Source: an uncultured Candidatus Saccharibacteria bacterium
GTDB taxonomy: Bacteria > Patescibacteriota > Minisyncoccia > Phycocordibacterales > DATDWN01
Direction of reading: 5' to 3'
Assembly: GCA_964426735.1 (NCBI GenBank)
Contig: CAYRRP010000002.1
Location: forward strand, 70,582 to 134,581
Length of the DNA: 64,000 nt
In this document: positions 1 to 64,000 of the stretch, in pieces
Position numbering within the stretch: the stretch's first letter is position 1
Layout of the letters: each line of letters starts with the position of its first letter
Notes under the pieces: model-generated
What the model saw: the letters and a program-made list of their open reading frames with translations, nothing else
Told to the model about the DNA's origin: nothing
Database searches by the model: none
Position numbers and translations under genes: made by a program

Positions 1-8442: not shown

Positions 8443-9624
8443 TTAGCGTATTGTTGCTCCAAAAGTTTCCTTGGTTGCTTCTTCAAGTTTTTTGTGGAGT
8501 TCGTCTACTTCAGTATTTGTGAGTGTGCGGTCAAGTGATCGGTAGATAATACGGAATGCATAGCTTACATTACCAATGCCAAACTTCGCATCGTTTTTGT
8601 AGGTATCAACAAGCGCCATTTCTTCCATCATAGAGCCTGCAATATCTCGAGCGAGGTCAAAGAAATCATTTGGTACGAATGTGTTTGGAACGATAAAAGA
8701 AATATCACGAACAACGGGAGGGTATTTGCTTACTTCAACAAACTTCGTGCCCAGTTTGAGCTGCTTCTTTACTCGCTCGTCAGTAGACCAGAGAAGGCGA
8801 ATATCAGGAAGCTCCATGCCAATCATTGCGAGTCGCTCAAGGCCGAAACCGAAAGCCCATCCGTTGTATCCTTCAAGACCCATCTTAGTGAGTACACTTT
8901 TCTTTGGCATACCGCCTCCCATAATCTCAATCCATTGGTTGTTGATTTCTACTTCTATTTGGAGTGATGGGTCGGTGTAAGGAAATGTGTCATCGAGGAA
9001 GCGATACTTTACGTCGGCACCAAATGTACTTTGTACGATTTCAGTGAGTACTTTTTTGAGCTCATCAAGTGGCATAATACCGAGTGAGTCTGGTTGTAAG
9101 AAAAGCCCACCCATCTGGTGGAAGATATTCATGTGTCGTCGGTCAATCTCGTCTTTTCGGTATACTTTTCCATAACACATCACACCGAGAGATTTACCTT
9201 CAGAGATTTTTTGCTTTATTTCTGGAAGATTGAGGTAGTAGTACCACATCACCGTATCGTGTGTACGAAGTACATGCGTATCATTTACATAGTATGTATC
9301 AGACTTGCTTCGGGCTACATGGTCTGGAGCAAAGTCAAAGAGATCAAAAAGTATTTCAGTTGAGAGGATTTCAGGGATATCGATATGATCAAAGTTTTTA
9401 AGAATAGGAAGCGAAGTTACTCGTTCTTTGATCTCGTGCAGGGGACTACCTTCAGTTCGCGAAAGATCAGGCATAGCAAGGTATTGTCGAATACGATTGG
9501 CTTCCGCATCAGTGCGCTTTTCAAGCTCTGTCCGCAAAGCATTTTCCTCATCTCTTGAGACTATATAGTCTTTTCGTGAAAGATCTCCGTTTGTATAAGT
9601 GTTTTCCATGGGTTTAGTGTACAA
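8443..9624 (-). CDS. pheS: Phenylalanine--tRNA ligase, monomeric (mitochondrial-like) architecture: PheS catalytic core fused to FDX-ACB anticodon-binding domain
   Basis: Class-II motif 2 VYRKDEIDRRHMNIFHQMGG and motif 3 GWAFGFGLERLAMIG match PheS. The C-terminal ~95 aa (KYPPVVRDISFIV...YAFRIIYRSLDRTLTNTEVDE) matches the B8/FDX-ACB domain normally found at the PheT C-terminus. Confidence 0.75.
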   Translation of the reverse strand: MYTKPMENTYTNGDLSRKDYIVSRDEENALRTELEKRTDAEANRIRQYLAMPDLSRTEGSPLHEIKERVTSLPILKNFDHIDIPEILSTEILFDLFDFAPDHVARSKSDTYYVNDTHVLRTHDTVMWYYYLNLPEIKQKISEGKSLGVMCYGKVYRKDEIDRRHMNIFHQMGGLFLQPDSLGIMPLDELKKVLTEIVQSTFGADVKYRFLDDTFPYTDPSLQIEVEINNQWIEIMGGGMPKKSVLTKMGLEGYNGWAFGFGLERLAMIGMELPDIRLLWSTDERVKKQLKLGTKFVEVSKYPPVVRDISFIVPNTFVPNDFFDLARDIAGSMMEEMALVDTYKNDAKFGIGNVSYAFRIIYRSLDRTLTNTEVDELHKKLEEATKETFGATIR

Positions 9625-9662
9625 ATAAACCCTACTTGATGCAAGAAAGAATAATATAGAGA

Positions 9663-9682
9663 AAGCGGCCCGGAGGCCGCTT
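9663..9682. terminator. GC hairpin (GCGGCC-CGGA-GGCCGC) downstream of minus-strand ORF 9681-9989
   Basis: Perfect 8-bp stem; no long U-tract. Confidence 0.4.
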
Positions 9683-9989
9683 AATCGAAGGTGAGATCAA
9701 TTTTATCGAGAACAAGACCTTGAACCCATCTGTTGTTGGTGTTTGGATACATGAATCCAGAAAGCACTGTTACTGGAGCCTGGCTTATAGAGTGGTCTAT
9801 GAGATGTTGGACCAAATTAGATTGGTTACCCCTTTTCGCATTTTTCCTATCAGACCAAGTTATCTCAGTGTTGGTAGGTAGACTAGCTTTTATATATGAT
9901 CCTTCTTCATTCGCTTCAAAATTGAGATAAATATTATTGTCGTAGTGAAGACGACAAGATAATTCTGCTTTCTGCGAGGCTAATTTCAT
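9681..9989 (-). CDS. Hypothetical protein (102 aa)
   Basis: ORF with a GGAG Shine-Dalgarno about 7 nt upstream of the ATG. No family recognised. Confidence 0.4.
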   Translation of the reverse strand: MKLASQKAELSCRLHYDNNIYLNFEANEEGSYIKASLPTNTEITWSDRKNAKRGNQSNLVQHLIDHSISQAPVTVLSGFMYPNTNNRWVQGLVLDKIDLTFD

Positions 9990-10087
9990 AAGTTTCTCCA
10001 GGGTGATTCCATTTTTATATTACATATCGAATAATGTTTTGTCAATAAAAAAACAAATCTTTTTTGCTTCCTCTCATACTTCATTTT

Positions 10088-10096
10088 TGGTATAAT
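10088..10096 (+). promoter_or_regulatory. Extended -10 element TGgTATAAT immediately upstream of gyrB
   Basis: TGGTATAAT lies 10 nt upstream of the gyrB ATG. This implies a near-leaderless transcript. Confidence 0.4.
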
Positions 10097-10105
10097 AGTC
10101 TCACT

Positions 10106-12211
10106 ATGGCTAAAGACGATAAGGAGAAAAAACCAAAAAGAGATACGTATGGTGCGGATGCGATTCAGGTGCTTGAAGGGCTTGATCCAGTGCGAAAACG
10201 ACCAGGTATGTACATTGGTACGACAGGTCCAGATGGTTTACATCACCTAATCTCAGAAATTTTTGACAACTCTCGCGATGAAGCAATGGGTGGTCATGCA
10301 AATGATATCGAAGTGGCACTCCTTCCTGGACCTGATGGTGTGGCTCGTGTTCGAGTTACAGACAACGGTCGAGGTATTCCTGTGGATATTCACAAACAAA
10401 CAAAAGTTTCAGCTCTTGAAACGATTATGACCACTCTCCATGCGGGAGGTAAATTTGGTGGTGAAGGATATAAAGTGTCTGGAGGTCTTCACGGTGTGGG
10501 TGCCTCTGTGGTAAACGCTCTCTCTGTATTTTGTCGTGTAGTAGTACACAAAGAAGGTGCAATGTGGATGCAGGAGTACTCTCAAGGTAAGAAAAAGGCG
10601 GATGTAAAGAAAATCGGTAAAACCGATGAGAAAGGTACCGTAGTAACCTTTGAACCAGATAAAACTATTTTCCCGATTACAGACTTTGACTTCAATCGAG
10701 TGGTAAACCATCTCCGTCAGCAGGCATACCTCGTAAAAGGTTTGCGTATTTCTGTGATTGATGCACGTGAGTACAATGGAAAGATAGATGATGAAAAGGT
10801 GTTTCGTATCAGGGACTTGGGACTCGATGTGCCTTCAATGAGTTTTTATTTCGAAGGTGGACTCTTGTCTTTGGTTAAATTCTACAACTCAACAGAAAAA
10901 CCAATTCATAAAAATGTTTTCTATATTGAAAAAAATACAAACGAATATGAGTCAGTAGAGGTGGCACTCCAGTACATCGATGATATTTCTGCGCGTATCA
11001 TGCCGTTTGCAAACAATATCTATAACCCAGAAGGAGGTACACATATTACCGGGTTTAAGACAGCACTCACACGATCTCTCAATACCTATGCTCGAAAGAA
11101 TAATTTAATCAAGGAAAGTGAAGATAACTTCACAGGAGATGATGTGCTTGAAGGTGTCACTGCGGTAGTGTCTGTAAAGCTCCGAGAAATTCAGTTTGAA
11201 GGTCAGACTAAAGCAAAGCTTGGGTCAGTAGAAGCACAAGGAGCAGTAAACACTGTATTCTCTGAAGGATTTGCAGAATTTTTGGAAGAAAATCCAGATG
11301 ATGCGCGAGCAATCATCAACAAAGTAGTGCTTGCACTCAAAGCGCGAAAAGCAGCAAAGGCAGCAAAAGACTCAGTGCTTCGAAAAGGTGTGCTTGAAGG
11401 TATGGCGCTTCCAGGAAAGCTTGCAGATTGTCAGGCAAAGGAAGCTTCGGATTCAGAACTTTTTATTGTAGAGGGAGACTCTGCGGGAGGTACAGCAAAG
11501 ACAGGACGAGACCGACGTACACAAGCAATCCTTCCACTTCGAGGAAAGATCCTCAACATTGAGCGTGCACGTCTCGATCGTATGCTTGGTTCTGAACAGA
11601 TCAAAAACCTTGTACTCGCACTCGGTACAGCTATTGGAGATACGTTTGATATTTCAAAACTTCGATATCACAAGATCATTATCGCAACGGATGCGGACGT
11701 CGACGGTGCACACATCAGAACACTTATTCTGACACTTATGTACCGATTCTTCCGACCGCTTATTGATGGAGGATTTATCTATATTGCTCAACCACCGCTT
11801 TATAAAATCAAAATTGGGAAAGCTATTCACTATGCGTATTCAGATGATGAAAAACGAGCAATTGTTGGTGATGTGGATGTGCCAGAAGTAGAAGCAATAG
11901 AAGGAGGGGATGAAGTAGAAGAGGAGGAAACAGAGGATACTGAAGAAGAAAATACAAAAGGTAAGAAAGGAAAAGGAGAGGTTGCAAAGACTCAAAAAAT
12001 ATCAATTCAGCGATATAAAGGTCTTGGAGAAATGAACTCAGATGAGCTCTGGGAGACTACTATGGACCCTGCTCGACGAGTACTCAAACAAGTAACGATC
12101 GAGGATACTCGAGAAGCAGATAAAGTATTTGATATTTTGATGGGCTCTGATGTACCATCTCGAAAGTCATTTATTCAGACGAATGCAAAAGCAGCAACGA
12201 TTGATATATAA
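10106..12211 (+). CDS. gyrB: DNA gyrase subunit B
   Basis: GHKL ATPase motifs (EIFDNSRDEA, LHAGGKFGG). Toprim motifs (EGDSAGG, PLRGKILN, ATDADVDGAHI). C-terminal acidic insert. Start moved to the internal ATG (MAKDD...) rather than the upstream in-frame ORF extension. Confidence 0.9.
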   Translation: MAKDDKEKKPKRDTYGADAIQVLEGLDPVRKRPGMYIGTTGPDGLHHLISEIFDNSRDEAMGGHANDIEVALLPGPDGVARVRVTDNGRGIPVDIHKQTKVSALETIMTTLHAGGKFGGEGYKVSGGLHGVGASVVNALSVFCRVVVHKEGAMWMQEYSQGKKKADVKKIGKTDEKGTVVTFEPDKTIFPITDFDFNRVVNHLRQQAYLVKGLRISVIDAREYNGKIDDEKVFRIRDLGLDVPSMSFYFEGGLLSLVKFYNSTEKPIHKNVFYIEKNTNEYESVEVALQYIDDISARIMPFANNIYNPEGGTHITGFKTALTRSLNTYARKNNLIKESEDNFTGDDVLEGVTAVVSVKLREIQFEGQTKAKLGSVEAQGAVNTVFSEGFAEFLEENPDDARAIINKVVLALKARKAAKAAKDSVLRKGVLEGMALPGKLADCQAKEASDSELFIVEGDSAGGTAKTGRDRRTQAILPLRGKILNIERARLDRMLGSEQIKNLVLALGTAIGDTFDISKLRYHKIIIATDADVDGAHIRTLILTLMYRFFRPLIDGGFIYIAQPPLYKIKIGKAIHYAYSDDEKRAIVGDVDVPEVEAIEGGDEVEEEETEDTEEENTKGKKGKGEVAKTQKISIQRYKGLGEMNSDELWETTMDPARRVLKQVTIEDTREADKVFDILMGSDVPSRKSFIQTNAKAATIDI

Positions 12212-12250
12212 CAGTAGACAGTTAATAGTCACAAGTTAATAGTAGAAATA

Positions 12251-12276
12251 AAAAAACCGGCTGTGCCGGTTTTTTC
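12251..12276. terminator. Bidirectional intrinsic terminator between gyrB and the pspC-like gene
   Basis: Sequence AAAAAACCGG-CTGTG-CCGGTTTTTT. Confidence 0.8.
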
Positions 12277-12280
12277 TATG

Positions 12281-12613
12281 TTAGATTGTTGGGTTAGATT
12301 CTTCTGTTTTTGGTACTTCGGGAGTAGTCGCTGTGGTTGCTTCTGGAGCTCTTGGTACTACTGGTTCAGGGGTGGGTGTCTCAGAGGTTTTCATCGGAGG
12401 AGGGGTCACCATGGTTGATATTTGATGTGGAGTTTCAGGAATAATGAAGTATGCAATGATGTAAGCGATAACTCCTGGGAAAATACCAGTTATAAGCACA
12501 AGCACAACAAATGCAATACGGAGAATAGTTGGATCAACGTCAAAATATTCTCCCATCCCACCGATTATTCCAGTAAGAATCTGATCTCGTTCACTTTTAT
12601 ATAGTTTTTTCAT
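12281..12613 (-). CDS. PspC-domain membrane protein
   Basis: Motif ERDQILTGIIGGMGEYFDVDPTILRIAFVVLVL matches the PspC domain. Start trimmed to the internal Met (MKKLYKSERD) to avoid a 65-nt overlap with thrS. Confidence 0.6.
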   Translation of the reverse strand: MKKLYKSERDQILTGIIGGMGEYFDVDPTILRIAFVVLVLITGIFPGVIAYIIAYFIIPETPHQISTMVTPPPMKTSETPTPEPVVPRAPEATTATTPEVPKTEESNPTI

Positions 12614-12623
12614 GGCCTTTATA

Positions 12624-14378
12624 TTATGCTCTTTTTTTAATTTCTTCAACAAGGTTTGCAACAAATTCTTCTGCACTTTGTGCGCCAATCTGACCCTTAT
12701 CTCGATGCTCCACAGTCACGTTCTGACTTTCAATTTCTTTATCACCAAGTACAATCCAATACGGAATCTTTTCATTCTTTGCTTCGCGTACTTTCTTGCC
12801 GAGATTTAAGTCTCGGTCGTCAAAGTCAGAACGAATACCTGCCTCTACCAAAAGCTCATGCACTTTTTTTGCATAGTCATTGTGAGTATCTCGCACAGGA
12901 ATCACTTTCACTTGCACTGGCGCAAGCCAGAGAGGGAAGTTGCCGGCATAGTGTTCGATCAAGATTCCCATGAATCTTTCAAACGATCCAAAGATTGCTA
13001 CGTGAAGAACAACGACTTTATGTTTTTGACCGTCCTCACCAGTATAATTCATATCAAAGTTTTCTGGTTGGTTGAAGTCGAGCTGAATTGTGGTTAATTG
13101 CCATGTTCGGCCAATTGAGTCTTTAACTCGAATGTCGATTTTTGGACCGTAAAATGCTGCCTCACCTTCTTCAACACTGTATTCAACACCCCATTTTTTC
13201 ACTGCGTCGATCAAGATTGATTCAGCTCTTTCCCATACCTCATCTGCCCCAAAGTACGCCTCTTTGTTTTTAAGGTCTCGCACCGATATTTCAACTTTGT
13301 AGTCATTAAATCCAAAAAGACCGTACACTTTTTGCATAAGTCCAAAAATCATTTCAATTTCTGATTTGATCTGGTCAGGTCGGATAAAATGATGAGTGTC
13401 ATCTTGTGTTAGGTTCTTCACCCGCAGAAGACCAGAAAGCTCACCACTCTTTTCATTGCGATATACGGTTGTATTTTCAGCAATTCGAAGTGGAAGACTT
13501 CTGTAACTATGTTGTTCTGCGTTATATATTTCAAAATGATGAGGACAATTCATCGCTTTCATTACAAACTCATCACCATTTTCATCGGTCATGGTTGGCA
13601 TCATTGCGTCATATTTACCCATATGTCCGCTTCTCATGTAGAGTTCCTTTCGAGCGATATGGGGAATTGTAACAAAAGAATACCCAAGTTTTTCTTTTTC
13701 AGAGCGGATAAAGTTTTCAAGCTGTGTACGGATAATATTTCCTTTTGGCAGGTACATGGGCAGTCCTTTACCAACAAGTTCTGATACAGTAAACAGACCC
13801 ATCTCTTTTCCTATTTTCTTATGGTCCCGTTTCTCAGCTTCTTCTTTTTGGGTTACATATTTTTCTAAATCTTCTTTTGTCTCAAAAGCCAATCCATAAA
13901 TACGAGTAAGCATAATGTTTTTCTCATCTCCTTTCCAGTATGCACCAGCAAGGCGCTCCAACTTAAAGCTGTCTAGGGTCACCTTAGACATATCGTCGAC
14001 GTGTCCACCACGACAAAGATCGGTGAATTCAAAATGTCCTTCACCTGAAGTGTAAAGGGTGATCTTTTCTCCTTTTTCTATGATTCCAGAAATAAGCTCC
14101 AGTTTGTATGGATTTGTTGCAAACATTTTTTTTGCTTCACTTTCCGACACTTCTGTGCCAGTAAATCCTTTCCAGTGGGGAAGGATTTTTTTCATTTCTT
14201 TCTCAATCTTCTTCAAATCCTCTTCTTTAATAGGAGTTTTAAATTCAAAGTCGTAGTAAAAGCCGGTGTCAGTAGCTGGGCCGATAGTCGGTAAGGTATC
14301 AGGGTACAAATTTAAAACTGCTCTAGCGAGTAAATGGGCGAGTGAGTGTCGCTGGTTTTGTAATTTTTCAGTTTCCAT
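12624..14378 (-). CDS. thrS: Threonine--tRNA ligase (short form lacking N-terminal TGS domain)
   Basis: Editing-domain motif HSLAHLLARAV...GPATDTGFYYDF. Catalytic RDHKKIGKEMGLF motif and class-II motifs. Anticodon-binding C-terminus. Confidence 0.9.
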   Translation of the reverse strand: METEKLQNQRHSLAHLLARAVLNLYPDTLPTIGPATDTGFYYDFEFKTPIKEEDLKKIEKEMKKILPHWKGFTGTEVSESEAKKMFATNPYKLELISGIIEKGEKITLYTSGEGHFEFTDLCRGGHVDDMSKVTLDSFKLERLAGAYWKGDEKNIMLTRIYGLAFETKEDLEKYVTQKEEAEKRDHKKIGKEMGLFTVSELVGKGLPMYLPKGNIIRTQLENFIRSEKEKLGYSFVTIPHIARKELYMRSGHMGKYDAMMPTMTDENGDEFVMKAMNCPHHFEIYNAEQHSYRSLPLRIAENTTVYRNEKSGELSGLLRVKNLTQDDTHHFIRPDQIKSEIEMIFGLMQKVYGLFGFNDYKVEISVRDLKNKEAYFGADEVWERAESILIDAVKKWGVEYSVEEGEAAFYGPKIDIRVKDSIGRTWQLTTIQLDFNQPENFDMNYTGEDGQKHKVVVLHVAIFGSFERFMGILIEHYAGNFPLWLAPVQVKVIPVRDTHNDYAKKVHELLVEAGIRSDFDDRDLNLGKKVREAKNEKIPYWIVLGDKEIESQNVTVEHRDKGQIGAQSAEEFVANLVEEIKKRA

Positions 14379-14447
14379 ATGAGTATAGTACCACTAGAGG
14401 CTCCCCAAAGCCACTTTTTTGATTTATAAAAAGTTTCTTAAAAATGC

Positions 14448-14476
14448 TTGACAAAAATATATGATATGCTAATATA
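14448..14476 (+). promoter_or_regulatory. Sigma70-type promoter TTGACA-16-TAATAT driving an orphan short transcript
   Basis: Consensus -35 and near-consensus -10 with optimal spacing. No CDS lies downstream. Confidence 0.55.
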
Positions 14477-14482
14477 TATGTC

Positions 14483-14695
14483 AGATCTGTGCGGAATTGC
14501 AAGCTTTCTTGTGCCAAGCAAGAAAGTCAAGGCGAAACTGCACTGTGGGGGGTGATATTGGGATTAAGTTCCCGCGCTCCCCCCACTCGAATTTTTTTCG
14601 TTTAGAAGAGAGGTCGTCAATTGAATGTGACAACACGACTTCTCCCTCCGAACCTATAAACCCCCAGGTGTATGTACACCTGGGGTATTTTTTTA
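14483..14695 (+). ncRNA. Candidate small non-coding RNA (~210 nt), promoter-to-terminator unit
   Basis: Bounded upstream by the TTGACA-16-TAATAT promoter. Bounded downstream by intrinsic terminator CCCCAGGTGT-ATGT-ACACCTGGGG plus a T8 run (14660-14695). Internal hairpins: CTTTCTTG/CAAGAAAG and GTGGGGGG/CCCCCCAC. No ORF with an RBS. Confidence 0.4.
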
Positions 14696-14722
14696 GTTAT
14701 CAACAGGTCTGCATTTATAGAG

Positions 14723-14751
14723 TTGACACAGAAAGTAGAGGGTGTATTATA
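14723..14751 (+). promoter_or_regulatory. Second sigma70-type promoter TTGACA-16-TATTAT
   Basis: Consensus -35 and good -10. Followed by a hairpin-rich, ORF-poor segment. Confidence 0.5.
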
Positions 14752-14757
14752 TAAGTG

Positions 14758-15000
14758 TCGGTTGAGTGGTCGGTGGTGTTTGGGAGGTCGAGACGCTCGC
14801 GTTTCCCTCCCAAATACTTACCGGACACACTTCCAACATTGTCCTTTCGTTGAGCAAAGCTCAACACCCCCGATCCGAAGCTTTGCTTCTGATCACCCTG
14901 TTCTTTCCGAAGATTTGTTTACAAATCTTCACCCGTTTCCCGACTCATCTTGAGTCACACCGCCTTCCTGAGCTTTTGCTCCGGAGGTTTTTTGTTTTTA
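14758..15000 (+). ncRNA. Candidate structured RNA or long structured 5' leader (serial perfect hairpins)
   Basis: Hairpins include TTTGGGAGG/CCTCCCAAA (9 bp), TTGAGC/GCTCAA, GAAGC/GCTTC and GAAGATTTG/CAAATCTTC (9 bp). Ends in a weak hairpin plus T-run near 14975-15000. No convincing ORF. Confidence 0.3.
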
Positions 15001-15249
15001 TAACTTGCTCTTTTTTATAGTAGGTGTATCATTTATCTGTAGCGCAGTTTGGCTACCGCGGAGGGGAGTGAGTAAGCTGTATCAGTATTCCACCCTCTGC
15101 ATCATGTTCCTTCTTTTTGTTTTGCCAGCTGGGAGCAGTACTCGATTTTTTCAGAGGCCGCTTCCACTACATCTCCTCGTATATTGTTACGAAGGAGTTT
15201 TTTTATTGCTTTTTTAAAAAAATATTGTTAGGTTATTCCCAGAAAGGAA

Positions 15250-15606
15250 GTGAAAGTGGCAACAACTTTAACTTATCGCCAAGTAGGCGATGTGACAGTG
15301 GTGGATGTTACAGGAAAGATTATCCTCGGCGAAGGTTCAATGATGCTTCGCGATGGGATCAGGGAACTTATTCGTAGAGGTGAGAAAAAGATTATCCTCA
15401 ATTTCTGTGAGGTTACCTATATCGACAACTCTGGTCTGGGTGAGTTGGTATCTGGTTTTACCAGTGTCTCGAATGCGGGAGGAACTCTCAAACTTCTGAA
15501 CCTTACCAAGCGTGTCCAGGATCTTTTGCAGATAACCAAACTGTACACAATTTTTGAAGTTTTTGATGACGAGGAAACAGCTCTCATCAGCTTCAATCGG
15601 CAATAA
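15250..15606 (+). CDS. Anti-sigma factor antagonist (STAS domain, SpoIIAA-like)
   Basis: GTG start with an AGGAAG RBS. Motif CEVTYIDNSGLGELVSGF and overall STAS pattern. Confidence 0.75.
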   Translation: MKVATTLTYRQVGDVTVVDVTGKIILGEGSMMLRDGIRELIRRGEKKIILNFCEVTYIDNSGLGELVSGFTSVSNAGGTLKLLNLTKRVQDLLQITKLYTIFEVFDDEETALISFNRQ

Positions 15607-15619
15607 CGAATCTCAACCA

Positions 15620-15646
15620 AAAAGCTCGGGGTAACCCGAGCTTTTC
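15620..15646. terminator. Intrinsic terminator AAAAGCTCGGG-GTAA-CCCGAGCTTTT
   Basis: Perfect 11-bp stem flanked by A/T runs. Lies after the STAS gene. Confidence 0.8.
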
Positions 15647-15720
15647 GCGTATTTGTATTTTACAGTAAACGAGAATTGTAATTTAAAACAACATTACGCA
15701 GCATCATTTCACCACCTTTT

Positions 15721-15901
15721 ACTTCTAGAATAATTTTCAAAAGCATTCGCAGACTTTTGTTAGAGATGCCAGCACTTTCTGCTAGACCGTGAGCACCAAG
15801 TCCTGTACTCAGGACCGAAGCGAAGCGAGTTTGCGGAAGGTCAAAGAAAGTGCGCGACATCTCTCAAAAGGCGAGGACGATTTTTAAAATTATTCTAGAA
15901 G
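15721..15901. repeat. Perfect 17-bp inverted repeats (ACTTCTAGAATAATTTT) flanking a 147-bp spacer between the STAS gene and dnaE 3' end
   Basis: Plus-strand copy at 15721-15737 and reverse-complement copy at 15885-15901. The core TTCTAGAA is palindromic. A third 13/15 copy is at 22443-22457. Confidence 0.6.
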
Positions 15902-18900
15902 TTTGATTTTCTCCGCCAACACACTCTCCTTATTATCTTTTTTTGAATAAGTCCCTTTGACCACAATACAGTTGTCAGTGGCGAGTACATCTTTGAATTC
16001 AGTGTATATTTTAGGAAATACTACAAGCTCGATCGTATCACTCAAGTCTGCAAGTCTCACAAAGAGCATTTTATCTCCCTTTTTTGTCATGATCTCTTTC
16101 ATCTCCTCGATAATACCTCCCACAATAACAGTATTTTTTTCTTTTGCAGTTTCTTTTAGTTTGATAATTGTCATATCACGTTTACCAAGACGATCTTTAA
16201 ACTGATCGAGAGGGTGTCCAGAAATATACAACCCAAGTAGTTCTTTTTCCCAAAGAAGTTGATCGTTGATGTTTGGATTCTCTTCAGGAGTCAATAGTAG
16301 TTGTGCATGTGCTGCACTGGTTGTACTACCAAACAGAGAGTCCTGAGCAATACTTGCTTCTTGGCGTGATTCTTTGTGATAAGTGAGAAGTACGTCAAGG
16401 TTTTTGAGAAGCGTGTGGCGAGAGTATGTTGCACCGATTAAAGAATCAAATGCTCCTACTTTTATGAGTGCTTCAAGAGATTTTTTATTAAGATTTTTAT
16501 CAGTAACTCGTGTTAAAAAATCTTCAAGGTTGAGGAAAGCTCCATGAGCTTTTCGCTCGGCAATGATTGATTGGGCTATACCTGCACCAAAGTTTTTGAT
16601 AGTAGTGAGTCCAAAACGAATTGAATCCGCTGAAAAATCTTTTGTGATGAGTTTTAGTTCTACCATCTCATCAAGTGTAGTCACGTTTTCGGCATATCCT
16701 TTTTCTTTAATAACTGTAAAACCTTCAAATGATTCGTTTACATCAGGTGGAAGTATGGTGATTCCAATACGTTTACATTCGGCGATTGATTCTGCCACCT
16801 TTTCTACCTCGCCTCCGTGGTGAGTCAGTACGGATGCCATATATTCCGCAGGATAGTTTGCTTTTAGATATGCAGTTTGGTATGCCACTTTTCCATAGGA
16901 CACTGAGTGCGCTTTGTTGAAACCATATGATGCAAAAGGTTCAATCCATGTCCAAAGTTCCCGAGCTTTTTTTTCTGGCCATCCAGAGTGGGTGATGCAT
17001 CCTTGAATAAAATTTTCTTTTTGCTTCTGCATTTCTTCAGGGATTTTTTTACCAACCGCTTTTCGGAATTTATCCACTTCACCCCATGTGTATCCTGCAA
17101 GTTTGTGAGCCATCATAAGAAGGTCGTCTTGATACACCAAAATACCGTATGTTTTAGCAAGGATTGATTCGAGTGCAGGGTCAAGGTATGTGATGAGTAC
17201 TTTACCGTGCTTTCGGTCGATATATTCAGGAATAAACTGAATCGGTCCTGGTCGGTAGAGTGCCACCATCGCATTAATATCGTGAATCGTTGATGGTTTG
17301 AGTTCGACTAGAAAACGAGTCATACCATCACCGTTGAGTTGGAACAAGTCGGTCGTTTCACCTTTTGCAAGCATGCGAAAAGTTTTCTTATCATTCATAG
17401 GTATATCGTCTTGTGTGAGGGTTACATCAACCGTTTTCTTTATGAGCGCAAGTGTATCAGCGATAATGGAGAGGTTTTTCAGACCAAGGAAGTCAAACTT
17501 AAGAAGACCTGCATCTTCGATAGAATACATGTCGTATTGAGTGATGATTTTTCCTTCACCTTTTGGATCGTACTGAAGAGCAGTATAGTCTGTGATTTCT
17601 GTCGGAGATATGACCACACCTGCTGCGTGAATACCCATATGTCGAGCACACCCTTCAATTTTTTTTGCCATATCCACAATCTGTTTGATGGTATCATCGC
17701 TTTCATACAAATCTTTCAATTCTTCTACCTCATCAAGTGCTCGATCGATAGTCATTGGGAAACCTTGGGCACCCATAGGGATGAGTTTTGCAATCATGTC
17801 TCCAGTCGAGTACGGGAAACCAAGTGCACGAGTTACATCACGTATTGATCCACGAGCAGCCATGGTTCCAAAAGTACCGATTTGGGCTACTTTGTCATTT
17901 CCGTATTTTCGTCGAGCGTATTCTACCATTTCGTCTCGACGGTTATCGGCATAGTCCATGTCGATGTCCGGTGCCGAAGGTCGGTCTGGGTTAAGGAAAC
18001 GTTCGAAAGGAATTTCAAATTCAATCGGGTCGATGTTTGTAATACCAGCGAGGTACGTCACCATTGATCCGGATACCGATCCTCGAATGTTTGAAAGAAT
18101 ACCGTTTTCACGAGCAAAGCGGAGGAGGTCTCCCACTACAAGAAAGTATGGAGAGTATCCTTTGTCTTTAATCACTTTGAGTTCATAGTCGACACGAGTA
18201 CGAAGTTCGGGGGTGTCGACCACTTTTCTTCGAGCGATACCTTCATAGGTGATACGGCGAAGCTCATCGTCGTATGAGAGTCCACTTTCTACAATATAGT
18301 TTGGGAACACCCATTTGCCGAGCTCAATTTCCAAGTTGCACTTATCTGCAATTTTAATTGTGTTTTCAAGTGCTTCAGGTAAATGCTTAAAATATTTTTC
18401 TGCTTTTTCCTGTGAAATAAAAGAAAAATCTTCTTCTGTGTTTCGTTCCACAAAATCTCCACCGTTTTGAATTGAGAGGAGTGTTTCGCGTGCTTTCTTG
18501 TCTTCTGGGTCAAGGTAGTAGACATCATGTGCAGCGACGAGTTGCAGAGAGTTTTCTTTTGCATACGCAACGAGCTTTTCCATTGATTCCTCATGTCCTT
18601 TTATTTCTGGGTGATGGGTGACTTCGATATAAAAATCATCGCCAAAAAGCTTTTTATAAAACTCTGTTTTTTCGTTGGCGAGTGGAAAGTTTGCGAGGCG
18701 TACTGCTTGCACTATGTCTCCAGAAAAAGAAGGAGAGATACATACAAGTCCTTCATGGTGTTGCTCGAGAAGTTCTTTGTCGATACGAGGTTTGTAGTAG
18801 AAGCCTTCGAGGTGGGCCTTGCTTACAAGCTGAATGAGGTTTTTGTAACCTACGTCATTTTTTGCAAGAAGTACGAGGCGAGTTCGAGATTTGTCGATAC

Positions 18901-19141
18901 CTGCTTCTTTGTCATGTCGGGTGCGAGGTGCAAGATATGCATCGATACCGATAATCGGTTTGATTTCTTTTTTCTTGCATTCAGAAAAAAATTCAATTGC
19001 TCCGTACAGATTGCAGTTGTCGGTCAGTGCAAGTGCAGGCATCTCATATTTTTTTGCTTGTTTTACAAGTGCATCAATTTTCGGCAGTGCGGTAAGGAGG
19101 GAATAGTGGGAATGAGTGTGGAGGTGGATGAAGCGAGACAT
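15890..19141 (-). CDS. dnaE: DNA polymerase III alpha subunit
   Basis: N-terminal PHP domain (HLHTHSHYSLL). Polymerase core motifs. C-terminal OB fold. 1083 aa. Confidence 0.92.
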   Translation of the reverse strand: MSRFIHLHTHSHYSLLTALPKIDALVKQAKKYEMPALALTDNCNLYGAIEFFSECKKKEIKPIIGIDAYLAPRTRHDKEAGIDKSRTRLVLLAKNDVGYKNLIQLVSKAHLEGFYYKPRIDKELLEQHHEGLVCISPSFSGDIVQAVRLANFPLANEKTEFYKKLFGDDFYIEVTHHPEIKGHEESMEKLVAYAKENSLQLVAAHDVYYLDPEDKKARETLLSIQNGGDFVERNTEEDFSFISQEKAEKYFKHLPEALENTIKIADKCNLEIELGKWVFPNYIVESGLSYDDELRRITYEGIARRKVVDTPELRTRVDYELKVIKDKGYSPYFLVVGDLLRFARENGILSNIRGSVSGSMVTYLAGITNIDPIEFEIPFERFLNPDRPSAPDIDMDYADNRRDEMVEYARRKYGNDKVAQIGTFGTMAARGSIRDVTRALGFPYSTGDMIAKLIPMGAQGFPMTIDRALDEVEELKDLYESDDTIKQIVDMAKKIEGCARHMGIHAAGVVISPTEITDYTALQYDPKGEGKIITQYDMYSIEDAGLLKFDFLGLKNLSIIADTLALIKKTVDVTLTQDDIPMNDKKTFRMLAKGETTDLFQLNGDGMTRFLVELKPSTIHDINAMVALYRPGPIQFIPEYIDRKHGKVLITYLDPALESILAKTYGILVYQDDLLMMAHKLAGYTWGEVDKFRKAVGKKIPEEMQKQKENFIQGCITHSGWPEKKARELWTWIEPFASYGFNKAHSVSYGKVAYQTAYLKANYPAEYMASVLTHHGGEVEKVAESIAECKRIGITILPPDVNESFEGFTVIKEKGYAENVTTLDEMVELKLITKDFSADSIRFGLTTIKNFGAGIAQSIIAERKAHGAFLNLEDFLTRVTDKNLNKKSLEALIKVGAFDSLIGATYSRHTLLKNLDVLLTYHKESRQEASIAQDSLFGSTTSAAHAQLLLTPEENPNINDQLLWEKELLGLYISGHPLDQFKDRLGKRDMTIIKLKETAKEKNTVIVGGIIEEMKEIMTKKGDKMLFVRLADLSDTIELVVFPKIYTEFKDVLATDNCIVVKGTYSKKDNKESVLAEKIKLLE

Positions 19142-19201
19142 GTGTACATTATATCAAATGTAGAATGTTTTTTAGAGTTGACGCGTGCTAGAATCTTTGT
19201 G

Positions 19202-19810
19202 ATGAAATACCCAATGAAATACATTATCGGTATTGATGAGGTAGGTAGAGGTCCTTTGGCGGGGCCGGTCTGTTTGTGTGCGGTGAGGGTGGAAGCGGGA
19301 ATGTATAAAAAAATGCAGAAAAACAAAATCTTACCTGCGCTTGGGAGAGACTCAAAAAAGCTTTCAAAAAAAGACAGAGAAAAGTATTCACAAGTACTTT
19401 GTGATTTGGCGCAGGAAGGAAAGTTACATTTTACAATCGTAATGCAGAGTAATGTGGTAATCGATACAAAAGGAATTTCTTTTGCAATCAAAAAAGCATT
19501 GAGTGGATGCTTACAAAATGCGGGAGCGACAGAAAAAGATGCAGTACTTCTCGATGGAGGGCTTAAAGCTCCAGTCGAATTTCCAAATCAAAAGACGATT
19601 ATAAAAGGGGATGAAAAGCATCCGGTCATTGCATGGGCGTCAATTTTGGCAAAAGTCCACCGTGACAACTATATGAAAAAAATGGGAAAAAAATATCCGG
19701 AATATGGGTTTGAAAAGCATATGGGGTATGGAACAAAACTTCACAGAGAAGCAATCAAAAAATACGGTCAGAGCATAATTCACCGAAAGTCTTTTTTACA
19801 TGACTTTTGA
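19202..19810 (+). CDS. rnhB: Ribonuclease HII
   Basis: Motif IIGIDEVGRGPLAGPVCLCAV. The listed 405-aa ORF is an artefact of an open antisense frame over dnaE. The true start is at MKYPMKY immediately after the divergent dnaE start. Confidence 0.85.
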   Translation: MKYPMKYIIGIDEVGRGPLAGPVCLCAVRVEAGMYKKMQKNKILPALGRDSKKLSKKDREKYSQVLCDLAQEGKLHFTIVMQSNVVIDTKGISFAIKKALSGCLQNAGATEKDAVLLDGGLKAPVEFPNQKTIIKGDEKHPVIAWASILAKVHRDNYMKKMGKKYPEYGFEKHMGYGTKLHREAIKKYGQSIIHRKSFLHDF

Positions 19811-19872
19811 CTTATGCCACTTTTCCCCAGTCTATTGATTAAAATAAAAAATTACGCTATAGTGTCTCTATT

Positions 19873-20091
19873 ATGGTAGTACGAATGAGACACACCCGCG
19901 GGCAGACAGGAAGTCGACGATCGCATCATGCGCTCAAGAATCCTGGTGTTACTGTGGATTCAAAAACAGGCGTAGCCCACATGCGACACCGAGCATCTTT
20001 GGTCACCGGTACATACCGAGGACGACAGGTTATCGATGTTCAGGCGAAACTTGCTAAAAAAACTAAAAAAATACAGGCTCGCAGTAAGTAG
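19873..20091 (+). CDS. rpmF: 50S ribosomal protein L32
   Basis: Motif HTRGQTGSRRSHHAL matches the bL32 signature. Small basic protein. Confidence 0.7.
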   Translation: MVVRMRHTRGQTGSRRSHHALKNPGVTVDSKTGVAHMRHRASLVTGTYRGRQVIDVQAKLAKKTKKIQARSK

Positions 20092-20131
20092 GCGAAGTGG
20101 TAGGTTTTTAAGAAATTGAGTACGTTTTAAT

Positions 20132-21019
20132 ATGGCAAACAGGCACCTTTCCAGATCAATAGTTCTTCAGTCACTCTTTGAGTGGGATTTTAGAAACGAA
20201 AATTTCGAAGAAGCTTTGGAAGTGTTTAAACGTAACGTCGATGAATTTGCTCCCGGTCAGGGAGATTTGGCGTTTATGGAAGGGCTCATGCGAGGTGTTC
20301 TTGAAAAACAAAAAGATCTCGACCTCATTATCGAAAAAGCTGCTCCGGACTGGCCGATCGACAAAATCTCTATTATGGATAGAAATATCCTTCGTCAAGG
20401 TCTCTATGAGCTCCTCTTTGCTGACCGCTCACAGGTACCTCCAAAGGTTGCGATCAATGAAGCAATCGAGCTTGCTAAATCTTTCGGCTCTGATACTTCA
20501 AGCAAGTTTGTAAACGGTGTGCTTGGTGCGGTTTATAAAGAGATCGGAGAACCAGGAAAAGAAGAAACCACAAAAGATAAAAAGAAAATTGGTGGACCGA
20601 TCCCAACAGAATACCTTGGAGGTGCGGTAGTGTATGCAAAAGTCGGTGAAGATATTTATGTAGCACTCGTGCATGATGTATTCGGTCGCTGGACTCTTTC
20701 AAAGGGGCATATTGCGGGGGGCGATGACCAGCCTGCAGAAGTGGCTCAGGCTATCCAAGAAGAGCTCTCTCTACCTGTCACAATCAAAGACAAACTTGGA
20801 ACAAATGAGTATGCAACCTATCATCCAGAGAAAGGAAAGATAAAGAAAAATGTAACCTACTACCTCGCCGAAGCTCCATTTGAAGATATAAAACTCGTAA
20901 ACTCAGGAGGACTCGATGATGCTCGATGGTTTAAATTGGGGGATATATTGGATTTGAATTTTTATAATGATATTCTTCCTCTTATCACAAAAGCAGTAAA
21001 TCTGTTAGTAGCTAAGTAG
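20132..21019 (+). CDS. nusB: Transcription antitermination factor NusB fused to a C-terminal Nudix-fold domain (degenerate Nudix box)
   Basis: The N-terminal 140 aa match NusB (RNILRQGLYELLF...KVAINEAIELAKSFGSDTSSKFVNGVLGAV). The C-terminal 150 aa show a Nudix-fold pattern (VVYAKVGEDIYVALVHDVFGRWTLSKGHIAGGDDQPAEVAQAIQEELSLPV). The RE of the REx2EE box is not conserved. Confidence 0.75.
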   Translation: MANRHLSRSIVLQSLFEWDFRNENFEEALEVFKRNVDEFAPGQGDLAFMEGLMRGVLEKQKDLDLIIEKAAPDWPIDKISIMDRNILRQGLYELLFADRSQVPPKVAINEAIELAKSFGSDTSSKFVNGVLGAVYKEIGEPGKEETTKDKKKIGGPIPTEYLGGAVVYAKVGEDIYVALVHDVFGRWTLSKGHIAGGDDQPAEVAQAIQEELSLPVTIKDKLGTNEYATYHPEKGKIKKNVTYYLAEAPFEDIKLVNSGGLDDARWFKLGDILDLNFYNDILPLITKAVNLLVAK

Positions 21020-21038
21020 ACGGCTCTGGTCTTTTTCA

Positions 21039-21138
21039 CCAATTTCATCGACTAAAATTATAAAAAGGTACTCACCGTACCATTAAGTACGTCTGCGATC
21101 CTTTTTAAATTTTATTCGCGACCTTGGCGAAAAATCCT
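21039..21138. repeat. Palindromic intergenic element, copy A (family of three)
   Basis: Shares the frame CCAATTTCATCGACTAAAATT-AAAAA..apical hairpin..TTTTTAAATTTTATTCGCGACCTTGGC-AAAAATCC with copies at 22344-22441 and 62491-62589. The AT-rich arms are mutually complementary. The apical stem is GGTAC/GTACC. Confidence 0.7.
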
Positions 21139-21181
21139 CAGAGATTCTTTGTATAGTTCTGTGTTTTCAAAAAAATAAAAC

Positions 21182-21227
21182 AAAACTACCTGCGGTTCCT
21201 TTCGAGCAAGGATCCGCAGGTAGTTTA
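21182..21227. terminator. Strong hairpin AAACTACCTGCGG..(nested hairpin)..CCGCAGGTAGTTT
   Basis: 13-bp perfect stem with a nested 5-bp hairpin in the loop. Bidirectional terminator candidate. Confidence 0.6.
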
Positions 21228-21634
21228 TTGGTCTTTTAACTCAAGATCTTTTTGCCTATGACGAAAATCATACCAAAGAGGCTAAAGTATTGAAGCTGTC
21301 TGAATGACTCCACAGCCTCTTGCTTTTTTAGTATATTGAAGGCAAGGGTTACAGTACTTATTAACCCAACTCCAGTAAACATAACGAACAATTGCCATTC
21401 CATTCTTGAATTCTCCTTCGGACACCTTAAGTCTTTTGTCATTCTAAATCAAGTTCGACAAAATAGGTCAAAAGTGGTATTATAGGCCCAAGCTCTTTTG
21501 AGAGACGGATACGAATCTAGAAGTCAGGGTGGGACAAGGTGTCCTTTTCTTACTTTTGGTTTTCTCTCTTGATATGAGTGTACCCGGAGTCTACTTGATG
21601 GACTTGACGGACTTTATAAACTTTTGACTCACAT

Positions 21635-22324
21635 ATGGATTTCACTACATTTGAAAAAAAGGCAGGAATTGATTTTAAAGATAAGGCGCTTTTGAAACAA
21701 GCGTTTGTTCATCGTTCATATATCAACGAAAACAAGTCGTCAGGACTTTCTCATAACGAACGTCTCGAGTTTTTGGGAGATGCAGTGCTTGAGCTCGTGA
21801 TCACAGACTTTCTCTTTCGAGAATACAAAGACCGTGATGAAGGTGAGCTTACTTCATACCGCTCTGCGCTCGTAAATGCGACAACGTGTTCTGATATTGC
21901 TACATCACTCGGGGTCAACGACTACCTTCTTCTGTCAAAAGGAGAGAGTAAAGATATGGGTCGGGCACGACAGTATATCTTGGCAAACACACTTGAGGCT
22001 CTCATCGGTGCAATCTACCTCGACTCTGGATATGATGAAGCAAAGAAGTTTATTGAAACATACTTCACTCCACTCATTGAAAATATAATGAAAGAAGGTT
22101 CTCATATCGATGCAAAGAGTTTGTTCCAAGAAAAAGCACAAGAGTTCGACAGTATCACTCCTGCATACAAAACAATCAAAGAAACAGGACCTGATCATGA
22201 CAAAAAGTTTACGGTAGGAGTATTCCTTGGAAAAGATCTTGTGGCGGAAGGTGAAGGGAAGTCGAAGCAGGATGCGGAGCAGGTCGCGGCACGTGCAGCT
22301 CTTGAAGTCCGTGGCTGGAAATAA
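21635..22324 (+). CDS. rnc: Ribonuclease III
   Basis: RNase III signature ERLEFLGDAVLEL. C-terminal dsRBD. Confidence 0.9.
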   Translation: MDFTTFEKKAGIDFKDKALLKQAFVHRSYINENKSSGLSHNERLEFLGDAVLELVITDFLFREYKDRDEGELTSYRSALVNATTCSDIATSLGVNDYLLLSKGESKDMGRARQYILANTLEALIGAIYLDSGYDEAKKFIETYFTPLIENIMKEGSHIDAKSLFQEKAQEFDSITPAYKTIKETGPDHDKKFTVGVFLGKDLVAEGEGKSKQDAEQVAARAALEVRGWK

Positions 22325-22343
22325 GTTATAAGTTCCACATTTG

Positions 22344-22441
22344 GCCAATCTCATCGACTAAAATTTAAAAATAATTCTCACCTGCGCACTCAGGCAGGCT
22401 TAAATTATTTTTAAATTTTATTCGCGACCTTGCCTCAAATC
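22344..22441. repeat. Palindromic intergenic element, copy B
   Basis: Same conserved arms as copy A. The apical stem is CCTGC/GCAGG (compensatory change). Followed by ACTTCTAGAATAA. Confidence 0.7.
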
Positions 22442-22521
22442 TGAAACTTCTAGAATAAAAGGTAAAAAGTTGATATAAAGGAAAAAGTTCGATAGTGTTT
22501 AGGTAGAGAAAGGAGTTTCCG

Positions 22522-22782
22522 ATGGAATGTTGTGGAGTTATAGTTTCTCGGCAGGAGGACATTGTTGGTCATAGAGACGACGGGTACCTGGCTGAATGTA
22601 TTTTGCCGTATAACCACGAAGGTTCTCATGTGGTTCAAACCCCTGAGGGTGAGTGCTTTTCTTGGAAGGATGACTGGGAATGTGATTGTTGTGATGCAGA
22701 CGAAGATGAACGGTGTTATGTGTATGGTCCGATCGAAGAATCGGAAGTGCGTAAGTTGTTAAAAAAGGGAAGTTCATTGTGA
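22522..22782 (+). CDS. Small acidic cysteine-rich protein (86 aa, 8 Cys)
   Basis: Strong RBS AAAGGAG 7 nt upstream of the ATG. Own terminator at 22782-22812. Motifs CC, CDCC and ERC. Confidence 0.55.
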   Translation: MECCGVIVSRQEDIVGHRDDGYLAECILPYNHEGSHVVQTPEGECFSWKDDWECDCCDADEDERCYVYGPIEESEVRKLLKKGSSL

Positions 22783-22812
22783 GCCCGCCGCTTCCCGGCG
22801 GGCTTTTCATTT
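22782..22812 (+). terminator. Intrinsic terminator AGCCCGCCG-CTTCC-CGGCGGGCT + T-rich tail
   Basis: 9-bp GC stem directly after the stop codon. Confidence 0.7.
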
Positions 22813-22852
22813 GCTTTGGTTGTGATAATCTTTCGTAAGAAAGAGGTGTGCT

Positions 22853-23047
22853 GTGAGTAATCAAGTTAGTAGAAGAATTGTTATATCCATTGAGAAAGAT
22901 CCTGTGACAGGGGAGGTCCTAGGTCCCCGTGTACGCGGTGTACCCGATGATCAAATTGATCAAATGGAAAGTATTGCACCTAGTGACGAAGAGCGAGACT
23001 TGGCAGATATGGCAGAAAAATTGGAACTGTATGTGGAGGGGGCGTAA
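22853..23047 (+). CDS. Small acidic protein (64 aa)
   Basis: GTG start with an AGAAAGAGGTG RBS. Own terminator at 23038-23066. Confidence 0.5.
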   Translation: MSNQVSRRIVISIEKDPVTGEVLGPRVRGVPDDQIDQMESIAPSDEERDLADMAEKLELYVEGA

Positions 23048-23066
23048 GCCCCTTCCTTTTGTTTTT
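23038..23066 (+). terminator. Intrinsic terminator GGGGC-GTAA-GCCCC + TTCCTTTTGTTTTT
   Basis: The hairpin overlaps the stop codon and is followed by a T-rich run. Confidence 0.65.
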
Positions 23067-23230
23067 ATCTACAACAATATTTTAAATCTCGTGCTAAAAT
23101 AATGTAACATTTAAATTTGAATGCAGTTCGAGGCGTGAAGTTTTGTTTGAGACCAAGCTGTACAAGTTGTACTGCGCGGGAACAAACAAAACGAGCAACA
23201 AAGAAATGCGTCAAATTTAGAGGTTACACT

Positions 23231-25486
23231 ATGTACTTAAAATCGATTGAGATTGTTGGTTTCAAATCTTTCGCTAAAAAGAGCGATCTTACTTTTGCAT
23301 CAAAAGTTTCTTCGATTGTTGGTCCGAATGGTTCAGGAAAATCAAATATCGCTGAAGCATTTCGTTTTGTGCTCGGAGAACAATCGATGAAGTCGATGCG
23401 AGGAAAGAAAGGTGAAGATATGATCTGGAATGGTTCTTCGGAAATGCCGAAAGCGGGGAAAGCATCAGTGAAAGTGGTTTTTGATAACTCATCTCGTTTT
23501 CTTCCACTCGATTTTTCAGAGGTGTCACTAGAGCGTGTGGTACACCGAGACTCAGTCAATGAATATTTTATCAATGGCTCTCAGGTGCGTCTCAAAGATG
23601 TGATCGAGCTTCTCGCGGGTGCTCATATTGGTGCATCAGGACATCACATCATTTCTCAAGGTGAAGCAGATCGTATATTGAATGCTTCGGTACGTGAACG
23701 AAAAGGAATGATCGAGGAGGCACTTGGTCTTAAAATCTATCAATACAAAAAAGTAGAGAGTATTAAAAAACTCGATAAGACTCGAGAAAATATTGCACAA
23801 GTGGAATCTTTAAGGCGAGAAATCGCTCCGCATATTCGTTATCTTAAAAAACAGGTTGAAAAAGTAGAAAAAGCAATTGAATTTAAACATGAACTCCTCG
23901 GACTTTCTTTAGAGTATCTTAAGCGTGAAGATGACTATATCAAACGCATTCATGCAGAGATTGCTTCACAAAAAAATCCTCTCGAAGCTGAATATCGTCA
24001 TGTACAAGATCAGTTGTATAAGATAAAAGAGCAGTTAAAAAATGCAGAGCATAAAGATGCAAAAAGTGCTGAGCTTGTTGTGCTTGAGGAACAGATACAG
24101 TCTGTGAGACAGAAAAAAGATGCACTGGTACGAGATATGGGACGTATCGAAGGAGAGATTTCATCTCAAATGCGCCTCATTAAAAAACAAGAAGAGCTTG
24201 CACGGAGTAATGAATGGAAGACAGTGCAGCTCCGAGCGGTAGAAGACCTCCACTCACAAGTCTTTGAACTTATGGGTCATGTAGAGCATGCCGTAGACCC
24301 ACAGACAGTAAAATCTTCAATACAGGCAATTCGTGATCTTCTTAAAGCGTTTGTGGAAATGCATCGAGATACAGTAGATACTACTCTCATCAAAGAAGCA
24401 GAATTTGAAATACAAAAATTAAGTGAAGAGCGTACTCATATAGAGCTACGAATCGCTGAGGTCACTCAGGAAGAGAAAGTTGCGCATACCGCGTATGAAT
24501 CTCTCAAACGTTCAATTGAAAGAGAAAAAGATACAAATCGAGATGCGGAGAAGGAACTTTTCATTCTCATGTCTAAAGAGCAGAATGTGTTGGGTGAACT
24601 TCGCACACTTGAATCAAAAGAAGCTCAAGCACGAGTACTTGAAGAAGATTTTAAGCGAGAAGTAACAGAACTCTCAATGTTTTTAGGGAGGGATGTTCTT
24701 GCGTTTGGAGAAAAAGAGTATTCTCTGATAGAAGGTAGAGAGGTGCAAGAAGAGCGAAGACGAAAAATAGAAAAAATAAAAATTAGACTCGAGGATTCAG
24801 GTGGAATCGGAGGAGGTGAGACAGTGAAAGAATATGAAGAAGCGCTCGAACGAGATCAGTTTCTCGAACGAGAACTCGCTGACCTTTCACATACTGCAGA
24901 ATCCCTCGCAAGTCTTATTGGCGAGCTGGATGCAAAAATCGCATCTGAATTTACGGTAGGTGTGGAGAAAATCAACCGACAGTTTAGTGAATACTTTGCG
25001 ATGATGTTTGGAGGAGGAGAAGCAAAGCTCTCTGTTATCAGAGAACAAAGGGTGAAAAAGAAATCAGACCTCGACAACCTTTCTCCTGAGCCGGGCTCGA
25101 GGGAAGAAGAGGTGGATGAAGAAGAGGGTGAAGCGGGAATTGATATTGAGGTGTCGCTCCCACGTAAGAAAGTGAAAGGACTCATTATGCTCTCAGGAGG
25201 TGAGCGAGCGCTTACGTCTATTGCACTTCTTTTTGCTATCTCTCAAGTAAATCCTCCACCATTTATTATTCTCGATGAAACAGATGCAGCACTTGATGAA
25301 GCAAATTCTCGCAAGTATGGAGATATGATTGAAACGCTTTCAAAGTTCTCTCAACTTATTGTGATTACTCACAACCGAGAAACTATGTCTCGTGCCGGAG
25401 CGCTTTACGGAGTGACGATGGGGCAGGGTGGGGTTTCAAAATTACTTACTGTCTCCTTTGAAGACGCTGTGGCAGTGGCTAAGTAA
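23231..25486 (+). CDS. smc: SMC-family chromosome partition ATPase, short hinge-less form (751 aa)
   Basis: N-terminus MYLKSIEIVGFKSFA...GPNGSGKSN (Walker A). C-terminus LSGGERALTSIALLFAI...ILDETDAALD (signature plus Walker B) and the QGGVSKL terminal motif. Long coiled-coil middle with no Gly-rich hinge and no CxxC hook. Start set at the SMC-like Met, not the upstream in-frame extension. Confidence 0.8.
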   Translation: MYLKSIEIVGFKSFAKKSDLTFASKVSSIVGPNGSGKSNIAEAFRFVLGEQSMKSMRGKKGEDMIWNGSSEMPKAGKASVKVVFDNSSRFLPLDFSEVSLERVVHRDSVNEYFINGSQVRLKDVIELLAGAHIGASGHHIISQGEADRILNASVRERKGMIEEALGLKIYQYKKVESIKKLDKTRENIAQVESLRREIAPHIRYLKKQVEKVEKAIEFKHELLGLSLEYLKREDDYIKRIHAEIASQKNPLEAEYRHVQDQLYKIKEQLKNAEHKDAKSAELVVLEEQIQSVRQKKDALVRDMGRIEGEISSQMRLIKKQEELARSNEWKTVQLRAVEDLHSQVFELMGHVEHAVDPQTVKSSIQAIRDLLKAFVEMHRDTVDTTLIKEAEFEIQKLSEERTHIELRIAEVTQEEKVAHTAYESLKRSIEREKDTNRDAEKELFILMSKEQNVLGELRTLESKEAQARVLEEDFKREVTELSMFLGRDVLAFGEKEYSLIEGREVQEERRRKIEKIKIRLEDSGGIGGGETVKEYEEALERDQFLERELADLSHTAESLASLIGELDAKIASEFTVGVEKINRQFSEYFAMMFGGGEAKLSVIREQRVKKKSDLDNLSPEPGSREEEVDEEEGEAGIDIEVSLPRKKVKGLIMLSGGERALTSIALLFAISQVNPPPFIILDETDAALDEANSRKYGDMIETLSKFSQLIVITHNRETMSRAGALYGVTMGQGGVSKLLTVSFEDAVAVAK

Positions 25487-25496
25487 ATATAAAACT

Positions 25497-26123
25497 ATGC
25501 TCGTTTTTATAGATGATTCAGGGGATGCAGGATTTAAGATCGACAAGGGTTCAAGTCGATTTTTTGTAATTGCACTTGTTATTTTTGATGATGAATTAGA
25601 AGCAGAAAAAACAGCCATTGCTATTAAAGAGTTACGAAGAGAATTAGATTTTCCTGCAGATGTTGAATTTAAATTTGCCAAATCAAAACCTTCAGTTCGC
25701 GAGAAATTTTTACAAGCGGTCACACCTTTTAATTTTAGAATAAGATCCTTGGTTGTCGATAAAAAGAAGATATATAGTCCTGAACTACAAAATAATAAAA
25801 ATTCATTTTATAGTTACATTATCAAAATGGTTCTAAAGCATAGTGATGGTTTTATCTCCAATGCGAAATTAAAAATTGACGGTAGTGGAGATCGTATCTT
25901 TCGAAAGAATTTCCTCACTTATTTAAGAAAAGAGCTAAATAACACTGATTATAAGATAATGGCTCAGTGTAGGCTTGTAGATTCGAAAAGTAATGTACTG
26001 ATACAAATGGCCGATATGATAGCGGGGACTATTCGCAGATCATATGATGAAGGCAAAAAAGATGGAGTTCAATTAAAGAAAATTATAAAGAAGCATATTC
26101 AAAACGAATGGGAATTTAAATAG
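25497..26123 (+). CDS. DUF3800-like protein (RNase H-like fold family); AT-rich accessory gene
   Basis: Starts MLVFIDDSGDAG, the typical DUF3800 N-terminus, 11 nt after the smc stop. A late motif LIQMADMIAGTI is present. Local GC is markedly lower than in smc. Confidence 0.5.
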   Translation: MLVFIDDSGDAGFKIDKGSSRFFVIALVIFDDELEAEKTAIAIKELRRELDFPADVEFKFAKSKPSVREKFLQAVTPFNFRIRSLVVDKKKIYSPELQNNKNSFYSYIIKMVLKHSDGFISNAKLKIDGSGDRIFRKNFLTYLRKELNNTDYKIMAQCRLVDSKSNVLIQMADMIAGTIRRSYDEGKKDGVQLKKIIKKHIQNEWEFK

Positions 26124-26130
26124 GTATAAG

Positions 26131-26156
26131 AAAAAACCCTTTCGGGCTTTTTCCAA
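26131..26156 (+). terminator. Weak intrinsic terminator AAAAAACCC-TTTC-GGGCTTTTT
   Basis: Short GC stem with flanking A/T runs after the DUF3800-like gene. Confidence 0.4.
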
Positions 26157-26379
26157 CCACGCTCCTAGACTAGGTGTCCTAGCCACGCCACCGTCCGGTG
26201 ACTGTTTGGAATACAGGTTTGTGTACATACACAATACCAGGTTTTAGATGATTAGGCAATGAAGAAGTGGATAACTCAGTCGTCGACTATTTGTCGACAA
26301 CTGAACCTATAAATATTTGAGGTTGTGATATTTTGTCATGGGTTGAAGTTAGAGGCTTTAAATGAGAAAATAAACCATT

Positions 26380-26766
26380 ATGAAATTTAAAAATGATAAA
26401 TTCAAAAAGTCACGAGGGGGATATTCACGTCTCTTGCAAATTTCCTGTCGAAAGTGCAACTCAGTAGTTTGTTTATATCAAAAAGATGGACCCGGTAGCC
26501 TTCGCCGAATGTATATAGATCGAATGATTGAACCTAAAGTTTCCGTTTTAAGAAAAGATTTAACTTGTCAAAAGGATCACTTATTGGGTGTAAAAATTAT
26601 TTGGGAAAAAGAAAATCGTCCGGCTTTTAGACTGTTTGTTGATTCAGTAAGTAAAAAGATAGTTAAATTCGAAGACTTTGAAGATGTTATGCTCGTAAAA
26701 ACAGTTGAAGAGCGTCTCAAAACAAAAGGGAAACTTCTGACACATGAGCAAGTGTGGGGTAAATAA
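26380..26766 (+). CDS. Hypothetical protein with N-terminal zinc-ribbon-like CRKCNSVVC (128 aa)
   Basis: AT-rich ORF. Hairpin terminator at 26767-26795. Confidence 0.45.
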   Translation: MKFKNDKFKKSRGGYSRLLQISCRKCNSVVCLYQKDGPGSLRRMYIDRMIEPKVSVLRKDLTCQKDHLLGVKIIWEKENRPAFRLFVDSVSKKIVKFEDFEDVMLVKTVEERLKTKGKLLTHEQVWGK

Positions 26767-26821
26767 AAAATCTGTACCCGGTACAGGTTTTTCTGTATGA
26801 TATAAAAAGGAGTGTACAAAA

Positions 26822-27010
26822 GTGCCCACATCGAAGCGTCCACCCGTTTTGCTTCCTGAAAATAGGTTGCAGATGAAGCCTGACCGTCAATTCAAAAAGA
26901 CTCTGATAAAAGTTGCTCAGACGGTTGAGAAAGAACTCGAAGAAGAGCGACAAACCAGAGGAGATCAGTCAAAAAGGATACAACGAATCCTCGGGACTGT
27001 CGTGAGATAA
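26822..27010 (+). CDS. Small basic protein (62 aa)
   Basis: GTG start 9 nt after an AAAAGGAG RBS. Followed by a strong bidirectional terminator. Confidence 0.4.
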   Translation: MPTSKRPPVLLPENRLQMKPDRQFKKTLIKVAQTVEKELEEERQTRGDQSKRIQRILGTVVR

Positions 27011-27033
27011 GGAGTTTGCCTATGCCGAATTTA

Positions 27034-27063
27034 AAAAACCGAGCTCGAAGAGCTCGGTTTTTC
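27034..27063. terminator. Bidirectional intrinsic terminator AAAAAACCGAGCTC-GAA-GAGCTCGGTTTTT
   Basis: Perfect 9-bp stem flanked by A-run and T-run. Lies between the convergent small gene and rnr. Confidence 0.85.
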
Positions 27064-27066
27064 ACA

Positions 27067-29031
27067 TTATTTCACAATTGCATAGTCGAGCAGTCTTTTT
27101 TCTAGGTCTGCAGCCATTACTTTAAATCGAACGGTGTCACCAAGGGTAATTTTCTTTCCTGTTTTTTGTCCGGTGATTGAGTAGGTTTTTGGATTGAAAT
27201 CAAACATGTCGTTAAAGAGTGTGCCGAGGTCTTTTGTTTTCATCATCCCTTCACATTTTGTTTCTTTTTCTTCTATGTAGATACCCCAATCCGTCACACC
27301 AGTGATGGTGCCAGTAAACTCTTCACCGACATGCTCCTGCATGTATTCAACTTGTTTGTATTTGATAGAGCCACGTTCTGCATCCGCTGCTTGTTTCTCA
27401 CGGTCAGAACATTCCATGCTTACTTTTTCGTAGTATGCATATTCATCTTGCTCAATTTTTCCGGTTTTTAATTCTCGTTCCAGAAGTCGATGTACGATCA
27501 GGTCAGGGTAGCGACGGATCGGTGAAGTAAAGTGTGCATAGTAGGTAAAGCCTAAGCCGAAATGCCCAATGTTTTTTGTAGAATAAATCGCTTTCGCCAT
27601 TGAGCGGATTGTTGCTGTCTTGATAAGCTCTTCGTTTGGGTTGCCTTCGACTTGTCGGAGGAGAGTATTGATATCTTTTGCAGTTACCTCACCATCTTTA
27701 ACTTTGAGTTCAAAACCAAGTGCTTTGAGGAATGTTGCCAAATCCTCAATTCGTTCCTTGTTTGGTGCATCGTGGATACGGTAGACAGACTGTGCACCTT
27801 TGCGGTTTGGTTTTTCATTTGATTTGAAGATGTATTCAGCTACTTCACGGTTTGCAAGAAGCATGTACTCTTCGATCATGCGATGAGTATCCTTGCGCTC
27901 TTTTCGATATACCTTGATTGGCTTGCCGGTCTCATCGAGTACAAACTTTACTTCATCAGTCTCAAAGTTGATTGCTCCATTTTCAAATTTTTTCTTTTCA
28001 AAAATCTTTGCAATCTCTCTCATGATTGAGAGATCGTCATGATGAGGTCCTTCTCCTTTGTCGAGTACTTCCTGAGCTTCTTCGTATGAGAAGCGGTGGT
28101 CTGAGTGAATGATTGTTTTTCCAAACGATTTGTCTTTGATTTCTCCTGTACGAGTAATATGAAAGACTGCAGAGAATGTGTATTTGTCTTCGTGTGGGTT
28201 CAGTGAACAGAGGTCGTTTGAAAGAATCTCGGGGAGCATCGGGATGGTGCGGTCTACGAGATATACCGAGAGAGCGCGACGGCGTCCTTCTGCATCGAGG
28301 AGTGTTCCTGGGCGTACAAAGTGAGATACGTCTGCGATGTGCACGCCGATTTCGTAGAGGTCAGGGCCGATTGTTTTGATCGAAAGAGCATCGTCGAAGT
28401 CTTTTGCATCAGCAGGATCGATAGTAAAGGTGAGGACGTCTCGCATGTCTCGACGTACTTTTACTTGCTCTGCAATAGTCTCTGGTCGTGACTCTTCTTC
28501 TTTTATCTTTTCTGCCTCTTCATCTACACCAGCAGGGAATTCAATCTGAAAACCTTTTTCGTAGACGATCGCTTGCATTTCGGTGTTGTGTTCACCTTTG
28601 CGTCCGATCACTCGGATGATTTCACCGACGGGTGCAGGTTGTTTTTCGTTCCAGCTTGTTACTTTTACTACCACCTTCATACCGACTTCTGCAAAACCAA
28701 GATCACCTTTTTCAAGAACAATATCTGTATACATGCGGCGGTCGTCAGGAATCATATAAAACATGTCGCCATGTTTGTCGACAGTACCTACAAACTCCAT
28801 GCGAGCACGTGAAATTACCTTAAGGACTTCACCTTGCGCTTTGCCCCACATAAGCTCGGGTCGTCGGCGTACTTCCACAGTATCTCCAGGGAACGCTTTG
28901 TTTAAAAATTCTTTTTGTATTTCAATTGTCTCATCTATCGCACCTTCTTTTGGTGGAACAGAAAAGTATCCAGTCCCTTTGCCTGAAATAGAAAGGGGAC
29001 CAGTGAGGGTTTCTTTTGTATCAATAGCCAT
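27067..29031 (-). CDS. rnr: Ribonuclease R (RNase II/R family exoribonuclease)
   Basis: RNB catalytic motifs (DFDDALS, HIADVSHFV). N-terminal cold-shock/OB domains. C-terminal S1 domain. Confidence 0.9.
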   Translation of the reverse strand: MAIDTKETLTGPLSISGKGTGYFSVPPKEGAIDETIEIQKEFLNKAFPGDTVEVRRRPELMWGKAQGEVLKVISRARMEFVGTVDKHGDMFYMIPDDRRMYTDIVLEKGDLGFAEVGMKVVVKVTSWNEKQPAPVGEIIRVIGRKGEHNTEMQAIVYEKGFQIEFPAGVDEEAEKIKEEESRPETIAEQVKVRRDMRDVLTFTIDPADAKDFDDALSIKTIGPDLYEIGVHIADVSHFVRPGTLLDAEGRRRALSVYLVDRTIPMLPEILSNDLCSLNPHEDKYTFSAVFHITRTGEIKDKSFGKTIIHSDHRFSYEEAQEVLDKGEGPHHDDLSIMREIAKIFEKKKFENGAINFETDEVKFVLDETGKPIKVYRKERKDTHRMIEEYMLLANREVAEYIFKSNEKPNRKGAQSVYRIHDAPNKERIEDLATFLKALGFELKVKDGEVTAKDINTLLRQVEGNPNEELIKTATIRSMAKAIYSTKNIGHFGLGFTYYAHFTSPIRRYPDLIVHRLLERELKTGKIEQDEYAYYEKVSMECSDREKQAADAERGSIKYKQVEYMQEHVGEEFTGTITGVTDWGIYIEEKETKCEGMMKTKDLGTLFNDMFDFNPKTYSITGQKTGKKITLGDTVRFKVMAADLEKRLLDYAIVK

Positions 29032-29069
29032 ATGGGGATACTATATCAGAAATTATCAAATCGATATAT

Positions 29070-29098
29070 TTGACTTGTAATATCAAATATGGTAGAAT
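29070..29098 (+). promoter_or_regulatory. Near-perfect sigma70 promoter TTGACT-17-TAGAAT with extended -10 (TGg)
   Basis: Consensus -35, 17-nt spacer and TGGTAGAAT. Drives a 36-codon ORF. Confidence 0.7.
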
Positions 29099-29120
29099 CT
29101 GAATTAGATTGGAGGTGGCT

Positions 29121-29231
29121 ATGAAAGTCACGTTTAAAGATGTATTGTCTGCACGTGCGGGCAAAACCAATACTACGATTCGGGTCATTGTGGCTCGGAT
29201 CCTGTGTTGGATAAAAAGGAGAAAGAAGTGA
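29121..29231 (+). CDS. Small ORF (36 aa) MKVTFKDVLSARAGKTNTTIRVIVARILCWIKRRKK with strong promoter and GGAGGTG RBS
   Basis: RBS GGAGG lies 5 nt upstream of the ATG. Hydrophobic core and poly-basic C-terminus. Not in the ORF track because it is below the length cut-off. Confidence 0.4.
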   Translation: MKVTFKDVLSARAGKTNTTIRVIVARILCWIKRRKK

Positions 29232-29246
29232 GGGGCGTCGTGTATA

Positions 29247-29912
29247 TTATGCGGCGTCCTTTTGAGTATTTTTTACTTCTTTATTGTATATATCCTCAAC
29301 AAGATCGTCTGTTTTTTGTAGATCAATTTCATGTACAATTGATAGTGTTGCAGCACGACCCCAGTTATTTGATGTGTCTCGTTTATGATCGGTATTTTCT
29401 CCTCGCACAGATCTCACTATATATAAAAATTTTCTTCTATCTGCGCGAAATATATCCTCATACGTTTCGCTATAGTAAGCCATTGCGCGGTTATCTCTAT
29501 CATCAATTTCAGTTCCGTTGATTGTCCACTCAGAATCTGTTGGAATAATCTTATTGTTGGTTGCGTGGTATCCAAGTGTGTACCCATTTGATTCGGCTTG
29601 TGTCGCCAATGTAAGGACGATATCGTGAATAGTTTGATCCTCATCTTCTACTGCTTTTATGTATCGAGGGAAGTTTTTTATCCGGAGCTCTCTTGGCATA
29701 GAAAGGACACCTTTTATTTGTGTTTCAGATAAAAGGGAAAGTTCTTCTGTGAAGTTTTGAATCATTTTCTCGTCAGCACCTGAGTCTTCAAGATCGTGTA
29801 TAAATGCAGAAATGATTTCGTTAATCACTATTGTTTCAAATATTGTTTCTTTTGAAATAGTAATAGATTCTTGTTTGGTAGCTGGGGCCGGTTCGGGTGT
29901 GAATTTTTCCAT
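29247..29912 (-). CDS. Hypothetical acidic protein (221 aa)
   Basis: Clean ORF. No family recognised. Confidence 0.5.
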   Translation of the reverse strand: MEKFTPEPAPATKQESITISKETIFETIVINEIISAFIHDLEDSGADEKMIQNFTEELSLLSETQIKGVLSMPRELRIKNFPRYIKAVEDEDQTIHDIVLTLATQAESNGYTLGYHATNNKIIPTDSEWTINGTEIDDRDNRAMAYYSETYEDIFRADRRKFLYIVRSVRGENTDHKRDTSNNWGRAATLSIVHEIDLQKTDDLVEDIYNKEVKNTQKDAA

Positions 29913-30002
29913 ATGTATACTATATTAGAACAATAGTTGCATTTAATAAAGGTATTACAGGTATTATTGACTCGTCGACCTATTTTTGTTACTATCTAAG
30001 CC

Positions 30003-30446
30003 ATGTTAAAAATACGATTACAGCGAACAGGGCGAAAGAACGAACCGACATTCCGGCTCGTATTGACCGACTCAAAAAATTCAACAAAGAGTGGGCGATT
30101 TTTAGAAGTGCTTGGAAACTATGATTCACGAAAAGGTGAAAAGGCAGAGTTTAAATCTGACCGAATTTCACACTGGATGACTATGGGTGCCCAGGTGTCT
30201 GATACTGTACACAACCTCTTGGTAGACAAGAAAATTGTTACAGGAAAGAAACTCAACAAACTTCCAAAGAAAAGTGCTCCTGTAAAAGAAGTGGTAGCGG
30301 AAGCTCCTGCTCCTGAGGTAAAAGTGGAGGCTGCTCCAGCACCAGCTCCCGCTGCACCTGTAGAGGAAGCTCCAGTGACTGAAGCTGCTCCTGTAGAAGA
30401 AGCTCTTGCTTCAACTGAAGCACCTGCAGAAGAAGCGGTCGCTTAG
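30003..30446 (+). CDS. rpsP: 30S ribosomal protein S16 with Ala/Pro/Glu-rich C-terminal extension
   Basis: Motif MLKIRLQRTGRKNEPTFRLVLTDSKNSTKSGRFLEVLGNYD. Confidence 0.9.
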   Translation: MLKIRLQRTGRKNEPTFRLVLTDSKNSTKSGRFLEVLGNYDSRKGEKAEFKSDRISHWMTMGAQVSDTVHNLLVDKKIVTGKKLNKLPKKSAPVKEVVAEAPAPEVKVEAAPAPAPAAPVEEAPVTEAAPVEEALASTEAPAEEAVA

Positions 30447-30659
30447 GTTCCTTATAATCTGAATATTTGAGCAAGGTTCTAGGCGGACAAGAAAAATAAT
30501 TGGAGACATACTGTCGTATGATGAGGATTATTTTTTGAAGTCCAACAACGAAATTTGCCAAATATGCAGATTATAGTAAAAGTTATCCGTTGACGTGCTC
30601 TTGCACCTCAACATACAATTATACTGTACTACCTTTACCAGTAACTGAATGCATATTTT

Positions 30660-30974
30660 ATGGAACACGATACACAATTTTTAGACTTTGTTATTAAAGC
30701 ACTTGTAGAAAACCCACAGGATGTAAAGATCAATCGAACTGTTGATGAGATGGGCGTATTGATGACTTTGGATGTAAATCCAGCAGACATGGGTAAAATC
30801 ATTGGACGAGAAGGGAATACGGCGAAAGCAATCCGAACACTTTTGCGAGTAGTAGGAATGAAAAACAACGCTCGAGTAAACCTCAAGATCAATGAGCCAG
30901 CAGGAGGGATGGAAAAAAGCTCTTCATCTGCGACAAAATCGCTCGACGACGCAATGGCTGACCTCAAGCTTTAA
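30660..30974 (+). CDS. KH-domain RNA-binding protein (YlqC/UPF0109 family)
   Basis: Motif GKIIGREGNTAKAIRTLL. Conserved position after rpsP. Confidence 0.8.
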   Translation: MEHDTQFLDFVIKALVENPQDVKINRTVDEMGVLMTLDVNPADMGKIIGREGNTAKAIRTLLRVVGMKNNARVNLKINEPAGGMEKSSSSATKSLDDAMADLKL

Positions 30975-31077
30975 TTAAGGAAACAAAAACCACTCGATTT
31001 GAGTGGTTTTTGTTTATCTCGAAAAAGTTGCACGTTTGTCTTTTTTATGTTTTTATAGTCGCAGGAGCTAACAAAAA

Positions 31078-31554
31078 ATGAGAGTAGAACGGAGTGTTAG
31101 ACTCGATCTGACCATGCATCACTACAACAAGCCGGGTCACGATGAGTACTACGCAGGGAGAATGAAAGCAACTCTTCCGAATCAGTCAGTGTCGTTTGAG
31201 GTCGAGGTTTATAACCCGGATGACGAAAAACTTCTCGAAGTTGTCATTCGGAAAGAGGGGTTCCAGGTTGTGAAGATACAACCTGGTTCGGAAGTTCATT
31301 TCGATGACGGCGCTCCTGGGGGGATAGTTGTCTTCGCTGTGTTTGCACGTCTGATTTTTTCAGCGATTGCTCAGATTAAACTCCAGGAGGGGTTGGTATC
31401 GTGGGCTAATGTGACTCAAGGTATTCGTGCTCTTGCTGATGTAGAGCCTCTCCATCATCTTTCCTTCACTGAAACTGTGGAATGGTTGTATTCCGACAGG
31501 AGAGGTTTTGAGCATTTTACGCAAGCGGTGCTTGCCGAGTACTGTAAACATTAG
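31078..31554 (+). CDS. Hypothetical protein occupying the usual rimM slot of the rpsP operon
   Basis: 158-aa ORF with locally higher GC. No PRC-barrel or RimM motifs recognised. Confidence 0.5.
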   Translation: MRVERSVRLDLTMHHYNKPGHDEYYAGRMKATLPNQSVSFEVEVYNPDDEKLLEVVIRKEGFQVVKIQPGSEVHFDDGAPGGIVVFAVFARLIFSAIAQIKLQEGLVSWANVTQGIRALADVEPLHHLSFTETVEWLYSDRRGFEHFTQAVLAEYCKH

Positions 31555-31558
31555 TGGG

Positions 31559-31596
31559 AAGCCCGCATCTGATCTTCGGATCCGATGCGGGCTTTT
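31559..31596 (+). terminator. Intrinsic terminator AAGCCCGCATC...GATGCGGGCTTTTT
   Basis: 11-bp stem plus T-run. Confidence 0.8.
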
Positions 31597-31634
31597 TGAT
31601 TAAATAGACTTTAGTATAAAAATATTGTATAGTA

Positions 31635-32351
31635 ATGTTTATGCGATTTCATATTATAAGTCTTTTTCCACAGGCGTTCGACTCCTACATCGGTGAGTCG
31701 ATTATTAAACGTGCAATTGAAGATAAAAAAATCAGCATCTCTTTTTATAATCCACGCGATTATGCTGATGATAAATGGAAACGAGTCGATCAAAAGCCGT
31801 ATGCGGGAGGACCAGGGATGGTGATCCAGGCATTGCCTGTGGCTAAAGCTATTGATGTTGCTTTAAAGTCGGCAGAAAAGAGTCATAAGTCATTAGTAAA
31901 AAAAATACAGAGGTCAAAAAAGAAACTATTGACTCAGGACTGTAAACTGTCTACTAAGATAATTTTCCTTTCGCCTGCTGGAAAACAATTTGATACTCCA
32001 TATGCCAAAAAATCAGCAAAAAAGTACACTGATATTATTATTGTCTGCGGACGCTATGAAGGTATTGATGCTCGTGTACAGAAAATGTTTAAAATGGAAG
32101 AGGTGTCAGTAGGTCCGTTTGTTCTCACTGGTGGAGAGCTTCCTGCACTTATCATGATTGATTGTATTTCACGGCAGGTGGAAGGAGTACTTGGAAACTT
32201 TTCATCACTCGAAGAGACTCGGACTGCAAGTAAAGATTCATATACTCGACCAGAGATTATTGAATATAAAGGAAAGAAATATAAAGTACCGAAGGTGCTT
32301 CTCTCAGGGGATCATAAAAAGATTGAAGCATGGAGAGAAAAACATAAATAA
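31635..32351 (+). CDS. trmD: tRNA (guanine37-N1)-methyltransferase
   Basis: Motif MRFHIISLFPQAFDSY...YAGGPGMV and the SPOUT C-terminus. The start could equally be the ATG at 31641. Confidence 0.85.
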   Translation: MFMRFHIISLFPQAFDSYIGESIIKRAIEDKKISISFYNPRDYADDKWKRVDQKPYAGGPGMVIQALPVAKAIDVALKSAEKSHKSLVKKIQRSKKKLLTQDCKLSTKIIFLSPAGKQFDTPYAKKSAKKYTDIIIVCGRYEGIDARVQKMFKMEEVSVGPFVLTGGELPALIMIDCISRQVEGVLGNFSSLEETRTASKDSYTRPEIIEYKGKKYKVPKVLLSGDHKKIEAWREKHK

Positions 32352-32392
32352 AAAAGACGGCTGGACCTTGGAGGGTCCAGCCATTTTGTTTG

Positions 32393-33244
32393 TTAGAGGA
32401 AGATTGTTTCTCCATCGTACGGCATGTTCACCTGGGCGACTACGTCGTGTGACGCAATTTGTATTCCTGGTGTAAGTACCGATCTGATAAAATCGTTAGG
32501 TATCGGAGGTCCATCACGATGGACAAGTACTAAATGTGTTTTTGCACCAGAAGTGCTTGCGTCACTCCAATGCCCCATTGTTTGATGGACCAGGCCAGGA
32601 TGATTATGCCCGTGCCCTGGCCGGTATCTTTCCTCGCTATCGTATTCCATGTCGAGGATGATCATGTCTGCGTTTTTACTCCATTGTGCAAAATCAGCTT
32701 GATGTTGATGGGTTGCGAGTTCACAATCTGTCGCCACCACAATCGTTTGCCCAAGAGCCTCGATTCGAAATCCTGTAGAAACATCCGAGCCATGGGGGAG
32801 TTCGTAATCGGTTATTTTGACACCATATCTTTGGAATGATGGCAGGTTACTTGGACATACAAACTGCATAGGTATCGGGTGCAGTGGCGGAGACACCAAT
32901 CTGTTCATTTCCATGAGTGCATACTCGGTTATAAGGCACGAGGTGTTTTCCAACATACCAAAAAGGTACTTATTGAATCGGACCCCGATTATATGGTCTG
33001 AGTGTAGATGTGTCTGCAAGAGAATCATCCGTTGAGGTTTTTGTCTAGTCATGAATTCCATGACATTGTGGATGCCGGTACCGTTATCGATAATGATACC
33101 GACCGACAGGTTTTCATTGGTTGCGGGGATGTAAATCCCATAACATGTGGTGAATCCGTTGCGTGGTCCGAAAGGAGAGACTCCTCCAAAGCAAATCTCG
33201 ATCTTTCTTGATAGAGTGTGTACTGCTGAGTGTATGGTGCTCAT
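32393..33244 (-). CDS. MBL-fold metallo-hydrolase (RNase Z-like)
   Basis: HxHxDH motif LLQTHLHSDHIIG. Additional His/Asp ligands are present. Confidence 0.7.
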   Translation of the reverse strand: MSTIHSAVHTLSRKIEICFGGVSPFGPRNGFTTCYGIYIPATNENLSVGIIIDNGTGIHNVMEFMTRQKPQRMILLQTHLHSDHIIGVRFNKYLFGMLENTSCLITEYALMEMNRLVSPPLHPIPMQFVCPSNLPSFQRYGVKITDYELPHGSDVSTGFRIEALGQTIVVATDCELATHQHQADFAQWSKNADMIILDMEYDSEERYRPGHGHNHPGLVHQTMGHWSDASTSGAKTHLVLVHRDGPPIPNDFIRSVLTPGIQIASHDVVAQVNMPYDGETIFL

Positions 33245-33318
33245 TCTGAGTATAAAACTACATTTTTCTGATTTGTTGTCAACAAGTCTGAAATTTCTTA
33301 CAATGATATAATCGATCT

Positions 33319-33954
33319 ATGAATATCACAAAATATGGACACTGCTGTTTGCTTATTGATATTGAAGGGGTAAGGATTCTCACTGACCCTGGTTCGTATT
33401 CAACACTCCAATCAGAAGCTCGGGATGTAGATGTGGTTTTGATTACTCATGAGCATCCGGATCATTTGCATATTGATTCACTTAAAGACGTACTTTCAAA
33501 AAACTCAAATGCACAAGTAGTAACAAATACAAGCGTCGGTAAACTTTTGGAAGCAGAAGGGATTGTGTATCACAACGTCTCACATGGAGAGAAAATAGAT
33601 ATGAAAGGAATTGTAATTGAAGGGTTTGGAGAAAAACATGAAGAAATTTATAAAGATTTTGGACAGGTAGAAAATACAGGATATTACATTGGCGGTAAGT
33701 TTTTCTACCCGGGAGATGCTTTCTTTAATCCAAAAAGACCAGTCGATGTGCTTGCTCTTCCGGTGTCAGGTCCGTGGTGTAGTATTCATGACGCCGTGGA
33801 GTATGCACTTACTATAAAACCACGAATTGCTTTTCCGGTTCACGATGGTTTTACACCACTTCCAGGCTCAGTGCATGGTATTCCAAAAAAATATCTTCCA
33901 GAAGCAGGGATTGATTTTGTGGTGATTGGTGTTGGGGAAACAAAAGAATTTTAA
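33319..33954 (+). CDS. MBL-fold metal-dependent hydrolase (UPF0173-like)
   Basis: Motif LITHEHPDHL (HxHxDH). 211 aa. Confidence 0.7.
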   Translation: MNITKYGHCCLLIDIEGVRILTDPGSYSTLQSEARDVDVVLITHEHPDHLHIDSLKDVLSKNSNAQVVTNTSVGKLLEAEGIVYHNVSHGEKIDMKGIVIEGFGEKHEEIYKDFGQVENTGYYIGGKFFYPGDAFFNPKRPVDVLALPVSGPWCSIHDAVEYALTIKPRIAFPVHDGFTPLPGSVHGIPKKYLPEAGIDFVVIGVGETKEF

Positions 33955-33982
33955 AAAGCACCCTCCAGTGAGGGTGCTTTTG
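33954..33982. terminator. Bidirectional terminator AAAAGCACCCTC-CAGT-GAGGGTGCTTTT
   Basis: Perfect 8-bp stem flanked by A-run and T-run between convergent genes. Confidence 0.8.
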
Positions 33983-33995
33983 GTGTGGGTGTTCT

Positions 33996-34274
33996 TCAGA
34001 GTGTTTTCCAGGGTTTATGGTACTCGCAGAAAGCGAGTTCGTCGACACCATCTGTTTTGTAGACAGCTAGCTGTCCACAGTAGATTGGTCCACTTTGGAG
34101 ATCTTCCGTTGTGTGATAACAACACCGATGTGCTGTTTCGGTGTCGTGTATCTTTCGAAAAGATAAAGATCGATGGTCTTTTTCGATGTCCCTTTTTCTT
34201 AAATCATTTGGCAACCTGAAGTCGCCAGTGAACTGCTTCAGTATCCTCAAGACTTCTGCTTGGGTGGAATTCAT
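33996..34274 (-). CDS. Small Cys/His-rich hypothetical protein (92 aa)
   Basis: AGGAG RBS 8 nt upstream. Motif HRCCYH...YCGQ...FCEYH suggests a zinc-binding site. Confidence 0.45.
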   Translation of the reverse strand: MNSTQAEVLRILKQFTGDFRLPNDLRKRDIEKDHRSLSFRKIHDTETAHRCCYHTTEDLQSGPIYCGQLAVYKTDGVDELAFCEYHKPWKTL

Positions 34275-34368
34275 GTATAATCTCCTGGGTAAATCTTATA
34301 CTAATCTAGTTATTTTAATAATCTTTGTCAATTCAGTTGTTTGCAGACAGACATGATACAATACTCCC

Positions 34369-36024
34369 ATGACTCAAAAGGATGCACTCGAAATTCTAAA
34401 GATGGGACGTAATGTTTTTTTGACTGGTCCAGCAGGAAGTGGAAAGACGTTTGTGCTCAATGAATACATCTCGTATCTCAAACAATCAGGTGTAGAAGTC
34501 GCCATCACTGCATCGACCGGTATCGCATCCACTCATATCAACGGCATGACGATTCACGCATGGTCTGGTCTTGGAATCAAAAGTTCGCTTTCAGACTACG
34601 ATCTAGAGAACATGATGGAAAAGCAGTATCTCTATAAGCGATTTGAAAAAACACAAGTGCTCGTGATTGATGAGATTTCAATGCTTTCAGGAAATCAGCT
34701 TACGATGGTTGAGTGGATTTGTCGTACGTTTAAACATAATGATAAACCATTTGGAGGTATGCAGGTGATACTGTGTGGAGATTTTTTCCAGCTGCCTCCG
34801 ATTACAAAATCTTCTTTTAGCGAAAGTACGGGAAATGATTTTGCATATGAATCTGATGTGTGGAAATTTGCAAAATTTACTATCTGCTACCTCTCAGAGC
34901 AACACCGACAGAAAGATGGGGACTATCTCACCGTGCTTAATCAGATACGATCAAATAAAGTGAGTAAAGATACTATTGAACTTTTACGTTCACGAGAAAA
35001 TGCTGAACCTGATGTTGATGTACCTGCTACAAAACTTTTTACCCACAATGTAGATGTGGACACTATCAATCATAAACATCTTGATACATTAACTTCAGCT
35101 ACAAAAGAATTTAGTATGTCTTCTAAAGGTAAGGACTTTCTCATTGAGGGTTTGAAGCGCTCATGTCTTGCACCAGAGCGTCTACGACTCAAAGAGGGTG
35201 CACGAGTGATGTTTGTAAAAAACAATTATGAAGTTGGATTTGTAAATGGAACTCTTGGTGTGGTTACTGGTTTTAATACGTTTGGTGAGCCGGTGGTGCG
35301 CACAGTGGGAGGTAAGCTTATCTCTGTGGTGCCTATGTCATGGAGTATTGAAGAAGAAGGGAAGATAAAAGCGGAAATCACTCAGCTTCCACTGCGTCTT
35401 GCATGGGCTATTACGGTGCACAAGAGTCAGGGTATGAGTTTGGATGCGATGGAAGTGGATCTCTCAAAGTCTTTTGTGAAAGGGATGGGTTATGTTGCGC
35501 TTTCACGTGTACGTTCGCTTTCAGGTATGAAGCTTCTTGGTTTCAACACGATGTCCTTAGAAGTAGACCCTTCTGTACTTGAGTTTGATGAGGAACTTAA
35601 AGAGGTTTCAGATACTGCGGTAGAGGAGCTCAGAGGTATGTCTCTCGATGAGCGAAAGAAGATTCAAAAAGAATTTCTTTCTCGAGTGGCGCCTGCAGAG
35701 AAAGAGAAAAAAGAACCGAAGAAAAGTGCTCGAGAAATCACCAAAGATATGCTTGCTGAAGGTCTTGGACTTTCTGATATTGCGGATGCACGAGGAGTGA
35801 AGCAAGATACGATCGTGGCGCATATAGAAGAGCTCATCGAAGAGGGTGCAGATCTTGATATTGATCATTTGAAAAAAGAGTTTGCATACAAAGAGCTCGA
35901 TACCATCATTGATGCATTTGATACGTGCGATACCACTACGCTTTCTCCAGTGTATAATTATTTAACGAAGAAAAAGAAAAAACCGACGTATCTTAAATTA
36001 CGAATTGCTCGATTGTTTTTGTAA
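34369..36024 (+). CDS. ATP-dependent DNA helicase, Pif1/RecD2-like (AAA_30 family)
   Basis: Walker A GPAGSGKT. Walker B VIDEISML. Motif ITVHKSQGMSLD. C-terminal helix-hairpin-helix-like tail. Confidence 0.8.
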   Translation: MTQKDALEILKMGRNVFLTGPAGSGKTFVLNEYISYLKQSGVEVAITASTGIASTHINGMTIHAWSGLGIKSSLSDYDLENMMEKQYLYKRFEKTQVLVIDEISMLSGNQLTMVEWICRTFKHNDKPFGGMQVILCGDFFQLPPITKSSFSESTGNDFAYESDVWKFAKFTICYLSEQHRQKDGDYLTVLNQIRSNKVSKDTIELLRSRENAEPDVDVPATKLFTHNVDVDTINHKHLDTLTSATKEFSMSSKGKDFLIEGLKRSCLAPERLRLKEGARVMFVKNNYEVGFVNGTLGVVTGFNTFGEPVVRTVGGKLISVVPMSWSIEEEGKIKAEITQLPLRLAWAITVHKSQGMSLDAMEVDLSKSFVKGMGYVALSRVRSLSGMKLLGFNTMSLEVDPSVLEFDEELKEVSDTAVEELRGMSLDERKKIQKEFLSRVAPAEKEKKEPKKSAREITKDMLAEGLGLSDIADARGVKQDTIVAHIEELIEEGADLDIDHLKKEFAYKELDTIIDAFDTCDTTTLSPVYNYLTKKKKKPTYLKLRIARLFL

Positions 36025-36046
36025 ACAACACATCTCTTTCTCCTCA

Positions 36047-36324
36047 CAAGTCTCTTGGGGCAATCTATCTAGCCCTGGTGGGCTAGCGAACTGCTCGCCA
36101 ATCAAGAAAAATATTTTCGACGTCACATCTCAGAAATAAGAAAGATTACTTCCTTATTTCACTCGAAGTTAGTCGAAATAATCGACTTCTGACGGCTACC
36201 TTCTCGCAAACTCCTCGTTGAGTACAACTTCGTCAAACAGTGCTTCAGGTTACGCCGTCTCACCTGAGTACAGGTGTCAGTCGTAATTTTCTAATTGGCT
36301 GCGCAAGGCCCCAAGAAACTTATG
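36047..36324. repeat. Conserved structured element family 2, copy 1 (long form with ~190-nt variable insert)
   Basis: Outer stem AAGTCTCTTGGGGC / GCCCCAAGAAACTT. Conserved 5' block GCAATCTATCTAGCCCTGGTGGGCTAGCGAACTGCTCG..TCAAGAAAA. Conserved 3' block TAATTTTCTAA..CTGCGCAAGGCC. Second copy at 51169-51303. Confidence 0.65.
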
Positions 36325-36358
36325 ATTCGACGAGATTTGATATACTAGGTTATATATT

Positions 36359-36628
36359 ATGAAAGCTAAAACCTTCACAGAAAAAGTATTTGAGGTGGTG
36401 AAAAAAATCCCGAAAGGGAAGGTTTTGACGTATGGGGAGGTGGCGAAGAGAGCGGGGAATCAAAAGGCGGTGCGTGCGGTGGGAACGATTATGAAGAAAA
36501 ATTTTAATCCAGATATTCCATGTCATCGAGTTATACGTTCTGATGGGAAGGTTGGGGAATATAATAGAGGAGGTGCTACTGTAAAAGAGCGGATTTTGCG
36601 TTCTGAGGGTTATGTAGCGTATAATTAA
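36359..36628 (+). CDS. ogt: Methylated-DNA--protein-cysteine methyltransferase, short single-domain form
   Basis: Active-site PCHRV motif and the MGMT DNA-binding fold (YGEVAKRAGNQKAVRAVG). Confidence 0.8.
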   Translation: MKAKTFTEKVFEVVKKIPKGKVLTYGEVAKRAGNQKAVRAVGTIMKKNFNPDIPCHRVIRSDGKVGEYNRGGATVKERILRSEGYVAYN

Positions 36629-36653
36629 CACATATTAATTTATATATTATTTT

Positions 36654-37088
36654 ATGACTGATTTTATTGGATTGATTAAATTACTTAGTTTACCAGCTCT
36701 GTTGGGAGGTATCGTATTATTTGTCTTTGGATATCTCTGGTATTCAGTTGTATTTAAAAAGTATTTTATGAAGCTTCGAGAGGAGGCGGGTATGATAGGG
36801 GAAGCTCCCACTAAACAGCAGATGATCAAAACTCTCGGTATTAAGCTCATCCTCGATATCCTTACTGCTGCATCATTTACTCTTGTGGCATATCAAGCGT
36901 TATCATATCGTGTTACTGCACTTATTACATTTGTTATATGGATTGGGTTTACTTTCCCATCAATCATGAGTGCGTACCTTTGGGACAACCGATCATTTAA
37001 ATACACAGCATTTGAAATCATATTCAGTCTCGCATCGTTTGCTGTGCTTGCACTCGCAATACGGTCTATATTTTTTTATCTAATGTAA
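36654..37088 (+). CDS. Integral membrane protein (4 TM), function unknown
   Basis: Hydrophobic ORF. Confidence 0.5.
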   Translation: MTDFIGLIKLLSLPALLGGIVLFVFGYLWYSVVFKKYFMKLREEAGMIGEAPTKQQMIKTLGIKLILDILTAASFTLVAYQALSYRVTALITFVIWIGFTFPSIMSAYLWDNRSFKYTAFEIIFSLASFAVLALAIRSIFFYLM

Positions 37089-37097
37089 AAAATTGGT

Positions 37098-37544
37098 ATG
37101 AAGTATTGGCTCATCAAAAGTGAACCAGATTGCTACTCAATAGACGACTTAAAACAAGACAAGGTGACTTCGTGGACTGGTGTGAGAAATTACCAAGCGC
37201 GTAATTTCATACGCGACATGTCCAAAGGAGACCTTGTTTTGTTCTATCACTCTGGAGCAAACCCTCCGGCTATTGCAGGTATCTGCACAGTGGCAAGTGC
37301 TCCGTACGGAGATATAACTGCACTCGATCCAAAGAACGATCACTTCGATCCGAAAGCTACAAAGGAAAATCCAATCTGGTCTGCAGTCGATATGCAATAC
37401 GTAAAGACTCTCAAAGAACCTGTTACTTTGCCTCAAATCAAAAACAACCCAAAGCTTTCCGACATGCTCGTTGCTCAGCAGGGAAGTCGGCTCTCAATAA
37501 TGCCGGTGAGTGAGAAGCATTTTAAGCTTGTTTCTGGAGTTTAA
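37098..37544 (+). CDS. EVE (PUA-like) domain protein
   Basis: Motif MKYWLIKSEPDCYSIDDL and DLVLFYHSG. Its 3' end is duplicated at 40091-40139. Confidence 0.8.
   Translation: MKYWLIKSEPDCYSIDDLKQDKVTSWTGVRNYQARNFIRDMSKGDLVLFYHSGANPPAIAGICTVASAPYGDITALDPKNDHFDPKATKENPIWSAVDMQYVKTLKEPVTLPQIKNNPKLSDMLVAQQGSRLSIMPVSEKHFKLVSGV
37480..37528 (+). repeat. Direct repeat 1 (49 nt, 48/49 identical to 40091-40139), comprising the 3' end of the EVE gene
   Basis: Sequence AGGGAAGTCGGCTCTCAATAATGCCGGTGAGTGAGAAGCATTTTAAGCT. Confidence 0.8.
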
Positions 37545-37605
37545 ATTCAAACCTTTACATATAATGATACGTGTGGTATCTTATTTTTAGGAGGCGTACA
37601 TCGCT

Positions 37606-38208
37606 ATGAAGCTATTAACCAGGGGAAGTCGTAATGCTTTCTCATGCGTTCTCATTGGATCTGCTTTATTGATCCTTTTTGGGTTGGTAATCGACAAAAG
37701 TCAGCCACCCGTCGGTGAATTCTGGAAGACCACGTCTACAATCTTTCAACTTGTGGGTATCGGAACTGTCATTTTTGCAGGAATCCTGCTCGACTGGGTT
37801 CCTGTCACTTCGTTGGACCTGTACCAGGCTCTCCAGCAGACTGTTCGTGATGATGAAAAGATGTTTGCTATGATGGAGGGAGTGATAGTTAAGCAGGTTA
37901 AGTTCTTACAGATGACGGTTCTGGAGAAACTCGATTATACATTCTTTCTACTGAATGGTATCGGGCTCATCATCTACGCCGTCCGTGATTTTCTTGGAAT
38001 GATACCTGAAATAGTAATTCCTATGGCAAACAGCGATCGATTTGTGGTGTCGCATTGGGCAAGTGCCCTGTTTACTTTTCTCATTGCGGTCGTCTGTTTT
38101 CTACTTGCGCACACAGTGCGTATGAGATTCACAGACAAGTGGGAAGAGCGTTTCAAGATCTTATTGAAGGAGGTCGAGGATGACCTAGGGAATCTTCCGA
38201 GTCGGTAG
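37606..38208 (+). CDS. Membrane protein (4-5 TM), function unknown
   Basis: Hydrophobic ORF inside the direct-repeat-bounded island. Confidence 0.5.
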   Translation: MKLLTRGSRNAFSCVLIGSALLILFGLVIDKSQPPVGEFWKTTSTIFQLVGIGTVIFAGILLDWVPVTSLDLYQALQQTVRDDEKMFAMMEGVIVKQVKFLQMTVLEKLDYTFFLLNGIGLIIYAVRDFLGMIPEIVIPMANSDRFVVSHWASALFTFLIAVVCFLLAHTVRMRFTDKWEERFKILLKEVEDDLGNLPSR

Positions 38209-38228
38209 TTCTTGTACAACAAAAAATA

Positions 38229-38327
38229 GTGGGCGAGGTCTGAGATCTCGCCCTTCTATCAAAGTATTTTTTAGAAGAATATTTTGATGGGAGTAAAATC
38301 CACGTTCTTTAAAAGGAGAAAAACCAT
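38229..38327 (+). repeat. Leader module 1: GGGCGAG hairpin + conserved TGGGAGTAAAATCCACGTTCTTT-AAAGGAG leader
   Basis: Near-identical module repeated at 39157-39257. Both lie immediately 5' of XRE-family genes. Confidence 0.6.
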
Positions 38328-39138
38328 GAAAGCAACGAGAAGTGTATTAATTGGCTTTAGGAAACAGCACGGTCTTTCTCAACAAGAATTGGGAAGACGA
38401 GTTGCATATCAAATGGGTTTAGGATGGTCCGATGTGGCTTGTCAGAAACGGATTTCCAACTGGGAGTCTGGATCATCTGAGCCGAATGAACAAGAGCGAA
38501 GTGCGCTAGCCAAAGTCCTTGGGGTGACTCGAGAGCAAATCGACGCAAATCTAGGGAAGACATCTCAGGACAGCATATTCCATTGGTTGGCGAGAGATGA
38601 TGCGGAACCTTCATTTGTAGGAATCTGCTGCACTTCGGGCCCAAGGGAAATACATGATATGGGAATGTTAAGTTCTCTACAGAAGGGTATCGCTGCTGGA
38701 AAAATTTCGGTCGCGATGTTTATTCCTGGGAACCGCATTCCAGACACTGGTATTGATAGTGGTATACTAAATGGTCATATCGCTGGTGTTGAAAAGGATG
38801 TAATAGAATACTACCGGTGTTTGGTTGCTTCTTCGAAAGATACCTGTGATCGAGTACAGGTGTATCAACCAACGATCAATCTTTCGATGCCGTTTCCGCC
38901 GATGATGAGTTGTAATTATCTCATTGCATATCGCGACAGAGGTACGGTTCAATCAAGGGTGTATTTCTGGGTTCGCACGGCGCGCTTCGATGATCTAATG
39001 CTTGTTGATGCTGATCATACGCCACGGACTAGCATTTGGCAACACTACTTTGATCCAGTTTTCAGCACTTGGTACAACAAAAAAGTGCTTTCTAGCGGAG
39101 GTGGGTTTTGGAAATCAACTCCGATTGCAAAGCTGTAG
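38326..39138 (+). CDS. XRE-family HTH transcriptional regulator with uncharacterised ~190-aa C-terminal domain
   Basis: Motif LSQQELGRRVA...ISNWESGSSEPNEQERSALAKVLGV (Cro/C1 HTH). RBS AAAGGAG. Start set at MKATRSV. Confidence 0.65.
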   Translation: MKATRSVLIGFRKQHGLSQQELGRRVAYQMGLGWSDVACQKRISNWESGSSEPNEQERSALAKVLGVTREQIDANLGKTSQDSIFHWLARDDAEPSFVGICCTSGPREIHDMGMLSSLQKGIAAGKISVAMFIPGNRIPDTGIDSGILNGHIAGVEKDVIEYYRCLVASSKDTCDRVQVYQPTINLSMPFPPMMSCNYLIAYRDRGTVQSRVYFWVRTARFDDLMLVDADHTPRTSIWQHYFDPVFSTWYNKKVLSSGGGFWKSTPIAKL

Positions 39139-39156
39139 TATTTCTGTTCTCTTTGG

Positions 39157-39257
39157 GCGAGTCTGTACGACTCGCCCTTCCATTCAAGATTATTTTAAAA
39201 AGTAGTTTTGAATGGGAGTAAAATCAACGTTCTTTTGAAAGGAGGGAGAGGTTAATG
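39157..39257 (+). repeat. Leader module 2 (duplicate of module 1)
   Basis: Hairpin GGGCGAGTC-TGTAC-GACTCGCCC followed by ATGGGAGTAAAATCAACGTTCTTTTGAAAGGAG. Confidence 0.6.
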
Positions 39258-39992
39258 AGTATTCTCGATCATGAAATTATGAGACGGCTCTCGTTTAATC
39301 AAGCGGAGTTGGCGCGTATTCTTCGCATAACAAGGCAGGCGGTCTCAATCGGTATCAAAAAGGAAGAGTCGTATCTGAGTAGTAACAATCTTCTTAGAAT
39401 CTACGACACATTCATTATTTACGGAGACCGACGAGCTCAAATTGTTGAGGAAATATTAAAGAAACAGTTTGGCGTCACGCCGAATTATCAGACCCCTTCT
39501 AGCATAAGTAGTAGCCCAGAGGGATGGCCTGAAGCAGAAGAAGTGTGGTTATTTGCGGAGAATCCGCTTGAACTCACAATTCCTGCACATGCTTTCCTTA
39601 TGAGAAAGCAATTTGCGTCCGCTGAAAAAACTATTGTGTATTTCGTTGGAACACCAAATATCGGTCATCAGCTCGCTCAACGTTTGAGTTACGAAGTCGG
39701 AGCAGTTAATCGGGAAGGAAAGCAGTCTGCCAAAATCTACATCGTTCACTGTACGAGTATGGTGATGATAATGAGTTGTATCTTCTTCAACCCTCGAACA
39801 CAGGTGAAGGGATATTTCAAAAACAGAGTAGGAACCTTCACGATGATGCCTGAGCAGGAATCACGATCTATATGTAGCGCTATCTTGACTGCTGGTGTGC
39901 GTGTCGAAGAAAGTAATTTTTTTCCTCAAGGAACAAGTAGTTCAGTTCTGTGGAATGGTCTGTTTTTTGAGGTTATTCATCAGTTCAAATGA
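39255..39992 (+). CDS. HTH (XRE-like) regulator with uncharacterised C-terminal domain
   Basis: N-terminal segment LSFNQAELARILRITRQAVSIGI (HTH). 245 aa. Confidence 0.6.
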   Translation: MSILDHEIMRRLSFNQAELARILRITRQAVSIGIKKEESYLSSNNLLRIYDTFIIYGDRRAQIVEEILKKQFGVTPNYQTPSSISSSPEGWPEAEEVWLFAENPLELTIPAHAFLMRKQFASAEKTIVYFVGTPNIGHQLAQRLSYEVGAVNREGKQSAKIYIVHCTSMVMIMSCIFFNPRTQVKGYFKNRVGTFTMMPEQESRSICSAILTAGVRVEESNFFPQGTSSSVLWNGLFFEVIHQFK

Positions 39993-40090
39993 TTATTTCG
40001 TCGTACTTGTTTGAAGCCACCTCAAGAGCCGCTCGCTCCTCGGGCGGTTTTTCTTTTGCAAAATCTTGTATGTTTTATTGTAAGCGTGGA

Positions 40091-40139
40091 AAGGGAAGTC
40101 GGCTTTCAATAATGCCGGTGAGTGAGAAGCATTTTAAGC
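40091..40139 (+). repeat. Direct repeat 2 (copy of the EVE gene 3' end), retains an open frame ...GSRLSIMPVSEKHFKLII*
   Basis: 48/49 identity to 37480-37528. Confidence 0.8.
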
Positions 40140-40149
40140 TCATTATCTA

Positions 40150-40171
40150 AAATTCCCCTAGGGGAATTTTA
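40150..40171. promoter_or_regulatory. Perfect 22-bp palindrome AAAATTCCCCTAGGGGAATTTT (operator or terminator-like); half-site GGGGAATTTTA recurs at 40578-40588
   Basis: Self-complementary 22-mer immediately after DR2 and upstream of the RHH gene promoter. Confidence 0.45.
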
Positions 40172-40226
40172 GTATGCATAACTGGGTAAAGTTATCCACG
40201 TCATAGGTTGGGCTTATGGAAAACAG

Positions 40227-40255
40227 TTGACTTATTTGTATAAGTGAAGTATTGT
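40227..40255 (+). promoter_or_regulatory. Sigma70 promoter TTGACT-17-TATTGT for the RHH gene
   Basis: Consensus -35 with optimal spacing. Confidence 0.55.
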
Positions 40256-40278
40256 CACGGTAGGAAAGGGGGTAAATA

Positions 40279-40488
40279 ATGCCAAAAAACCTATGGAAAA
40301 TAGTGCAAATTAAAATGCACGAAGAGGATCTCCGGCGCTTAAATTTACTCGCTATAAAAGACAAGACAAGTGCGGAGTATCAGATTCGCTTTGCTGTGCA
40401 AGAACACTTGGCACAAAGAAAGTCTGATCTAGAACAACCCAAAAAAACTAATTCCAAAAAAGTACTCAACTTCAGACCTAAGAATTAA
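40279..40488 (+). CDS. Ribbon-helix-helix (CopG/Arc/MetJ-like) DNA-binding protein
   Basis: N-terminal beta-strand plus two helices (KIVQIKMHEEDLRRLNLLAIKDKTSAEYQIRFAVQEHL). RBS AGGAAAGGGGG. Confidence 0.55.
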   Translation: MPKNLWKIVQIKMHEEDLRRLNLLAIKDKTSAEYQIRFAVQEHLAQRKSDLEQPKKTNSKKVLNFRPKN

Positions 40489-40878
40489 ATTGCCTATACT
40501 CAAGATATAATTTCAATTTTGCAGTAAAGAAGTTGCCCGCAAGTCAAGTCATCCTAAGAGGTGGCTTTTATTTTTCCTGGGGAATTTTAAGTCCTGCTAT
40601 TGAAGAGATGAAGTGGGTGCCGTAGAATTATATTGATAAATAGATTACTGGTTTTGGTCGGCAATTTTCTGTATCTGAAAGAAATATGAGATGTATACGT
40701 ATATAACTGTGCTTGCCCGCCGTAGCTCTTTTATAAAGTGCAAAAGTGGGGATAACTCGCTTGACGTGTAGGGTGTGAAATAAGCAGTTTTTTTGGTAAA
40801 TTACGTTTCTGTTGAGCCATTATTTGTCGAAAAAAGATATACACAGCTTTTCTTGACTTTTATTTGCTTATTTGAATG

Positions 40879-40908
40879 TTGACAGAGGCACCGTCTCTAC
40901 CGTATACT
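40879..40908 (+). promoter_or_regulatory. Sigma70 promoter TTGACA-18-TATACT upstream of rpoB
   Basis: Consensus hexamers about 185 nt upstream of the rpoB start. Confidence 0.65.
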
Positions 40909-41019
40909 GTATCTTAACTTCGGCAAAAGCGATTGAGTCATGGCCATGTCGCGGAAGGGGCATTACAAAACAGTCTCTTTACTATTTTGCATACTATTCG
41001 CAAATAACAACTTAAGAGT

Positions 41020-41060
41020 AAAAAACAAACCTTTGGGGAAAGGTTTGTTTTTGGTGTTTT
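41020..41060 (+). promoter_or_regulatory. Leader attenuator/terminator hairpin AAACAAACCTTT-GGGG-AAAGGTTTGTTT + T-run, 30 nt upstream of rpoB
   Basis: Perfect 12-bp stem with a GGGG loop, followed by TTTTGGTGTTTTGTAATTTTTTT. Lies between the promoter and the rpoB start codon. Confidence 0.6.
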
Positions 41061-41090
41061 GTAATTTTTTTATGAGGTATTTATTAAATA

Positions 41091-44000
41091 GTGCACAAAA
41101 ACATGTCGCAACACACAACGCACAACGGTCCACGACCTAAAAAGTTTTTCGGACGGTTCAAGAAACCGCTTGCAGAAACACCAAACTTCGTTGAGCCACA
41201 GCTCGACTCATTTAAATGGTTGATAGAAGAAGGTCTTAAAGAGGTCTTTAAGGAATTCTCTTCTATTAAAGATTACTCAGAGAAAAAATTCCAGCTTGAT
41301 TTTACAGGCTTCGAATTAGCGTTACCTAAGTATGATGAATATCATGCAAAGGAAAACAAACTTTCATACGAAGCTCCACTTAAAGTAAAAGTGAAGCTCA
41401 AGAATCATATCGTTGGTTCAGAAAAAGAGCAGGAAATCTTCATGGCTGATTTCCCACTTATGACATCTCACGGTACCTTTATTATCTCAGGTATTGAGCG
41501 TGTTATCGTACCTCAGCTTGCTCGTTCATATGGAGTATTCTTTACTGCAAATGAAGTGCGCGGACGCCGACTCTTCGGTGCAAAGGTAATCCCAGGACGA
41601 GGAGCATGGGTAGAAGTAGAGTCAGATGCAGACGGAGTGATCTATGTACGTATTGACCGAAAACGAAAGTTCCCGGTATCAACACTTCTTCGAGTATTTG
41701 GTGCTCACACTGATTCTGATATCAACAAACTTTTTGCTGATAATGAATTTGCTAAACAATCTATTGCTAAAACAATTGCAAAAGATACCGCAAAGACAAT
41801 CGAAGATGCATACATCGAAATTCACAAACGACTTCGAGATGGAGACTTGGCAACTGCTGAAAACGCAAAGGAATTTGTCGATGCACTTTTCAACGAAGAG
41901 CGATACGACCTTTCACCAGTAGGACGTTTCCGATTCAACCAGCGATTTGGTAAAAAACTCGATGAAAAAGAAAAAGCACGAAAAACTCTCTCTATAGATG
42001 ATATTGCGACTATCGTCACTCATATTGCCCACCTCAATAACACCCCACACTCACAGCCAGATGATATCGATCACCTTGGTTCACGACGTGTACGATTTGT
42101 TGGAGAGCTCTTCCAGCAGAAAATCCGAGTTGGTATGGCTCAGATCAAACGAAACATTCAAAACCGAATGTCTACTATTGATACTGATGTGACATTGCCA
42201 GTTCAGTTTATCTCACCGAAACCACTTCAAGCGAGAATCAAAGAATTCTTCACCACAAACCAGTTGTCACAATTCATGCTCCAGGAAAACCCACTTGCAG
42301 AAGTGGAGCATTTGCGAACACTCTCTGCGCTTGGTCCGGGAGGTTTGAACCGTTCTCGAGCAGGGTATGAAGTACGTGACGTACACCACTCTCACTACGG
42401 ACGACTTTGTCCGATCCATACACCAGAAGGTCCAAACATTGGGTTGGTACTTCGTCTTTCAGTGTATGCTCGATTGAATCACTTTGGAATGATTGAGACT
42501 CCGTATGCAAAAGTAAAGAATGGAAAAATTACTGCAGATATTGCATATCTTAATGCGTCTGAAGAAGAAAATTTTGCTATTGCTCACGCCGCAACACGAT
42601 ATGATAAAGAAGGAAATATTCTTGAAGATGTTGTAGAAGTGCGTATCAACGGTGAACCATCAACAATTGATAAAACAAAAGTTGATTATATTGACGTTGC
42701 GACAAACCAGGCGTTTTCTATTGCAACAAACATGATTCCGTTTGTAAACCACAACGACTCTACTCGAGCGCTGATGGGATCAAACATGCAGAAACAAGCA
42801 ACACCGTGCGTGGTACCAGAAGCTCCACTTGTAGGAACAGGTATCGAAGAGTCAGCGGTGAAAGATACAGGACGACTCGTACTCGCGACTGAAGCAGGAA
42901 CTGTCTCATATGTAGATGGAGGTTTGATTAAAGTAAAAAGCGAAAAAGGAAAAGAGACTGAATACAAGTTGGTAAAATTCTCACGAACAAACGGCTTTAC
43001 CGCATTCCATCAGCGACCTTCAGTCAATGTAGGTGATACGGTAAAGAAAGGTAGTGTACTTGCAGATACCTCAGCATCAGAACATGGACAAATGGCAATC
43101 GGTCAAAATATCTTGATTGCATTCATGTCATGGTCTGGTTCAAACTATGAAGACGCGATTATCCTTTCAGAACGACTTGTAAAGAAATCTAAATTTACTT
43201 CAATTCATATTGAAGAGTTTGTAGTAAATGTGCGAGATACAAAACTTGGTCCAGAAGTAACAACTTGCGATATTCCAAACGTAGGTGAAAGTAAACTCAA
43301 AAACTTGGCAGAAGACGGTATTGTACGAGTCGGTGCTGAAGTGCGACCGGGAGATATTTTGGTTGGAAAAGTAACTCCAAAAGGAGAAACACAACTTACT
43401 CCAGAAGAGCGTCTCCTTCGATCACTTTTCGGTGAAAAGGCAAAAGATGTAAAAGATACATCAAAACGAATGGAAGGTGGTAAACGAGGGCGAGTAATCA
43501 ATGTACAAGTATTCTCACGAGAAAAAGGAGATAAACTTGATTCAGGTATCATCAAACGAATCCATATTGAAGTTGCAGAACTTCGAAATGTATCTGTAGG
43601 TGACAAGCTCGCGGGACGACACGGAAACAAAGGAGTTATTTCAAAGATTCTTCCAGAAGAAGATATGCCGTATATGGCAAATGGTACTCCAATCGACATG
43701 ATTCTTACACCACTCGGTGTGCCATCACGTATGAACTTGGGACAGATTCTTGAGCTTCACTTGGGTCTTGCAGCAAATACATTAAACTATCAGGCAATCG
43801 TACCTCCATTTGCAGGTGCGACCGATACTGAAATTAAAGATGAACTTGTAAAAGCAGGCTTCCCAGCTACCGGAAAGATTCCATTGTATGATGGACGAAC
43901 AGGAGAAAAATTTGAACAAGATATTGCGGTTGGATATATGTATATCTTGAAACTTCACCACATGGTTGAAGATAAGATTCACATGCGATCAATCGGGCCA

Positions 44001-44297
44001 TACTCTCTTATTACACAGCAGCCACTTGGAGGTAAAGCTCAAAGTGGAGGACAGCGATTTGGAGAAATGGAAGTGTGGGCACTCTTGGGTCACGGTGTGG
44101 CACATACATTGCAGGAGATTCTTACTATCAAATCAGACGATATTCTTGGACGATCAGCTGCATTTGATGCGATTGTAAAAGGTGAACCAATCACACAGCT
44201 TGGCACCCCTGCATCATTCAACGTACTTCTTAATAACCTTCGAGGACTCGCGCTTGATGTGGATGTAGAAGAGTCTCATGACGAAGAAAGCAAATAA
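41091..44297 (+). CDS. rpoB: DNA-directed RNA polymerase subunit beta
   Basis: Full set of conserved beta regions, including the rifampicin cluster FGEMEVWALLGHGVAH. GTG at 41091 or ATG at 41103 as start. Confidence 0.95.
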   Translation: MHKNMSQHTTHNGPRPKKFFGRFKKPLAETPNFVEPQLDSFKWLIEEGLKEVFKEFSSIKDYSEKKFQLDFTGFELALPKYDEYHAKENKLSYEAPLKVKVKLKNHIVGSEKEQEIFMADFPLMTSHGTFIISGIERVIVPQLARSYGVFFTANEVRGRRLFGAKVIPGRGAWVEVESDADGVIYVRIDRKRKFPVSTLLRVFGAHTDSDINKLFADNEFAKQSIAKTIAKDTAKTIEDAYIEIHKRLRDGDLATAENAKEFVDALFNEERYDLSPVGRFRFNQRFGKKLDEKEKARKTLSIDDIATIVTHIAHLNNTPHSQPDDIDHLGSRRVRFVGELFQQKIRVGMAQIKRNIQNRMSTIDTDVTLPVQFISPKPLQARIKEFFTTNQLSQFMLQENPLAEVEHLRTLSALGPGGLNRSRAGYEVRDVHHSHYGRLCPIHTPEGPNIGLVLRLSVYARLNHFGMIETPYAKVKNGKITADIAYLNASEEENFAIAHAATRYDKEGNILEDVVEVRINGEPSTIDKTKVDYIDVATNQAFSIATNMIPFVNHNDSTRALMGSNMQKQATPCVVPEAPLVGTGIEESAVKDTGRLVLATEAGTVSYVDGGLIKVKSEKGKETEYKLVKFSRTNGFTAFHQRPSVNVGDTVKKGSVLADTSASEHGQMAIGQNILIAFMSWSGSNYEDAIILSERLVKKSKFTSIHIEEFVVNVRDTKLGPEVTTCDIPNVGESKLKNLAEDGIVRVGAEVRPGDILVGKVTPKGETQLTPEERLLRSLFGEKAKDVKDTSKRMEGGKRGRVINVQVFSREKGDKLDSGIIKRIHIEVAELRNVSVGDKLAGRHGNKGVISKILPEEDMPYMANGTPIDMILTPLGVPSRMNLGQILELHLGLAANTLNYQAIVPPFAGATDTEIKDELVKAGFPATGKIPLYDGRTGEKFEQDIAVGYMYILKLHHMVEDKIHMRSIGPYSLITQQPLGGKAQSGGQRFGEMEVWALLGHGVAHTLQEILTIKSDDILGRSAAFDAIVKGEPITQLGTPASFNVLLNNLRGLALDVDVEESHDEESK

Positions 44298-44324
44298 TTG
44301 GTCGACTAATACATCTTCAAACAT

Positions 44325-47300
44325 ATGAAAACACAATCTAAATCAAACTCAACAAACTTCGACATGATAACCCTTCGACTCGCGTCACCAGAGCGAATCT
44401 TAGAGTGGTCATTTGGAGAAATTACAAAACCGGAAACGATCAACTACCGAACACAACGTTCAGAAAAGAATGGTCTCTTCGATGAGAAAATCTTTGGTCC
44501 AGATAAGGACTACGAATGTTATTGTGGAAAATATCGAGGTATTCGATATAAAGGTATTGTGTGTGAAAAATGTGGAGTAGAAATCACTCGATCGATTGTT
44601 CGCCGTGAACGAATGGGACATATCGAGCTCGCGACTCCGGTATCACATATTTGGTTCCTCAAATCAATGCCATCACGTATTGCGATGATTTTGGGTATCC
44701 CAACAATGGATATTGAAAAAGTTATTTATTTCGCAGGATACATCGTTACGTCAGTATCAGAAGAAGAAAGAGCTCGATACTTGAAAGATCTTGATTCAGA
44801 ATACAAATCAAAAGTAAAATCTCTTCAGGATGAAAAGACTAAAGAAGCAGTGAAAGAGATGTATCTTGAGACAAAACGAGATATTGAAAGTATTACAGAA
44901 GGCAAAGTACTTGATGAGGTTGAGTATCATAACTTTGGTATGAAATACGGTACATTGTTTGAAGCAGGTATCGGTGCTGAAGCGATTTTCAACATTTTCA
45001 AAAAACTCGACCTTTCTAAACTGCTTGCATCACTTCATGCGGAAGCAGAAAAAGCGTCAGCACTTGAAATCGGTAAAATCAACAAGCGAATTAGTACTAT
45101 TTCAGCAATGGTAAATTCAGGTGTGCGTCCAGAGTGGATGTTCCTCACACATATCCCTGTGATACCTCCTGCACTTCGACCAATGGTTCCATTGGATGGA
45201 GGACGATATGCAACATCTGATGTAAACGATTTGTATCGACGAGTGATCAACCGAAATAATCGATTGAAGAAACTGAAGGAGATTCATGCGCCTGATGTTA
45301 TCTTGCGAAACGAAAAACGTATTTTGCAAGAAGCAGTTGATGCATTGATCGATAACTCAATCCGACACGGATCTGCATCAGGTGGTGCAACATCACTTGC
45401 TCAGAGACGAGCACTCAAATCGATTGCGGATAACCTTAAGGGTAAGCGAGGTATTTTCCGACAGAACCTTCTCGGTAAACGTGTTGACTATTCAGGACGA
45501 TCAGTGATTGTGGTGGGACCTGAGCTCAATATCAATCAATGTGGTCTTCCAAAACACATGGCACTTGAGCTTTTCAAACCATTTGTGATTTCACAGCTCT
45601 TGAAACAAGAACTCGCATACAATATTCGAGGTGCAAGTAAACTTATCGAAGATGGAATCCCTGAAGTATGGGCGATTCTTGAAGATGTAACTAAAAATAA
45701 ATACGTACTATTGAACCGTGCACCAACATTGCACCGACTTGGTATCCAGGCATTCCAGCCAGTATTGATCGAAGGAAACGCTATTCAGCTTCACCCGCTT
45801 GTATGTTCAGCGTTCAACGCGGACTTCGACGGAGACCAGATGGCGGTACACGTTCCACTTTCAGATGAAGCTCAAGCAGAAGCACGAGAGATCATGGCAG
45901 CGGATAAGAACATCCTCAAACCAGGAAGTGGTGATCCGACTGTATCAGCAAAAATGCTTGATATTGTACTTGGTGCATACTGGATGACAAAAGAGATGAC
46001 TGGAGAGAAAGGTGAAGGGATGGTGTTCCAGAGTCCAAACAGTGCAATTACAGCATACGATTTCGGTGCGGTATCATTCCGAGCAAAAATAAAAGTACTT
46101 CCAACTGATAAAGAAAAATACGCACAGTTTGATGGAAAAGTGTTTGAAACAACTGTAGGAAGATTGTTGTTCAACAGTGTGTTACCAAAAGACTATCCAT
46201 TCGTAAATGGTGAAATGGTGCAAAAGAAAATAACCGCATTGATCGATGATCTTATTGAAAAATACGGTATTGAAAACGTACCTGCAATTATCGATAAAAT
46301 TAAGAAGTTTGGTTTCAAATACGCAACACATTCTGGTGTGACATGGGGAATTGATGATGTGGTGATTCCTTCAGGTAAACAAGCAATTGTTGAGGCTGCT
46401 CAAACAGAAATCTATACTATGATGGAGCATTTCAATGACGGTCTTATTTCAAAAGAAGAGCGTCTTCGAAAAGCGACAGAAGTATGGCACAAAGCAAAAG
46501 ATGATGTAGGTAAGTTGATCCCAGCATCAACCCCTGCACATGGATCAGTTTCTGATATGGTGCTTTCAGGAGCGCGAGGTTCTTGGGGTAACATCACACA
46601 GATGGCAGGTATGAAAGGTTTGATTACAAACACTTCAGGAGAAACTATTGAATTCCCAATTAAGTCATGTATGAAAGAGGGACTTACACCGATCGAATAC
46701 TTTACGACTACTCACGGATCTCGAAAAGGTTTGACTGACACAGCGCTTAACACTGCGAAAGCTGGATACCTGACTCGAAAACTTTTCGTTGTAGCACAAG
46801 ATATTGTGGTGACTGAAGAAGATTGTGGTACTACCGAAGGTATTGTAATGGGAGAAGAGTCAGGTGCAATCGATTTGTCACTTGCAAAACATATCAAAGG
46901 ACGCTTTACTGCAAAAGATGTTATTGGTCCAGATGGAAAAGTATTGTTCCCACAAGGTCATCTTATCTCAAAGAAAGATGCGACTATGCTCGAACAGCTC
47001 GGCGTGAAAAATGTAACCGTACGATCACCGCTCGCATGTAAAACACTCGATGGTGTGTGTGTGAAATGTTACGGAACTGATCTTGGTAAAAACAAAGTTG
47101 TCGAGATTGGTGAAGCAGTAGGAACTGTTGCAGGACAGGCGATCGGAGAACCAGGAACACAGCTTACAATGCGTACATTCCACTCAGGAGGTACTGCGTC
47201 AGTTGGTGGAGACATTACTTCAGGTCTTCCACGTGTTGAAGAAATCTTTGAGAAACGACAGCCGAAAAATCCAGCAATTGTTTCAACTGTTGGAGGTATC

Positions 47301-47996
47301 GTTTCAGATATCAAGATGAACAACAAAGAGAAGACTATTACAATCACTCCAGATCTTGAATATAAAACTAAATTGAAAGGAGAGATTGAGTATTCTGTAA
47401 GTTTGAACCGAATGATTTTGGTGAAGGTTGGTGAGCGAGTAGAAAAAGGAGATATTCTGACTGATGGTTCTGCAAATATCGATGAACTCTTCCGATATGC
47501 AGGAAAAGATAAAACCGTAAACTACATTATTTCTGAAATCAATAAGCCATATGATCTTCAGGGTGCAGCAGTATCTCGAAAACATATTGAACTTATCGTT
47601 CGACAAATGTTTGCACGAAAACGAGTAAAAGATGCAGGTGATACGATCTTTACCCGAGGTGATTTGGTAGACAATGCATTCTTGGCTCAAGAAAACATGC
47701 GCATGAAAGCTGAAGGTAAAGCAGAAGCAAAAGCCGATTCAGTGGTAATGGGTATTTCAGATGTCTCTCTTTCTCGCAAAAGTTTCTTGGCTGCGGCTTC
47801 ATTCCAGCATACGACTCGTATTTTGATCACCAGTGCAATCAAAGGTACAACAGACAAACTTGCTGGTCTTATGGAAAACGTGATTATCGGTAAACTTATT
47901 CCAGCAGGAACAGGATTTAAAGGAAGTAAAAAAGCTCAGATTATACAAGATGTACGTGATGCACGAGATGCAGAACGTGGTTTCCAAGGGGAATAA
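44325..47996 (+). CDS. rpoC: DNA-directed RNA polymerase subunit beta'
   Basis: Zn-binding CxxC...CxxC near the N-terminus. Catalytic NADFDGDQM motif. Trigger loop and bridge helix. Confidence 0.95.
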
Positions 47997-48146
47997 CAGA
48001 TCTTTTGACATAGTATCTGAAGCAAATTAAATTGCTTCAGATACGCGACGCGGAAGCGTTTGAGTATGAGCCGTACAGTCGTACGGTGAGTGCTCAAACG
48101 TGAACCGTAACAAAGTAGATGAGGTAATTTTATTTGTCTTCACACT

Positions 48147-49868
48147 ATGTCATCATCAGTTGATCAAATCAAATCAAAATTGGATATCGTTTCTGTAGTG
48201 GGAACGTATATAAAACTCGAAAAAGCAGGAAGTAATTTCAAAGGACGGTGTCCGTTCCATAACGAAAAAACTCCCTCTTTTTTCGTATCTACTGATCGAG
48301 ATTCATACTACTGCTTTGGGTGTCATGCAAAAGGAGATATCTTTACGTTTGTGCAAGAGTTTGAAGGACTTGATTTTGTGGGGGCACTGAAAGTGCTTGC
48401 TGAACGAGCAGGAGTGACACTCGAATCTGTTGTTCCTCAATCAAAAACAGAGAAAGATGAAATGTATCAAGCACTTGAACTTGCCACATTTTATTTTGAA
48501 AAAAATCTTTCAGTGGAAAAAGTTCCTCGAGATTATCTCGCGCATCGAGGTATCCATGAAGACACAGTGTCTTCATGGAAGCTTGGATATACGTATCCAG
48601 AGTGGAGAGGTTTATATGATTTTCTCCTTTCAAAAAAAGTTAGTCCATCTGTGATGGAAAAAGTTGGACTTGTTAAGAAAAAAGAAGGTACCACGGATAG
48701 TTTCTATGATACATTTCGTGGACGTATTATGTTTCCTATTTCTGATTCATCCGGACGTATTGTTGGTTTTTCAGGACGTATACTGGTTGATGATGGGAAA
48801 TCACCAAAATATTTGAACTCACCAGAAACAGAGCTCTTCAATAAATCAGAAATACTCTACGGACTCCATAAAGCAAAGCACACGATTCGTGAGCGAGATT
48901 ATTCTATTTTGGTTGAAGGTCAAATGGATCTGGTGATGCTTCATCAGGCAGGGTTTACAAACACTGTTGCGTCTTCCGGAACAGCATTGACTGCAGAGCA
49001 TTTGACTCGACTGAATAGACTTTCTCATCGAGTTATTATGGCATTTGACGGAGATGCTGCAGGTATTAGTGCAGTGTCACGTGCGTCGAAAATCGCACTT
49101 TCTCTTGGTATGGAGGTGAAAGTAGCAACAATGCCTGAAGGTAAAGATCCTGCTGATTTAGCAAAAGATGCTCCTGAAATACTTTCGCATAGTATCAAAG
49201 ATGCAACGCATGTGATCTTTTTTGTACTCGACCAATTACTTCACACGGTAACTGATCGACAGATTATCGCACGAAAAGTTGTATCGGATGTATTACCTTT
49301 TGTCAGCTTTATTAAAAGTTCATCAGAGCAGGCACATTTTATTTCTGAAATATCTGCACGTACTCGAATCAAGGAGGATGCATTATGGAATGATTTACGA
49401 CAAGTCACATTGGCTTCTTCAGGAGTTGTACGTCCACATGAAATAAAAGAAAAGAAAGAACAAACAGATAGACGGTTTGTTGTCGCACGAAAGATAATCG
49501 GTATCATGGAGTGGCAAAAACACGCTGCAGAAAAACAGATTTCTTTTGAACATATTGAAACAGAATTGGTTCGAATTCTCGGTCCTGATGTGGATGTGTT
49601 TCGGGAACGGATCAATCCAGATCTAGAAGCGTTGCTCTTTGAGACGGAAAGCTATTATAATAACCGTACAACATTACAATCTGATGTCGACGAACTCCTC
49701 ATCACGCTTGAAGAAGAAGATTTAAAAAGTAAACTGATTGCCTCCATGACAGCACTTCATACTGCAGAGAGTTTACATGATACAGAGAAATCGCTTCAAT
49801 TATTACAAGAATGTCAGCGCCTCTCAAAGAAAATCAACCATATCAAACAAAACCATGAAAAAAAATAA
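48147..49868 (+). CDS. dnaG: DNA primase
   Basis: Zinc finger [11 protein letters not shown]...CFGC. Toprim EGQMD. DnaB-interacting C-terminus. Confidence 0.9.
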
Positions 49869-51144
49869 ACCCACAAAAAAAATAATTAAAAAAGCTCCGG
49901 CGAAAAAAGTTGCCAAAAAAGCACCTGCAAAAGCGAAAGCAAAAGTGAAGGCAAAAAAACCAGCAAAGGTAATGCTCCCAAAAGGTAAAACAAAAAAGAA
50001 AGCAAAACCTGTGGCAGCGATGCGAGCGTTTAAAGATGATGCAGGTAAAAAGGTGAGTAAGGTGGATAAGATGGAACAAGCGGTACAGCGTCTACTTTCC
50101 AAAGGTAAGGAGCGTGGGTTTGTGACATACGATTTTATTTTGAAAGAGTTTCCAACTATTGAGGATGACATTATCTTTCTCGAAGATCTATATGAGCGAC
50201 TACAGACTGCGGGTATTGATGTGCTTGAAGGAGGAGGGCTTTTGCAAAATCCTGCTGAAGATCCAGAACTCATGGGTAAAAAATATGGATACAATGGAAA
50301 GTCAGATGCATCGTATGACTCTATTCAGATGTATTTGAAAGAAATCGGTCAGTACCCACTCATCTCCGGTTCAATGGAAAAGGAACTTGCAAAGCGTATT
50401 GAAGCGGGAGATATCGAAGCGAAAAATTTGCTTGCTCGTGCAAACTTGCGACTCGTAGTGTCTATTGCGAAGAAATATGTCGGGCGATCAGCAGACCTCA
50501 CTCTCCTTGACCTTATCCAGGAAGGTAACCTTGGTTTGTTTAAAGCGGTTGATAAATTTGATTGGACTAAAGGATATAAGTTTTCAACGTATGCGACCTG
50601 GTGGATCAGACAAGCGATCACGCGAGCGCTTGCAGACCAGTCTCGAACAATTCGCGTGCCGGTGCATATGGTTGAGACAATTGCGAAATACAAACAAGTC
50701 GTGCGACGACTTTCACAAGACCTCGGGCGTGACCCGCTTCCAGAAGAGATTGCAACAGAAATGAATCTTGATGTTGATAAGATTTATACTATTGAAAAAA
50801 TTGATCAGAGTACTGTCTCTCTCGAGGCTCCGATTGGTGAAGAGGATGATGGTAAGTCAAAGCTTGGAGACTTTCTTGCTGATGATAAAATCCTTTCTCC
50901 AGACCAGGAATCAGCTCGACGAATCGTTGGTGATCAGGTGCGAGAAATCTTGAATGATCTCCCAGAAAAAGAGCGACGAATTCTTGAAATGCGACATGGG
51001 CTTCTCGATGGTGTGACTCATACGCTTGAAGAAGTAGGGAAGGAATTTGGAGTGACTCGTGAGCGTATTCGACAGATCGAGGCGAAGGCTCACGAAAAAA
51101 TACGTCAACACGACAAAATTAATAGATTGAGAAATTACTACTAG
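49855..51144 (+). CDS. rpoD: RNA polymerase sigma factor RpoD (sigma-70) with Lys/Ala-rich basic N-terminal tail
   Basis: Regions 1.2-4.2 present ([54 protein letters not shown]). Start overlaps the dnaG stop by 14 nt (ATGAAAAAAAATAA). Confidence 0.88.
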
Positions 51145-51168
51145 TAACAAGTATCAGATTTTTTTATT

Positions 51169-51303
51169 GCTTTGTAACTTTTTAGAGGCAATCTATCTAG
51201 CCCTGGTGGGCTAGCGAACTGCTCGTCGTTCAAGAAAATTATAGACCGAATACAGTCTTAATTTTCTAAACTCCTGCGCAAGGCCTCTAAAAAGTTACAA
51301 AGC
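51169..51303. repeat. Conserved structured element family 2, copy 2 (short form)
   Basis: 21-bp perfect outer stem GCTTTGTAACTTTTTAGAGGC / GCCTCTAAAAAGTTACAAAGC. Encloses the same conserved blocks as 36047-36324, including the CTAGCCC-TGGT-GGGCTAG hairpin. Confidence 0.65.
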
Positions 51304-51400
51304 AAACAAAATCTTGATTAGGTAGTGTTAAAAACAAAAAGGCCTTGAAGGTCTTTTTGTTTGTAGGTGGGGTGTGATAAAATTCACACGGAGGGAAGTG

Positions 51401-51652
51401 ATGGAAAAGAGATTGAAGCGAGCGGTGCAGAAATTACTAAAAGGAAAACGACCATTTGAAGGAAGAAGGGTCGTATTGGTTGAGCATCATGGGTCGGAAA
51501 TGGTAGAGCGTGAATTTAGGGTTTGGCATATTTCTGGTGATCATGATGATTTTTCTCTCGAAGAAATCGGTTCTCATGTTGCCCACACTCTTGTGTTCCG
51601 CAAGGGTAAAAATGGACGGTTGTATCCAGTAAGAAAAAAAGAGGGTACCTGA
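51401..51652 (+). CDS. Hypothetical protein (83 aa)
   Basis: GGAGGG RBS 6 nt before the ATG (MEKRLKR...). Hairpin GGGTACC...GGTACCC follows. Confidence 0.4.
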   Translation: MEKRLKRAVQKLLKGKRPFEGRRVVLVEHHGSEMVEREFRVWHISGDHDDFSLEEIGSHVAHTLVFRKGKNGRLYPVRKKEGT

Positions 51653-51710
51653 ATAAGGTACCCTTTCTGCATATAATATAAACTCCCGCTGGTGTGGTAT
51701 CCTTAAAGGT

Positions 51711-54700
51711 ATGAAATTTGAAGAACGCTATAAAAAACTGAACGCAGAGCAAAAGAAAGCGGTGGATACTATCGAAGGGCCGGTGTTGGTGGTAGCAGGG
51801 CCGGGGTCGGGGAAAACCGAGATCCTTTCAATGCGTGTCGCCCAGATATTGAAAGAGACTGATACAGCTGCAGGCTCTATCCTTTGTCTTACCTTTACCG
51901 ACTCCGCGTCTATCAACATGCGAGAGCGTCTCGCAGGGCTTATTGGTGTACAGGCATATCGCGTCGGTATTTATACCTTCCATAGTTTTTGTACTGAAGT
52001 GATTGGTCGGTATCCAGAATACTTTTTTGGACATGCTGACTTTCACCCTGCTGATGAAGTGACACGTAGAGAAATTCTCCAGACTCTTTTTACAGAAATG
52101 TCATATGACAATCCGCTTCGCTCAGAACATCCTGAACAAGGTTTTGTGTTTTTAAGTGGCGCACTTTCTTCTTTTTCTGATTTGAAACGAGCAGGTCTCA
52201 CTCCAAAAGAATTTCAAATGATTATCGCTCATAATGAGGAAGAGATGAAAGCAATTAATATACTGCTCGCAGAATATATTCCTGAGCGTATTTCAAAAAA
52301 AGAAATAAATCGGTTTAATGATTTGGTAGTAGAAGTAAAAAAAATAAAGAGTACACCTAAACCTTTTGAACATATTCATTCGTTTACTCAAACATTTTTG
52401 TACGGATTGGAAACCGCACTTTCTTCTGCTTTTGAGAGTGATTCGTCTACTCCACTTTCTGAATGGAAACGAAAAGAAATCGAAAAAACAGATACCAGTT
52501 TTGTACTTAAAGATTTTACCCGTCTCGATAAGATGAAGGCACTCGGGAGTCTGTATGAAAGCTATCAAAAAGCTCTTTTTGATGCTGGATATTTTGATTT
52601 TGATGACATGATACTTGAAGTCGTAAAAGCACTTGAGACAAATGAGACACTCCGACAAATGCTTGAAGAGCGTTTCCAGTATATTCTCGTCGATGAATTT
52701 CAAGATACTAACGATGCGCAGATGAGACTGCTTTATGCACTTACTTCATCAGAAGTGCATGAGGGACGGCCCAATATTATGGCAGTAGGAGATGATGATC
52801 AATCGATCTATCGTTTCCAAGGTGCAGAGGTTGCCAACATGCTTTCGTTTGCGACTCGGTTTAAAAATCCGACGCTTGTATCACTTTCAAAAAACTATCG
52901 TTCGACCGCAGAGATTTTGGAGATTTCAGAATCAATCATCACTCAAAGCGAGCAGTCTTTGCGTACACTGCTCCCACAAATCGAAAAGAAAATTGTAGCG
53001 GCAAATACTAATCTCCCAAAAGGTCAGGTTCATTTCAAAACCTGTGCCACAGCACTTCATGAATATGACTATATTGCACAGGAGATTAAAAAGCTTCATA
53101 GTAACGGTGTGGCATATAAAGATATTGCGGTGATTGGACGAAAGCATGTGTCGCTCCGTGAGTTGGTGCCATACCTCCATGCACATACAGTTCCTGTGCA
53201 ATATGAAAAAAGACAAAATGTATTTGAGGATGATATCGTGATGCAGTTGGTTACATTGTTGCGGTTTGTTGATTCTGTCTCTCGAGTAGATGTAACAATG
53301 AGAGAAGATTTGTTGCCGGTGATATTGTCTTTTCCGTTTTGGGGGCTTTCACGAGATGTGGTGTGGGGCATTTCACTTTCTGCACAAAAAAACCACCTCT
53401 CATGGTTCGAGGTAATGAAAAACCATGATGAAAAGCATATCAAAGATATTGCAGACTTTTTAATCACACTCGGTGTGGATGCACAATCTCTTCCGGTGGA
53501 ACGAGTGATTGATCGTTTGATTGGTGGCGAGGTTGCTTCGGTTGTAGACAATGAATACAGTGAAGATGAGCAGAGTGAAGAAAAAAAGGAAGGGTATCAA
53601 AGTCCACTTCGTTCATACTATTTTAGTGGAGAAAGTTTTGTCTCGCATAAAGCGAAATATGTAAGTTTTCTTTCGGCACTCAAGGTGTTTATCGAAGCGC
53701 TTCGTGAGTATAAAAGTGGCGGGGTAGTATCGGTGTCTGACGCGGTACGATTTGTGGATGTGCATGAAAAAGCGGGTATAGAGCTTCTTGATCAAAGTCC
53801 ATATATAGAAAGTGAAGATGCGGTGACACTTTTAACATCACATAAAGCAAAAGGACTCGAGTTTCCGGTAGTATTTGTGATGTCACTGACTGATGATATG
53901 TGGGCAGGTAAGGGGGTGCCAGATAAGCTTCCGTTTCCAAAAAATATTAACGCCCGTCCAGGCGCAGATAGTGTGGATGATAAACTTCGATTGCTCTATG
54001 TAGCACTCACTCGTGCACAACATACACTCTACATCACACATTATCGTGAGCATGCTTCAGGTACGAAAGCGTTACTTTCTCAATTTATGAATGCTCATGT
54101 AGAAAAGTTTAGTGACCATGATAAAGTTCCTGCAACAGATTTGCTTGATATTGCACGCAGTGCTCATATTCATACATACACAACAAATGAGACTGCGCTC
54201 CTTAAAGATATCGTCAAGGATTATCAAATGCCAGTAACGCATCTCAATAACTTTTTAAATATAAGTAAAGGTGGACCACATCTTTTCCTTGAGCAAAACC
54301 TTCTTCGATTCCCGCAGGCAAAAACAGTGCCAAGTGTATACGGTACTGCACTTCATAGTGCGCTTGAGTATGTCTATACTTACTACAAACGTGAGGGAGT
54401 ACTTCCTGAGTTTTCAGGTGTTATCGCAAAAGCACGTCAAGAAATCATTGCAGGACGTCTGAGTCCAGTGGATACACGAGTACAGATGGAACGAGCGGAA
54501 AAAGCGCTGACGTTGTATATGAAAAATCACGGAAAAGATATTGATCCATCTGATTTGATTGAAACCAATTTTAAAAACCAAGGTGTTGTAGTGGGCGATG
54601 CGCGGATTACGGGAAAGATAGACAAGATGCATATTGAAGGGAATACGATAGTTGTGTCTGATTGGAAAACAGGTAAGCCAAAAGATTCATGGGAGGTCTC

Positions 54701-55013
54701 AGGAGATGAAAAAATACAGCTCCAGAACTATGCGCGACAACTTTTATTTTATAAACTTCTTGTTGAAGGTTCGACTGATTTTAATTCGTATGTAGTAGAG
54801 GAAGGAAGGCTTGAATTTCTAGAACCAGTGAAAAATAGTTTTGTTACCTTGCCACTGGAGATAGATGAGGATGAAGTGGAACGATTGAAAAAACTCATTG
54901 AAGTGGTATACAAAAAGATAATCAATCTTGATTTTCCTGATGTTTCAAAATATTCACAAGATATGAAAGGGTGTTTAGAATTTGAAGAGGATTTGTTGAG
55001 TGGGAAAGTATAG
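51711..55013 (+). CDS. UvrD-family helicase fused to a C-terminal PD-(D/E)xK (RecB-like) nuclease; AddA/PcrA-like
   Basis: Walker A VVAGPGSGKTE. Motif DEFQDTN. UvrD C-terminal helicase motifs. Terminal nuclease motif IVVSDWKTGKP. Confidence 0.85.
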   Translation: MKFEERYKKLNAEQKKAVDTIEGPVLVVAGPGSGKTEILSMRVAQILKETDTAAGSILCLTFTDSASINMRERLAGLIGVQAYRVGIYTFHSFCTEVIGRYPEYFFGHADFHPADEVTRREILQTLFTEMSYDNPLRSEHPEQGFVFLSGALSSFSDLKRAGLTPKEFQMIIAHNEEEMKAINILLAEYIPERISKKEINRFNDLVVEVKKIKSTPKPFEHIHSFTQTFLYGLETALSSAFESDSSTPLSEWKRKEIEKTDTSFVLKDFTRLDKMKALGSLYESYQKALFDAGYFDFDDMILEVVKALETNETLRQMLEERFQYILVDEFQDTNDAQMRLLYALTSSEVHEGRPNIMAVGDDDQSIYRFQGAEVANMLSFATRFKNPTLVSLSKNYRSTAEILEISESIITQSEQSLRTLLPQIEKKIVAANTNLPKGQVHFKTCATALHEYDYIAQEIKKLHSNGVAYKDIAVIGRKHVSLRELVPYLHAHTVPVQYEKRQNVFEDDIVMQLVTLLRFVDSVSRVDVTMREDLLPVILSFPFWGLSRDVVWGISLSAQKNHLSWFEVMKNHDEKHIKDIADFLITLGVDAQSLPVERVIDRLIGGEVASVVDNEYSEDEQSEEKKEGYQSPLRSYYFSGESFVSHKAKYVSFLSALKVFIEALREYKSGGVVSVSDAVRFVDVHEKAGIELLDQSPYIESEDAVTLLTSHKAKGLEFPVVFVMSLTDDMWAGKGVPDKLPFPKNINARPGADSVDDKLRLLYVALTRAQHTLYITHYREHASGTKALLSQFMNAHVEKFSDHDKVPATDLLDIARSAHIHTYTTNETALLKDIVKDYQMPVTHLNNFLNISKGGPHLFLEQNLLRFPQAKTVPSVYGTALHSALEYVYTYYKREGVLPEFSGVIAKARQEIIAGRLSPVDTRVQMERAEKALTLYMKNHGKDIDPSDLIETNFKNQGVVVGDARITGKIDKMHIEGNTIVVSDWKTGKPKDSWEVSGDEKIQLQNYARQLLFYKLLVEGSTDFNSYVVEEGRLEFLEPVKNSFVTLPLEIDEDEVERLKKLIEVVYKKIINLDFPDVSKYSQDMKGCLEFEEDLLSGKV

Positions 55014-55046
55014 TGTGGTAGTCTGGAATAAGAAGGAGTTTTTCGT

Positions 55047-55412
55047 ATGTTTACACGACTGTTTTTTCTTACTGCACTTTCTGTGTCTGTAGGGACGCAA
55101 GTATTTTCAAGTGGCGTCTTTGTGCCTCGCTTGATTCACTGGACGAAAATCGCACGTCCAATTCAAGAAAAAATCACCGGGACGATAACCTTCATTGTCA
55201 CCGTAGGGGACAAAGGGGAAGTGCGCGGTATTAGGTTGAAAGATACACGCGACGTAACTCCTCAGAATGAGGTATGGATCAGGGAGATCCAAAAAGAAGT
55301 GAAGGGTCACTGGAAGTACGAACCGAAAAACAATTTTGCCATGTACTACATCATGGCGGTTGATTTAGTGATTACTGATGAAGATTTTCGCCCCCTGAAA
55401 CCGAGAAGGTAG
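55047..55412 (+). CDS. Secreted hypothetical protein (121 aa)
   Basis: Signal peptide MFTRLFFLTALSVSVGTQVFS. Confidence 0.5.
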   Translation: MFTRLFFLTALSVSVGTQVFSSGVFVPRLIHWTKIARPIQEKITGTITFIVTVGDKGEVRGIRLKDTRDVTPQNEVWIREIQKEVKGHWKYEPKNNFAMYYIMAVDLVITDEDFRPLKPRR

Positions 55413-55433
55413 GGGGCTTTTGCATATCAAATT

Positions 55434-55468
55434 TAAAAAAACTCACACCAGGTGTGAGTTTTTTTAAA
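55434..55468. terminator. Bidirectional terminator AAAAAAACTCACACC-AGGTGTGAGTTTTTTT
   Basis: Perfect 10-bp stem flanked by A-run and T-run between convergent genes. Confidence 0.85.
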
Positions 55469-55472
55469 ATTG

Positions 55473-56174
55473 TTATTTAAGAAGAAGATCGAGTGTTCCT
55501 TTTAAACTCTCATACGGTTGAGCTCCGTTGATTGGAACTTTTGATCCATCTTTTTTAGTAACGATGAGACTATATGGAGTACCTTTTGCTCCTGCTTTGA
55601 TACCATCCTGATAATCAGCCTCAACTTTTGCGGTAAACTTTCCACTTGAAAGACAAGTGTTAAATGCATTTACATCAAGACCAATCTCTTTTGCAATCAC
55701 AGGGAGTTGTTTCTCATCAAAACCATTGTTTGATGGTGTTCGTTCATAGAGTGTGTTGGTGAAAGCCCAGAATTTGTCGTTGCCACCTTGGTCCGCTGCA
55801 CATTCTGTTGCTTCAGCTTGTTTACGTGCTTTTGAGTGGAGTTGGTCGATAGGGAAATGTCGGTACACCCATGCTACTTTCCCATCTTTACCATATGTTT
55901 CCATTACTTTTCTCATTGTAGCGTGGAATTGTTTACAAAATGGACATTCAGTATCTGAATATTCAACAATAACAAGATCTGCATCTGGATTACCGAGAAT
56001 ATGATCATTTGTATCAACAGGACGTATTCCTTCCGCAGAAACAGTATCAGGAAGTGCTACTGCTGGTTTAGCTGTTTTTGTTTGAGAAAAATATAATGCT
56101 CCTGCAATAAGTGCTCCTGCAATAACTATAGCAAAAGGAATTGAAAATTTTTGTAACGTTGTCTCTGTATCCAT
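55473..56174 (-). CDS. DsbA-like thiol:disulfide oxidoreductase (membrane-anchored)
   Basis: N-terminal TM helix. CPFC active site (CPFCKQFH). Thioredoxin fold. Confidence 0.8.
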   Translation of the reverse strand: MDTETTLQKFSIPFAIVIAGALIAGALYFSQTKTAKPAVALPDTVSAEGIRPVDTNDHILGNPDADLVIVEYSDTECPFCKQFHATMRKVMETYGKDGKVAWVYRHFPIDQLHSKARKQAEATECAADQGGNDKFWAFTNTLYERTPSNNGFDEKQLPVIAKEIGLDVNAFNTCLSSGKFTAKVEADYQDGIKAGAKGTPYSLIVTKKDGSKVPINGAQPYESLKGTLDLLLK

Positions 56175-56214
56175 GAGTGAAAAAATTAATGATTAAGTGG
56201 TACAATTATAACCT

Positions 56215-57033
56215 ATGGGTTATATCGATGCAATTATTCTCGGCTTAGTTCAAGGACTTACCGAATTTTTACCGGTGTCATCATCAGGACATTTATTAAT
56301 TGTACGAAATCTTTTGCAGTTGCCACTTGTCGGTACACTTGCCTTTGATGCGGTACTTCAGTGTGCGACAGTGCTTGCGGTGCTTGTGTATTTCGCACGC
56401 GACTTGTGGGGGATTGTTATTTCCGCTTTTCGGTATGTGATGCACAAACCAATTTCAGAAATTGAAAAGACATATCTCTGGGCGATATTTCTTGGCACTA
56501 TCCCTGCAATTGTATTTGGACTTCTTCTTGAGTCAACAATGGATAGCGTATTTAGGAATATTCACTTGGTGGCACTCGCGCTTTTATTAGGAAGTGCTTT
56601 GATGTATTTTGCCCAAAAATATGCAGAAAAAAGTTCCCCGAGGGGTACCTTAGGGGAAACGCAGTGGCTTACGGTCAAAAAGGGAGTTATCATTGGGTTT
56701 TTTCAGAGTCTTGCGTTGGTGCCAGGAATCTCTCGCTCAGGGGCTACTATTTCAGGAGGTCTTTTGGCAGGGCTTTCTCGCGAGGAAGCGACGCGTTTTA
56801 GCTTTCTTCTTTCAGTGCCGATCTTGGTTGGATCGGGGCTAAAAAAGCTCCTGGAAGTCGATTTTACGGCTTCTGGGGGCGTTTTAGGGTCATTATTTGT
56901 TGGTTCTCTGGTTGCGTTTGTGGTGGGTTTTTTGGCAATTCATTATTTCATTAAATACCTCAAAGCCCACACCCTTTCAGTGTTCATCTGGTACCGGGTT
57001 GCGCTTGCTCTTGCAATTTTTATGTTTCTTTAA
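56215..57033 (+). CDS. uppP: Undecaprenyl-diphosphatase
   Basis: Motif GLTEFLPVSSSGHL and the PGxSRSGxTI motif (PGISRSGATI). Confidence 0.9.
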   Translation: MGYIDAIILGLVQGLTEFLPVSSSGHLLIVRNLLQLPLVGTLAFDAVLQCATVLAVLVYFARDLWGIVISAFRYVMHKPISEIEKTYLWAIFLGTIPAIVFGLLLESTMDSVFRNIHLVALALLLGSALMYFAQKYAEKSSPRGTLGETQWLTVKKGVIIGFFQSLALVPGISRSGATISGGLLAGLSREEATRFSFLLSVPILVGSGLKKLLEVDFTASGGVLGSLFVGSLVAFVVGFLAIHYFIKYLKAHTLSVFIWYRVALALAIFMFL

Positions 57034-57611
57034 AAAAGTGACTGAGTTTTAATTTCTTCCACCGGCTCCCAGTGTTTTGTATCCAATTTTATTTCTTTAT
57101 TAAACGGACCTTCTTTAAATAAAAGTTTTTTGTTTTTGAGTGCAAACTCGTACACATCTTTGGTAATTTTTACATCATCAATGCAGTACTTTCGTATTTT
57201 TTCTATTTCACCAGTGCGCCACCATGCCACCGCTTCGAGACCGTTTCCACTTTTGTGTATTCCAAACGTGCCTTCTGCTACCTGATCAAGCTTCATTCGT
57301 CTCCCGTACGCATTGCGGATTTCTTTTAAAATATCAAGACTTTTAATCGTATTGAGATCACCACGACCTTCTTTTTTAAAATACTTATTGAGAAGTGGGA
57401 TATCAAAATGATCACCGTTGTAGGTGATAAGCATGTCTGCTTTTTCAAAGAGAGGCCACATATGTTCAAATTCTTCCTGAACATATGAGCTGTATTCTCC
57501 GGTTTCATAATCGTACAAACCTACAAGAGAAATATTCAAGTCAGCAGGGTCTTGCGAACCTACGTCACTAAAGATATTTCGTGTTTCAATATCAAAAACA
57601 ATTTTTCTCAT
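57030..57611 (-). CDS. DEDD-family 3'-5' exonuclease (RNase H-like fold)
   Basis: Exo I motif FDIET. Exo II-like YNGDHFDIPLL. Exo III H/Y. Confidence 0.6.
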   Translation of the reverse strand: MRKIVFDIETRNIFSDVGSQDPADLNISLVGLYDYETGEYSSYVQEEFEHMWPLFEKADMLITYNGDHFDIPLLNKYFKKEGRGDLNTIKSLDILKEIRNAYGRRMKLDQVAEGTFGIHKSGNGLEAVAWWRTGEIEKIRKYCIDDVKITKDVYEFALKNKKLLFKEGPFNKEIKLDTKHWEPVEEIKTQSLF

Positions 57612-57630
57612 ACAGGGTAGTCTTTGATAT

Positions 57631-58908
57631 CTATATAGTTAGTTTTTCAATAATACCAGCAATATCAAGCTTGCTCTCCGTACCTGTCGCAAGTTCTTTA
57701 AGTGTGTACTGTTTTGATAACACTTCGTCCTCACCAATCACGATGATATACGGAATGTGTTGTTTTGTAGCATATCGTATCTGATCACCAATTTTCTTAT
57801 TTGAGATATCAATCGATATATTTACATGTGCATCTCTCAATACTTTCGCTATTTCATATGCGGTTGGTTTTTGGAGTGTGGTAAGCGTACAGATGTGAAT
57901 ATGAGCAGAAGAGGTGTATTGTGGAAGAAGATTGTGTACTTCAAGAAAGTCTCGTGCTCCAACATCTCCCATACCAAAACCAACCGCAGGAATTTTGCGT
58001 GCCCCAAAGATATCAAGTAAATCATCGTATCTTCCACCTCCAAACAATGCACGATTATTTTGAGGACTAGTGTCAAAAACCTCAAATACGATTCCAGTAT
58101 AATAATCAAATCCGCGCATAAGTGTTGGAGAAAATTCTACATTGGTAACACCTAATACAGAGAGTTGTTCGATAAGTTCTACAATCTGTTGTGCAGACGT
58201 ATTGCTTTCACCGAGATAGGCGAGTAAGCGTTCATTTGATGAGAGTGTGTGTTCAAATTCCCGCGCTTTTTCAGAAGTAATAATTTCAGAAAGCGCTTGA
58301 GAAAAACTCTCGGTTGATATTTTATCTTTTTTATCAATCAACTTACTTGTCTTGTAGCGTTCATCTTCAGTAAGACTGAAACTGTCGTAAAGTGCGTTTA
58401 TCAACTTTCTGTTGTTGATTTTGATAATAAAATCATCATCTGTAGCTCCAAGATTTTTTAAAATAGTGTATGCAATAGAAATAACCTCAGTGTCAGCTTC
58501 ACTTGATTCTACTCCAAACAAATCAACGTTGAGTTGCCAGTGTTCACGAAGACGTCCTCGTTGAGGTTTTTCATATCGGAAAAGGTTCGGTATCGAATAC
58601 CATCGGAGGGGGAAGATGAGCTCTCGTTCTCGGGCTGCGATCATTCGGGCAATCGTCGGCGTCATCTCTGGTCGCAAAGTAACTTCTCGTCCACCACGAT
58701 CAGTAAACGTATAAGTTTGTTCATTTACTATTTCTTCACCAGATTTTGCTTTATACAGTTCTGCAGATTCAAGTATTGATGCGTCGTATTCAACATACCC
58801 AAAACGCTCCACAGTTTCTCGGAGCTTTTTAAAAATGTAATTTTGTACAAATTTGTCTTCGGGGTAAAAGTCGCGAACTCCTTTGTAGCTTTCTGTACTT
58901 AATTTCAT
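57631..58908 (-). CDS. hisS: Histidine--tRNA ligase
   Basis: Class-II motifs, the HisRS-specific GGRYD motif, and GFDYYTG. Confidence 0.9.
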   Translation of the reverse strand: MKLSTESYKGVRDFYPEDKFVQNYIFKKLRETVERFGYVEYDASILESAELYKAKSGEEIVNEQTYTFTDRGGREVTLRPEMTPTIARMIAARERELIFPLRWYSIPNLFRYEKPQRGRLREHWQLNVDLFGVESSEADTEVISIAYTILKNLGATDDDFIIKINNRKLINALYDSFSLTEDERYKTSKLIDKKDKISTESFSQALSEIITSEKAREFEHTLSSNERLLAYLGESNTSAQQIVELIEQLSVLGVTNVEFSPTLMRGFDYYTGIVFEVFDTSPQNNRALFGGGRYDDLLDIFGARKIPAVGFGMGDVGARDFLEVHNLLPQYTSSAHIHICTLTTLQKPTAYEIAKVLRDAHVNISIDISNKKIGDQIRYATKQHIPYIIVIGEDEVLSKQYTLKELATGTESKLDIAGIIEKLTI

Positions 58909-59103
58909 GGTGACAGTATATCAGGAATTTTTTATAAAAAAAACTTGTGAAGGGGTGCTGAGCACCTCACACAAGTTACGATTTGTTTTGCAACCCCTTA
59001 CAATCGTGAAATAGGGGCAGCGCCAGGGAGACCTCGTGAGAGATCAGTGGTGATACTATATCAATACCAAAACATTGTCAAATAGTATGGTATTCTATAA
59101 GAG

Positions 59104-59865
59104 ATGTCAGTCATTGCTATATACAAAAAAATCGGCGAAACTCCACTCGAGGCTCTCACTCGACTACGGAAGAGTATACCTGAATACAAAGAAGAAACAT
59201 TGTCATATGCAGGGCGCCTCGACCCAATGGCAGCAGGAGTGATGCTTGTACTTGCAGGAGATGCCAACAAACAAAGAGAAAAATACTTAAATCTTGAAAA
59301 AGATTATTCTGCAGAAATCCTTTTTGGTATTTCGACAGATACCTATGATACGCTCGGTCTCATCACCGAAGTGTCAAGGAGTGTCCTTGACATAGGAGAG
59401 TTTGAAGAACAGTTGAAAGAGAAGGTGGGGGAAATGAAGGGCACCTTCAGTCAAAAGTACCCGGAGTATTCTTCAAAACCTGTCGATGGTCAGCCGCTGT
59501 TTGCTCATGCTCGTGCAGGGAAGCGAGTGTCTGTGCCAAGTCATGACGTTACTTTGTTTGCATCTGAGTTAACATCAGTAAACGGTATTGATCGAGTCGA
59601 ACTCCTTTCACGTATCGAAAGTCAGGTGGCTTTGGTAAAGGGGGATTTTCGTCAGGCAGATATTGTAAAAATGTGGAAAGAAAAACTAGAGCAGTCGGAA
59701 ATAAAAGAATTTGTAGTGACAGAAATCGACCTCTCTGTTTCTTCTGGTTTTTATGTGCGACAGTATGCGCATGATGTAGGTGAGATGCTCGGAGTGCCTG
59801 CATGTGCACTTTCTATTTTACGGACACGAGTAGGTGAATGGAGTGTTGGGGATTGTGTATTGTAA
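59104..59865 (+). CDS. truB: tRNA pseudouridine(55) synthase
   Basis: Catalytic motif YAGRLDPMAAGVML (Asp). TruB family length. Confidence 0.88.
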   Translation: MSVIAIYKKIGETPLEALTRLRKSIPEYKEETLSYAGRLDPMAAGVMLVLAGDANKQREKYLNLEKDYSAEILFGISTDTYDTLGLITEVSRSVLDIGEFEEQLKEKVGEMKGTFSQKYPEYSSKPVDGQPLFAHARAGKRVSVPSHDVTLFASELTSVNGIDRVELLSRIESQVALVKGDFRQADIVKMWKEKLEQSEIKEFVVTEIDLSVSSGFYVRQYAHDVGEMLGVPACALSILRTRVGEWSVGDCVL

Positions 59866-59981
59866 AAAAATTACACCACACTTTTAAAAAAAAGAAGGGC
59901 ACCTTCCTGTATCTGTACATTTGCAATCTTTTATTTCAAGTGATTCAATAATAAGAGAAACTTGAAAGGAGATTGTCTTCA

Positions 59982-60305
59982 ATGAACGATCAGGGTGAAA
60001 GTGCACGAGAAGTTTTCGGATTGAGAGTGAAAAATGAAAGGTCAAAGCTGAAGATGAATCGAGGGATGTTTGCTAAGTATGCAAATGTCTCTGTTGAATG
60101 TGTTGCTGGTATAGAACACGGGGAGATTGATTTAGAAAATCCAGAACACATGAAAGTTTTGAAGGTTCTGGGTCTTACCGTAAAGACTGCAACACTTTCC
60201 CCTACAAAAAGATTGAGGTGGACGCGTTTCAAATTACATTCAAACTTTTCGAGTCGCACCCGGAAACTTCCTCCACGGCATGTTCGAGAAAGTCTCCATC
60301 GTTGA
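59982..60305 (+). CDS. Putative XRE-like HTH protein with basic C-terminal tail
   Basis: RBS AAAGGAG. Motif MFAKYANVSVECVAGIEHGE (HTH). The C-terminal 40 aa are unusually basic and overlap an antisense ORF, so the 3' extent is uncertain. Confidence 0.4.
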   Translation: MNDQGESAREVFGLRVKNERSKLKMNRGMFAKYANVSVECVAGIEHGEIDLENPEHMKVLKVLGLTVKTATLSPTKRLRWTRFKLHSNFSSRTRKLPPRHVRESLHR

Positions 60306-60415
60306 AATCTAATTGTCCCGGGTACAAAGTTGTGCCCGGGATTTTACTTGCAATTTTATTGAGGTGTGGTTAACTAGTATCTAGTAGTTCATTTCCCTAA
60401 AGGAAGTCGTAAACA

Positions 60416-60628
60416 ATGACCACGATGCAGCAAGCCGCCTCTCAGGCGGTGATTCCTGCGTTCATGTCTGTCGACATTCGTCAGCGTGGAACGCATTTCA
60501 ATTTCGATCAGGACGATGCTCCTGGTCTGAAAAAGAGTAAGCATCCCAATCGGCACCGTCGGTGGTACAATAGTGCCACCAACCGACGCGGTCGACGTGG
60601 TTCGTCCTTTAATCCTCATCGTCGCTAG
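60416..60628 (+). CDS. Small very basic protein (70 aa) in a local GC-rich segment
   Basis: RBS AAGGAAG 8 nt upstream. Stop is directly followed by a strong terminator. A competing antisense ORF is at 60389-60643. Confidence 0.35.
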   Translation: MTTMQQAASQAVIPAFMSVDIRQRGTHFNFDQDDAPGLKKSKHPNRHRRWYNSATNRRGRRGSSFNPHRR

Positions 60629-60642
60629 TCCTTCTGGCGACA

Positions 60643-60678
60643 AAAAAGCCCGGACGCTTCTTGCGTCCGGGTCTTTTC
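60643..60678. terminator. Bidirectional terminator AGCCCGGACGC-TTCTT-GCGTCCGGGTC + T-run
   Basis: 11-bp GC-rich stem between the small gene and the convergent typA. Confidence 0.8.
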
Positions 60679-60714
60679 TATATCTCTCAGATGACTGTCT
60701 ACTTATGACTTCCC

Positions 60715-62466
60715 TTATCCCTTATATTGTTTCTTTCGAAGTCGTGTTGACTGTGGAGTAATTTCAATATACTCATCGGTTTGCATGATTTCCATCGCTC
60801 GTTCGATATCGAGTTTGTATGCAGGGGCGAGGTATACTGTTCCGTCAGATCCTGATGCACGCATGTTGGTGAGTTGCTTTCCTTTGGTTGGGTTTACGAA
60901 GAGATCTTCACCTTTTGAAGAGTTTCCGATCACTTGTCCTTCGTACACTTCATCACCTGGTTCTACATAGAGCACTCCTCGTTGCTGGAGGTTGTCGAGT
61001 GCAAATGCAAGACATTTACCTTTCATCATTGAAACCATCGCACCGAGGTGTGTTTTCTGGATTTCACCGACGTAGCTTCCGAAGTTGCTAAATCGAGATG
61101 AAAGAATCCCGAGACCTTTTGTATCGATTACAAACTGTCCACGGTATCCCAAGAGTCCTCGTGTTGGTGCTTCGAAAATAAGTCGCTGGTTGCCATCACC
61201 TTGTCGGATGTTCATCAGTGTTGCTCGTCGAGCGGAAAGCTTCGCGATTACAGTACTTGCAAACTCATCGGGTACATCGATCACGACTTCTTCAAATGGT
61301 TCACTTTGGACACCATCGATATCTTTGATGAGTGCTTGCGGTTGTGATACCTGGAGTTCGTATCCTTCACGACGCATGTTCTCGAGAAGCACTGCGATGT
61401 GGAGCTCACCTCGTCCAAACACATTCATCTTGTCTCCAGTAAAATCAACCTTGAGTCCTACGTTTACCTCGAGCTCTTTTTCGAGACGTTCTCGGATCTG
61501 TCGAGATGTTACAAATTTACCTTCTCGTCCTGCAAACGGCGAGTCGTTTACCAAAAATTCAAGAGAGATTGTTGGTTCATCAATATTGATAGATGGAAGT
61601 GGTTCTGCATGCTGGTCTGTTGAGACAGTGTCTCCGATGTATATTTCTGGAATACCTGCAATCATCACAATATCTCCAGATGTTGCTTCTGCTTCTTCCT
61701 TCTTAGACATACCTTCAAAGGTGTATAACTTGGTAAGTCTTCCGGTGAGTCCTTGTCCATTTGCTTTTTTTACATACACGGTATCGTTTGCTTTGAGTGT
61801 ACCTTGGTACATTCGGCAGATCGCCATACGTCCGAGGAAGTTGTCGTATGCGAGGTTGAATACTTGAAGCTTTGCTGGACCATCGTCCTGAGTTGATGCT
61901 GGAGGGACAAGGTTGAGGATGGTATCAAGAAGAGGATTCAAGTTCGTCGCTGTATCAGTAAGTTTCATCTTCGCAACTCCTTCACGGCCGATTGCGTATA
62001 CAGTGGTGAAGTCGAGTTGCTCATCATTTGCACCAAGATCCATGAACAGTTCGAGTACCATTTCGTGAACATCATCAGGACGTGCTGCAGGTTTGTCGAT
62101 TTTGTTGATCACAACAATCGGCTTGAGTCCAAGCTCAAGAGATTTTTTCAATACGAAACGAGTCTGAGGCATCGGGCCTTCCTGAGCGTCCACTACCAAA
62201 AGCACCGTGTCGATCGATCGAAGTACACGCTCTACTTCAGAGCCGAAGTCAGAGTGACCCGGTGTGTCCACGATATTGATCTTCGTGTCTTTATAAAAGA
62301 GGGAAGTGTTTTTTGCATAAATAGTAATACCACGTTCTTTTTCAATCGTGTTTGAGTCCATCGATGCACCTTCTTCAGTCATGCCGTTTTGGCGAAGTAA
62401 CGCATCTGTTAGAGTCGTTTTCCCATGATCCACGTGAGCGATTATCGCAATATTTCTTATCTCCAT
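60715..62466 (-). CDS. typA: Translational GTPase TypA/BipA
   Basis: G1 motif AIIAHVDHGKTTL. DTPGHSDF motif. EF-G-like domains. 583 aa. Confidence 0.93.
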   Translation of the reverse strand: MEIRNIAIIAHVDHGKTTLTDALLRQNGMTEEGASMDSNTIEKERGITIYAKNTSLFYKDTKINIVDTPGHSDFGSEVERVLRSIDTVLLVVDAQEGPMPQTRFVLKKSLELGLKPIVVINKIDKPAARPDDVHEMVLELFMDLGANDEQLDFTTVYAIGREGVAKMKLTDTATNLNPLLDTILNLVPPASTQDDGPAKLQVFNLAYDNFLGRMAICRMYQGTLKANDTVYVKKANGQGLTGRLTKLYTFEGMSKKEEAEATSGDIVMIAGIPEIYIGDTVSTDQHAEPLPSINIDEPTISLEFLVNDSPFAGREGKFVTSRQIRERLEKELEVNVGLKVDFTGDKMNVFGRGELHIAVLLENMRREGYELQVSQPQALIKDIDGVQSEPFEEVVIDVPDEFASTVIAKLSARRATLMNIRQGDGNQRLIFEAPTRGLLGYRGQFVIDTKGLGILSSRFSNFGSYVGEIQKTHLGAMVSMMKGKCLAFALDNLQQRGVLYVEPGDEVYEGQVIGNSSKGEDLFVNPTKGKQLTNMRASGSDGTVYLAPAYKLDIERAMEIMQTDEYIEITPQSTRLRKKQYKG

Positions 62467-62490
62467 ATATGTTACGTCAGGTCTTTTTAA

Positions 62491-62589
62491 CCAATTTCAT
62501 CTTCTAAAATTTAAAAATAATTTTCACCTACACAAATAGGTAGGCTCAAATTCTTTGTAAATTTTATAAGCGACCTTGGTCAAAAATCC
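62491..62589. repeat. Palindromic intergenic element, copy C
   Basis: Same conserved arms as copies A and B. Apical stem CCTAC/GTAGG. Located in the divergent region upstream of typA. Confidence 0.65.
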
Positions 62590-62689
62590 ACTGACTTGTG
62601 AATTAATGATTAATTTACGAGTCTTTCCTAAAAGAGCCATAATTAAAGCATGTTTTGGGGGAGTTTGTCAAAAGGTTGGGATGCGGTAC

Positions 62690-62718
62690 TTGACAAATAA
62701 TATAAATAGGTGTATAGT
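62690..62718 (+). promoter_or_regulatory. Consensus sigma70 promoter TTGACA-17-TATAGT
   Basis: Perfect -35, 17-nt spacer, and a -10 with 5/6 match. Lies 22 nt upstream of the RBS of a 53-codon ORF. Confidence 0.7.
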
Positions 62719-62739
62719 ACCCTACAGGAGGAAGCTAAG

Positions 62740-62901
62740 ATGGCTTTCATAAGAATATTTTTGGGGATGATGATTATCCTCGGAGTTGTGGTGTTGGTCA
62801 CATACCCGACCGACACCAGGAAGGACGTTGTCCATTTTTTGAAGACGGGTGACTTGCAGGTCACCGCCTTCAAAAAGGTTGTTGATGGATTCCGGCGATG
62901 A
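62740..62901 (+). CDS. Small membrane peptide (53 aa) MAFIRIFLGMMIILGVVVLVTYP...
   Basis: RBS AGGAGG 8 nt before the ATG. Single TM helix. The stop codon lies inside hairpin CCGGCGA-TGAGT-CGCCGG. Confidence 0.5.
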   Translation: MAFIRIFLGMMIILGVVVLVTYPTDTRKDVVHFLKTGDLQVTAFKKVVDGFRR

Positions 62902-63068
62902 GTCGCCGGATCCTGAGGGTCCTCCTGATCCTCTCTGTCCTTCCTGCAGTAGTCTATTTCGGGCTACTGCTCAACCAACAGTACAAAAAACCGAAGCCGC
63001 TGGTGGTGACACCCGCGGTTTTTCATATCCAGATTTTACTTTTGATACATGTGAGGTACACTTAATAT

Positions 63069-63365
63069 ATGTTGGAATTTAATATTAAAGATGTTCCATT
63101 TTTTCATCTCTCTGATCCGATTCCGTTTTTGAACGGCACTCTCCCTCAACTCTCTTTCGGTTTTAACGGTGATTATGCAAAACTTTTGTTGCTTGTGCTA
63201 TTTCTGTTGTATTTTATAGGGTACAGCATTGTTTCGGGAATTGTGTTTTATCACTGGAATACATACGGCATGAAGACGTACACTATTTTACTGGTGAAGC
63301 TTGTGTTTACGGTCGTGTCGTTGTTTTTCTTTGGACTTTTGTTTGGATTAACTCTTTCACTATAA
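63069..63365 (+). CDS. Membrane protein (98 aa, 2-3 TM)
   Basis: Hydrophobic ORF immediately upstream of the bPH_2 protein gene. Confidence 0.45.
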   Translation: MLEFNIKDVPFFHLSDPIPFLNGTLPQLSFGFNGDYAKLLLLVLFLLYFIGYSIVSGIVFYHWNTYGMKTYTILLVKLVFTVVSLFFFGLLFGLTLSL

Positions 63366-63368
63366 TAT

Positions 63369-63938
63369 ATGGCAAATTACACCATTCTACATTTAGATAC
63401 TGACGAGCATATTCTTCTTGAGGTACGTCGTCACTGGATTGTATTTATCGGTCACGTGATTTCATTTATGTTTTTTTCGGCACTTCCGCTTGTACTCTAC
63501 ATTCTTGCACATATGTTTTCTTTTCCGTTTATTACTTTTATTTCATCGGGGCCTATTTTAAAAATAGTGGCACTCTTTTATCTCGTCTGGCTTCTATCCT
63601 TTTGGCTTTCGTTTATTATTACCTGGACTAAGTACTATCTCGATGTATGGTATGTGACCGAAAAGCGTATTATCGATATCGACCAACAAAGAATCTTTCA
63701 TCGAGAAGTTTCAAACCTTCGCTTCGACAAAATCCAAGATGTGACGGTGGAGGTGAAAGGTTTCCTCGCGACTTGGCTTGATTTTGGAAATATCAGAGTG
63801 CAGACAGCGGCAGAGGATAGTAAGGATTTTTATATGACCTATGTGAACTGTCCGGAAAACGTAAAGCGAGTGATTTTTGCTCAGCATAATGTGGTAGGAG
63901 ATAAGACAAATAACACAACTGATCAAGGTGGAGTATAA
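63369..63938 (+). CDS. Bacterial PH-domain membrane protein (bPH_2/DUF304, YdbT-like)
   Basis: Two N-terminal TM helices. Then YYLDVWYVTEKRIIDID...NIRVQTAA, matching the bPH_2 pattern. Confidence 0.65.
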   Translation: MANYTILHLDTDEHILLEVRRHWIVFIGHVISFMFFSALPLVLYILAHMFSFPFITFISSGPILKIVALFYLVWLLSFWLSFIITWTKYYLDVWYVTEKRIIDIDQQRIFHREVSNLRFDKIQDVTVEVKGFLATWLDFGNIRVQTAAEDSKDFYMTYVNCPENVKRVIFAQHNVVGDKTNNTTDQGGV

Positions 63939-63962
63939 AAGCCGCCTTTTGGGCGGCTTTAG
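63937..63962 (+). terminator. Intrinsic terminator AAAAGCCGCC-TTTTG-GGCGGCTTT
   Basis: 8-bp GC stem after the stop codon. Confidence 0.7.
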
Positions 63963-64000
63963 CTTCAGCTTGGGTAATAATTCTAACTCCTACCAAACGG

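What the first reader, a model, noticed from the sequence alone, without database searches (positions are those of the whole stretch)
8443..9624. Monomeric, mitochondrial-type phenylalanyl-tRNA synthetase (PheS core + PheT-type FDX-ACB domain in one 393-aa chain)
Bacterial PheRS is normally an (alpha-beta)2 heterotetramer. Here a single ORF carries the PheS class-II motifs 2 and 3 (VYRKDEIDRRHMNIFHQMGG and GWAFGFGLERLAMIG). These are followed by an approximately 95-residue C-terminal domain matching the ferredoxin-fold anticodon-binding (B8) domain that normally sits at the C-terminus of the beta subunit. That is the architecture of mitochondrial FARS2. No pheT is adjacent. In bacteria this single-chain form is unusual and may reflect genome reduction.
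Basis: partly seen in the sequence, partly recalled or inferred. Interest (0 to 1): 0.6.

Follow-up and report, generated by a model that had tools for sequence, protein, structure and literature searches.

The report
Single-chain phenylalanyl-tRNA synthetase in Paceibacteria
This gene encodes a compact one-chain phenylalanyl-tRNA synthetase built like the mitochondrial enzyme; it is the standard form across a large group of tiny-genome bacteria (Paceibacteria), not a one-off, and it carries an unusual change in its amino-acid pocket.

Summary
The ORF at 8443-9624 (-) has a PheS-type class II core (Pfam E 2e-51) fused to an FDX-ACB anticodon-binding domain (E 6e-22). The likely start is the ATG at 9609, giving 388 aa. 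The best solved match by sequence and by predicted fold is human mitochondrial PheRS. No pheS or pheT is in the 64-kb window.

The gene is not a rarity. At least 555 species-level genomes carry a relative, and the named lineages are almost all Parcubacteria/Paceibacteria.

Catalytic residues are invariant in 320 family members. The four residues that read G34 of tRNA-Phe in the human enzyme are conserved. dN/dS against a 93%-identical relative is 0.03. The best reading is a working, editing-free, single-chain housekeeping PheRS.

Three points differ from the mitochondrial enzyme:
- It misses the curated cut-offs of pheS_mito, pheS and SrmL.
- It lacks the mitochondrial insertion.
- The acidic residue in FHQxEG/FHQxDG of nearly all other PheRS examined is Gly here, and only alongside a lineage-specific Tyr in FPYT.

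In eight related genomes a stand-alone PheT-B2-like tRNA-binding gene sits directly upstream.

Whole-genome absence of pheS/pheT, the monomeric state and enzyme activity were not tested. Nine searches found no paper describing this enzyme in bacteria.

The parts
8443..9609 (-). Single-chain PheRS coding sequence: 388 aa from the ATG at 9609. The mechanical ORF runs from the TTG at 9624 (393 aa), and residue numbers in this report use that 393-aa frame. The stop codon is 8443-8445.
   Evidence: ORF list. A public gene call of 388 aa is 100% identical. The N-termini of homologues align with the ATG. Sequence read directly. dN/dS is 0.03 against the orthologue in L005.
8761..9459 (-). Class II catalytic core of PheS type (residues 56-288).
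   Evidence: Pfam PF01409 tRNA-synt_2d, E 2.2e-51. It aligns with E. coli PheS through that protein's last residues. The catalytic positions are invariant in 320 family members.
9106..9165 (-). Motif 2, VYRKDEIDRRHMNIFHQMGG (residues 154-173). It includes Gly172 (codon 9109-9111) at the position of the acidic residue found in nearly all other PheRS examined (human E159).
   Evidence: The role of human E159 comes from PMC3275996.
8977..8979 (-). Tyr216 codon in FPYTDPS. Nearly all other PheRS examined have FPFT here. Gly172 occurs only together with this Tyr.
8818..8862 (-). Motif 3, GWAFGFGLERLAMIG (residues 255-269). Ala257 aligns with E. coli PheS Ala294. Arg264 is the motif-3 arginine.
   Evidence: The E. 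coli residue number is from general knowledge.
8446..8730 (-). Ferredoxin-fold anticodon-binding domain (residues 299-393), homologous to domain B8 of PheT. It carries D340, Y342, S354 and R393, which align with human D364, F366, S375 and R414, the residues that read G34.
   Evidence: Pfam PF03147, E 5.6e-22. TIGR00472 pheT_bact matches at profile positions 692-798. Residue mapping comes from the HMMER alignment and PMC7540514. Conservation is 317-319 of 320 at D340, S354 and R393, and Tyr or Phe in all 320 at position 342.
8410..8441 (.). Perfect palindromic hairpin flanked by an A-run and a T-run, between the convergent PheRS and PEGA-domain genes. It is a likely two-way intrinsic terminator.
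   Evidence: Read directly from the sequence. The consensus scanner did not list it.
9663..9682 (-). GC-rich terminator-like hairpin immediately after the upstream 102-aa ORF. It suggests the PheRS gene is transcribed on its own.
   Evidence: Sequence.

Best explanation
The gene encodes the housekeeping phenylalanyl-tRNA synthetase of a Paceibacteria (Parcubacteria, CPR) bacterium, as a single polypeptide.

The PheS-type class II core activates phenylalanine with ATP and transfers it to tRNA-Phe. The fused FDX-ACB domain is the equivalent of domain B8 at the C-terminus of PheT. It binds the anticodon and reads G34 with an Asp/Tyr/Ser/Arg set, as in human mitochondrial PheRS.

All other beta-subunit domains are absent, including the B3/B4 editing site. 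Accuracy must therefore rest on the synthetic site alone.

By analogy with the human enzyme, the anticodon-binding domain packs on the core in a closed resting state and swings open on tRNA binding.

The architecture, the conserved residues, purifying selection and the lineage-wide distribution are shown here. Enzyme activity, the monomeric state, the conformational switch and being the only PheRS of the cell are inferred.
For: Architecture and fold:
- Both domains score far above their Pfam cut-offs.
- The best solved relatives are six human mitochondrial PheRS sequence variants, at E 1e-57 to 2e-56.
- The AF2 model has pLDDT 89.5. It superposes on the closed human structure 3CMQ at TM 0.74, better than on the tRNA-bound open form 3TUP at 0.57.

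Conserved functional residues in 320 family members:
- H102, R105, R156, D158, H164, F168, Q170, F214, T217, E233, A257, G259, G261 and R264 are invariant.
- The G34-reading residues are D340 (318), Y or F at 342 (320), S354 (319) and R393 (317). In the human enzyme D364G abolishes activity (PMC7540514).

Selection and distribution:
- dN/dS is 0.03 against a 93%-identical orthologue.
- At least 555 species-representative genomes carry a relative. Lineage names in the titles include Zambryski-, Kaiser-, Nomura-, Giovannoni-, Jorgensen-, Taylor- and Harrison-bacteria, and Wolfe-, Staskawicz-, Nealson- and Portnoy-bacteria.

Absence of canonical genes nearby and context:
- There is no canonical pheS or pheT in the 64-kb window.
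- There is none in 1.26 Mb of sequence held, which is mostly the flanks of the gene in 80 related genomes.
- The window is core chromosome: gyrB, thrS, dnaE, DNA-directed RNA polymerase subunits (41091-47996, assigned by position and size only, not scanned), dnaG, rpoD and hisS.
Against: - Whole genomes could not be searched, so a canonical pheS-pheT elsewhere is not excluded. The 1.26 Mb of flanks would be expected to hold only about 1-2 pheT genes by chance (my rough estimate), so finding none is weak evidence.
- The protein misses every curated equivalog cut-off: pheS_mito 241 against 258, SrmL 220 against 300, pheS 152 against 237.
- NCBI names a close relative only 'tRNA ligase subunit PheS family protein'.
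- The acidic residue after FHQx lines the amino-acid pocket in the human enzyme (E159, PMC3275996). It is Gly here.
- No tRNA-Phe gene was available to check identity elements.
Confidence: 0.8

Rival explanations
1. The protein is an accessory PheS-like ligase, a 'mystery ligase' paralogue that coexists with an ordinary (alpha-beta)2 PheRS encoded elsewhere in the genome. It would do something other than bulk Phe-tRNA-Phe synthesis.
For: NCBIfam holds a curated family of exactly this kind, NF051887 'PheS-related mystery ligase SrmL'. Its profile covers both domains and matches the query at 220 bits. The query fails the pheS_mito cut-off. Absence of pheS/pheT from the whole genome was not tested.
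Against: - The SrmL cut-off of 300 bits is missed by 80 bits, and pheS_mito scores higher.
- None of the ten representative relatives tested passes the SrmL cut-off.
- The G34-reading residues and all ATP- and Phe-site residues except position 172 are conserved.
- The gene is present in at least 555 reduced genomes under strong purifying selection. A second PheRS-like system would be costly there.
- No canonical subunit appears in 1.26 Mb of flanks.
Confidence: 0.12
2. The protein is the cell's tRNA-Phe synthetase, but with altered amino-acid selectivity. The Gly172/Tyr216 pocket would change which aromatic amino acids are accepted or rejected. For example, it could give better rejection of meta-tyrosine or tyrosine in the absence of editing, or acceptance of an analogue.
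For: - Human E159 hydrogen-bonds the meta-OH of bound m-Tyr (PMC3275996). That carboxylate is missing here.
- In 320 relatives the position is Gly in 183, Asp in 137 and never Glu.
- Gly occurs only with Tyr216: 183 of 183 with Tyr, and 0 of 111 with Phe216.
- Positions 237 and 240 in the GGGMP loop shift together with it.
Against: - Position 172 switches between Gly and Asp at least five times on a rough tree of close relatives. This looks more like tolerance than a new specificity.
- The rest of the pocket (F214, T217, A257) is unchanged.
- No structure with ligand and no assay is available.
Confidence: 0.06
3. The gene is a eukaryotic (mitochondrial) contaminant, a recent transfer, or a decaying pseudogene.
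For: The best solved match is a human mitochondrial protein.
Against: - The gene sits between bacterial gyrB and glycosyltransferase genes on a contig of typical CPR content.
- Identity to the human enzyme is only about 32%.
- Thousands of CPR orthologues exist at 57-96% identity.
- The frame is intact and dN/dS is 0.03.
Confidence: 0.01

Closest known systems
Mitochondrial phenylalanyl-tRNA synthetase (human FARS2, PDB 3CMQ and 3TUP; NCBIfam TIGR00469 pheS_mito)
   Same: - One chain with a PheS class II core, joined after the complete PheS C-terminal tail to an FDX-ACB (B8) domain.
- No editing domain and no N-terminal coiled coil.
- The same four G34-reading residues.
- The predicted fold matches the closed human structure (TM 0.74).
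   Different: - It is encoded in a bacterial chromosome as the apparent cytoplasmic enzyme.
- It scores 241 bits against the 258-bit cut-off.
- It lacks the roughly 25-40-residue insertion after motif 2.
- It has a roughly 8-10-residue insertion after the LRTH motif instead.
- It has Gly in place of E159 and Tyr in FPYT.
- On a rough NJ tree it forms a clade outside the mitochondrial-type sequences.
Bacterial (alpha-beta)2 PheRS: PheS (TIGR00468) plus PheT (TIGR00472)
   Same: The catalytic core is homologous to PheS, with 29% identity to E. coli PheS through that protein's last residue. The C-terminal domain is homologous to PheT residues of about 690-795.
   Different: - It has no PheS N-terminal coiled coil.
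- It has none of the PheT domains B1 to B7, so no B3/B4 editing site and no B5.
- No partner gene lies next to it.
- Both cut-offs are missed.
PheS-related mystery ligase SrmL (NCBIfam NF051887)
   Same: It is a bacterial single-chain PheS-like protein whose 349-position profile spans both the core and the C-terminal domain. The query matches profile positions 34-347.
   Different: - The score is 220 bits against a cut-off of 300.
- None of ten representative relatives passes that cut-off.
- No source-given name seen among relatives contains SrmL.
- I found no paper on SrmL.
Free-standing tRNA-binding OB-fold proteins (Pfam tRNA_bind PF01588; Trbp111, CsaA and the PheT B2 domain)
   Same: In eight related genomes a 134-142-aa tRNA_bind protein is encoded directly upstream of the single-chain PheRS gene. 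It is 32-38% identical to E. coli PheT residues of about 36-153.
   Different: It is not present in this window. It was seen in only one subclade, in which the few lineage-specific source names are Doudnabacteria. Its functional link to the synthetase rests on adjacency alone.

Membership tests
Monomeric mitochondrial-type PheRS (TIGR00469 pheS_mito) | PheS-type class II catalytic core with motifs 2 and 3 | tested here: met
   PF01409 at E 2.2e-51, residues 56-288. The motifs were read in the translation.
Monomeric mitochondrial-type PheRS (TIGR00469 pheS_mito) | FDX-ACB anticodon-binding domain fused to the C-terminus of the same chain | tested here: met
   PF03147 at E 5.6e-22, residues 299-393, full profile length.
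Monomeric mitochondrial-type PheRS (TIGR00469 pheS_mito) | Curated whole-protein score cut-off of the equivalog model | tested here: not met
   241.2 bits against a cut-off of 258.35. The nearest 50%-cluster representative, P0127, does pass at 264.3 bits.
Monomeric mitochondrial-type PheRS (TIGR00469 pheS_mito) | G34-reading residues of the anticodon-binding domain (human D364, F366, S375, R414) | tested here: met
   D340, Y342, S354 and R393 by HMMER alignment, with residue roles from PMC7540514. D340, S354 and R393 are kept in 317-319 of 320 relatives, and position 342 is Tyr or Phe in all 320.
Monomeric mitochondrial-type PheRS (TIGR00469 pheS_mito) | Three-dimensional similarity to solved mitochondrial PheRS | tested here: met
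   The AF2 model has pLDDT 89.5. Foldseek gives TM 0.73-0.75 and rmsd 3.3-3.6 to 3CMQ, 5MGH and 8P8X.
Monomeric mitochondrial-type PheRS (TIGR00469 pheS_mito) | Acidic residue after FHQx in motif 2 (human E159), which lines the amino-acid pocket | tested here: not met
   FHQMGG, with Gly172. In 320 relatives the position is Gly in 183, Asp in 137 and Glu in none.
Monomeric mitochondrial-type PheRS (TIGR00469 pheS_mito) | Active as a monomer; charges tRNA-Phe with Phe | not testable with these tools
   This needs purified protein, size-exclusion or light scattering, and aminoacylation assays.
Bacterial PheRS alpha subunit (TIGR00468 pheS) | Curated score cut-off; N-terminal coiled coil; partner pheT gene | tested here: not met
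   151.6 bits against a cut-off of 237.45. The N-terminal region does not align with E. coli PheS residues 1-85. There is no pheT in the window.
Bacterial PheRS beta subunit (TIGR00472 pheT_bact) | Domains B1-B8, including B3_4 editing and B5 | tested here: not met
   Only profile positions 692-798 (B8) match, at 64.7 bits against a cut-off of 402.65.
PheS-related mystery ligase SrmL (NF051887) | Curated score cut-off of the equivalog model | tested here: not met
   220.4 bits against a cut-off of 300.
Sole PheRS of the organism (replacement of pheS-pheT) | No canonical pheS or pheT anywhere in the genome | not testable with these tools
   Only the 64-kb window and flanks of up to 10 kb in 80 relatives could be read, and none was found there.

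The most novel reading that the evidence does not exclude
Paceibacteria as a whole have discarded the heterotetrameric, editing-competent bacterial PheRS. They translate with an editing-free single chain. Its phenylalanine pocket was remodelled in two steps: first Phe to Tyr in FPFT, and then loss of the motif-2 carboxylate that nearly all other PheRS examined keep. The bacterial clade also shares a single fusion origin with the mitochondrial enzyme. If so, the 'mitochondrial' monomeric PheRS was not a eukaryotic invention but came from, or was exchanged with, such bacteria.
Probability: 0.25. Interest if true: 0.8.

Novelty: new variant of a known kind. Interest (0 to 1): 0.58.

Why it matters
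[quoted passage not shown] It calls the mitochondrial enzyme 'the only known example' of a monomeric synthetase with a class II catalytic module (PMC3275996).

A large bacterial radiation that runs on a one-chain, editing-free PheRS would bear on several questions:
- It would revise the textbook statement above.
- It would give a natural test case for how translation accuracy is kept without the B3/B4 editing site.
- It bears on where the mitochondrial enzyme came from.
- It affects genome-completeness marker sets that, as far as I recall, count pheS and pheT. This is my own knowledge and was not checked here.
- It offers a compact bacterial PheRS scaffold for engineering.

The Gly172/Tyr216 pair is a concrete hypothesis about the pocket that can be tested by mutation.

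Tried and rejected
1. Literature. Nine searches combined PheRS, phenylalanyl-tRNA synthetase, pheS, pheT, SrmL, monomeric and FDX-ACB with CPR, Patescibacteria, Parcubacteria and metagenom*. None found a paper on a bacterial single-chain PheRS. The nearest is Mukai 2017 (PMC5370408), which notes only that many CPR PheRS-beta proteins lack the B2 domain.

2. The source contig. The exact-protein look-up returned only short Logan contigs (at most 5.7 kb), not the 172.5-kb NCBI contig. The rest of the genome could not be read.

3. Canonical PheS or PheT of Paceibacteria in the protein database. I had no seed sequence from that lineage, and only the best 120 hits are listed. The tRNA_bind search returned only stand-alone proteins of 123-173 aa. 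Name look-ups of PheS-like representatives without the C-terminal domain returned no organism names.

4. The 102-aa ORF upstream (9681-9989) as a possible partner subunit. It has no Pfam hit. It is absent from the 93%-identical relative L005. It is unrelated to the tRNA_bind proteins. It was rejected as a partner.

5. tRNA-Phe identity elements. There is no tRNA gene in the window and no tRNA-Phe among 103 tRNAs in the 84 sequences held.

6. The 'Oligoflexia' relative P0130 as evidence for spread outside the CPR. Its named neighbours are all Parcubacteria lineages, so the label is probably a binning or transfer artefact.

7. Rfam at a permissive threshold on the two apparently non-coding stretches (3900-6000 and 14300-15900) gave nothing.

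Full report
**What is there**

The minus-strand ORF 8443-9624 encodes 393 aa from a TTG start. Public gene calls (388 aa, 100% identical) and the N-termini of homologues indicate the ATG at 9609 as the real start.

Pfam finds the PheS-type class II core at residues 56-288 (tRNA-synt_2d, E 2.2e-51). It finds a complete FDX-ACB domain at residues 299-393 (E 5.6e-22).

An alignment with E. coli PheS shows that the core runs through the very last residues of PheS. E. coli ...DLRSFFENDLRFLKQFK aligns with ...DIRLLWSTDERVKKQLK here. A short linker and the B8-type domain follow. An in-frame loss of PheT domains B1-B7 in a pheS-pheT operon would produce this arrangement. That is my inference.

The gene looks monocistronic. 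A GC-rich hairpin follows the upstream ORF (9663-9682). A perfect A/T-flanked palindrome (8410-8441) separates the gene from the convergent PEGA-domain gene. A weak TTGCAT-17-TACACT match ends 6 nt before the ATG, which would give a leaderless transcript. This was read by eye and the scanner does not support it.

**Context**

The window has about 40% GC. It carries core genes of a reduced bacterial genome: an AcrB-type transporter, GT2, gyrB, thrS, dnaE, a nusB-NUDIX fusion, rnc, smc, rnr, rpsP, trmD, a PIF1 helicase, dnaG, rpoD, an AddA-like helicase, uppP, hisS, truB and typA. The two large ORFs at 41091-47996 are taken to be the RNA polymerase subunits from position and size only.

There is no second PheS-like gene and no PheT domain in the window. 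No tRNA gene is found in 64 kb.

**Closest solved structure**

By sequence the best solved relatives are six human mitochondrial PheRS sequence variants (E 1e-57 to 2e-56). Bacterial PheS chains follow at 1e-29 and weaker. PheT chains match only at their C-terminal roughly 100 residues.

An AlphaFold2 model built on 40 homologues has mean pLDDT 89.5 and pTM 0.86. Foldseek places it on the closed human structures (3CMQ, 5MGH, 8P8X) at TM 0.73-0.75 over about 386 columns. It fits the open, tRNA-bound 3TUP less well, at TM 0.57.

**Does it look like a working PheRS?**

The residues that read G34 of tRNA-Phe in the human enzyme are D364, F366, S375 and R414. D364G abolishes activity (PMC7540514). 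In the HMMER alignment these correspond to D340, Y342, S354 and the C-terminal R393.

In an alignment of 320 family members:
- D340, S354 and R393 are kept in 318, 319 and 317 sequences, and position 342 is Tyr or Phe in all 320.
- H102, R105, R156, D158, H164, F168, Q170, F214, T217, E233, A257, G259, G261 and R264 are invariant.

The correspondence of these catalytic positions to named T. thermophilus and E. coli residues rests on my knowledge of those enzymes.

Against the orthologue in L005 (93.8% amino-acid identity) dN/dS is 0.03.

**How common is it?**

The word-indexed search found more than 6,700 related proteins. All of the best 120 have the same two domains and lengths of 343-451 aa, most of them 375-400. 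Their names include Parcubacteria, Paceibacterota, Minisyncoccota, Zambryskibacteria and Patescibacteria.

Lineage names in the record titles include Zambryski-, Kaiser-, Nomura-, Giovannoni-, Jorgensen-, Taylor- and Harrison-bacteria. One hit is a complete 808-kb chromosome. About half of the records carry the submitter label 'uncultured Candidatus Saccharibacteria'. Single records labelled Binatia (L055) and Oligoflexia (P0130) also occur. I treat these labels as unreliable, because every record with a lineage-specific CPR name is a Parcubacteria lineage or Doudnabacteria.

A second subfamily is about 40% identical to the query and has FHQIDG and FPFT. Its named members come from Wolfe-, Staskawicz-, Nealson- and Portnoy-bacteria.

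At 50% clustering the whole single-chain superfamily, mitochondrial forms included, is small: 204 clusters at E 1e-30 or better. So the form is the norm in this class, not a curiosity of one genome.

**What differs from the known kinds**

1. Curated models. The scores are pheS_mito 241 against 258, SrmL 220 against 300 and pheS 152 against 237. All are missed.

2. Insertions. The mitochondrial insertion after motif 2 is absent. A roughly 8-10-residue insertion follows the LRTH motif instead.

3. Tree position. A rough NJ tree rooted on E. coli PheS puts the query with P0127, P0130 and P0137 in a clade outside all the other single-chain sequences. Those of the others that were tested score above the pheS_mito cut-off. 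This tree is crude and has a single outgroup.

4. The amino-acid pocket.
   - Nearly every other representative in which the motif was found has FHQxEG or FHQxDG. The query's subfamily has FHQMGG.
   - In human mitochondrial PheRS this glutamate (E159) lines the amino-acid pocket and hydrogen-bonds the meta-OH of bound m-Tyr (PMC3275996).
   - Across 320 relatives position 172 is Gly in 183, Asp in 137 and never Glu.
   - Gly occurs only when position 216 is Tyr, as in FPYTDPS. It is found in 183 of 183 such cases and in 0 of 111 with Phe.
   - On a rough tree there is one Phe-to-Tyr change and at least five Gly/Asp switches within the Tyr background.
   - I read this as Tyr216 making the carboxylate dispensable. 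Whether it changes discrimination against Tyr or m-Tyr, which matters for an enzyme with no editing site, is open.

**A possible helper in relatives**

A tblastn search with E. coli PheT against 1.26 Mb held, mostly flanks of the gene in 80 related genomes, found no B1, B3_4, B5 or B6-7 domain anywhere.

It did find, in eight loci, a stand-alone ORF of about 140 aa directly upstream of the synthetase gene. This ORF matches PheT residues of about 36-153, the B2 OB-fold, and Pfam confirms tRNA_bind at E 1e-15 to 1e-18 in the four ORFs scanned.

The family has about 600 members. The few lineage-specific source names are Doudnabacteria, and JGI labels them 'PheRS beta chain'. It is absent from this window. 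It may act in trans to hold tRNA. Only the adjacency is shown.

**What is not shown**

Whole-genome absence of pheS and pheT, the monomeric state and catalytic activity are not shown. The empty flanks are weak evidence, because by my rough estimate only about 1-2 pheT genes would be expected there by chance. Mukai 2017 shows that some CPR lineages do have PheRS-beta (PMC5370408). Any replacement is therefore specific to part of the radiation.

**Verdict**

The gene is best described as the lineage-typical, bacterial, editing-free single-chain PheRS of Paceibacteria. It is a new variant of the mitochondrial kind and, as far as nine literature searches show, it has not been described in the papers available. 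My confidence is 0.8 that it is the working housekeeping PheRS. The interest score is 0.58.

Noticed in passing
L031, L055, L062, L065, L066, L068, L070, L083 (for example L065:9516-9932): A stand-alone 134-142-aa tRNA_bind (PheT-B2-like OB-fold) gene lies directly upstream of the single-chain PheRS gene in eight related genomes. The family has about 600 members. The few lineage-specific source names are Doudnabacteria, and JGI labels them 'PheRS beta chain'.
   Followed up: partly
window 26151-26219 (-) next to 25428-26123 (+): A DUF3800-IX RNA motif (Rfam RF02968, 48 bits against a gathering score of 36.8) lies immediately downstream of a DUF3800 protein gene, on the opposite strand.
   Followed up: no
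window 14379-15250: About 870 nt upstream of thrS have no convincing ORF and no Rfam match even at a permissive threshold. This is an unusually long apparently non-coding stretch for a reduced genome.
   Followed up: partly
window 1-64000; loci L005-L084: ARAGORN finds no tRNA gene in the 64-kb window. In 41 of the 84 sequences held, a tRNA-Thr(UGU) lies within about 3.3 kb of the PheRS gene, mostly convergent and just downstream. In L005, the 93%-identical relative, the region downstream of the gene differs from the window.
   Followed up: partly
window 9681-9989 (-): A 102-aa ORF with no Pfam match lies between gyrB and the PheRS gene and is followed by its own terminator-like hairpin. It is present in the three near-identical Logan contigs, but the region is missing from L005. 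It looks like a strain-level insertion.
   Followed up: partly
window 4001-6000: There is a local composition anomaly: GC 0.44 against about 0.40, and AT skew of +0.15. The stretch has only unannotatable ORFs (4426-4860, 4811-5185) and no Rfam match.
   Followed up: partly
window 20132-21019 (+): NusB is fused to a C-terminal NUDIX hydrolase domain in one 295-aa ORF.
   Followed up: no
P0130 (NCBI MBX7144632.1, labelled Oligoflexia); L055 (labelled Candidatus Binatia): Single-chain PheRS genes of the Paceibacteria type occur in MAGs labelled as non-CPR phyla. The named neighbours of P0130 are all Parcubacteria lineages, so mis-binning or transfer is likely.
   Followed up: partly

Follow-up and report, generated by a model that had tools for sequence, protein, structure and literature searches.

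A new family of interspersed imperfect palindromes at gene boundaries of a Patescibacteria lineage: candidate RNA hairpin modules

Among the described repeat families, the closest to the element analyzed here are the ERIC sequences (also termed IRU; 127 bp). Like them, the element is an intergenic imperfect palindrome of the same size class (about 125 nt) that forms one long stem-loop and is found in either orientation beside genes. Wilson and Sharp (2006) reportedly found orthologous ERIC copies to be conserved between species. To our knowledge, the ERIC consensus bears no sequence resemblance to the element, and the two belong to different host lineages. ERIC sequences are listed with TA ends and target-site duplications; they are co-transcribed and exert an orientation-dependent effect on the stability of the upstream mRNA that is triggered by a ribosome at a nearby stop codon (PMC2229807). 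Neither TA ends nor target-site duplications were seen in the flanks of 45 copies of the element which, unlike ERIC, keeps a strict polarity to the boundaries of open reading frames (ORFs), its well-folding strand being mostly antisense to the gene.

The REP, BIME and REPIN sequences are likewise extragenic high-copy palindromes located after stop codons or between the genes of operons, and their pairing is, as in the element, strand-specific (single-strand); mRNA-stabilizing roles have been proposed for REP and BIME. REPINs are inverted doublets that form hairpins of about 100 nt, and all of these sequences are mobilized by RAYT transposases. REP units are given as 20-40 bp long with a GTAG or CGTC tag at one end (PMC3733652), whereas the element is a single unit of 120-135 nt, and no conserved GTAG or CGTC was seen by eye at its ends in our alignments. 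It also differs from REP and REPIN sequences in that its sequence is kept between genomes that share only 56-65% identity at synonymous sites. The Correia or NEMIS elements of Neisseria share with it their length (100-155 bp), A+T-richness and intergenic location; they are co-transcribed, and RNase III acts on their RNA hairpins, which changes what becomes of neighboring mRNAs (PMC2229807). Correia elements possess 24-bp terminal inverted repeats, TA duplications and clean filled and empty sites, whereas the element has no duplication or sharp end, and the stem interior rather than the termini is its conserved part.

Two further systems are similar in layout. The attC sites are structure-conserved imperfect palindromes that start at the stop codon of the preceding ORF, fold on the antisense strand and keep conserved unpaired bases; the element, however, flanks essential housekeeping genes (rnc, rpsM/K/D, rpoA-rplQ, tuf, gap, nrdB, rplU), is found in 5' leaders as well and can take both orientations around a single gene, and no integrase was found in the DNA examined, i.e., 2-15 kb around each copy. 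Intrinsic terminators, too, are hairpins that immediately follow a stop codon and have a GC-richer stem between A-rich and U-rich stretches, but in the element no U-tract directly follows the stem, about 50 bp with a conserved core are present, and copies also lie in leaders and within operons. An Rfam 15 scan of the whole window (the entire 64-kb stretch of DNA that was analyzed) at gathering thresholds returned only DUF3800-IX at 26151-26219 and no match for the element, a scan of positions 20980-22480 at E<=10 gave only chance matches of the microRNA type (17-21 bits), and our literature search retrieved no description of it. These interspersed imperfect palindromes of about 120-135 nt are a new family to which no described RNA or repeat family could be matched; a REP/BIME-like or small palindromic repeat, as proposed in a preliminary description of this DNA, is nevertheless the right general kind.

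The window contains three main copies (A to C) and one or two diverged ones (D and E; Table 1), and thus has the extragenic, many-copy character of REP, BIME and REPIN sequences. Copies A to C had been described as palindromes of about 100 nt, one after nusB-NUDIX, one after rnc and one upstream of typA. Their places and gene contexts were confirmed, but each is about 120 nt long once the further covarying outer stems are included. The two arm motifs occur three times each in the window, compared with 0.02 and 0.08 occurrences expected from shuffles. The three copies align with a mean column identity of 78%, and each folds into a single long hairpin. The AT-rich arm originally quoted for all of them (CTAAAATTTAAAAATAATT) is present in B and C only, while A has CTAAAATTATAAAAAGG; similarly, the apical stems given for B (CCTGC/GCAGG) and C (CCTAC/GTAGG) are correct, but that of A reads CGTAC/GTACG in the alignments and not GGTAC/GTACC. 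Nor is the plus strand, to which the original description referred, the folded one: for A, B and C, respectively, the minus strand folds far better (-40, -45 and -37.5 kcal/mol) than the plus strand (-28.7, -31.2 and -23.9 kcal/mol).

The hairpin foot of copy A lies 4 nt past the TAG stop codon of nusB-NUDIX (21017-21019), to which its well-folding strand is antisense. That of copy B lies 5 nt past the TAA stop codon of rnc (22322-22324), and here the well-folding strand is antisense both to rnc and to the next gene (22522-22782, plus strand). Copy C is sense-oriented in the 5' leader of typA, its hairpin ending 9 nt before the ATG (62466-62464). Upstream of it we predict a typA promoter whose hexamers and spacing are kept in L056 and L004, and which recurs in L069 as TTGACT...TTTAAT; copy C would therefore lie inside the typA 5' UTR. 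Copy D, with the core GUUCUAGGCGGAC...GUCCAACAACGAAAU, is located between rpsP (S16) and khpA and begins 5 nt past the rpsP stop codon (fold -41 kcal/mol, z -6.5; opposite strand -38.6 kcal/mol); its subtype recurs at five further loci (L024, L068, L015, L067, L060). Copy E folds into a long rod, the 3' foot of the hairpin extending to the start codon of the SMC gene (23231) and GAGG directly following the conserved outer stem; it is 79% identical to positions 6524-6633 of L063.

Table 1. Positions of palindrome copies and associated features in the 64-kb window.
Feature	Position	Strand	Remarks
Copy A	21024-21143	-	Outer-stem type 1; covariance model 126 bits; fold -49.4 kcal/mol, z -7.6
Copy B	22330-22449	-	Outer-stem type 2; covariance model 144.7 bits; fold -53 kcal/mol, z -8.2
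Copy C	62476-62595	-	Outer-stem type 1; covariance model 135 bits; fold -44.7 kcal/mol, z -8.3
Copy D	30452-30576	+	Diverged subfamily; covariance model 47 bits, E 6.6e-10, plus strand only
Copy E	23099-23232	+	Possible distant relative; covariance model 23 bits, E 0.004 (weak); fold -46.4 kcal/mol, z -5.9
Predicted typA promoter	62642-62671	-	TTGACA-18 nt-TTTAAT; consensus match read from sequence
GC-rich terminator-like hairpin	21172-21237		T-run on minus strand; inverted-repeat scan and sequence; not of the palindrome family

To describe the architecture of the family, we used a hand-drawn rod of 49 base pairs. From the foot upward, it consists of two alternative outer stems, a highly conserved irregular core, an A/U-rich covarying stem, a GAG...UGAG loop and a variable apical hairpin. 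The core, CAAGG-UCGCGUAU-AAAAUUU ... AAAUUUU-AGACGAUGAG-AUUGG (also written CAAGGUCGCGUAUAAAAUUU / AAAUUUUAGACGAUGAGAUUGG), owes its irregularity to purine-rich internal loops, a bulged A and a fixed G-U pair. Copies with the type-2 outer stem carry AACTTCC...GGAAGTT at the foot, whereas type-1 copies (e.g., A and C) are devoid of AAC...GTT. The model was evaluated on copies from genome contigs and on a separately gathered metagenome set. In the genome-contig set, 90.1% of the cells were paired and double changes were found at 34 of the 49 pairs; 315 cells were doubly changed, compared with 102 +/- 9 in shuffles. The metagenome set gave closely similar values (88.6% paired; double changes at 37 of 49 pairs; 536 versus 172 cells), and in neither set did any of the 500 shuffles reach the observed number. 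Controls with slid partners left only 33-52% of the cells paired. Covariation far above the controls in both sets bears out the original proposal, drawn from three copies, that selection acts on the structure.

The two strands of the element are unexpectedly asymmetric. The strand corresponding to the minus strand of the window folds better in all 122 of 122 copies, with a mean of -51.8 versus -37.4 kcal/mol, and it is this strand that tolerates G-U pairs, avoids A.C and bears the purine-rich loops. On it, 158 G-U stand against 48 A.C when the three consensus G-U pairs are left out. The ratio favors the well-folding strand in every context class, including the antisense copies at stop codons (125 to 33), and is most pronounced in tight operons (41 to 5). 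The well-folding strand is antisense to the gene that the copy abuts in 103 of 133 copies (77%).

The position of the copies is equally polar. In the set of 141 non-redundant copies, one end is tight against an ORF boundary and the other end loose (medians 70-77 nt). The abutted boundary is a stop codon in 77% of the copies (n=103, median -4, with 85 inside an 8-nt window) and a start codon in 23% (n=30, median +4.5); copy D, whose 5' end abuts the stop codon, is an exception. Conventional terminators in the window also begin 0-11 nt past stop codons, so that part of this tight spacing may be plain genome streamlining. In about a quarter of the copies, the well-folding strand is part of the 5' leader of a housekeeping gene and stops 10-25 nt short of the start codon; such leader copies precede typA, nusA, clpP, ftsZ, infC, nrdB, rsmH, rplT, tuf and rplU, with conserved promoters upstream of the hairpin. 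In the alpha operon of L074, the element is found after rpsM, rpsK, rpsD and rplQ, and some genes (e.g., tuf, rplU, nrdB and ftsZ) are bracketed by two copies pointing inwards. The strand on which pairing is selected is antisense to the abutted genes even inside ribosomal-protein operons.

The preliminary description missed this polarity, as well as the strong conservation of the element at orthologous loci. Copy A and its syntenic orthologue in L030 are 90.3% identical over 134 nt without gaps, whereas third codon positions reach 56-57% and the neighboring intergenic DNA 64%; the changes in the stem are three compensatory double changes. Copy C is 97-98% identical in four related genomes in which the third codon positions of typA are 60-65% identical, and the more distant typA orthologue L069 has an element at the same position. 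Overall, orthologous copies are 90-98% identical versus 56-65% at synonymous sites, which indicates strong purifying selection; the evolutionary rate of the element is as low as that of first and second codon positions. Where orthologues are closer, nearly all stem changes are compensatory or preserve a wobble pair, and none leads to A.C. Orthologous copies are also more alike than paralogues within one genome.

Presence of the element varies between related genomes. Copies B and E are missing from the syntenic sites in L030 (the same intergenic site for B, the region upstream of the SMC gene for E), and no clean excision footprint is visible at either of these two empty sites. The nearest relative of copy B (93%) resides at a different locus of that genome (L014), two copies in L074 (6696 and 7270) are identical over about 105 nt, and the ftsZ leaders of L068 and L024 have the same outer stem with a different core. 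The family gains, loses and partly swaps copies between loci, while resident copies are under purifying selection.

A covariance model confirmed some 200 copies on contigs of genomes and metagenomes, every one from related Patescibacteria; the three copies first noticed are part of a large family. Up to four copies occur within 3 kb (L074), and the DNA examined around copies holds about one extra, non-ascertained copy per 20-40 kb. Extrapolated from this density in the contigs examined, there appear to be dozens of sites per genome. Assembly contigs break inside A and B; a palindrome family of this kind breaks short-read assemblies, and it could serve as a lineage marker. The hosts are probably Saccharibacteria-like Patescibacteria. 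The names of some metagenome-assembled genomes (MAGs) suggested a distribution across the CPR, an idea that we rejected: the genes at loci labelled Zambryskibacteria, Daviesbacteria, Paceibacterota and Parcubacteria are 67-98% identical to those of Saccharibacteria-labelled loci or of the window, and we therefore claim only one related lineage. Pattern matches outside the Patescibacteria (Agaribacter, Bacteroidota and others) are chance matches since they lack the left arm and were not found by the covariance model. The phage and plasmid collections searched held no match to the element, and a scan of IMG/VR with the right-arm pattern gave three chance matches on viral contigs, none of which was confirmed by the covariance model.

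Judged from sequence and genomic context, the element probably shapes the handling of neighboring mRNAs. The explanation that we favor, tentatively and at a little short of an even chance, is that transcribed palindromic repeats of the ERIC/REP type, constituting a new family, have been co-opted as RNA hairpin modules at mRNA ends. Copies would be co-transcribed with their neighbors and act as structure modules at the boundaries of the mRNAs. About three quarters of them are inverted, with the foot touching the stop codon of the upstream gene (here nusB-NUDIX and rnc), and a ribosome terminating at this codon would open the outer stem. The orientation of a copy would determine how it affects the stability or processing of the mRNA, candidate roles being a barrier to exonucleases or a point at which RNase III or RNase E gains access, and the conserved core may be recognized by a protein. 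There is precedent for such a mechanism: ERIC and NEMIS repeats are co-transcribed and alter mRNA stability via RNase E or RNase III according to their orientation, and the ribosome exposes a cleavage site in transcripts of this type (PMC2229807). As to origin, the family behaves as a repeat element does (gain and loss, near-identical neighbors, swapping of cores), although resident copies are maintained by purifying selection. The antisense-strand bias is different from what a purely co-transcribed 3' element would predict. The core genes bordered are mostly related to translation or division (tuf, ribosomal proteins, nusA, infC, ftsZ, typA, rnc, nusB); this location and its slow evolution make the element, within this lineage, a strong candidate for a module of general control after transcription or of mRNA ends, to which an unknown protein possibly binds. 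The genomes of Patescibacteria measure about 1 Mb, and we know of little description of their gene regulation; the element offers a concrete and testable cis-acting sequence for cultured Saccharibacteria systems. A bolder reading, possible but on the unlikely side, takes it for a lineage-wide, protein-recognized single-strand module (RNA or DNA) with a fixed polarity to ORF boundaries, and not for a passive ERIC-like repeat. If true, this would be a previously undescribed genome-wide punctuation system in bacteria with very few regulators, in which gene-end antisense hairpin RNAs might insulate or regulate genes, or inverted pairs at the 5' and 3' sides might couple both ends of an mRNA.

A rival reading takes the element for selfish, non-autonomous mobile DNA (a MITE, a REPIN or a derivative of IS200/IS605) whose copies would be merely tolerated at gene boundaries and whose hairpin would be needed only for mobilization, as single-stranded DNA recognized by a transposase acting in trans. 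In its favor, presence and absence differ between genomes that are about 80% identical, adjacent copies can be nearly identical (the L074 pair; L027 and L029), the closest relative of copy B is at another locus of another genome, cores are swapped among loci that retain their own outer stems, assemblies break within copies, and a strand-specific pairing bias is expected if a single-strand intermediate is filtered at each copying step. We nevertheless consider this reading unlikely. The flanks of 45 copies contain no direct repeat and no defined termini, the palindrome running variably into locus-specific sequence; none of the approximately 200 matches has a gene between its two arms, as would a parent insertion sequence; no RAYT or other transposase was found among the ORFs scanned within 2-15 kb of copies, the neighbors examined all being housekeeping genes; and no copy was confirmed in the phage and plasmid collections or among the viral-contig pattern matches. 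The ORFs between inverted copies, considered as a possible transposase, are tuf, rplU, nrdB and gap. The small mobile palindrome of the preliminary description, understood as a classical MITE, is not supported by these data. Moreover, orthologous copies that resemble each other far more than synonymous sites do, and more than paralogues of the same genome, require selection in place. The strand data could alternatively be read to mean that the copies are small transcription units of their own, or serve to stop and fold antisense transcripts running toward the 3' end of the neighbor, with the hairpin RNA serving as punctuation to keep out antisense read-in or as a regulator, whether cis-antisense or acting in trans. 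The strand with the better fold in every copy, and with the favorable G-U to A.C ratio in all context classes, is mostly antisense to the abutting gene, its 3' end stopping at the stop codon of that gene, and its 5' side always leaves room. However, -10-like hexamers show no positional peak at a fixed distance upstream of the hairpin, for which reason we rejected a promoter owned by the element, and for a promoter facing outward from the conserved CCTTGNNN end the excess, at spacers of 15-16 nt, was too weak to convince. Tight operons offer an antisense transcript scant space for a promoter, yet the bias is strongest there, with 22 operon copies <=35 nt from the start of the next gene. Given further that no consistent U-tract follows the hairpin, and that a quarter of the copies are plainly 5' leaders, which must be read through, we regard such antisense units as quite improbable.

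It is very improbable that the family consists of intrinsic, possibly bidirectional, transcription terminators, another of the initial suggestions. Copies do follow immediately after stop codons, A-rich and U-rich arms surround a GC-richer apical hairpin, and on the minus strand a simple terminator scan detects the apical part of A and B. But the 8 nt after the full hairpin contain on average only 3.3 U (strong sense) or 2.9 U (weak sense) in stop-codon copies and 1.9 U in leaders, and the U-rich arm begins 5-8 nt after the apical stem. Some copies separate the promoter of an essential gene from its start codon (typA, nusA, ftsZ, tuf and others), and others are interposed between alpha-operon genes. 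With respect to the gene preceding the element, the G-U pairs lie on the wrong strand, and termination does not need a conserved irregular core of about 40 nt. The conventional terminator-like hairpin beside copy A indicates that the genome uses ordinary terminators as well. We attach hardly any credence to a DNA-level site, i.e., a cruciform, or a single-strand hairpin, to which a recombinase or architectural protein would bind (attC-like, or BIME-like for gyrase or IHF). It would accord with a folded strand antisense to the preceding ORF, as in the bottom strands of attC, with the start at the stop codon, a size like 57-141 nt, conserved unpaired bases and the AAC...GTT foot of type 2, and also with the GC skew, which puts the folding strand of A to C on the leading-strand template. 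Against it, type-1 copies are without AAC...GTT, both orientations occur around one gene, no integrase is encoded by the neighbors examined, and the 3.3-to-1 excess of G-U over A.C would not arise at a double-strand or cruciform site. What lies between copies is core housekeeping genes (rnc, tuf, rpsK, rpsD, rpoA, gap, nrdB) and not cassettes; four L074 copies in the same orientation had raised the idea of an integron cassette array, which was rejected because the genes are those of the alpha operon.

Some minor observations concern individual sites. Positions 30657-30976 were considered as a possible non-coding RNA and proved to be the khpA gene. An open frame runs through one L011 copy, but copy B has an in-frame stop, and coding potential was dismissed as a general property. 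The terminator-like hairpin of Table 1 sits between copy A and a small minus-strand ORF (21236-21442).

Three copies of the palindromic element (A, B and C) lie in the window where the preliminary description had placed them, and each arm motif occurs there exactly three times (0.02 and 0.08 occurrences expected from shuffles). The extent of about 100 nt ascribed to them proved too short, since each copy belongs to a longer hairpin (Table), with fold z-scores of -7.6 to -8.3. Alignment of the three copies (column identity 78%) also corrected two details: the AT-rich arm thought to be common to all differs in A from that of B and C, and the apical stem of A that is homologous to the others is CGTAC/GTACG, not GGTAC/GTACC. 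A covariance model built from 44 copies recognizes a diverged copy, D, and gives a weak match, E, which may be a distant relative.

Table. Coordinates of the element copies and of other features in the window and in fetched loci (L-numbers)
Feature	Position	Strand	Remarks
Copy A hairpin	21024-21143	minus	-49.4 kcal/mol
Copy B hairpin	22330-22449	minus	-53.0 kcal/mol
Copy C hairpin	62476-62595	minus	-44.7 kcal/mol
Copy D, diverged	30452-30576	plus	47 bits; between rpsP and khpA
Copy E, weak match	23099-23232		23 bits; immediately before SMC
Gene before copy A	20132-21019	plus	NusB domain fused to NUDIX hydrolase domain
Leader linker, window	62467-62475		hairpin-ATG linker
DUF3800-IX RNA	26151-26219	minus	48.1 bits (threshold 36.8); sole Rfam match above gathering score in the window
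Perfect palindrome	48013-48044	plus	16+16; after a 1223-aa gene
Hairpin after this palindrome	48057-48100	plus	tip GAGCCGUAC-AGUC-GUACGGUGAG, the family's apical module, without family arms
Different long inverted repeat	51161-51311		29-nt arms, 93% complementary, 93 nt apart; between two large genes; not recognized by the family covariance model
Bracketed tuf	L106 4673-6191
Bracketed rplU	L097 6512-7110
Bracketed nrdB	L137 4801-6084
Bracketed ftsZ	L024 4635-6111
Terminator-like hairpin	L069 near 7890-7930		GCCGGCCTTGCCGGCTTTTG; extra hairpin between promoter and element in a more distant typA leader

The search outside the window, by pattern and covariance model, yielded many further copies. 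An exact 18-base right-arm pattern was found in 74 stretches of one-genome-per-species contigs, 45 of which contain the whole element; the others, among them those from Agaribacter and Bacteroidota, have no left arm and go unrecognized by the model, and are therefore chance matches. In Agaribacter flavus (L007, L008, L013, L044), the pattern falls by chance within a longer repeat (140 nt or more) that is unrelated to the family and present in four or more near-identical copies. A gapped pattern with less bias gave at least 120 stretches in metagenome contigs, and all 80 loci among the matches listed were confirmed by the model. Many additional copies came to light when the fetched loci were searched with the model (L074 alone has four in 3 kb). 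That the arms are repeated in the organism's genome is also indicated, independently, by public short-read assemblies: among contigs carrying the window's rnc, one end of L001 and both ends of L002 break inside A (21104) and B (22395).

Read from foot to tip along the well-folding strand, the element forms a rod whose outer stem is either GGAUUUUU...AAAAAGACC extended by another 5-6 covarying bp (type 1; copies A and C) or AACUUUCAGAUUUGAG...CCAAAUCUGGAAGUU (type 2; copy B). Above it come CAA/UUG and an internal loop, GG/GA; next is UCGCGU/ACGA-UGA, in which one A is bulged and one G-U pair is nearly invariant. Then follow an A.G mismatch, a long stem rich in A/U, and a loop (GAG/UGAG) below an apical hairpin that is variable. 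In 51 copies from genome contigs, this 49-pair structure has 90.1% standard pairs, and 34 of the 49 pairs have changed on both sides. Covariation, which the preliminary description had suspected from three copies, exceeds chance: 315 doubly changed cells were counted in this set, compared to 102 +/- 9 in shuffles (none of 500 reached the observed value), and pairing fell to 33-52% in controls with slid partners. A separately gathered metagenome set of 75 distinct copies was 88.6% paired, with double changes at 37 pairs and 536 doubly changed cells versus 172.

Synteny between locus L030 and the window extends across nusB, rnc, and SMC. Between copy A and its L030 orthologue, identity is 90.3% over 134 nt without gaps, whereas the third codon positions of the flanking genes are 56-57% and the adjacent intergenic DNA 64% identical. 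Likewise, copy C in the typA leader is 97-98% identical in four genomes in which typA third positions are 60-65% identical, and a typA orthologue whose protein is only 73% identical still has an element at the same distance from its ATG. Orthologous copies thus lie far above third-position identity, which indicates strong purifying selection on resident copies in place. Gene conversion was rejected as the cause: copies at different loci of one genome resemble each other less (about 78%) than orthologues do.

Comparison of loci also indicates turnover within the family. The L030 intergenic regions that correspond to the sites of B and E contain neither copy, and the nearest relative of B (93% identical) sits at a different locus in L030's genome. 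Two copies in L074, 574 nt apart, are identical over about 105 nt; two copies bracketing tuf have in common an unusual, locus-specific outer stem; and the ftsZ leaders of L068 and L024 have the same outer stem, with a main-type core in the former and a D-type core, the variant named after copy D, in the latter. Neither target-site duplications nor sharp termini were found at the element flanks, so it is no classical MITE. In origin the family is a repeat element, although its resident copies are under selection.

To place the element relative to genes, we analyzed 141 non-redundant copies with gene calls made with a codon-usage score. The 3' end of the well-folding strand adjoins an ORF boundary, and the 5' end is loose (medians 70-77 nt). 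In 103 copies the 3' end meets the stop codon of a convergent gene (median -4; 85 of them inside an 8-nt window at the hairpin foot), and in 30 the start codon of a co-directional gene (median +4.5, the ATG lying 10-25 nt after the stem). Classed by 5'/3' neighbor relative to the folded strand, 72 copies are opposite/opposite, 25 same/opposite, 17 same/same, and 11 opposite/same. Stop-codon copies follow rnc and nusB in the window and punctuate rpsM-rpsK-rpsD-rpoA-rplQ-rplM in L074. Since ordinary terminators in the window also start 0-11 nt after stop codons, streamlining may account for part of this tight spacing. Leader copies precede typA, nusA, clpP, ftsZ, infC, nrdB, rsmH, rplT, tuf, and rplU, with conserved predicted promoters upstream of the hairpins. 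Their hairpin-ATG linkers (e.g., in L009, L037, L068, L024, L038, L069, and the window) are A/C-rich, such as ACAACAAUAUG, and contain no Shine-Dalgarno sequence, whereas other window genes show a clear GGAGG. Each of the genes tuf, rplU, nrdB, and ftsZ lies between two copies that both point inward: one has its well-folding strand in the 5' leader, and the other is inverted and sits at the stop codon.

The plus strand had initially been described as the folding one; the strand matching window minus folds better in all 122 non-redundant copies (mean -51.8 versus -37.4 kcal/mol), with 3.9 versus 0.5 G-U pairs per copy. Because this difference is in large part inherited from the conserved core, we counted variable positions separately: with the three consensus G-U pairs excluded, G-U exceeds A.C by 158 to 48, most strongly in tight operon contexts (41 to 5). 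Between closer orthologues, nearly every stem substitution on the well-folding strand is compensatory or keeps a wobble pair, and none is to A.C; the internal loops of this strand are rich in purines. Judged by GC skew, the well-folding strand of A-C is the leading-strand template. Deamination biases of the usual kinds, linked to transcription or replication, would push in the direction opposite to that observed.

Canonical terminators were dismissed, since the hairpin tails are not U-rich and copies occur in leaders and inside operons, as were integron attC sites, since core genes flank the copies and AAC...GTT is missing from type 1. Neither flank showed an element-owned promoter at a fixed distance. 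Among described elements, the family comes nearest to the transcribed palindromic repeats of the ERIC/REP/NEMIS class, for which orientation-dependent, ribosome-triggered effects on the stability of neighboring mRNA via RNase E or RNase III have been reported (PMC2229807). We think that this family acts in broadly the same manner; the element would serve as an RNA hairpin module at both the 5' and the 3' boundaries of mRNAs, and its conserved irregular core would probably have a protein partner. The fact that fits this reading least well is the orientation: in three quarters of the copies, the strand under selection for pairing runs antisense to the gene it abuts. In view of this orientation, the operon bias, the skew, and the deamination direction, we keep three alternatives beside the mRNA-boundary module: the strand bias may stem from an antisense hairpin RNA, from a single-strand DNA form of the element, or from a filter imposed while it is copied.

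The element had no match in an Rfam search of the window or in phage and plasmid collections, none of three right-arm pattern matches in viral contigs was recognized by the covariance model, and our literature search found no description of it. Host labels span several Patescibacteria groups. Since shared genes are 67-98% identical to Saccharibacteria-labeled loci or the window despite these varied labels, we claim as apparent hosts one related lineage, and nothing wider. A contig labeled Daviesbacteria (L040) is 98% identical over 4.8 kb to a Paceibacterota-labeled one (L066), and contigs binned as Nitrospira or Nitrospiraceae (L035, L068) carry the element beside Saccharibacteria-like genes, which suggests mis-binning or unreliable labels.

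Follow-up and report, generated by a model that had tools for sequence, protein, structure and literature searches.

Two stretches of the window (the whole 64,000-nucleotide piece of DNA that was analysed) share conserved sequence blocks, are closed by different stems and follow different genes, and they raise the question of what kind of element they represent and on which strand it acts. An earlier note had read them, on the plus strand, as a two-copy structured element directly after a gene that could be a cis-regulatory RNA, a ribozyme-like motif or a recombination site. The answer reached here, held with a probability of roughly 55%, is that both belong to an interspersed family of structured elements, comparable to the ERIC and bcr repeats, that most likely acts as RNA.

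The shared blocks were recovered where the note had placed them. A 39-nt block, GGCAATCTATCTAGCCCTGGTGGGCTAGCGAACTGCTCG, occurs exactly twice (36059-36097 and 51187-51225), was matched in none of 100 shuffles, and is joined by a 3' block, TAATTTTCTAA-NNNN-CTGCGCAAGGCC, at 36284-36310 and 51259-51285. The closing stems are indeed self-complementary and non-identical (13/14 bp in copy 1, a perfect 21 bp in copy 2), and the flanking genes are, as named, those of a helicase (PIF1-type, copy 1) and of rpoD, a sigma-70 factor (copy 2). Other details called for adjustment. Copy 1, placed at 36047-36324, is correctly located, but its pairing reaches farther out, to about 36032-36337; the roughly 190-nt insertion ascribed to it is right only in relation to a short form found elsewhere, the excess over copy 2 being 153 nt (cores of 248 and 95 nt). 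Likewise, the absence of a T-run holds for the element itself but not for its vicinity, as a terminator-like A-tract/hairpin/T-tract (51332-51362, unstranded; -15.9 kcal/mol, z -4.7) lies outside the element, about 30 nt past copy 2 and before the next gene.

The two copies are far from alone. A pattern scan of species-representative genomes, one genome per species, matched at least 119 loci, where the earlier note would have been undone by a lack of further homologues. True copies number at least about 120, at no fewer than about 115 loci in at least 74 Nomurabacteria/Paceibacterota MAGs, with several per genome and up to six loci per assembly among the matches listed; a covariance model returned 114 matches within the scanned loci. 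The elements are 120-310 nt long, and the family is confined to the Nomurabacteria/Paceibacterota branch of Patescibacteria. It has at least two sister families, none of them in Rfam, which follow the same design and hold in common with it the module C-[GA]-GGCU-GACG-AGCC-[GA]-G. No copy was found on phages or plasmids in IMG/VR, INPHARED or PLSDB, and a phage or plasmid origin was rejected on that ground.

The family folds into a long, variable and imperfect stem, P1 (about 30 bp), which closes a three-way junction with P3a/P3 and P2, laid out on the minus strand as 5'-P1-C-[P3a UUGC]-GCA-[P3]-GA-[P3a' GCAG]-UUCG-[P2]-AUAGAUU-P1'-3'. Within P1 the inner 11 bp, UUUUUAGAAAG / CUUUAUAAAAA including a G.A mismatch, are conserved, and the outer part is specific to the subfamily or to the copy. 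P3 comes in three forms. The short one is a hairpin of 4 bp whose loop is GACG; the long one, as in copy 2, is an extended helix of 50 nt; and the extra-long one, as in copy 1, adds a further domain of 100-170 nt to such a helix. In the short-form alignment, 95.8% of cells are paired against 74.3% after shuffling and 35-49% in slid registers, both partners change in 18 of the 25 pairs, and covariation scores 0.539, compared with 0.148; P2 (helix 3 of this alignment) is 98.5% paired, with double-sided changes in six of its seven pairs. The long-form alignment, A2, of which copy 2 is the first row, has 95.2% of its cells paired and 28 of 44 pairs changing on both sides, ten of these in P3 (helix 3, 94.6% paired), and P2 (helix 4) reaches 98.1%. 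Compensatory changes therefore exceed both the shuffled and the slid controls, as is expected of structured RNAs generally, and the proposal of a conserved element with covarying stems now stands on about 120 homologues and not just two. P3a itself shows a compensatory change from G:C to U:A at three loci (L097, L103 and L045). The joint CCUUGCGCAG is near-invariant although it lay outside the search pattern; the constancy of the joints is nevertheless partly built in, because two of the three were fixed by that pattern. P1 and P2 are fully paired and yet different within one genome and among orthologous copies, the joints remaining constant, a combination that indicates selection on individual copies.

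Copy 1, an extra-long 'X-form', occupies 36032-36337 of the minus strand and consists of P1 arms around the 248-nt core. Its P1 5' arm (36309-36338, minus strand; AAAUCUCGUCGAAUCAUAAGUUUCUUGGGG in RNA sense) includes the distal conserved motif CUCGUYG and is homologous to the 'class A' arms of many genomes; the 3' arm (36031-36060, minus strand; CCCCAAGAGACUUGUGAGGAGAAAGAGAUG in RNA sense) includes the distal motif AGAAAGAG. On the same strand, the joint CCUUGCGCAG lies at 36299-36308, its UUGC pairing with the GCAG of the next joint to form P3a, and the P2 hairpin, CUAGCCC-ACCA-GGGCUAG, at 36069-36086. P3 with its extra structured domain (36098-36298, minus strand) was delineated from a three-species alignment and the fold: about 100 nt of the domain are common to L008 and L013, another hairpin, of about 68 nt, is peculiar to the window, and the alignment of the three contains compensatory changes such as CACCUG/CAGGUG against CCGAUG/CAUCGG. 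L008 has the same X-form as copy 1 and adjoins the helicase orthologue in another species. The covariance model matches copy 1 only in part, at 36049-36111(-). Copy 2, the long form (51167-51305, minus strand; P1 arms and the 95-nt core), is matched at 51175-51297(-) with 74.7 bits and an E value of 6e-17. Its parts, all on the minus strand, are the P1 5' arm (51284-51305) and 3' arm (51167-51188), both taken from the fold, the P2 hairpin (51197-51214; helix 4 of the long-form alignment) and the long-form P3 (51225-51275), which has a tandem-G.A base, the helix AGAAAAUUA/UAAUUUUCU and a tip hairpin with a UAUU loop. Logan contigs matching the helicase and MGMT end inside the P2 hairpin, as is expected for a repeat.

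The fold is selected on the minus strand of the window, antisense to the helicase and rpoD. At the inner 15 positions of P1, read in the orientation of the earlier note, A.C mismatches outnumber G.T pairs by 104 to 4, and these A.C mismatches are G.U pairs on the opposite strand; tandem G.A/A.G motifs are confined to the minus, folding strand. The minus-orientation fold is the more stable in 119 of 120 copies, with a mean gain of 8.9 kcal/mol. Copy 1 reaches -127.2 kcal/mol (z -9.7 against shuffles) on the minus strand and -92.7 kcal/mol (z -6.3) on the plus strand, and copy 2 reaches -69.6 and -61.3 kcal/mol, respectively, the latter with z -9.4. The wobble pairs, the tandem G.A motifs and the energies of folding thus all contradict the plus-strand reading. 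A 3'-untranslated-region element of the helicase and rpoD transcripts would fit the position of both window copies after a plus-strand gene and the respectable plus-strand folds, but the upstream gene is co-directional with such a reading in only part of the family, and the element can lie in opposite orientations within the same intergenic region from one species to another. For a multi-copy family whose members sit between genes in convergent, divergent or co-directional arrangement, a gene-linked cis-regulatory role of this kind is extremely improbable. A near-palindromic element read on the wrong strand can evidently yield a plausible yet misleading picture.

Polarity leaves the nature of the folded molecule to be weighed, for strand-specific pairing is no proof of RNA, G.T wobble and tandem G.A pairs being tolerated in single-stranded DNA as well. 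The chief DNA-level explanation is a mobile element of which one folded strand is recognised by a strand-specific transposase or recombinase, either an HUH/Y1 enzyme (IS200/IS605, REP/REPIN) or a tyrosine recombinase acting on an attC-like substrate, with strand-specific pairing kept since only foldable copies propagate. Much in the genomic placement accords with it. The elements are strictly intergenic and fill the whole intergenic region, in any orientation relative to their neighbours, and all four configurations of flanking genes occur across the family. Orthologous spacers that contain the element measure 117-188 nt and those that lack it -1 to 24 nt, an insertion-like pattern of presence and absence; one orthologous region carries either orientation depending on the species, and short and long forms occupy the same orthologous locus, a finding suggestive of replacement or gene conversion. 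The P1 arm sequences form subfamilies that recur at many loci in many species, and the differing outer stems, which the earlier note held to be inconsistent with transposase-recognised ends, are not enough on their own to exclude a mobile element. The lack of any sign of a dedicated promoter points the same way.

Other observations, however, count against such an element. The arms resemble the terminal inverted repeats of MITEs in that every copy has paired arms of 20-30 nt, but the imperfections are strand-biased and the arm sequence varies between subfamilies. No target-site duplication was detected, either in the flanks of the class-A arms, which are inverted-complementary and not direct repeats, or by comparison of filled and empty sites. 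Beyond the class-A arms, the complementarity continues for a mean of 4.5 further pairs against 2.2 after permutation, and for up to 13 (TATG...CATA and TTTTG...CAAAA are examples); a TA target duplication in the style of ERIC or Correia elements was rejected, as the flanks are complementary whatever the base (T..A, G..C, C..G). No gene is enclosed by an arm pair in about 1 Mb of loci, and phmmer and tblastn searches of the window and of 8 kb per locus, with sequences of the IS608 TnpA and the E. coli RAYT as queries, returned no Y1 transposase. Orientations are mixed within 8 kb (L122), indicating no link to the replication strand, and a replication-strand or lagging-template hairpin was rejected for this reason; insertion into a pre-existing palindrome or terminator was also rejected, because the empty orthologous spacers are short (0-24 nt) and without a hairpin. 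Orthologous copies across species pair at 95-98% with compensatory changes, pointing to selection on resident copies. A strand-specific single-stranded DNA element is considered unlikely.

Several observations on transcription count against the reading as RNA. Sigma-70-like promoters are no commoner upstream in the folding orientation (21 copies) than on the other side (24 copies). Boxes resembling a -10 element show a modest excess 45-95 nt upstream. With orthologous flanks merged, this excess falls to 28 against 17.7 of 86 clusters and is not significant. A dedicated promoter was rejected, full sigma-70 matches being equal on both sides and the -10-only excess deriving largely from orthologous coding flanks. 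Since the element fills its intergenic region, no space for a promoter exists beyond the arms. Between co-directional genes, antisense copies outnumber sense copies by 41 to 20. Both window copies are antisense to co-directional neighbours, and copy 2, in the folding orientation, is closely preceded by the terminator-like hairpin; therefore, read-through would give the weaker-folding strand. An intrinsic terminator was not found at the element in the scans, the base of P1 being AU-rich, and a terminator role was rejected because convergent and divergent spacers are enriched equally (23-24% against a baseline of 15%). The same enrichment in non-operonic spacers favours a different proposal, in which the copies are stand-alone small RNA genes, a trans-acting multigene family that would sequester or scaffold proteins in the manner of Y RNAs, each copy transcribed from a weak, non-conserved promoter in the neighbouring gene. 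Orientation independent of the neighbours, as in tRNA genes, the conservation of single-stranded joints, the modular build of P3, which accommodates large insertions, the like design of the sister families and the modest -10-like excess would all agree with this, but the excess does not survive the collapsing of orthologues, neither promoter nor terminator is conserved, adjacent elements abut within 4-35 nt, and copy 2 has, upstream in RNA sense, the terminator-like hairpin and only about 30 nt to the next gene. This proposal is judged unlikely.

The fold was also compared with known RNAs. Rfam 15, searched on both strands with both copies and divergent relatives, gave nothing at gathering thresholds, and at E values up to 10 only chance-level scores of 12-23 bits against thresholds of 39-249; the sole real Rfam match in the window is DUF3800-IX at 26151-26219, away from both copies. 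No relation to tRNA or tmRNA was found, nor a published description of the family in the literature, and the family is apparently undescribed; the novelty claimed for it as RNA is upheld in so far as no Rfam family matches. Highly conserved joints between helices that covary freely, as in this three-way junction, are typical of small ribozymes and aptamers, and many hammerhead and twister ribozymes are multi-copy and repeat-borne, so that a self-processing (ribozyme-like) or ligand-binding RNA, with the approximately 27 conserved joint nucleotides as its active site or pocket, was weighed as a candidate. It is very unlikely: no Rfam ribozyme or riboswitch matched even at that relaxed E value, and placement in 5' untranslated regions is not consistent. 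The hammerhead core comprises CUGANGA ... GAAA ... UH around three helices. In this family CUGACGA occurs only within the covarying P3 stem-loop (GCGCGACGGCGC, GGACGACGGUCC and others) and is not conserved, GAAA and UH are absent from family 1, and no Rfam hammerhead matched; the hammerhead was rejected. One sister family carries the suggestive CUGAAGU ... CGAAAC on one strand, but this lead was rejected too, as the string belongs to a covarying stem and favours a hammerhead only in the orientation that folds less stably. On one strand of the class-A arm the sequence is ATGCCAAGAAAGAG; start-codon sequestration or a 5'-untranslated-region role was rejected, because no open reading frame continues from the arm and contexts differ. 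K-turn or k-junction, box C/D, IHF site and Frpo-like single-strand promoter were also considered, and by inspection of the sequence none appears to fit.

Several known repeats resemble the family in part. ERIC elements are long hairpins with conserved arms, flanked by TA target duplications, and within an mRNA they can change transcript stability (PMC3184786). Like ERIC/IRU sequences, the present elements are imperfect palindromes (100-130 bp in ERIC), strictly intergenic with no fixed orientation, variable in their presence at orthologous sites, conserved across genera, and form long RNA hairpins of orientation-dependent stability with size variants arising from internal insertions; unlike them, they have a conserved three-way-junction core and arms that vary and covary, no TA or direct duplication, a host of another phylum and no sequence similarity. 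Size variants and compensatory changes in ERIC were reportedly described by Wilson and Sharp in 2006. MITEs combine terminal inverted repeats with direct target-site duplications and a partner transposase, having none of their own (PMC3184786). The likeness to Correia (CREE/NEMIS), RUP, Nezha and bcr1 elements lies in small, non-coding, multi-copy units located beside or between genes, with inverted-repeat ends that form a long RNA stem; the differences are that no duplication, and no partner within the loci, was found here, and that the core is invariant with internal covarying hairpins whereas MITE cores vary across TIR subfamilies.

REP and REPIN sequences are described as intergenic, highly repeated hairpins recognised as single strands and evolving within genomes (PMC3116915, PMC3733652). 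The present elements are likewise intergenic, repeated, hairpin-forming and strand-specific. REPs are GC-rich palindromes of 20-40 nt with a GTAG or CGTC head, and in a REPIN two such conserved units flank a spacer that varies. The present family has AT-rich, variable stems and a conserved centre, the reverse of the conserved stems and variable loop of REP/REPIN, which further disfavours the single-stranded DNA element; wherever CGTC occurs, it is the loop of a hairpin of the non-folding orientation, and neither the loci nor the window yielded a RAYT. Integron attC sites have conserved outer R and L boxes and a varying centre, stand in same-orientation arrays and are accompanied by an integrase. 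The family shares with them an imperfect palindrome in which structure is conserved over sequence, one strand as the active fold and sites after genes, and differs in its conserved centre, mixed orientations and dispersed copies. A further comparison is with bcr4-bcr6 of the Bacillus cereus group, which Kristoffersen et al. are said to have reported in 2011 as interspersed repeats of predicted conserved RNA structure, with compensatory changes and without an obvious mobility signature; sequence, fold and host are unrelated.

In the favoured reading of an ERIC/bcr-like family acting as RNA, a minus-sense transcript would form a long double-stranded stem with the sequence-conserved junction at its end, and a conserved partner, a protein or nuclease, may dock at this junction. 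By analogy with ERIC, Correia and bcr-type repeats, such a hairpin could act on neighbouring transcripts, and the family would spread and homogenise as a repeated DNA element. A further-reaching and doubtful, if conceivable, suggestion is that this family and its sister families form a new functional RNA class confined to Nomurabacteria-type Patescibacteria. It would be no passive hairpin repeat but a multi-copy RNA gene or a mobile module of RNA, with a junction that is biochemically active, through putative self-processing or the recruitment of an RNA-processing or defence protein.

Patescibacteria genomes are only about 1 Mb in size, and the median spacer between co-directional genes in the loci studied is 25 nt, so that a non-coding element of 120-310 nt in dozens of spacers and in many species is conspicuous and probably not neutral. 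As the fold is well supported, the polarity defined, and both the three size classes and the sister families (at least two) lie outside Rfam, the family is a candidate RNA family for curation and is usable as a lineage marker. It poses the question of which protein or process reads the conserved three-way junction, in hosts whose RNA biology is almost unexplored.

Both regions lie as the earlier note described them. The window holds exactly two matches to the 39-nt block GGCAATCTATCTAGCCCTGGTGGGCTAGCGAACTGCTCG (36059-36097 and 51187-51225), each accompanied by the 3' block (36284-36310 and 51259-51285, respectively), and the shared-block match was reproduced in none of 100 shuffles. The closing stems of the two elements do differ and yet are self-complementary: copy 1 pairs at 13 of 14 bp, and copy 2 (~51167-51305) at all 21. 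Shuffled sequence folds far less well than either stretch. Pairing in copy 1 reaches further than was noted, to ~36032-36337, and the insertion ascribed to it is present, making its core 153 nt longer than that of copy 2 rather than the ~190 nt reported. The upstream genes were correctly named, being a PIF1-type helicase with an HTH_40 tail (copy 1) and a full-length sigma-70 factor (copy 2). Downstream of copy 1 lies the gene of an MGMT-type DNA-binding protein, and downstream of copy 2 a 92-aa ORF (51374-51652, plus strand) without a Pfam match, followed by a UvrD/PD-(D/E)XK helicase-nuclease. The claim that no T-run follows has to be qualified, as a canonical terminator-like structure of A-tract, hairpin and T-tract (51332-51362; -15.9 kcal/mol, z -4.7) is found ~30 nt past copy 2, before this ORF. 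Transcripts from both directions would be stopped there, and the rpoD mRNA therefore probably carries copy 2 in the weaker-folding sense.

What had been presented as a two-copy element belongs instead to a large family, hereafter family 1. A scan with the pattern CAATCTATC-N14-24-GCGAACTGCTC, in which each species was represented by a single genome, returned at least 119 loci, of which four among those listed were discarded as chance matches in GC-rich non-Patescibacteria lacking the 3' block. The loci listed hold at least some 120 true copies from at least 74 assemblies, with up to six loci per assembly among the matches listed; the assemblies are labelled Nomurabacteria, Paceibacterota, Minisyncoccia or “Patescibacteria group”, and “Saccharibacteria” in the case of third-party assemblies. 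Logan contigs of the window's own organism (the ends of L002 and L003 and the start of L005) break exactly within the P2 hairpin of copy 1, which is what a genomic repeat predicts, the breaks in independent assemblies being consistent with the 39-nt repeat of both copies confusing k-mer assembly. Searches of both strands of both copies against Rfam gave no family match, and nothing similar to the element was found in IMG/VR, the INPHARED phages or the PLSDB plasmids. The sole Rfam family found in the window is the DUF3800-IX RNA (RF02968; 26151-26219, minus strand; 48.1 bits, gathering threshold 36.8), near whose site a DUF3800 protein gene is located on the matching Logan contig (L001, 1129-1755).

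On the best-folding strand, all copies follow a common design, 5'-P1(5' arm)-C-UUGC-GCA-[P3]-GA-GCAG-UUCG-[P2]-AUAGAUU-P1(3' arm)-3', in which a long closing stem, P1, carries a three-way junction with the hairpins P2 and P3. P1 is ~30 bp long; conservation extends over the inner 11 bp (UUUUUAGAAAG / CUUUAUAAAAA, with a G.A mismatch likewise conserved), and the outer part falls into subfamilies, each recurring in many loci and many species. Copy 1 is of a subfamily whose distal internal-loop motif, CUCGUYG / AGAAAGAG, is also found in the commonest arms, class A. Beneath P3, the short helix P3a is formed by UUGC paired with GCAG, with a compensatory U:A in place of G:C in L097, L103 and the second L045 copy, while P2 is a hairpin of 7-8 bp with an AGCW loop. 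P3 is found in a short form (4 bp and a GACG loop; core of 57 nt), a long form to which copy 2 belongs (tandem G.A, a helix AGAAAAUAA/UUAUUUUCU and a hairpin at the tip; core of 95 nt) and an extra-long form, X, with an extra domain of ~100 nt. This X domain, which shows compensatory changes of its own, is common to copy 1, L008 and L013, the L008 copy adjoining an orthologue of the helicase in another species; copy 1 has one further hairpin of ~68 nt beyond it.

That the element is structured and covarying, as first proposed, was borne out by ~120 homologues. Among the 57 short forms, standard pairs fill 95.8% of cells (shuffled, 74.3%; in slid registers, 35-49%), both sides change in 18 of 25 pairs, and the covariation score is 0.539 against 0.148; for the 60 long forms, pairing stands at 95.2% of cells, and changes on both sides affect 28 of 44 pairs. 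In plus orientation, the non-Watson-Crick pairs at the inner 15 positions of P1 comprise 104 A.C against four G.T, the former becoming G.U wobbles on the complementary strand, where the UC/CU mismatches likewise become tandem G.A/A.G. By RNAfold, 119 of the 120 copies are more stable in the complementary orientation (mean difference 8.9 kcal/mol), including copy 1 (minus -127.2 kcal/mol, z -9.7; plus -92.7, z -6.3) and copy 2 (-69.6 versus -61.3 kcal/mol), and a covariance model built in the folding orientation matched exactly the two copies in the window, both on the minus strand. The strand of the fold is thus minus, not the plus strand of the earlier note, and a plus-strand 3'-UTR element is the least supported of the rival explanations. 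Such strand asymmetry would not arise from a cruciform, a double-stranded protein site or transposase-read TIRs, and mutational strand bias cannot account for it either, given an orientation bias relative to genes of only 2:1; what is selected is therefore, on this comparative evidence, one strand of defined polarity.

The element invariably takes up an entire intergenic region, its arms ending a few nucleotides from the neighbouring genes. All four gene configurations occur (+,+ 41; +,- 26; -,+ 26; -,- 20, in the orientation of the window), which speaks against the gene-linked, cis-regulatory role suggested earlier. Within the same loci, spacers with the element are convergent in 23% of cases, divergent in 24% and co-directional in 52%, versus 14.6%, 14.8% and 71% of those without it (chi-square p = 7e-4); the median element-free spacer measures 25 nt between co-directional, 51 nt between convergent and 82 nt between divergent genes. 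Orthologous spacers across species are either empty (-1 to 24 nt) or filled (117-188 nt), and both element orientations were found in different species at atpD-atpC, between a gene ending ...KKTVLSKK and its downstream neighbour, and between an exonuclease and its divergent neighbour. At the second of these sites, the “empty” 24-nt spacer of L062, GATTTTTGAAATAGTTCTTGAGAT, resembles a solo class-B arm and may be what is left of an element after deletion. Orthologous copies usually have their arm subfamily in common, with P3 either short or long, and differ in P1 and P2 through compensatory changes with the joints held constant, which points to selection on resident copies together with exchange between copies. 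Copy-specific flanks outside the subfamily-conserved arms add 4.5 pairs on average, compared with 2.2 for permuted controls, and as many as 13 in L064; being inverted rather than direct, these flanks contain no target-site duplication. In L064 and L068, the convergent genes flanking the element, ~330 aa each, both end ...(R/Q)KI-stop, so that complementarity around the element runs on into both coding ends, and an inverted duplication centred on the element may be involved.

The same loci hold variant cores between arms of like kind, namely a “type 2” core, CAUUGCGCAG-P3-GAGCAUAGCA-P2-AUGYGUG, and a GC-rich one (71% GC) in a Paceibacterota genome; they are located at L111:648, L118:948, L043 (-) 6366 (position in the reverse-complemented locus), L094:3163-3285 and L099:6025-6109. 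Core and arms would thus appear to be exchangeable modules. An abundant sister family with the core GGGGUUUCGAGGCUGACGAGCCGAGAACUUCAGGAUUUUUUAAGCUUCAAAAAAUCCGUACCGG, flanked by long variable arms, repeats the architecture of family 1 and its module C-[GA]-GGCU-GACG-AGCC-[GA]-G, and numbers ~17 copies in loci that were selected for family 1: L007:6999-7091, L009:1903-1994, L041:3587-3679, L043:2196-2287, L044:708-799, L058:2342-2432, L065:3389-3480, L071:3594-3684, L088:2589-2679, L098:3815-3940, L101:1030-1120, L103:143-233, L111:2395-2486, L113:1769-1859 and 5376-5467, L123:6452-6543, and L125:7771-7863. The fold in the orientation homologous to that of family 1 is the better one for 16 of 18 candidates (one candidate is probably spurious), and Rfam gave no match (L101 at E up to 10; eight loci at the gathering threshold). 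Type 2, the GC-rich variant and the sister family have no copy in the window. Where a sister or type-2 copy adjoins a family 1 copy, the two stand back to back, 5' ends facing and 4-35 nt apart, in eight of nine cases (L007, L088, L098, L101, L113, L123, L125 and L118; convergent in L058) at no fewer than five different loci, which may reflect a composite unit, preferential insertion or transcription signals used in common.

What is observed is a covarying, strand-specific, conserved fold on a repeated DNA unit, one that comes and goes from spacers, indifferent to the neighbouring genes. Family 1 resembles MITEs in its inverted arms but differs in having no target duplication, no partner transposase seen in ~1 Mb of loci, and a core that is conserved between arms that vary, opposite to the MITE pattern. 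Like REP/REPIN sequences it is intergenic and repeated with strand-specific hairpins, whereas its stems are variable and AT-rich, its centre is conserved, and no RAYT was seen; like attC sites it keeps its structure on one strand, yet it is conserved at the centre rather than the ends, with neither arrays nor an integrase seen. A hammerhead was rejected, the CUGACGA string covarying as a stem and GAAA and UH being absent. No Rfam family fits, none having matched in any search, and a literature search found no description of the family, which is not proof of absence. The element is filed as an interspersed structured intergenic repeat, a known kind of system, with about one chance in five given to a new functional RNA class.

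By analogy, the simplest reading would place the element at the RNA level, with repeats of the ERIC, Correia and bcr kind, which are interspersed imperfect palindromes that form RNA hairpins able to affect transcripts (PMC3184786), although the hairpin here is elaborated and capped by a sequence-conserved three-way junction. A conserved partner presumably docks at this junction, and the long P1 duplex could plausibly serve an RNase III-type enzyme as substrate; that the element is transcribed, that a partner binds it and that neighbouring genes are affected is inference throughout. Against the RNA reading, read-through in the window gives the weaker-folding strand, and between co-directional neighbours the folding strand is antisense in 41 cases and sense in 20. 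Promoter scans of the element flanks found no dedicated promoter, and DNA hairpins likewise tolerate G.T and G.A pairs. On these grounds, stand-alone small RNA genes, a catalytic or ligand-binding RNA, and a single-stranded-DNA mobile element stay live rivals. Neither an autonomous relative nor a Y1 transposase was found in the ~1 Mb of locus sequence. Family 1 is a well-supported, widespread and uncatalogued family of structured elements in a poorly understood phylum.

Follow-up and report, generated by a model that had tools for sequence, protein, structure and literature searches.

How did a 2.6-kb block of three orphan genes, located beside rpoB in an uncultured Zambryskibacteria genome from the candidate phyla radiation (CPR), come to lie between two copies of the 3' end of a neighbouring gene? 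The initial annotation had read this island as a site-specifically integrated element bracketed by att-like repeats. CPR bacteria (Patescibacteria) have tiny genomes with few recognisable mobile elements, and their mobile DNA and gene flow are poorly charted. We analysed the island within a 64,000-nt stretch of the genome (hereafter the window) and in the corresponding loci of related genomes.

A 49-nt direct repeat at the end of the EVE gene

The island follows a gene for an EVE-domain protein. The features of the island and its flanks, in window coordinates, are:

37098-37544, + strand: EVE-domain gene, 148 aa, with the tail …KHFKLVSGV-stop (Pfam EVE, E = 1e-56)
37480-37528, + strand: DR1, the final 49 nt of the conserved EVE coding sequence (repeat search)
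37529-37583, + strand: alternative EVE tail (LVSGV-stop) and promoter 'PA' (promoter scan; TTTACA-17-TATCTT, upstream TG), predicted to drive the first cassette
37606-38208, + strand: cassette 1, a 200-aa orphan membrane protein ('memb') with four hydrophobic segments
38221-38325, + strand: D2 junction module, copy 1; terminator hairpin GGGCGAGGTCTGAGATCTCGCCC, then promoter TTTAGA-18-TAAAAT, then RBS
38326-39138, + strand: cassette 2, a 270-aa XRE-type HTH protein ('HTH1') with an uncharacterised alpha/beta C-terminal domain (HTH_3, 29.1 bits)
39155-39254, + strand: D2 junction module, copy 2, a diverged paralogue of copy 1 (77% over 52 nt)
39255-39992, + strand: cassette 3, a 245-aa orphan with an HTH-like N-terminus ('HTH2'; 4 clusters only among 5.8 billion proteins)
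40026-40091, + strand: T2 module; intrinsic terminator (stem 40033-40047 and T-run) and a promoter-like stretch truncated by DR2 at its -10 region
40092-40140, + strand: DR2, the second copy of the EVE 3' end (repeat search)
40141-40172, + strand: remnant tail (…LII-stop, stop codon 40148-40150) and perfect palindrome; native EVE-allele end with a terminator-like hairpin
40279-40488, + strand: small RHH-like gene (RHH_1, 15.4 bits); native flank, outside the island

A repeat search of the window recovered the 49-nt direct repeat with one mismatch that had been described earlier: DR1 (37480-37528) and DR2 (40092-40140) are 48/49 identical, with the second copy lying one nucleotide to the right of the position first given for it (40091-40139). 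The sole mismatch is a C at 37493 versus a T at 40105, followed by 35 identical bases. The match of the EVE tail to the 6 kb downstream has an E-value of 5e-22 (blastn-short), so the repeat is not due to chance. The duplicate had also been said to keep an open frame to a new stop, and this holds: DR2 is part of a 53-aa ORF (39989-40150) and runs in frame to another tail, …KHFKLII, with its stop at 40148-40150. Taken with this tail, DR2 shares 93% identity over 60 nt with the EVE end of a related locus, L004. In the form of the 49-nt repeat, direct repeats of the attL/attR type derived from the target site are present at both ends of the island. The topology fits insertion by a single crossover within the EVE 3' end: the intact gene ends in one tail, and the remnant, which is attached to the downstream flank, ends in another.

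Across species the 49-nt stretch shows 88-96% identity and is among the best-conserved parts of the EVE gene. DR2 differs from the same stretch in other species at 2-6 positions, as against 1/49 between DR1 and DR2, which argues that the repeat is young. The right edge of DR1 (37528) is also the point at which homology ends both between the window and the related locus L090, which diverge at 37526-37528, and between loci L005 and L007. At the left edge of DR2, similarity between the window and L004 ends at ~40089, within the promoter-like module; here a motif AGGGAAG resembles the cassette RBS GAAAGAGGAAG, a possible case of microhomology.

Beyond DR2, the palindrome first reported as 22 bp is indeed perfect, but spans 26 nt (40147-40172) and overlaps the stop codon of the remnant; in L005 a terminator-like hairpin likewise lies directly 3' of the EVE stop. 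The assignment of the next gene to the RHH family is weak (RHH_1, 15.4 bits against a cut-off of 20.5). In L009, an RHH gene with 82% amino acid identity is found directly 3' of the EVE stop, and from this same adjacency we conclude that the RHH gene and the palindrome are native flank, outside any element.

Terminator and promoter modules between the genes

Judged from its sequence, the islet is made up of independent single-gene cassettes, each with its own promoter and terminator, linked by the short conserved PA, D2 and T2 modules. As these junction modules combine a terminator with a promoter, each cassette is probably self-expressed. The stretch 37529-37583 is kept 3' of EVE in L091, L092 and L093, up to window positions 37578-37583, and in L098 the conservation of this PA stretch begins at window position 37553. 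In five other species the D2 core retains 94-100% identity and lies 5' of unrelated genes, whereas the EVE genes of those species are only ~80-85% identical. T2 is common to L004, L006, L086/87, L098/99 and L104; in L004 and L104 it is found upstream of other cassette genes. No Rfam families were detected across 36000-42000. A D2 19-mer matched one 105-kb IMG/VR contig, but the similarity ends at the 19-mer and the match was rejected as chance.

The EVE-rpoB interval in related genomes

The order pif1-MGMT-DUF1761-EVE-(variable)-rpoB is kept in 12 related Zambryskibacteria loci, with a different variable interval in each:

L004: ORFs of 221, 67 and 58 aa
L005: one small ORF
L006, L007, L008: proteins resembling the RpoA C-terminal domain
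L009: RHH
L090: IS1595 transposase and D12 methyltransferase
L091: ORFs of 306 and 274 aa
L092/L093: HTH1 after EVE
L098: memb, a 306-aa ORF and HTH1
L104: three small ORFs

A fixed position between core genes with differing content, as expected of a flexible islet, is thus seen across the 12 related loci. Since the interval differs in 12/12 of them, the locus is a hypervariable islet and not a constant site with one inserted element. The EVE-end repeat is absent from the other loci compared (L004-L009, L090-L093). Island genes occur at the same locus without the repeat in L098 (memb-306aa-HTH1; the cassette 1 orthologue is 78% identical) and in L092/L093 (EVE-HTH1). The L098 island genes share ~77% nucleotide identity with those of the window, and the flanking core genes 71-79%. 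Being found at the same place without the repeat, and having diverged like the core genes, the cargo genes are old residents of the locus, though the repeat is young.

The initial annotation had proposed looking in relatives for an uninterrupted EVE gene followed directly by the downstream flank. This was borne out in part: in L009 the RHH gene comes next after EVE, and in L005 the EVE-rpoB gap measures 926 nt, against 935 nt in the window minus the island. Both of these sites without island genes come from other species, relatives share no homology across the entire EVE-rpoB interval, and an empty site within the species itself was not found.

The flanks display mosaic homologous recombination: between the window and L090, blocks of 98-100% identity stand beside blocks of 65-77%. 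L005 and L007, with pif1 genes 94% identical, are yet non-homologous from just after '…CATTTTAA(A/G)CT' to upstream of rpoB. In both pairs (window/L090 and L005/L007), the breakpoints lie directly 3' of …CATTTTAAGCT, at the end of the conserved sequence.

EVE orthologues in Zambryskibacteria metagenome-assembled genomes show 83-94% identity; an exact look-up of the EVE protein matched no record. In L098 a LIVG-like EVE remnant is joined to the PA-memb cassette. The EVE tails across loci form a continuum (LVSGV, LISGL, LISKL, LIVG, LITS), and we accordingly softened a clean split into 'type A' and 'type B' tails as proof of element-borne versus native tails.

A recombination scar as the preferred explanation

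In the explanation that we prefer, and to which we give about an even chance, two EVE-locus alleles were recently joined by recombination within a hypervariable islet, most likely in a RecA-dependent manner, and the repeat is the scar. The 2.6-kb segment would be one genome's version of a hypervariable accessory-gene islet, occupying the EVE-rpoB interval in a clade of Candidatus Zambryskibacteria (Patescibacteria), and the 49-nt repeat would be the young scar of one recombination event between two alleles of the locus. The first allele would have carried EVE with the LVSGV tail and the cassette array; the second, the EVE 3' end with an LI… tail, then the terminator palindrome and then the RHH gene. 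To the right, the repeat would end with the conserved EVE coding sequence, where allele homology stops, and the left edge of DR2 would be an illegitimate junction cutting the T2 promoter module. The event was probably carried out by the host homologous-recombination machinery on the DNA of a closely related strain, and not by a dedicated integrase, in which case the segment would not be an autonomous mobile element. It may have proceeded by homology-facilitated illegitimate recombination (HFIR), with rpoB or EVE as the anchor, or by a Campbell-type single crossover within the 49-nt homology; further, either the cassette array may have entered an RHH-type chromosome or a fragment with the EVE end and RHH may have entered an array-bearing chromosome.

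Firm components of this picture are the insertion topology, the variable content of the locus, the long-standing presence of the cargo there, the mosaic homologous recombination of the flanks and the lack of a recombinase gene among those examined. What counts against the scar is that, in well-studied bacteria, a near-perfect direct repeat regenerating a gene 3' end is usually the product of a site-specific recombinase; moreover, to our knowledge, Campbell-type or HFIR events with such a tidy structure are rarely documented in nature.

Comparison with integrated elements

Unlikely, though still to be taken seriously, is an integrase-less CIME-like or satellite-like element, which once integrated site-specifically in the EVE 3' end and kept attL/attR, with its integrase lost or never possessed and mobilisation provided in trans. 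A CIME (cis-mobilizable element) is a decayed ICE or IME with attL/attR kept and the integration and transfer genes lost (PMC5704250); the presence of attL/attR and absence of mobility genes here agree with that definition, which a simple recombination scar satisfies too. The island resembles a CIME in its small size and regulator-type cargo, in lacking genes for integration or transfer, and in having repeats that derive from the 3' end of a protein-coding target gene. Such an element would also account for the classic attL/attR geometry, in which the gene end is regenerated and the original tail displaced; for the near identity of the repeat copies, hence a recent event; for the L005 and L009 sites without island genes; and for three separate rearrangement breakpoints in or at the 49-nt stretch, namely the window repeat, the position at which the EVE deletion of L098 ends, and the points where alleles diverge. 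Elevated GC3 is in its favour as well (0.40-0.51 in the island versus 0.27-0.35 in core genes).

With respect to composition more generally, the island has a GC content of 43.2% versus 40.7 ± 1.5%, placing it at the 95th percentile, and an ordinary tetranucleotide distance; its compositional foreignness is weak. The raised GC and GC3 are also compatible with a foreign element.

Against a CIME-like element, no integrase was found in the island, as had been observed at the outset, nor in the related islets or the 35 ORFs scanned within the 64-kb window. A recombinase domain (tyrosine, serine or DDE) is absent from 3/3 island proteins, and no recombinase fold was detected in the structure models (that of HTH2 is poor and lay outside the fold search). 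There are no remnants of conjugation, replication or phage modules at the island. The island DNA had no match among phage and plasmid records, its proteins have no relatives in IMG/VR, and neither an attP-type junction pattern nor the 49-nt core occurs in IMG/VR. A 19-mer across the P-O junction (island right end to DR2) gave three unrelated chance matches only in JGI metagenomes. The viral, phage and plasmid collections searched held no related autonomous element, and neither a helper integrase nor a second repeat-bearing occupied site was found. Furthermore, other loci share homologous left ends and cargo and yet lack attL/attR-like repeats; in relatives, the cargo keeps its synteny and has diverged in step with the flanks; and the left edge of DR2, truncating a promoter module, looks accidental. 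We also know of no described ICE or IME system in the CPR bacteria that host this island. Of the initial proposal of a site-specifically integrated element, the repeat, the insertion topology and the lack of an integrase stand, and sites without the island genes occur in relatives of other species. The 'site-specific' nature of the integration is an assumption, and the hypervariable interval, the resident cargo, the lack of the repeat elsewhere and the lack of any phage, plasmid or recombinase link speak against it.

Assembly support and other alternatives

Logan assemblies of three independent runs (SRR14271366, SRR14271372 and SRR14271373) reproduce the island with 0 mismatches, including the junction of its right end with DR2, which is thus present in the reads. 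Both the island contigs and the RHH-flank contigs in Logan (k = 31) end inside the repeat, an effect of the k = 31 graph, and so cannot by themselves decide between integration and a circle accompanied by an empty site; the integrated arrangement itself is seen in the NCBI contig alone. An assembly or population artefact would involve either the merger of two co-existing strains or the threading into one path of a 2.6-kb circle (P-O-P') and an uninterrupted EVE-RHH chromosome. The metagenome-assembled source and the four junctions left unphased by the Logan contigs speak for it; nevertheless, we hold it to be improbable, as the 49-nt repeat is shorter than typical reads and than the large k-mers of metagenome assemblers, the single mismatch phases each repeat copy with its left flank, and the P-O junction occurs with 0 mismatches in three independent runs. 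This last finding means that a molecule joining the island right end to an EVE fragment exists, and a simple two-allele chimera cannot therefore explain the data.

We have little confidence in a further reading, in which the islet would be a cassette-exchange system without a cassette-encoded integrase. The block would be, or recently have been, a free circle (P-O-P') that joins and quits the chromosome through a crossover at the 49-nt EVE core, and the ultra-conserved D2 and T2 modules might be further sites for a trans-acting recombinase. Bearing on such a circle, the k = 31 assemblies fit an integrated copy as well as a circle with an empty site, and three independent rearrangement breakpoints lie at or within the 49-nt core.

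That the EVE end was duplicated locally long ago, in an event separate from the cargo's arrival, and that chance or gene conversion has preserved the similarity, is very improbable: the strong conservation of this stretch (88-96%) would favour it, but the duplicate is in no relative, a non-coding copy of that age would be expected to differ at far more than 1/49, and the DR2 tail matches a different allele class and not a decayed resident tail.

Relationship to known systems

As a feature the island is of an ordinary kind, but its host is unusual. Like flexible genomic islets, it has a fixed place between EVE and rpoB, content that differs per relative, homology that stops precisely where the conserved flanks end, flanks that are recombination mosaics, and orphan cargo without mobility genes. 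It differs from them in its 49-nt direct repeat at the flank end, which ordinary double-crossover replacement does not leave, and in the unusually conserved ~50-100 nt terminator/promoter modules (D2, T2) that link the cassettes. In contrast to a CIME, no related autonomous element was found for it, and its cargo is syntenic and co-diverged.

HFIR in natural transformation was reportedly described by de Vries and Wackernagel in 2002 (cited in PMC6382021). As in that process, one junction here lies in conserved homology and the other is non-homologous, possibly with the purine-rich microhomology AGGGAAG, and foreign or allelic DNA would have been added beside an anchor. Unlike the present case, HFIR normally deletes recipient DNA, and a gene-end duplication is not noted for it. 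It is documented in naturally transformable bacteria (PMC6382021). Integron cassette arrays likewise comprise single-gene cassettes in one orientation with conserved junction sequences; however, the locus has no intI integrase, attI or attC-type imperfect palindrome, and its junction modules are instead a terminator hairpin and a promoter.

The locus represents a small, well-delimited hotspot beside the RNA polymerase genes, at which lineages swap accessory genes in the form of self-expressed single-gene cassettes, and the window genome preserves a fresh junction recording how a swap occurred. If this junction was made by a recombinase, it points to an unknown integration system in CPR; if by RecA, it is a natural example of additive gene gain via very short homology. 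Either way, the cargo consists of orphan proteins without known function, among them an XRE-HTH family that contains an uncharacterised domain and, in relatives, proteins similar to the RpoA C-terminal domain.

Proteins encoded by the cassettes

The island had been described as encoding a membrane protein and two XRE regulators. The 200-aa protein does have hydrophobic segments and the 270-aa protein is of the XRE type, but the 245-aa protein lacks support as an XRE regulator. The first of these has no Pfam, PHROG or PADLOC match. HTH2 had no significant Pfam match (best MarR_2, E = 0.028); its sole PDB profile match is a weak one to an immunity repressor (E = 0.24), and its structure model has a pLDDT of 47. 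Against the HTH1 family profile, 18 HTH residues of HTH2 align with 2.6% probability. We rejected HTH1 and HTH2 as paralogues (BLASTP E = 12; hhalign probability 2.6%), and likewise a defence-system annotation of the island, for which PADLOC gave weak HTH-level matches only (RmrA, E = 5e-4).

HTH1 belongs to the HTH_3 / Cro-C1 type (PF01381, 29.1 bits against a cut-off of 23). Its family is small, with ~50 clusters at E up to 1e-10, and HTH_3 is matched in 28/37 of its members. The AlphaFold2 model of HTH1 (pLDDT 66.6) shows weak matches to phospholipase-D (PLD)-fold proteins. Sequence and fold comparisons match HTH1 to the P22 C2 repressor and to the C proteins of restriction-modification systems.

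A 49-nt repeat brackets three genes at the 3' end of EVE

A repeat search of the window recovered two copies of a 49-nt sequence that differ by one mismatch, and a search of the 6 kb downstream with the EVE tail gave E = 5e-22. The repeat reported in the initial annotation is thus real, though its second copy had been placed one base off. The reported open frame also holds: DR2, the second copy, stays in frame and ends in a short tail unlike that of the intact gene (…KHFKLII, stop at 40148-40150). The copies enclose three plus-strand genes.

Features at the repeat
37098-37544, EVE-domain gene (Pfam EVE, E = 1e-56), with DR1 as its end
37480-37528, DR1, first repeat copy
memb, plus strand, 200-aa membrane protein, four hydrophobic segments, no match to any family
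HTH1, plus strand, 270-aa protein carrying an XRE-type HTH (HTH_3 score 29.1 bits, cut-off 23)
HTH2, plus strand, 245-aa protein with no significant Pfam match
40092-40140, DR2, second repeat copy
40147-40172, perfect 26-nt palindrome, CTAAAATTCCCCTAGGGGAATTTTAG
40279-40488, small RHH-like gene, scoring under the Pfam threshold

Two XRE regulators had been called here; the profile match bears out HTH1 and leaves HTH2 without a significant Pfam family, and no paralogy between the two is detectable. The palindrome, earlier described as 22 bp, overlaps the remnant stop codon, and the earlier RHH assignment falls below the Pfam threshold. The 10-mer GGGGAATTTT occurs three times in 64 kb, twice in the palindrome (once per strand) and once further downstream; the copies, at the 40161-40170 and 40579-40588 sites, all bracket the small RHH-like gene, and they and the palindrome may represent an operator or an RHH-cassette boundary.

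The island, including the junction of its right end with DR2, is present with 0 mismatch in three Logan assemblies from independent runs (SRR14271366, SRR14271372 and SRR14271373), which prove that a molecule linking the island right end to the EVE fragment exists. All Logan contigs with the island, and those with the RHH-like gene, terminate inside the repeat owing to the k = 31 graph; they are equally compatible with an integrated form (junctions B-O-P', 37470-37540, and P-O-B', 40080-40150) and with a circle plus empty site (B-O-B', EVE joined to …CTCATTATCTAA; P-O-P', …GCGTGGAA + core + TGTTTCTGGAG…). The integrated arrangement is based on the longer NCBI contig, and with a repeat as short as 49 nt this contig is probably correct.

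By its EVE homologues, the window belongs to Candidatus Zambryskibacteria (Patescibacteria). Its remaining genes are housekeeping (aminoacyl-tRNA synthetases, GyrB, DnaE, NusB, RNase III, SMC, RNase R, TrmD, RpoB/C, DnaG, RpoD and others), and it has no tRNA or tmRNA gene.

The islet varies in content across related genomes

We compared the window with 12 related loci, of which L004-L009 came from genome representatives and L090-L093, L098 and L104 from an exact-protein look-up. The order pif1-MGMT-DUF1761-EVE-[variable]-rpoB-rpoC is kept in all 12, and the content of the variable interval, the islet, is different in each.

Gene content at related loci (PA, D2 and T2 are regulatory modules)
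L004: ORFs of 221, 67 and 58 aa
L005: terminator hairpin, then one small ORF
L006, L007, L008: proteins with a C-terminal domain like that of RpoA
L009: RHH gene immediately 3' of the EVE stop
L090: IS1595 transposase and D12 adenine methyltransferase
L091: ORFs of 306 and 274 aa
L092, L093: EVE-promoter-HTH1
L098: EVE deleted to a ~25-nt remnant, then promoter-memb (78% aa)-306aa-HTH1 (75% aa, frameshifted)-T2
L104: three small ORFs
L086, L087, L088: D2-HTH2 (87% aa)-T2

Genes of the island thus turn up again at the locus in L086-L088, L092, L093 and L098. At the nucleotide level, memb and HTH1 of L098 are 77% identical to those of the window, similar to the neighbouring genes (79% for pif1, 71% for MGMT/DUF1761); thus the cargo seems to have long resided at the locus rather than to have arrived recently from outside the clade.

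The stand-alone alpha-CTD-like proteins lie beside polymerase genes (L006 4304-5155, L007 10630-11520, L008 10795-11409); PF03118, the RNA polymerase alpha-subunit C-terminal domain, was detected in L008 (E = 3e-17) and L007 (E = 4e-9), and the L006 ORF was recognised from reading its sequence rather than by profile scan. L090, whose EVE protein is the most similar among the relatives (94%), has the EVE stop followed by an IS1595-family transposase, a D12-class N6-adenine DNA methyltransferase and the contig end (4452-5700), so that the EVE 3' site also takes IS and methylation genes beside EVE, a reader of modified bases. The EVE remnant of L098 (1448-1480, …GCATTTTAAGTTGATTGTAGGGC) has its deletion end point inside the 49-nt core, and in L007 EVE is interrupted by ~69 nt (10150-10219) with an early stop; the gene appears dispensable.

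Terminator and promoter modules link the cassettes

Short conserved modules link the cassettes. The first, PA, is a promoter 3' of the EVE stop (TTTACA-17-TATCTT, TG upstream) and is kept in L091, L092/93 and L098. D2 precedes both HTH1 and HTH2 and consists of a terminator hairpin (GGGCGA…TCGCCC; changes in mid-stem are compensatory) followed by ~45 nt with TTTAGA-18-TAAAAT and an RBS.

D2 copies
Window: 38221-38325 and 39155-39254, with none in the rest of the window
L004 7144-7252; L006 5182-5257; L008 11439-11512
L086 60-146; L091 6841-6892; L098 2160-2226 and 3257-3281

In L004, L006, L086/87, L091 and L098, D2 stands upstream of unrelated genes and its core is 94-100% identical, as against ~77-85% for the surrounding genes across species; the EVE genes of genomes sharing it are ~80-85% identical. 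D2 may be either a strongly constrained promoter/operator or a stretch of homology for cassette exchange. T2, 3' of HTH2, combines an intrinsic terminator (40033-40047 plus T-run) with a promoter-like stretch, and in L004 and L104 is predicted to drive further cassettes. In the window, similarity to L004 ends at ~40089, and DR2 starts exactly where the -10 region of the T2 promoter is expected.

The family of HTH1 is small (49 representative clusters with E no higher than 1e-10, mostly full length) and joins an XRE HTH to an alpha/beta C-terminal domain lacking a Pfam model. The AlphaFold2 model of HTH1 (pLDDT 66.6) weakly matches PLD folds (PPK1 and PssA, E ~2e-3, TM ~0.25), and this similarity is a lead only. 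HTH2 has four clusters only among 5.8 billion proteins, and its structure model is poor. A 75%-identical HTH2 homologue in L084 (400-4435) has an unrelated context, with a divergently oriented 786-aa protein (Lectin_C, Big_5 and PG_binding_1 domains) next to it and a 186-aa orphan after it. Single cassettes thus do relocate. The same gene pair occurs in L085, where a weak D2-like stretch separates its members. PADLOC made no defence assignment for the island proteins. The GC content of the island is slightly high (43.2% vs 40.7 ± 1.5%) and GC3 is raised, with ordinary tetranucleotide usage.

Origin of the repeat

Two comparisons locate the edge of the repeat. L005 and L007, with pif1 genes 94% identical, are non-homologous from '…CATTTTAA(A/G)CT' to the region upstream of rpoB, and the window and L090 share the last ~120 nt of EVE but for two positions and diverge at 37526-37528. 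The right edge of the repeat thus coincides with the general point of homology loss among alleles of the locus, where the conserved EVE domain (…EKHFK-L) stops. Upstream (32130-37545), window-L090 identity is a mosaic: blocks of 98-100% alternate with blocks of 65-77%, both inside genes and from gene to gene, a sign of frequent homologous exchange between diverged lineages. The window also has, relative to L090, an extra minus-strand metallo-beta-lactamase-fold gene (32393-33244).

DR2 with its tail matches the EVE end of L004 at 93% over 60 nt, one single-base indel aside, and its adjacency to the RHH-like gene is the native arrangement of L009, from which the 26-nt palindrome is missing. DR2 is therefore a true EVE 3' end from another allele, with the downstream flank native to it. 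A division of EVE tails into two clean classes was rejected, as they grade through LVSGV, LISGL, LISKL, LIVG, LITS and YIVD. One of 49 positions separates DR1 from DR2, against 2-6 between DR2 and other species over that stretch. A non-coding remnant dating back as far as the arrival of the cargo at the locus would be far more diverged; the repeat-forming event, unlike the presence of the cargo, is recent.

The topology is that expected of a single reciprocal exchange within the 49-nt stretch or, equivalently, of an allelic fragment joined by one homologous and one illegitimate end. Host recombination, with DNA of a closely related strain as its substrate, is our preferred explanation, because neither the window islet nor any related islet has a recombinase, no other locus compared repeats its EVE end, phage, plasmid and ICE modules have left no trace and phage, plasmid and IMG/VR collections gave no match, the flanks are demonstrably mosaic, and the left junction truncates a regulatory module in a purine-rich AGGGAAG motif. 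This motif resembles the RBS of the L004 cassette (GAAAGAGGAAG), so that microhomology there is possible; homology-facilitated illegitimate recombination is one canonical route (PMC6382021). An incoming [EVE-end-palindrome-RHH-…rpoB] fragment would have been anchored in rpoB or its upstream region and then joined illegitimately to the T2 cassette of the resident array. In the mirror route, a cassette array may instead have entered an RHH-type chromosome via a crossover in EVE.

An integrase-less CIME-like element mobilised in trans would match the geometry and the gathering of three breakpoints at the 49-nt core; however, no helper integrase was found among the 35 window ORFs scanned, which contain no recombinase (the initial annotation had likewise seen no integrase in the island), the phage, plasmid and IMG/VR collections searched hold no related autonomous elements, and the other occupied sites among the related loci compared lack repeats, making this origin the less likely one. 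Thus, of the integrated element initially proposed, the insertion-type scar at the EVE 3' end stands, with no evidence for a dedicated site-specific system. The feature is such a scar within a clade-specific hypervariable cassette islet, of moderate significance that rests on the host and the tidy modular architecture.

Conserved intergenic elements

The locus further contains a conserved intergenic element of ~240-310 nt, element X, that looks like a structured RNA of unfamiliar type.

Copies of element X
Window 36032-36342, minus strand; partial copy 51187-51297
L004 4700-4936; L091 8015-8316; L007 11564-11806; L008 11775-12014
L006 5656-5715 and 6180-6263; L086 1050-1125; L098 4172-4224

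RNAalifold on five copies predicted 80 pairs, 28 with compensatory double changes. The fold has a terminal helix of ~30 bp, and hairpins that vary between copies are inserted at two places; by its invariant G-U pairs, the element would be read from the strand co-running with rpoB in the relatives, which is minus in the window. Rfam gave no hit to element X at thresholds up to E = 10, and IMG/VR none to its core motif. It is inserted between pif1 and MGMT, which overlap by 4 nt in L090, L091 and L098, in the window and L004 (in opposite orientations), and lies between the islet and rpoB in L006, L007, L008 and L091.

Upstream of rpoB, ~340-430 nt are kept in all relatives (78-91%). In the window, this region has a near-consensus promoter (TTGACA-18-TATACT, 11/12; 40879-40908) and a hairpin with a perfect 14-bp stem (AAAAACAAACCTTT/AAAGGTTTGTTTTT, 41021-41052) that stops 39 nt short of the rpoB start; a role as rpoB leader or attenuator is possible for this stretch.
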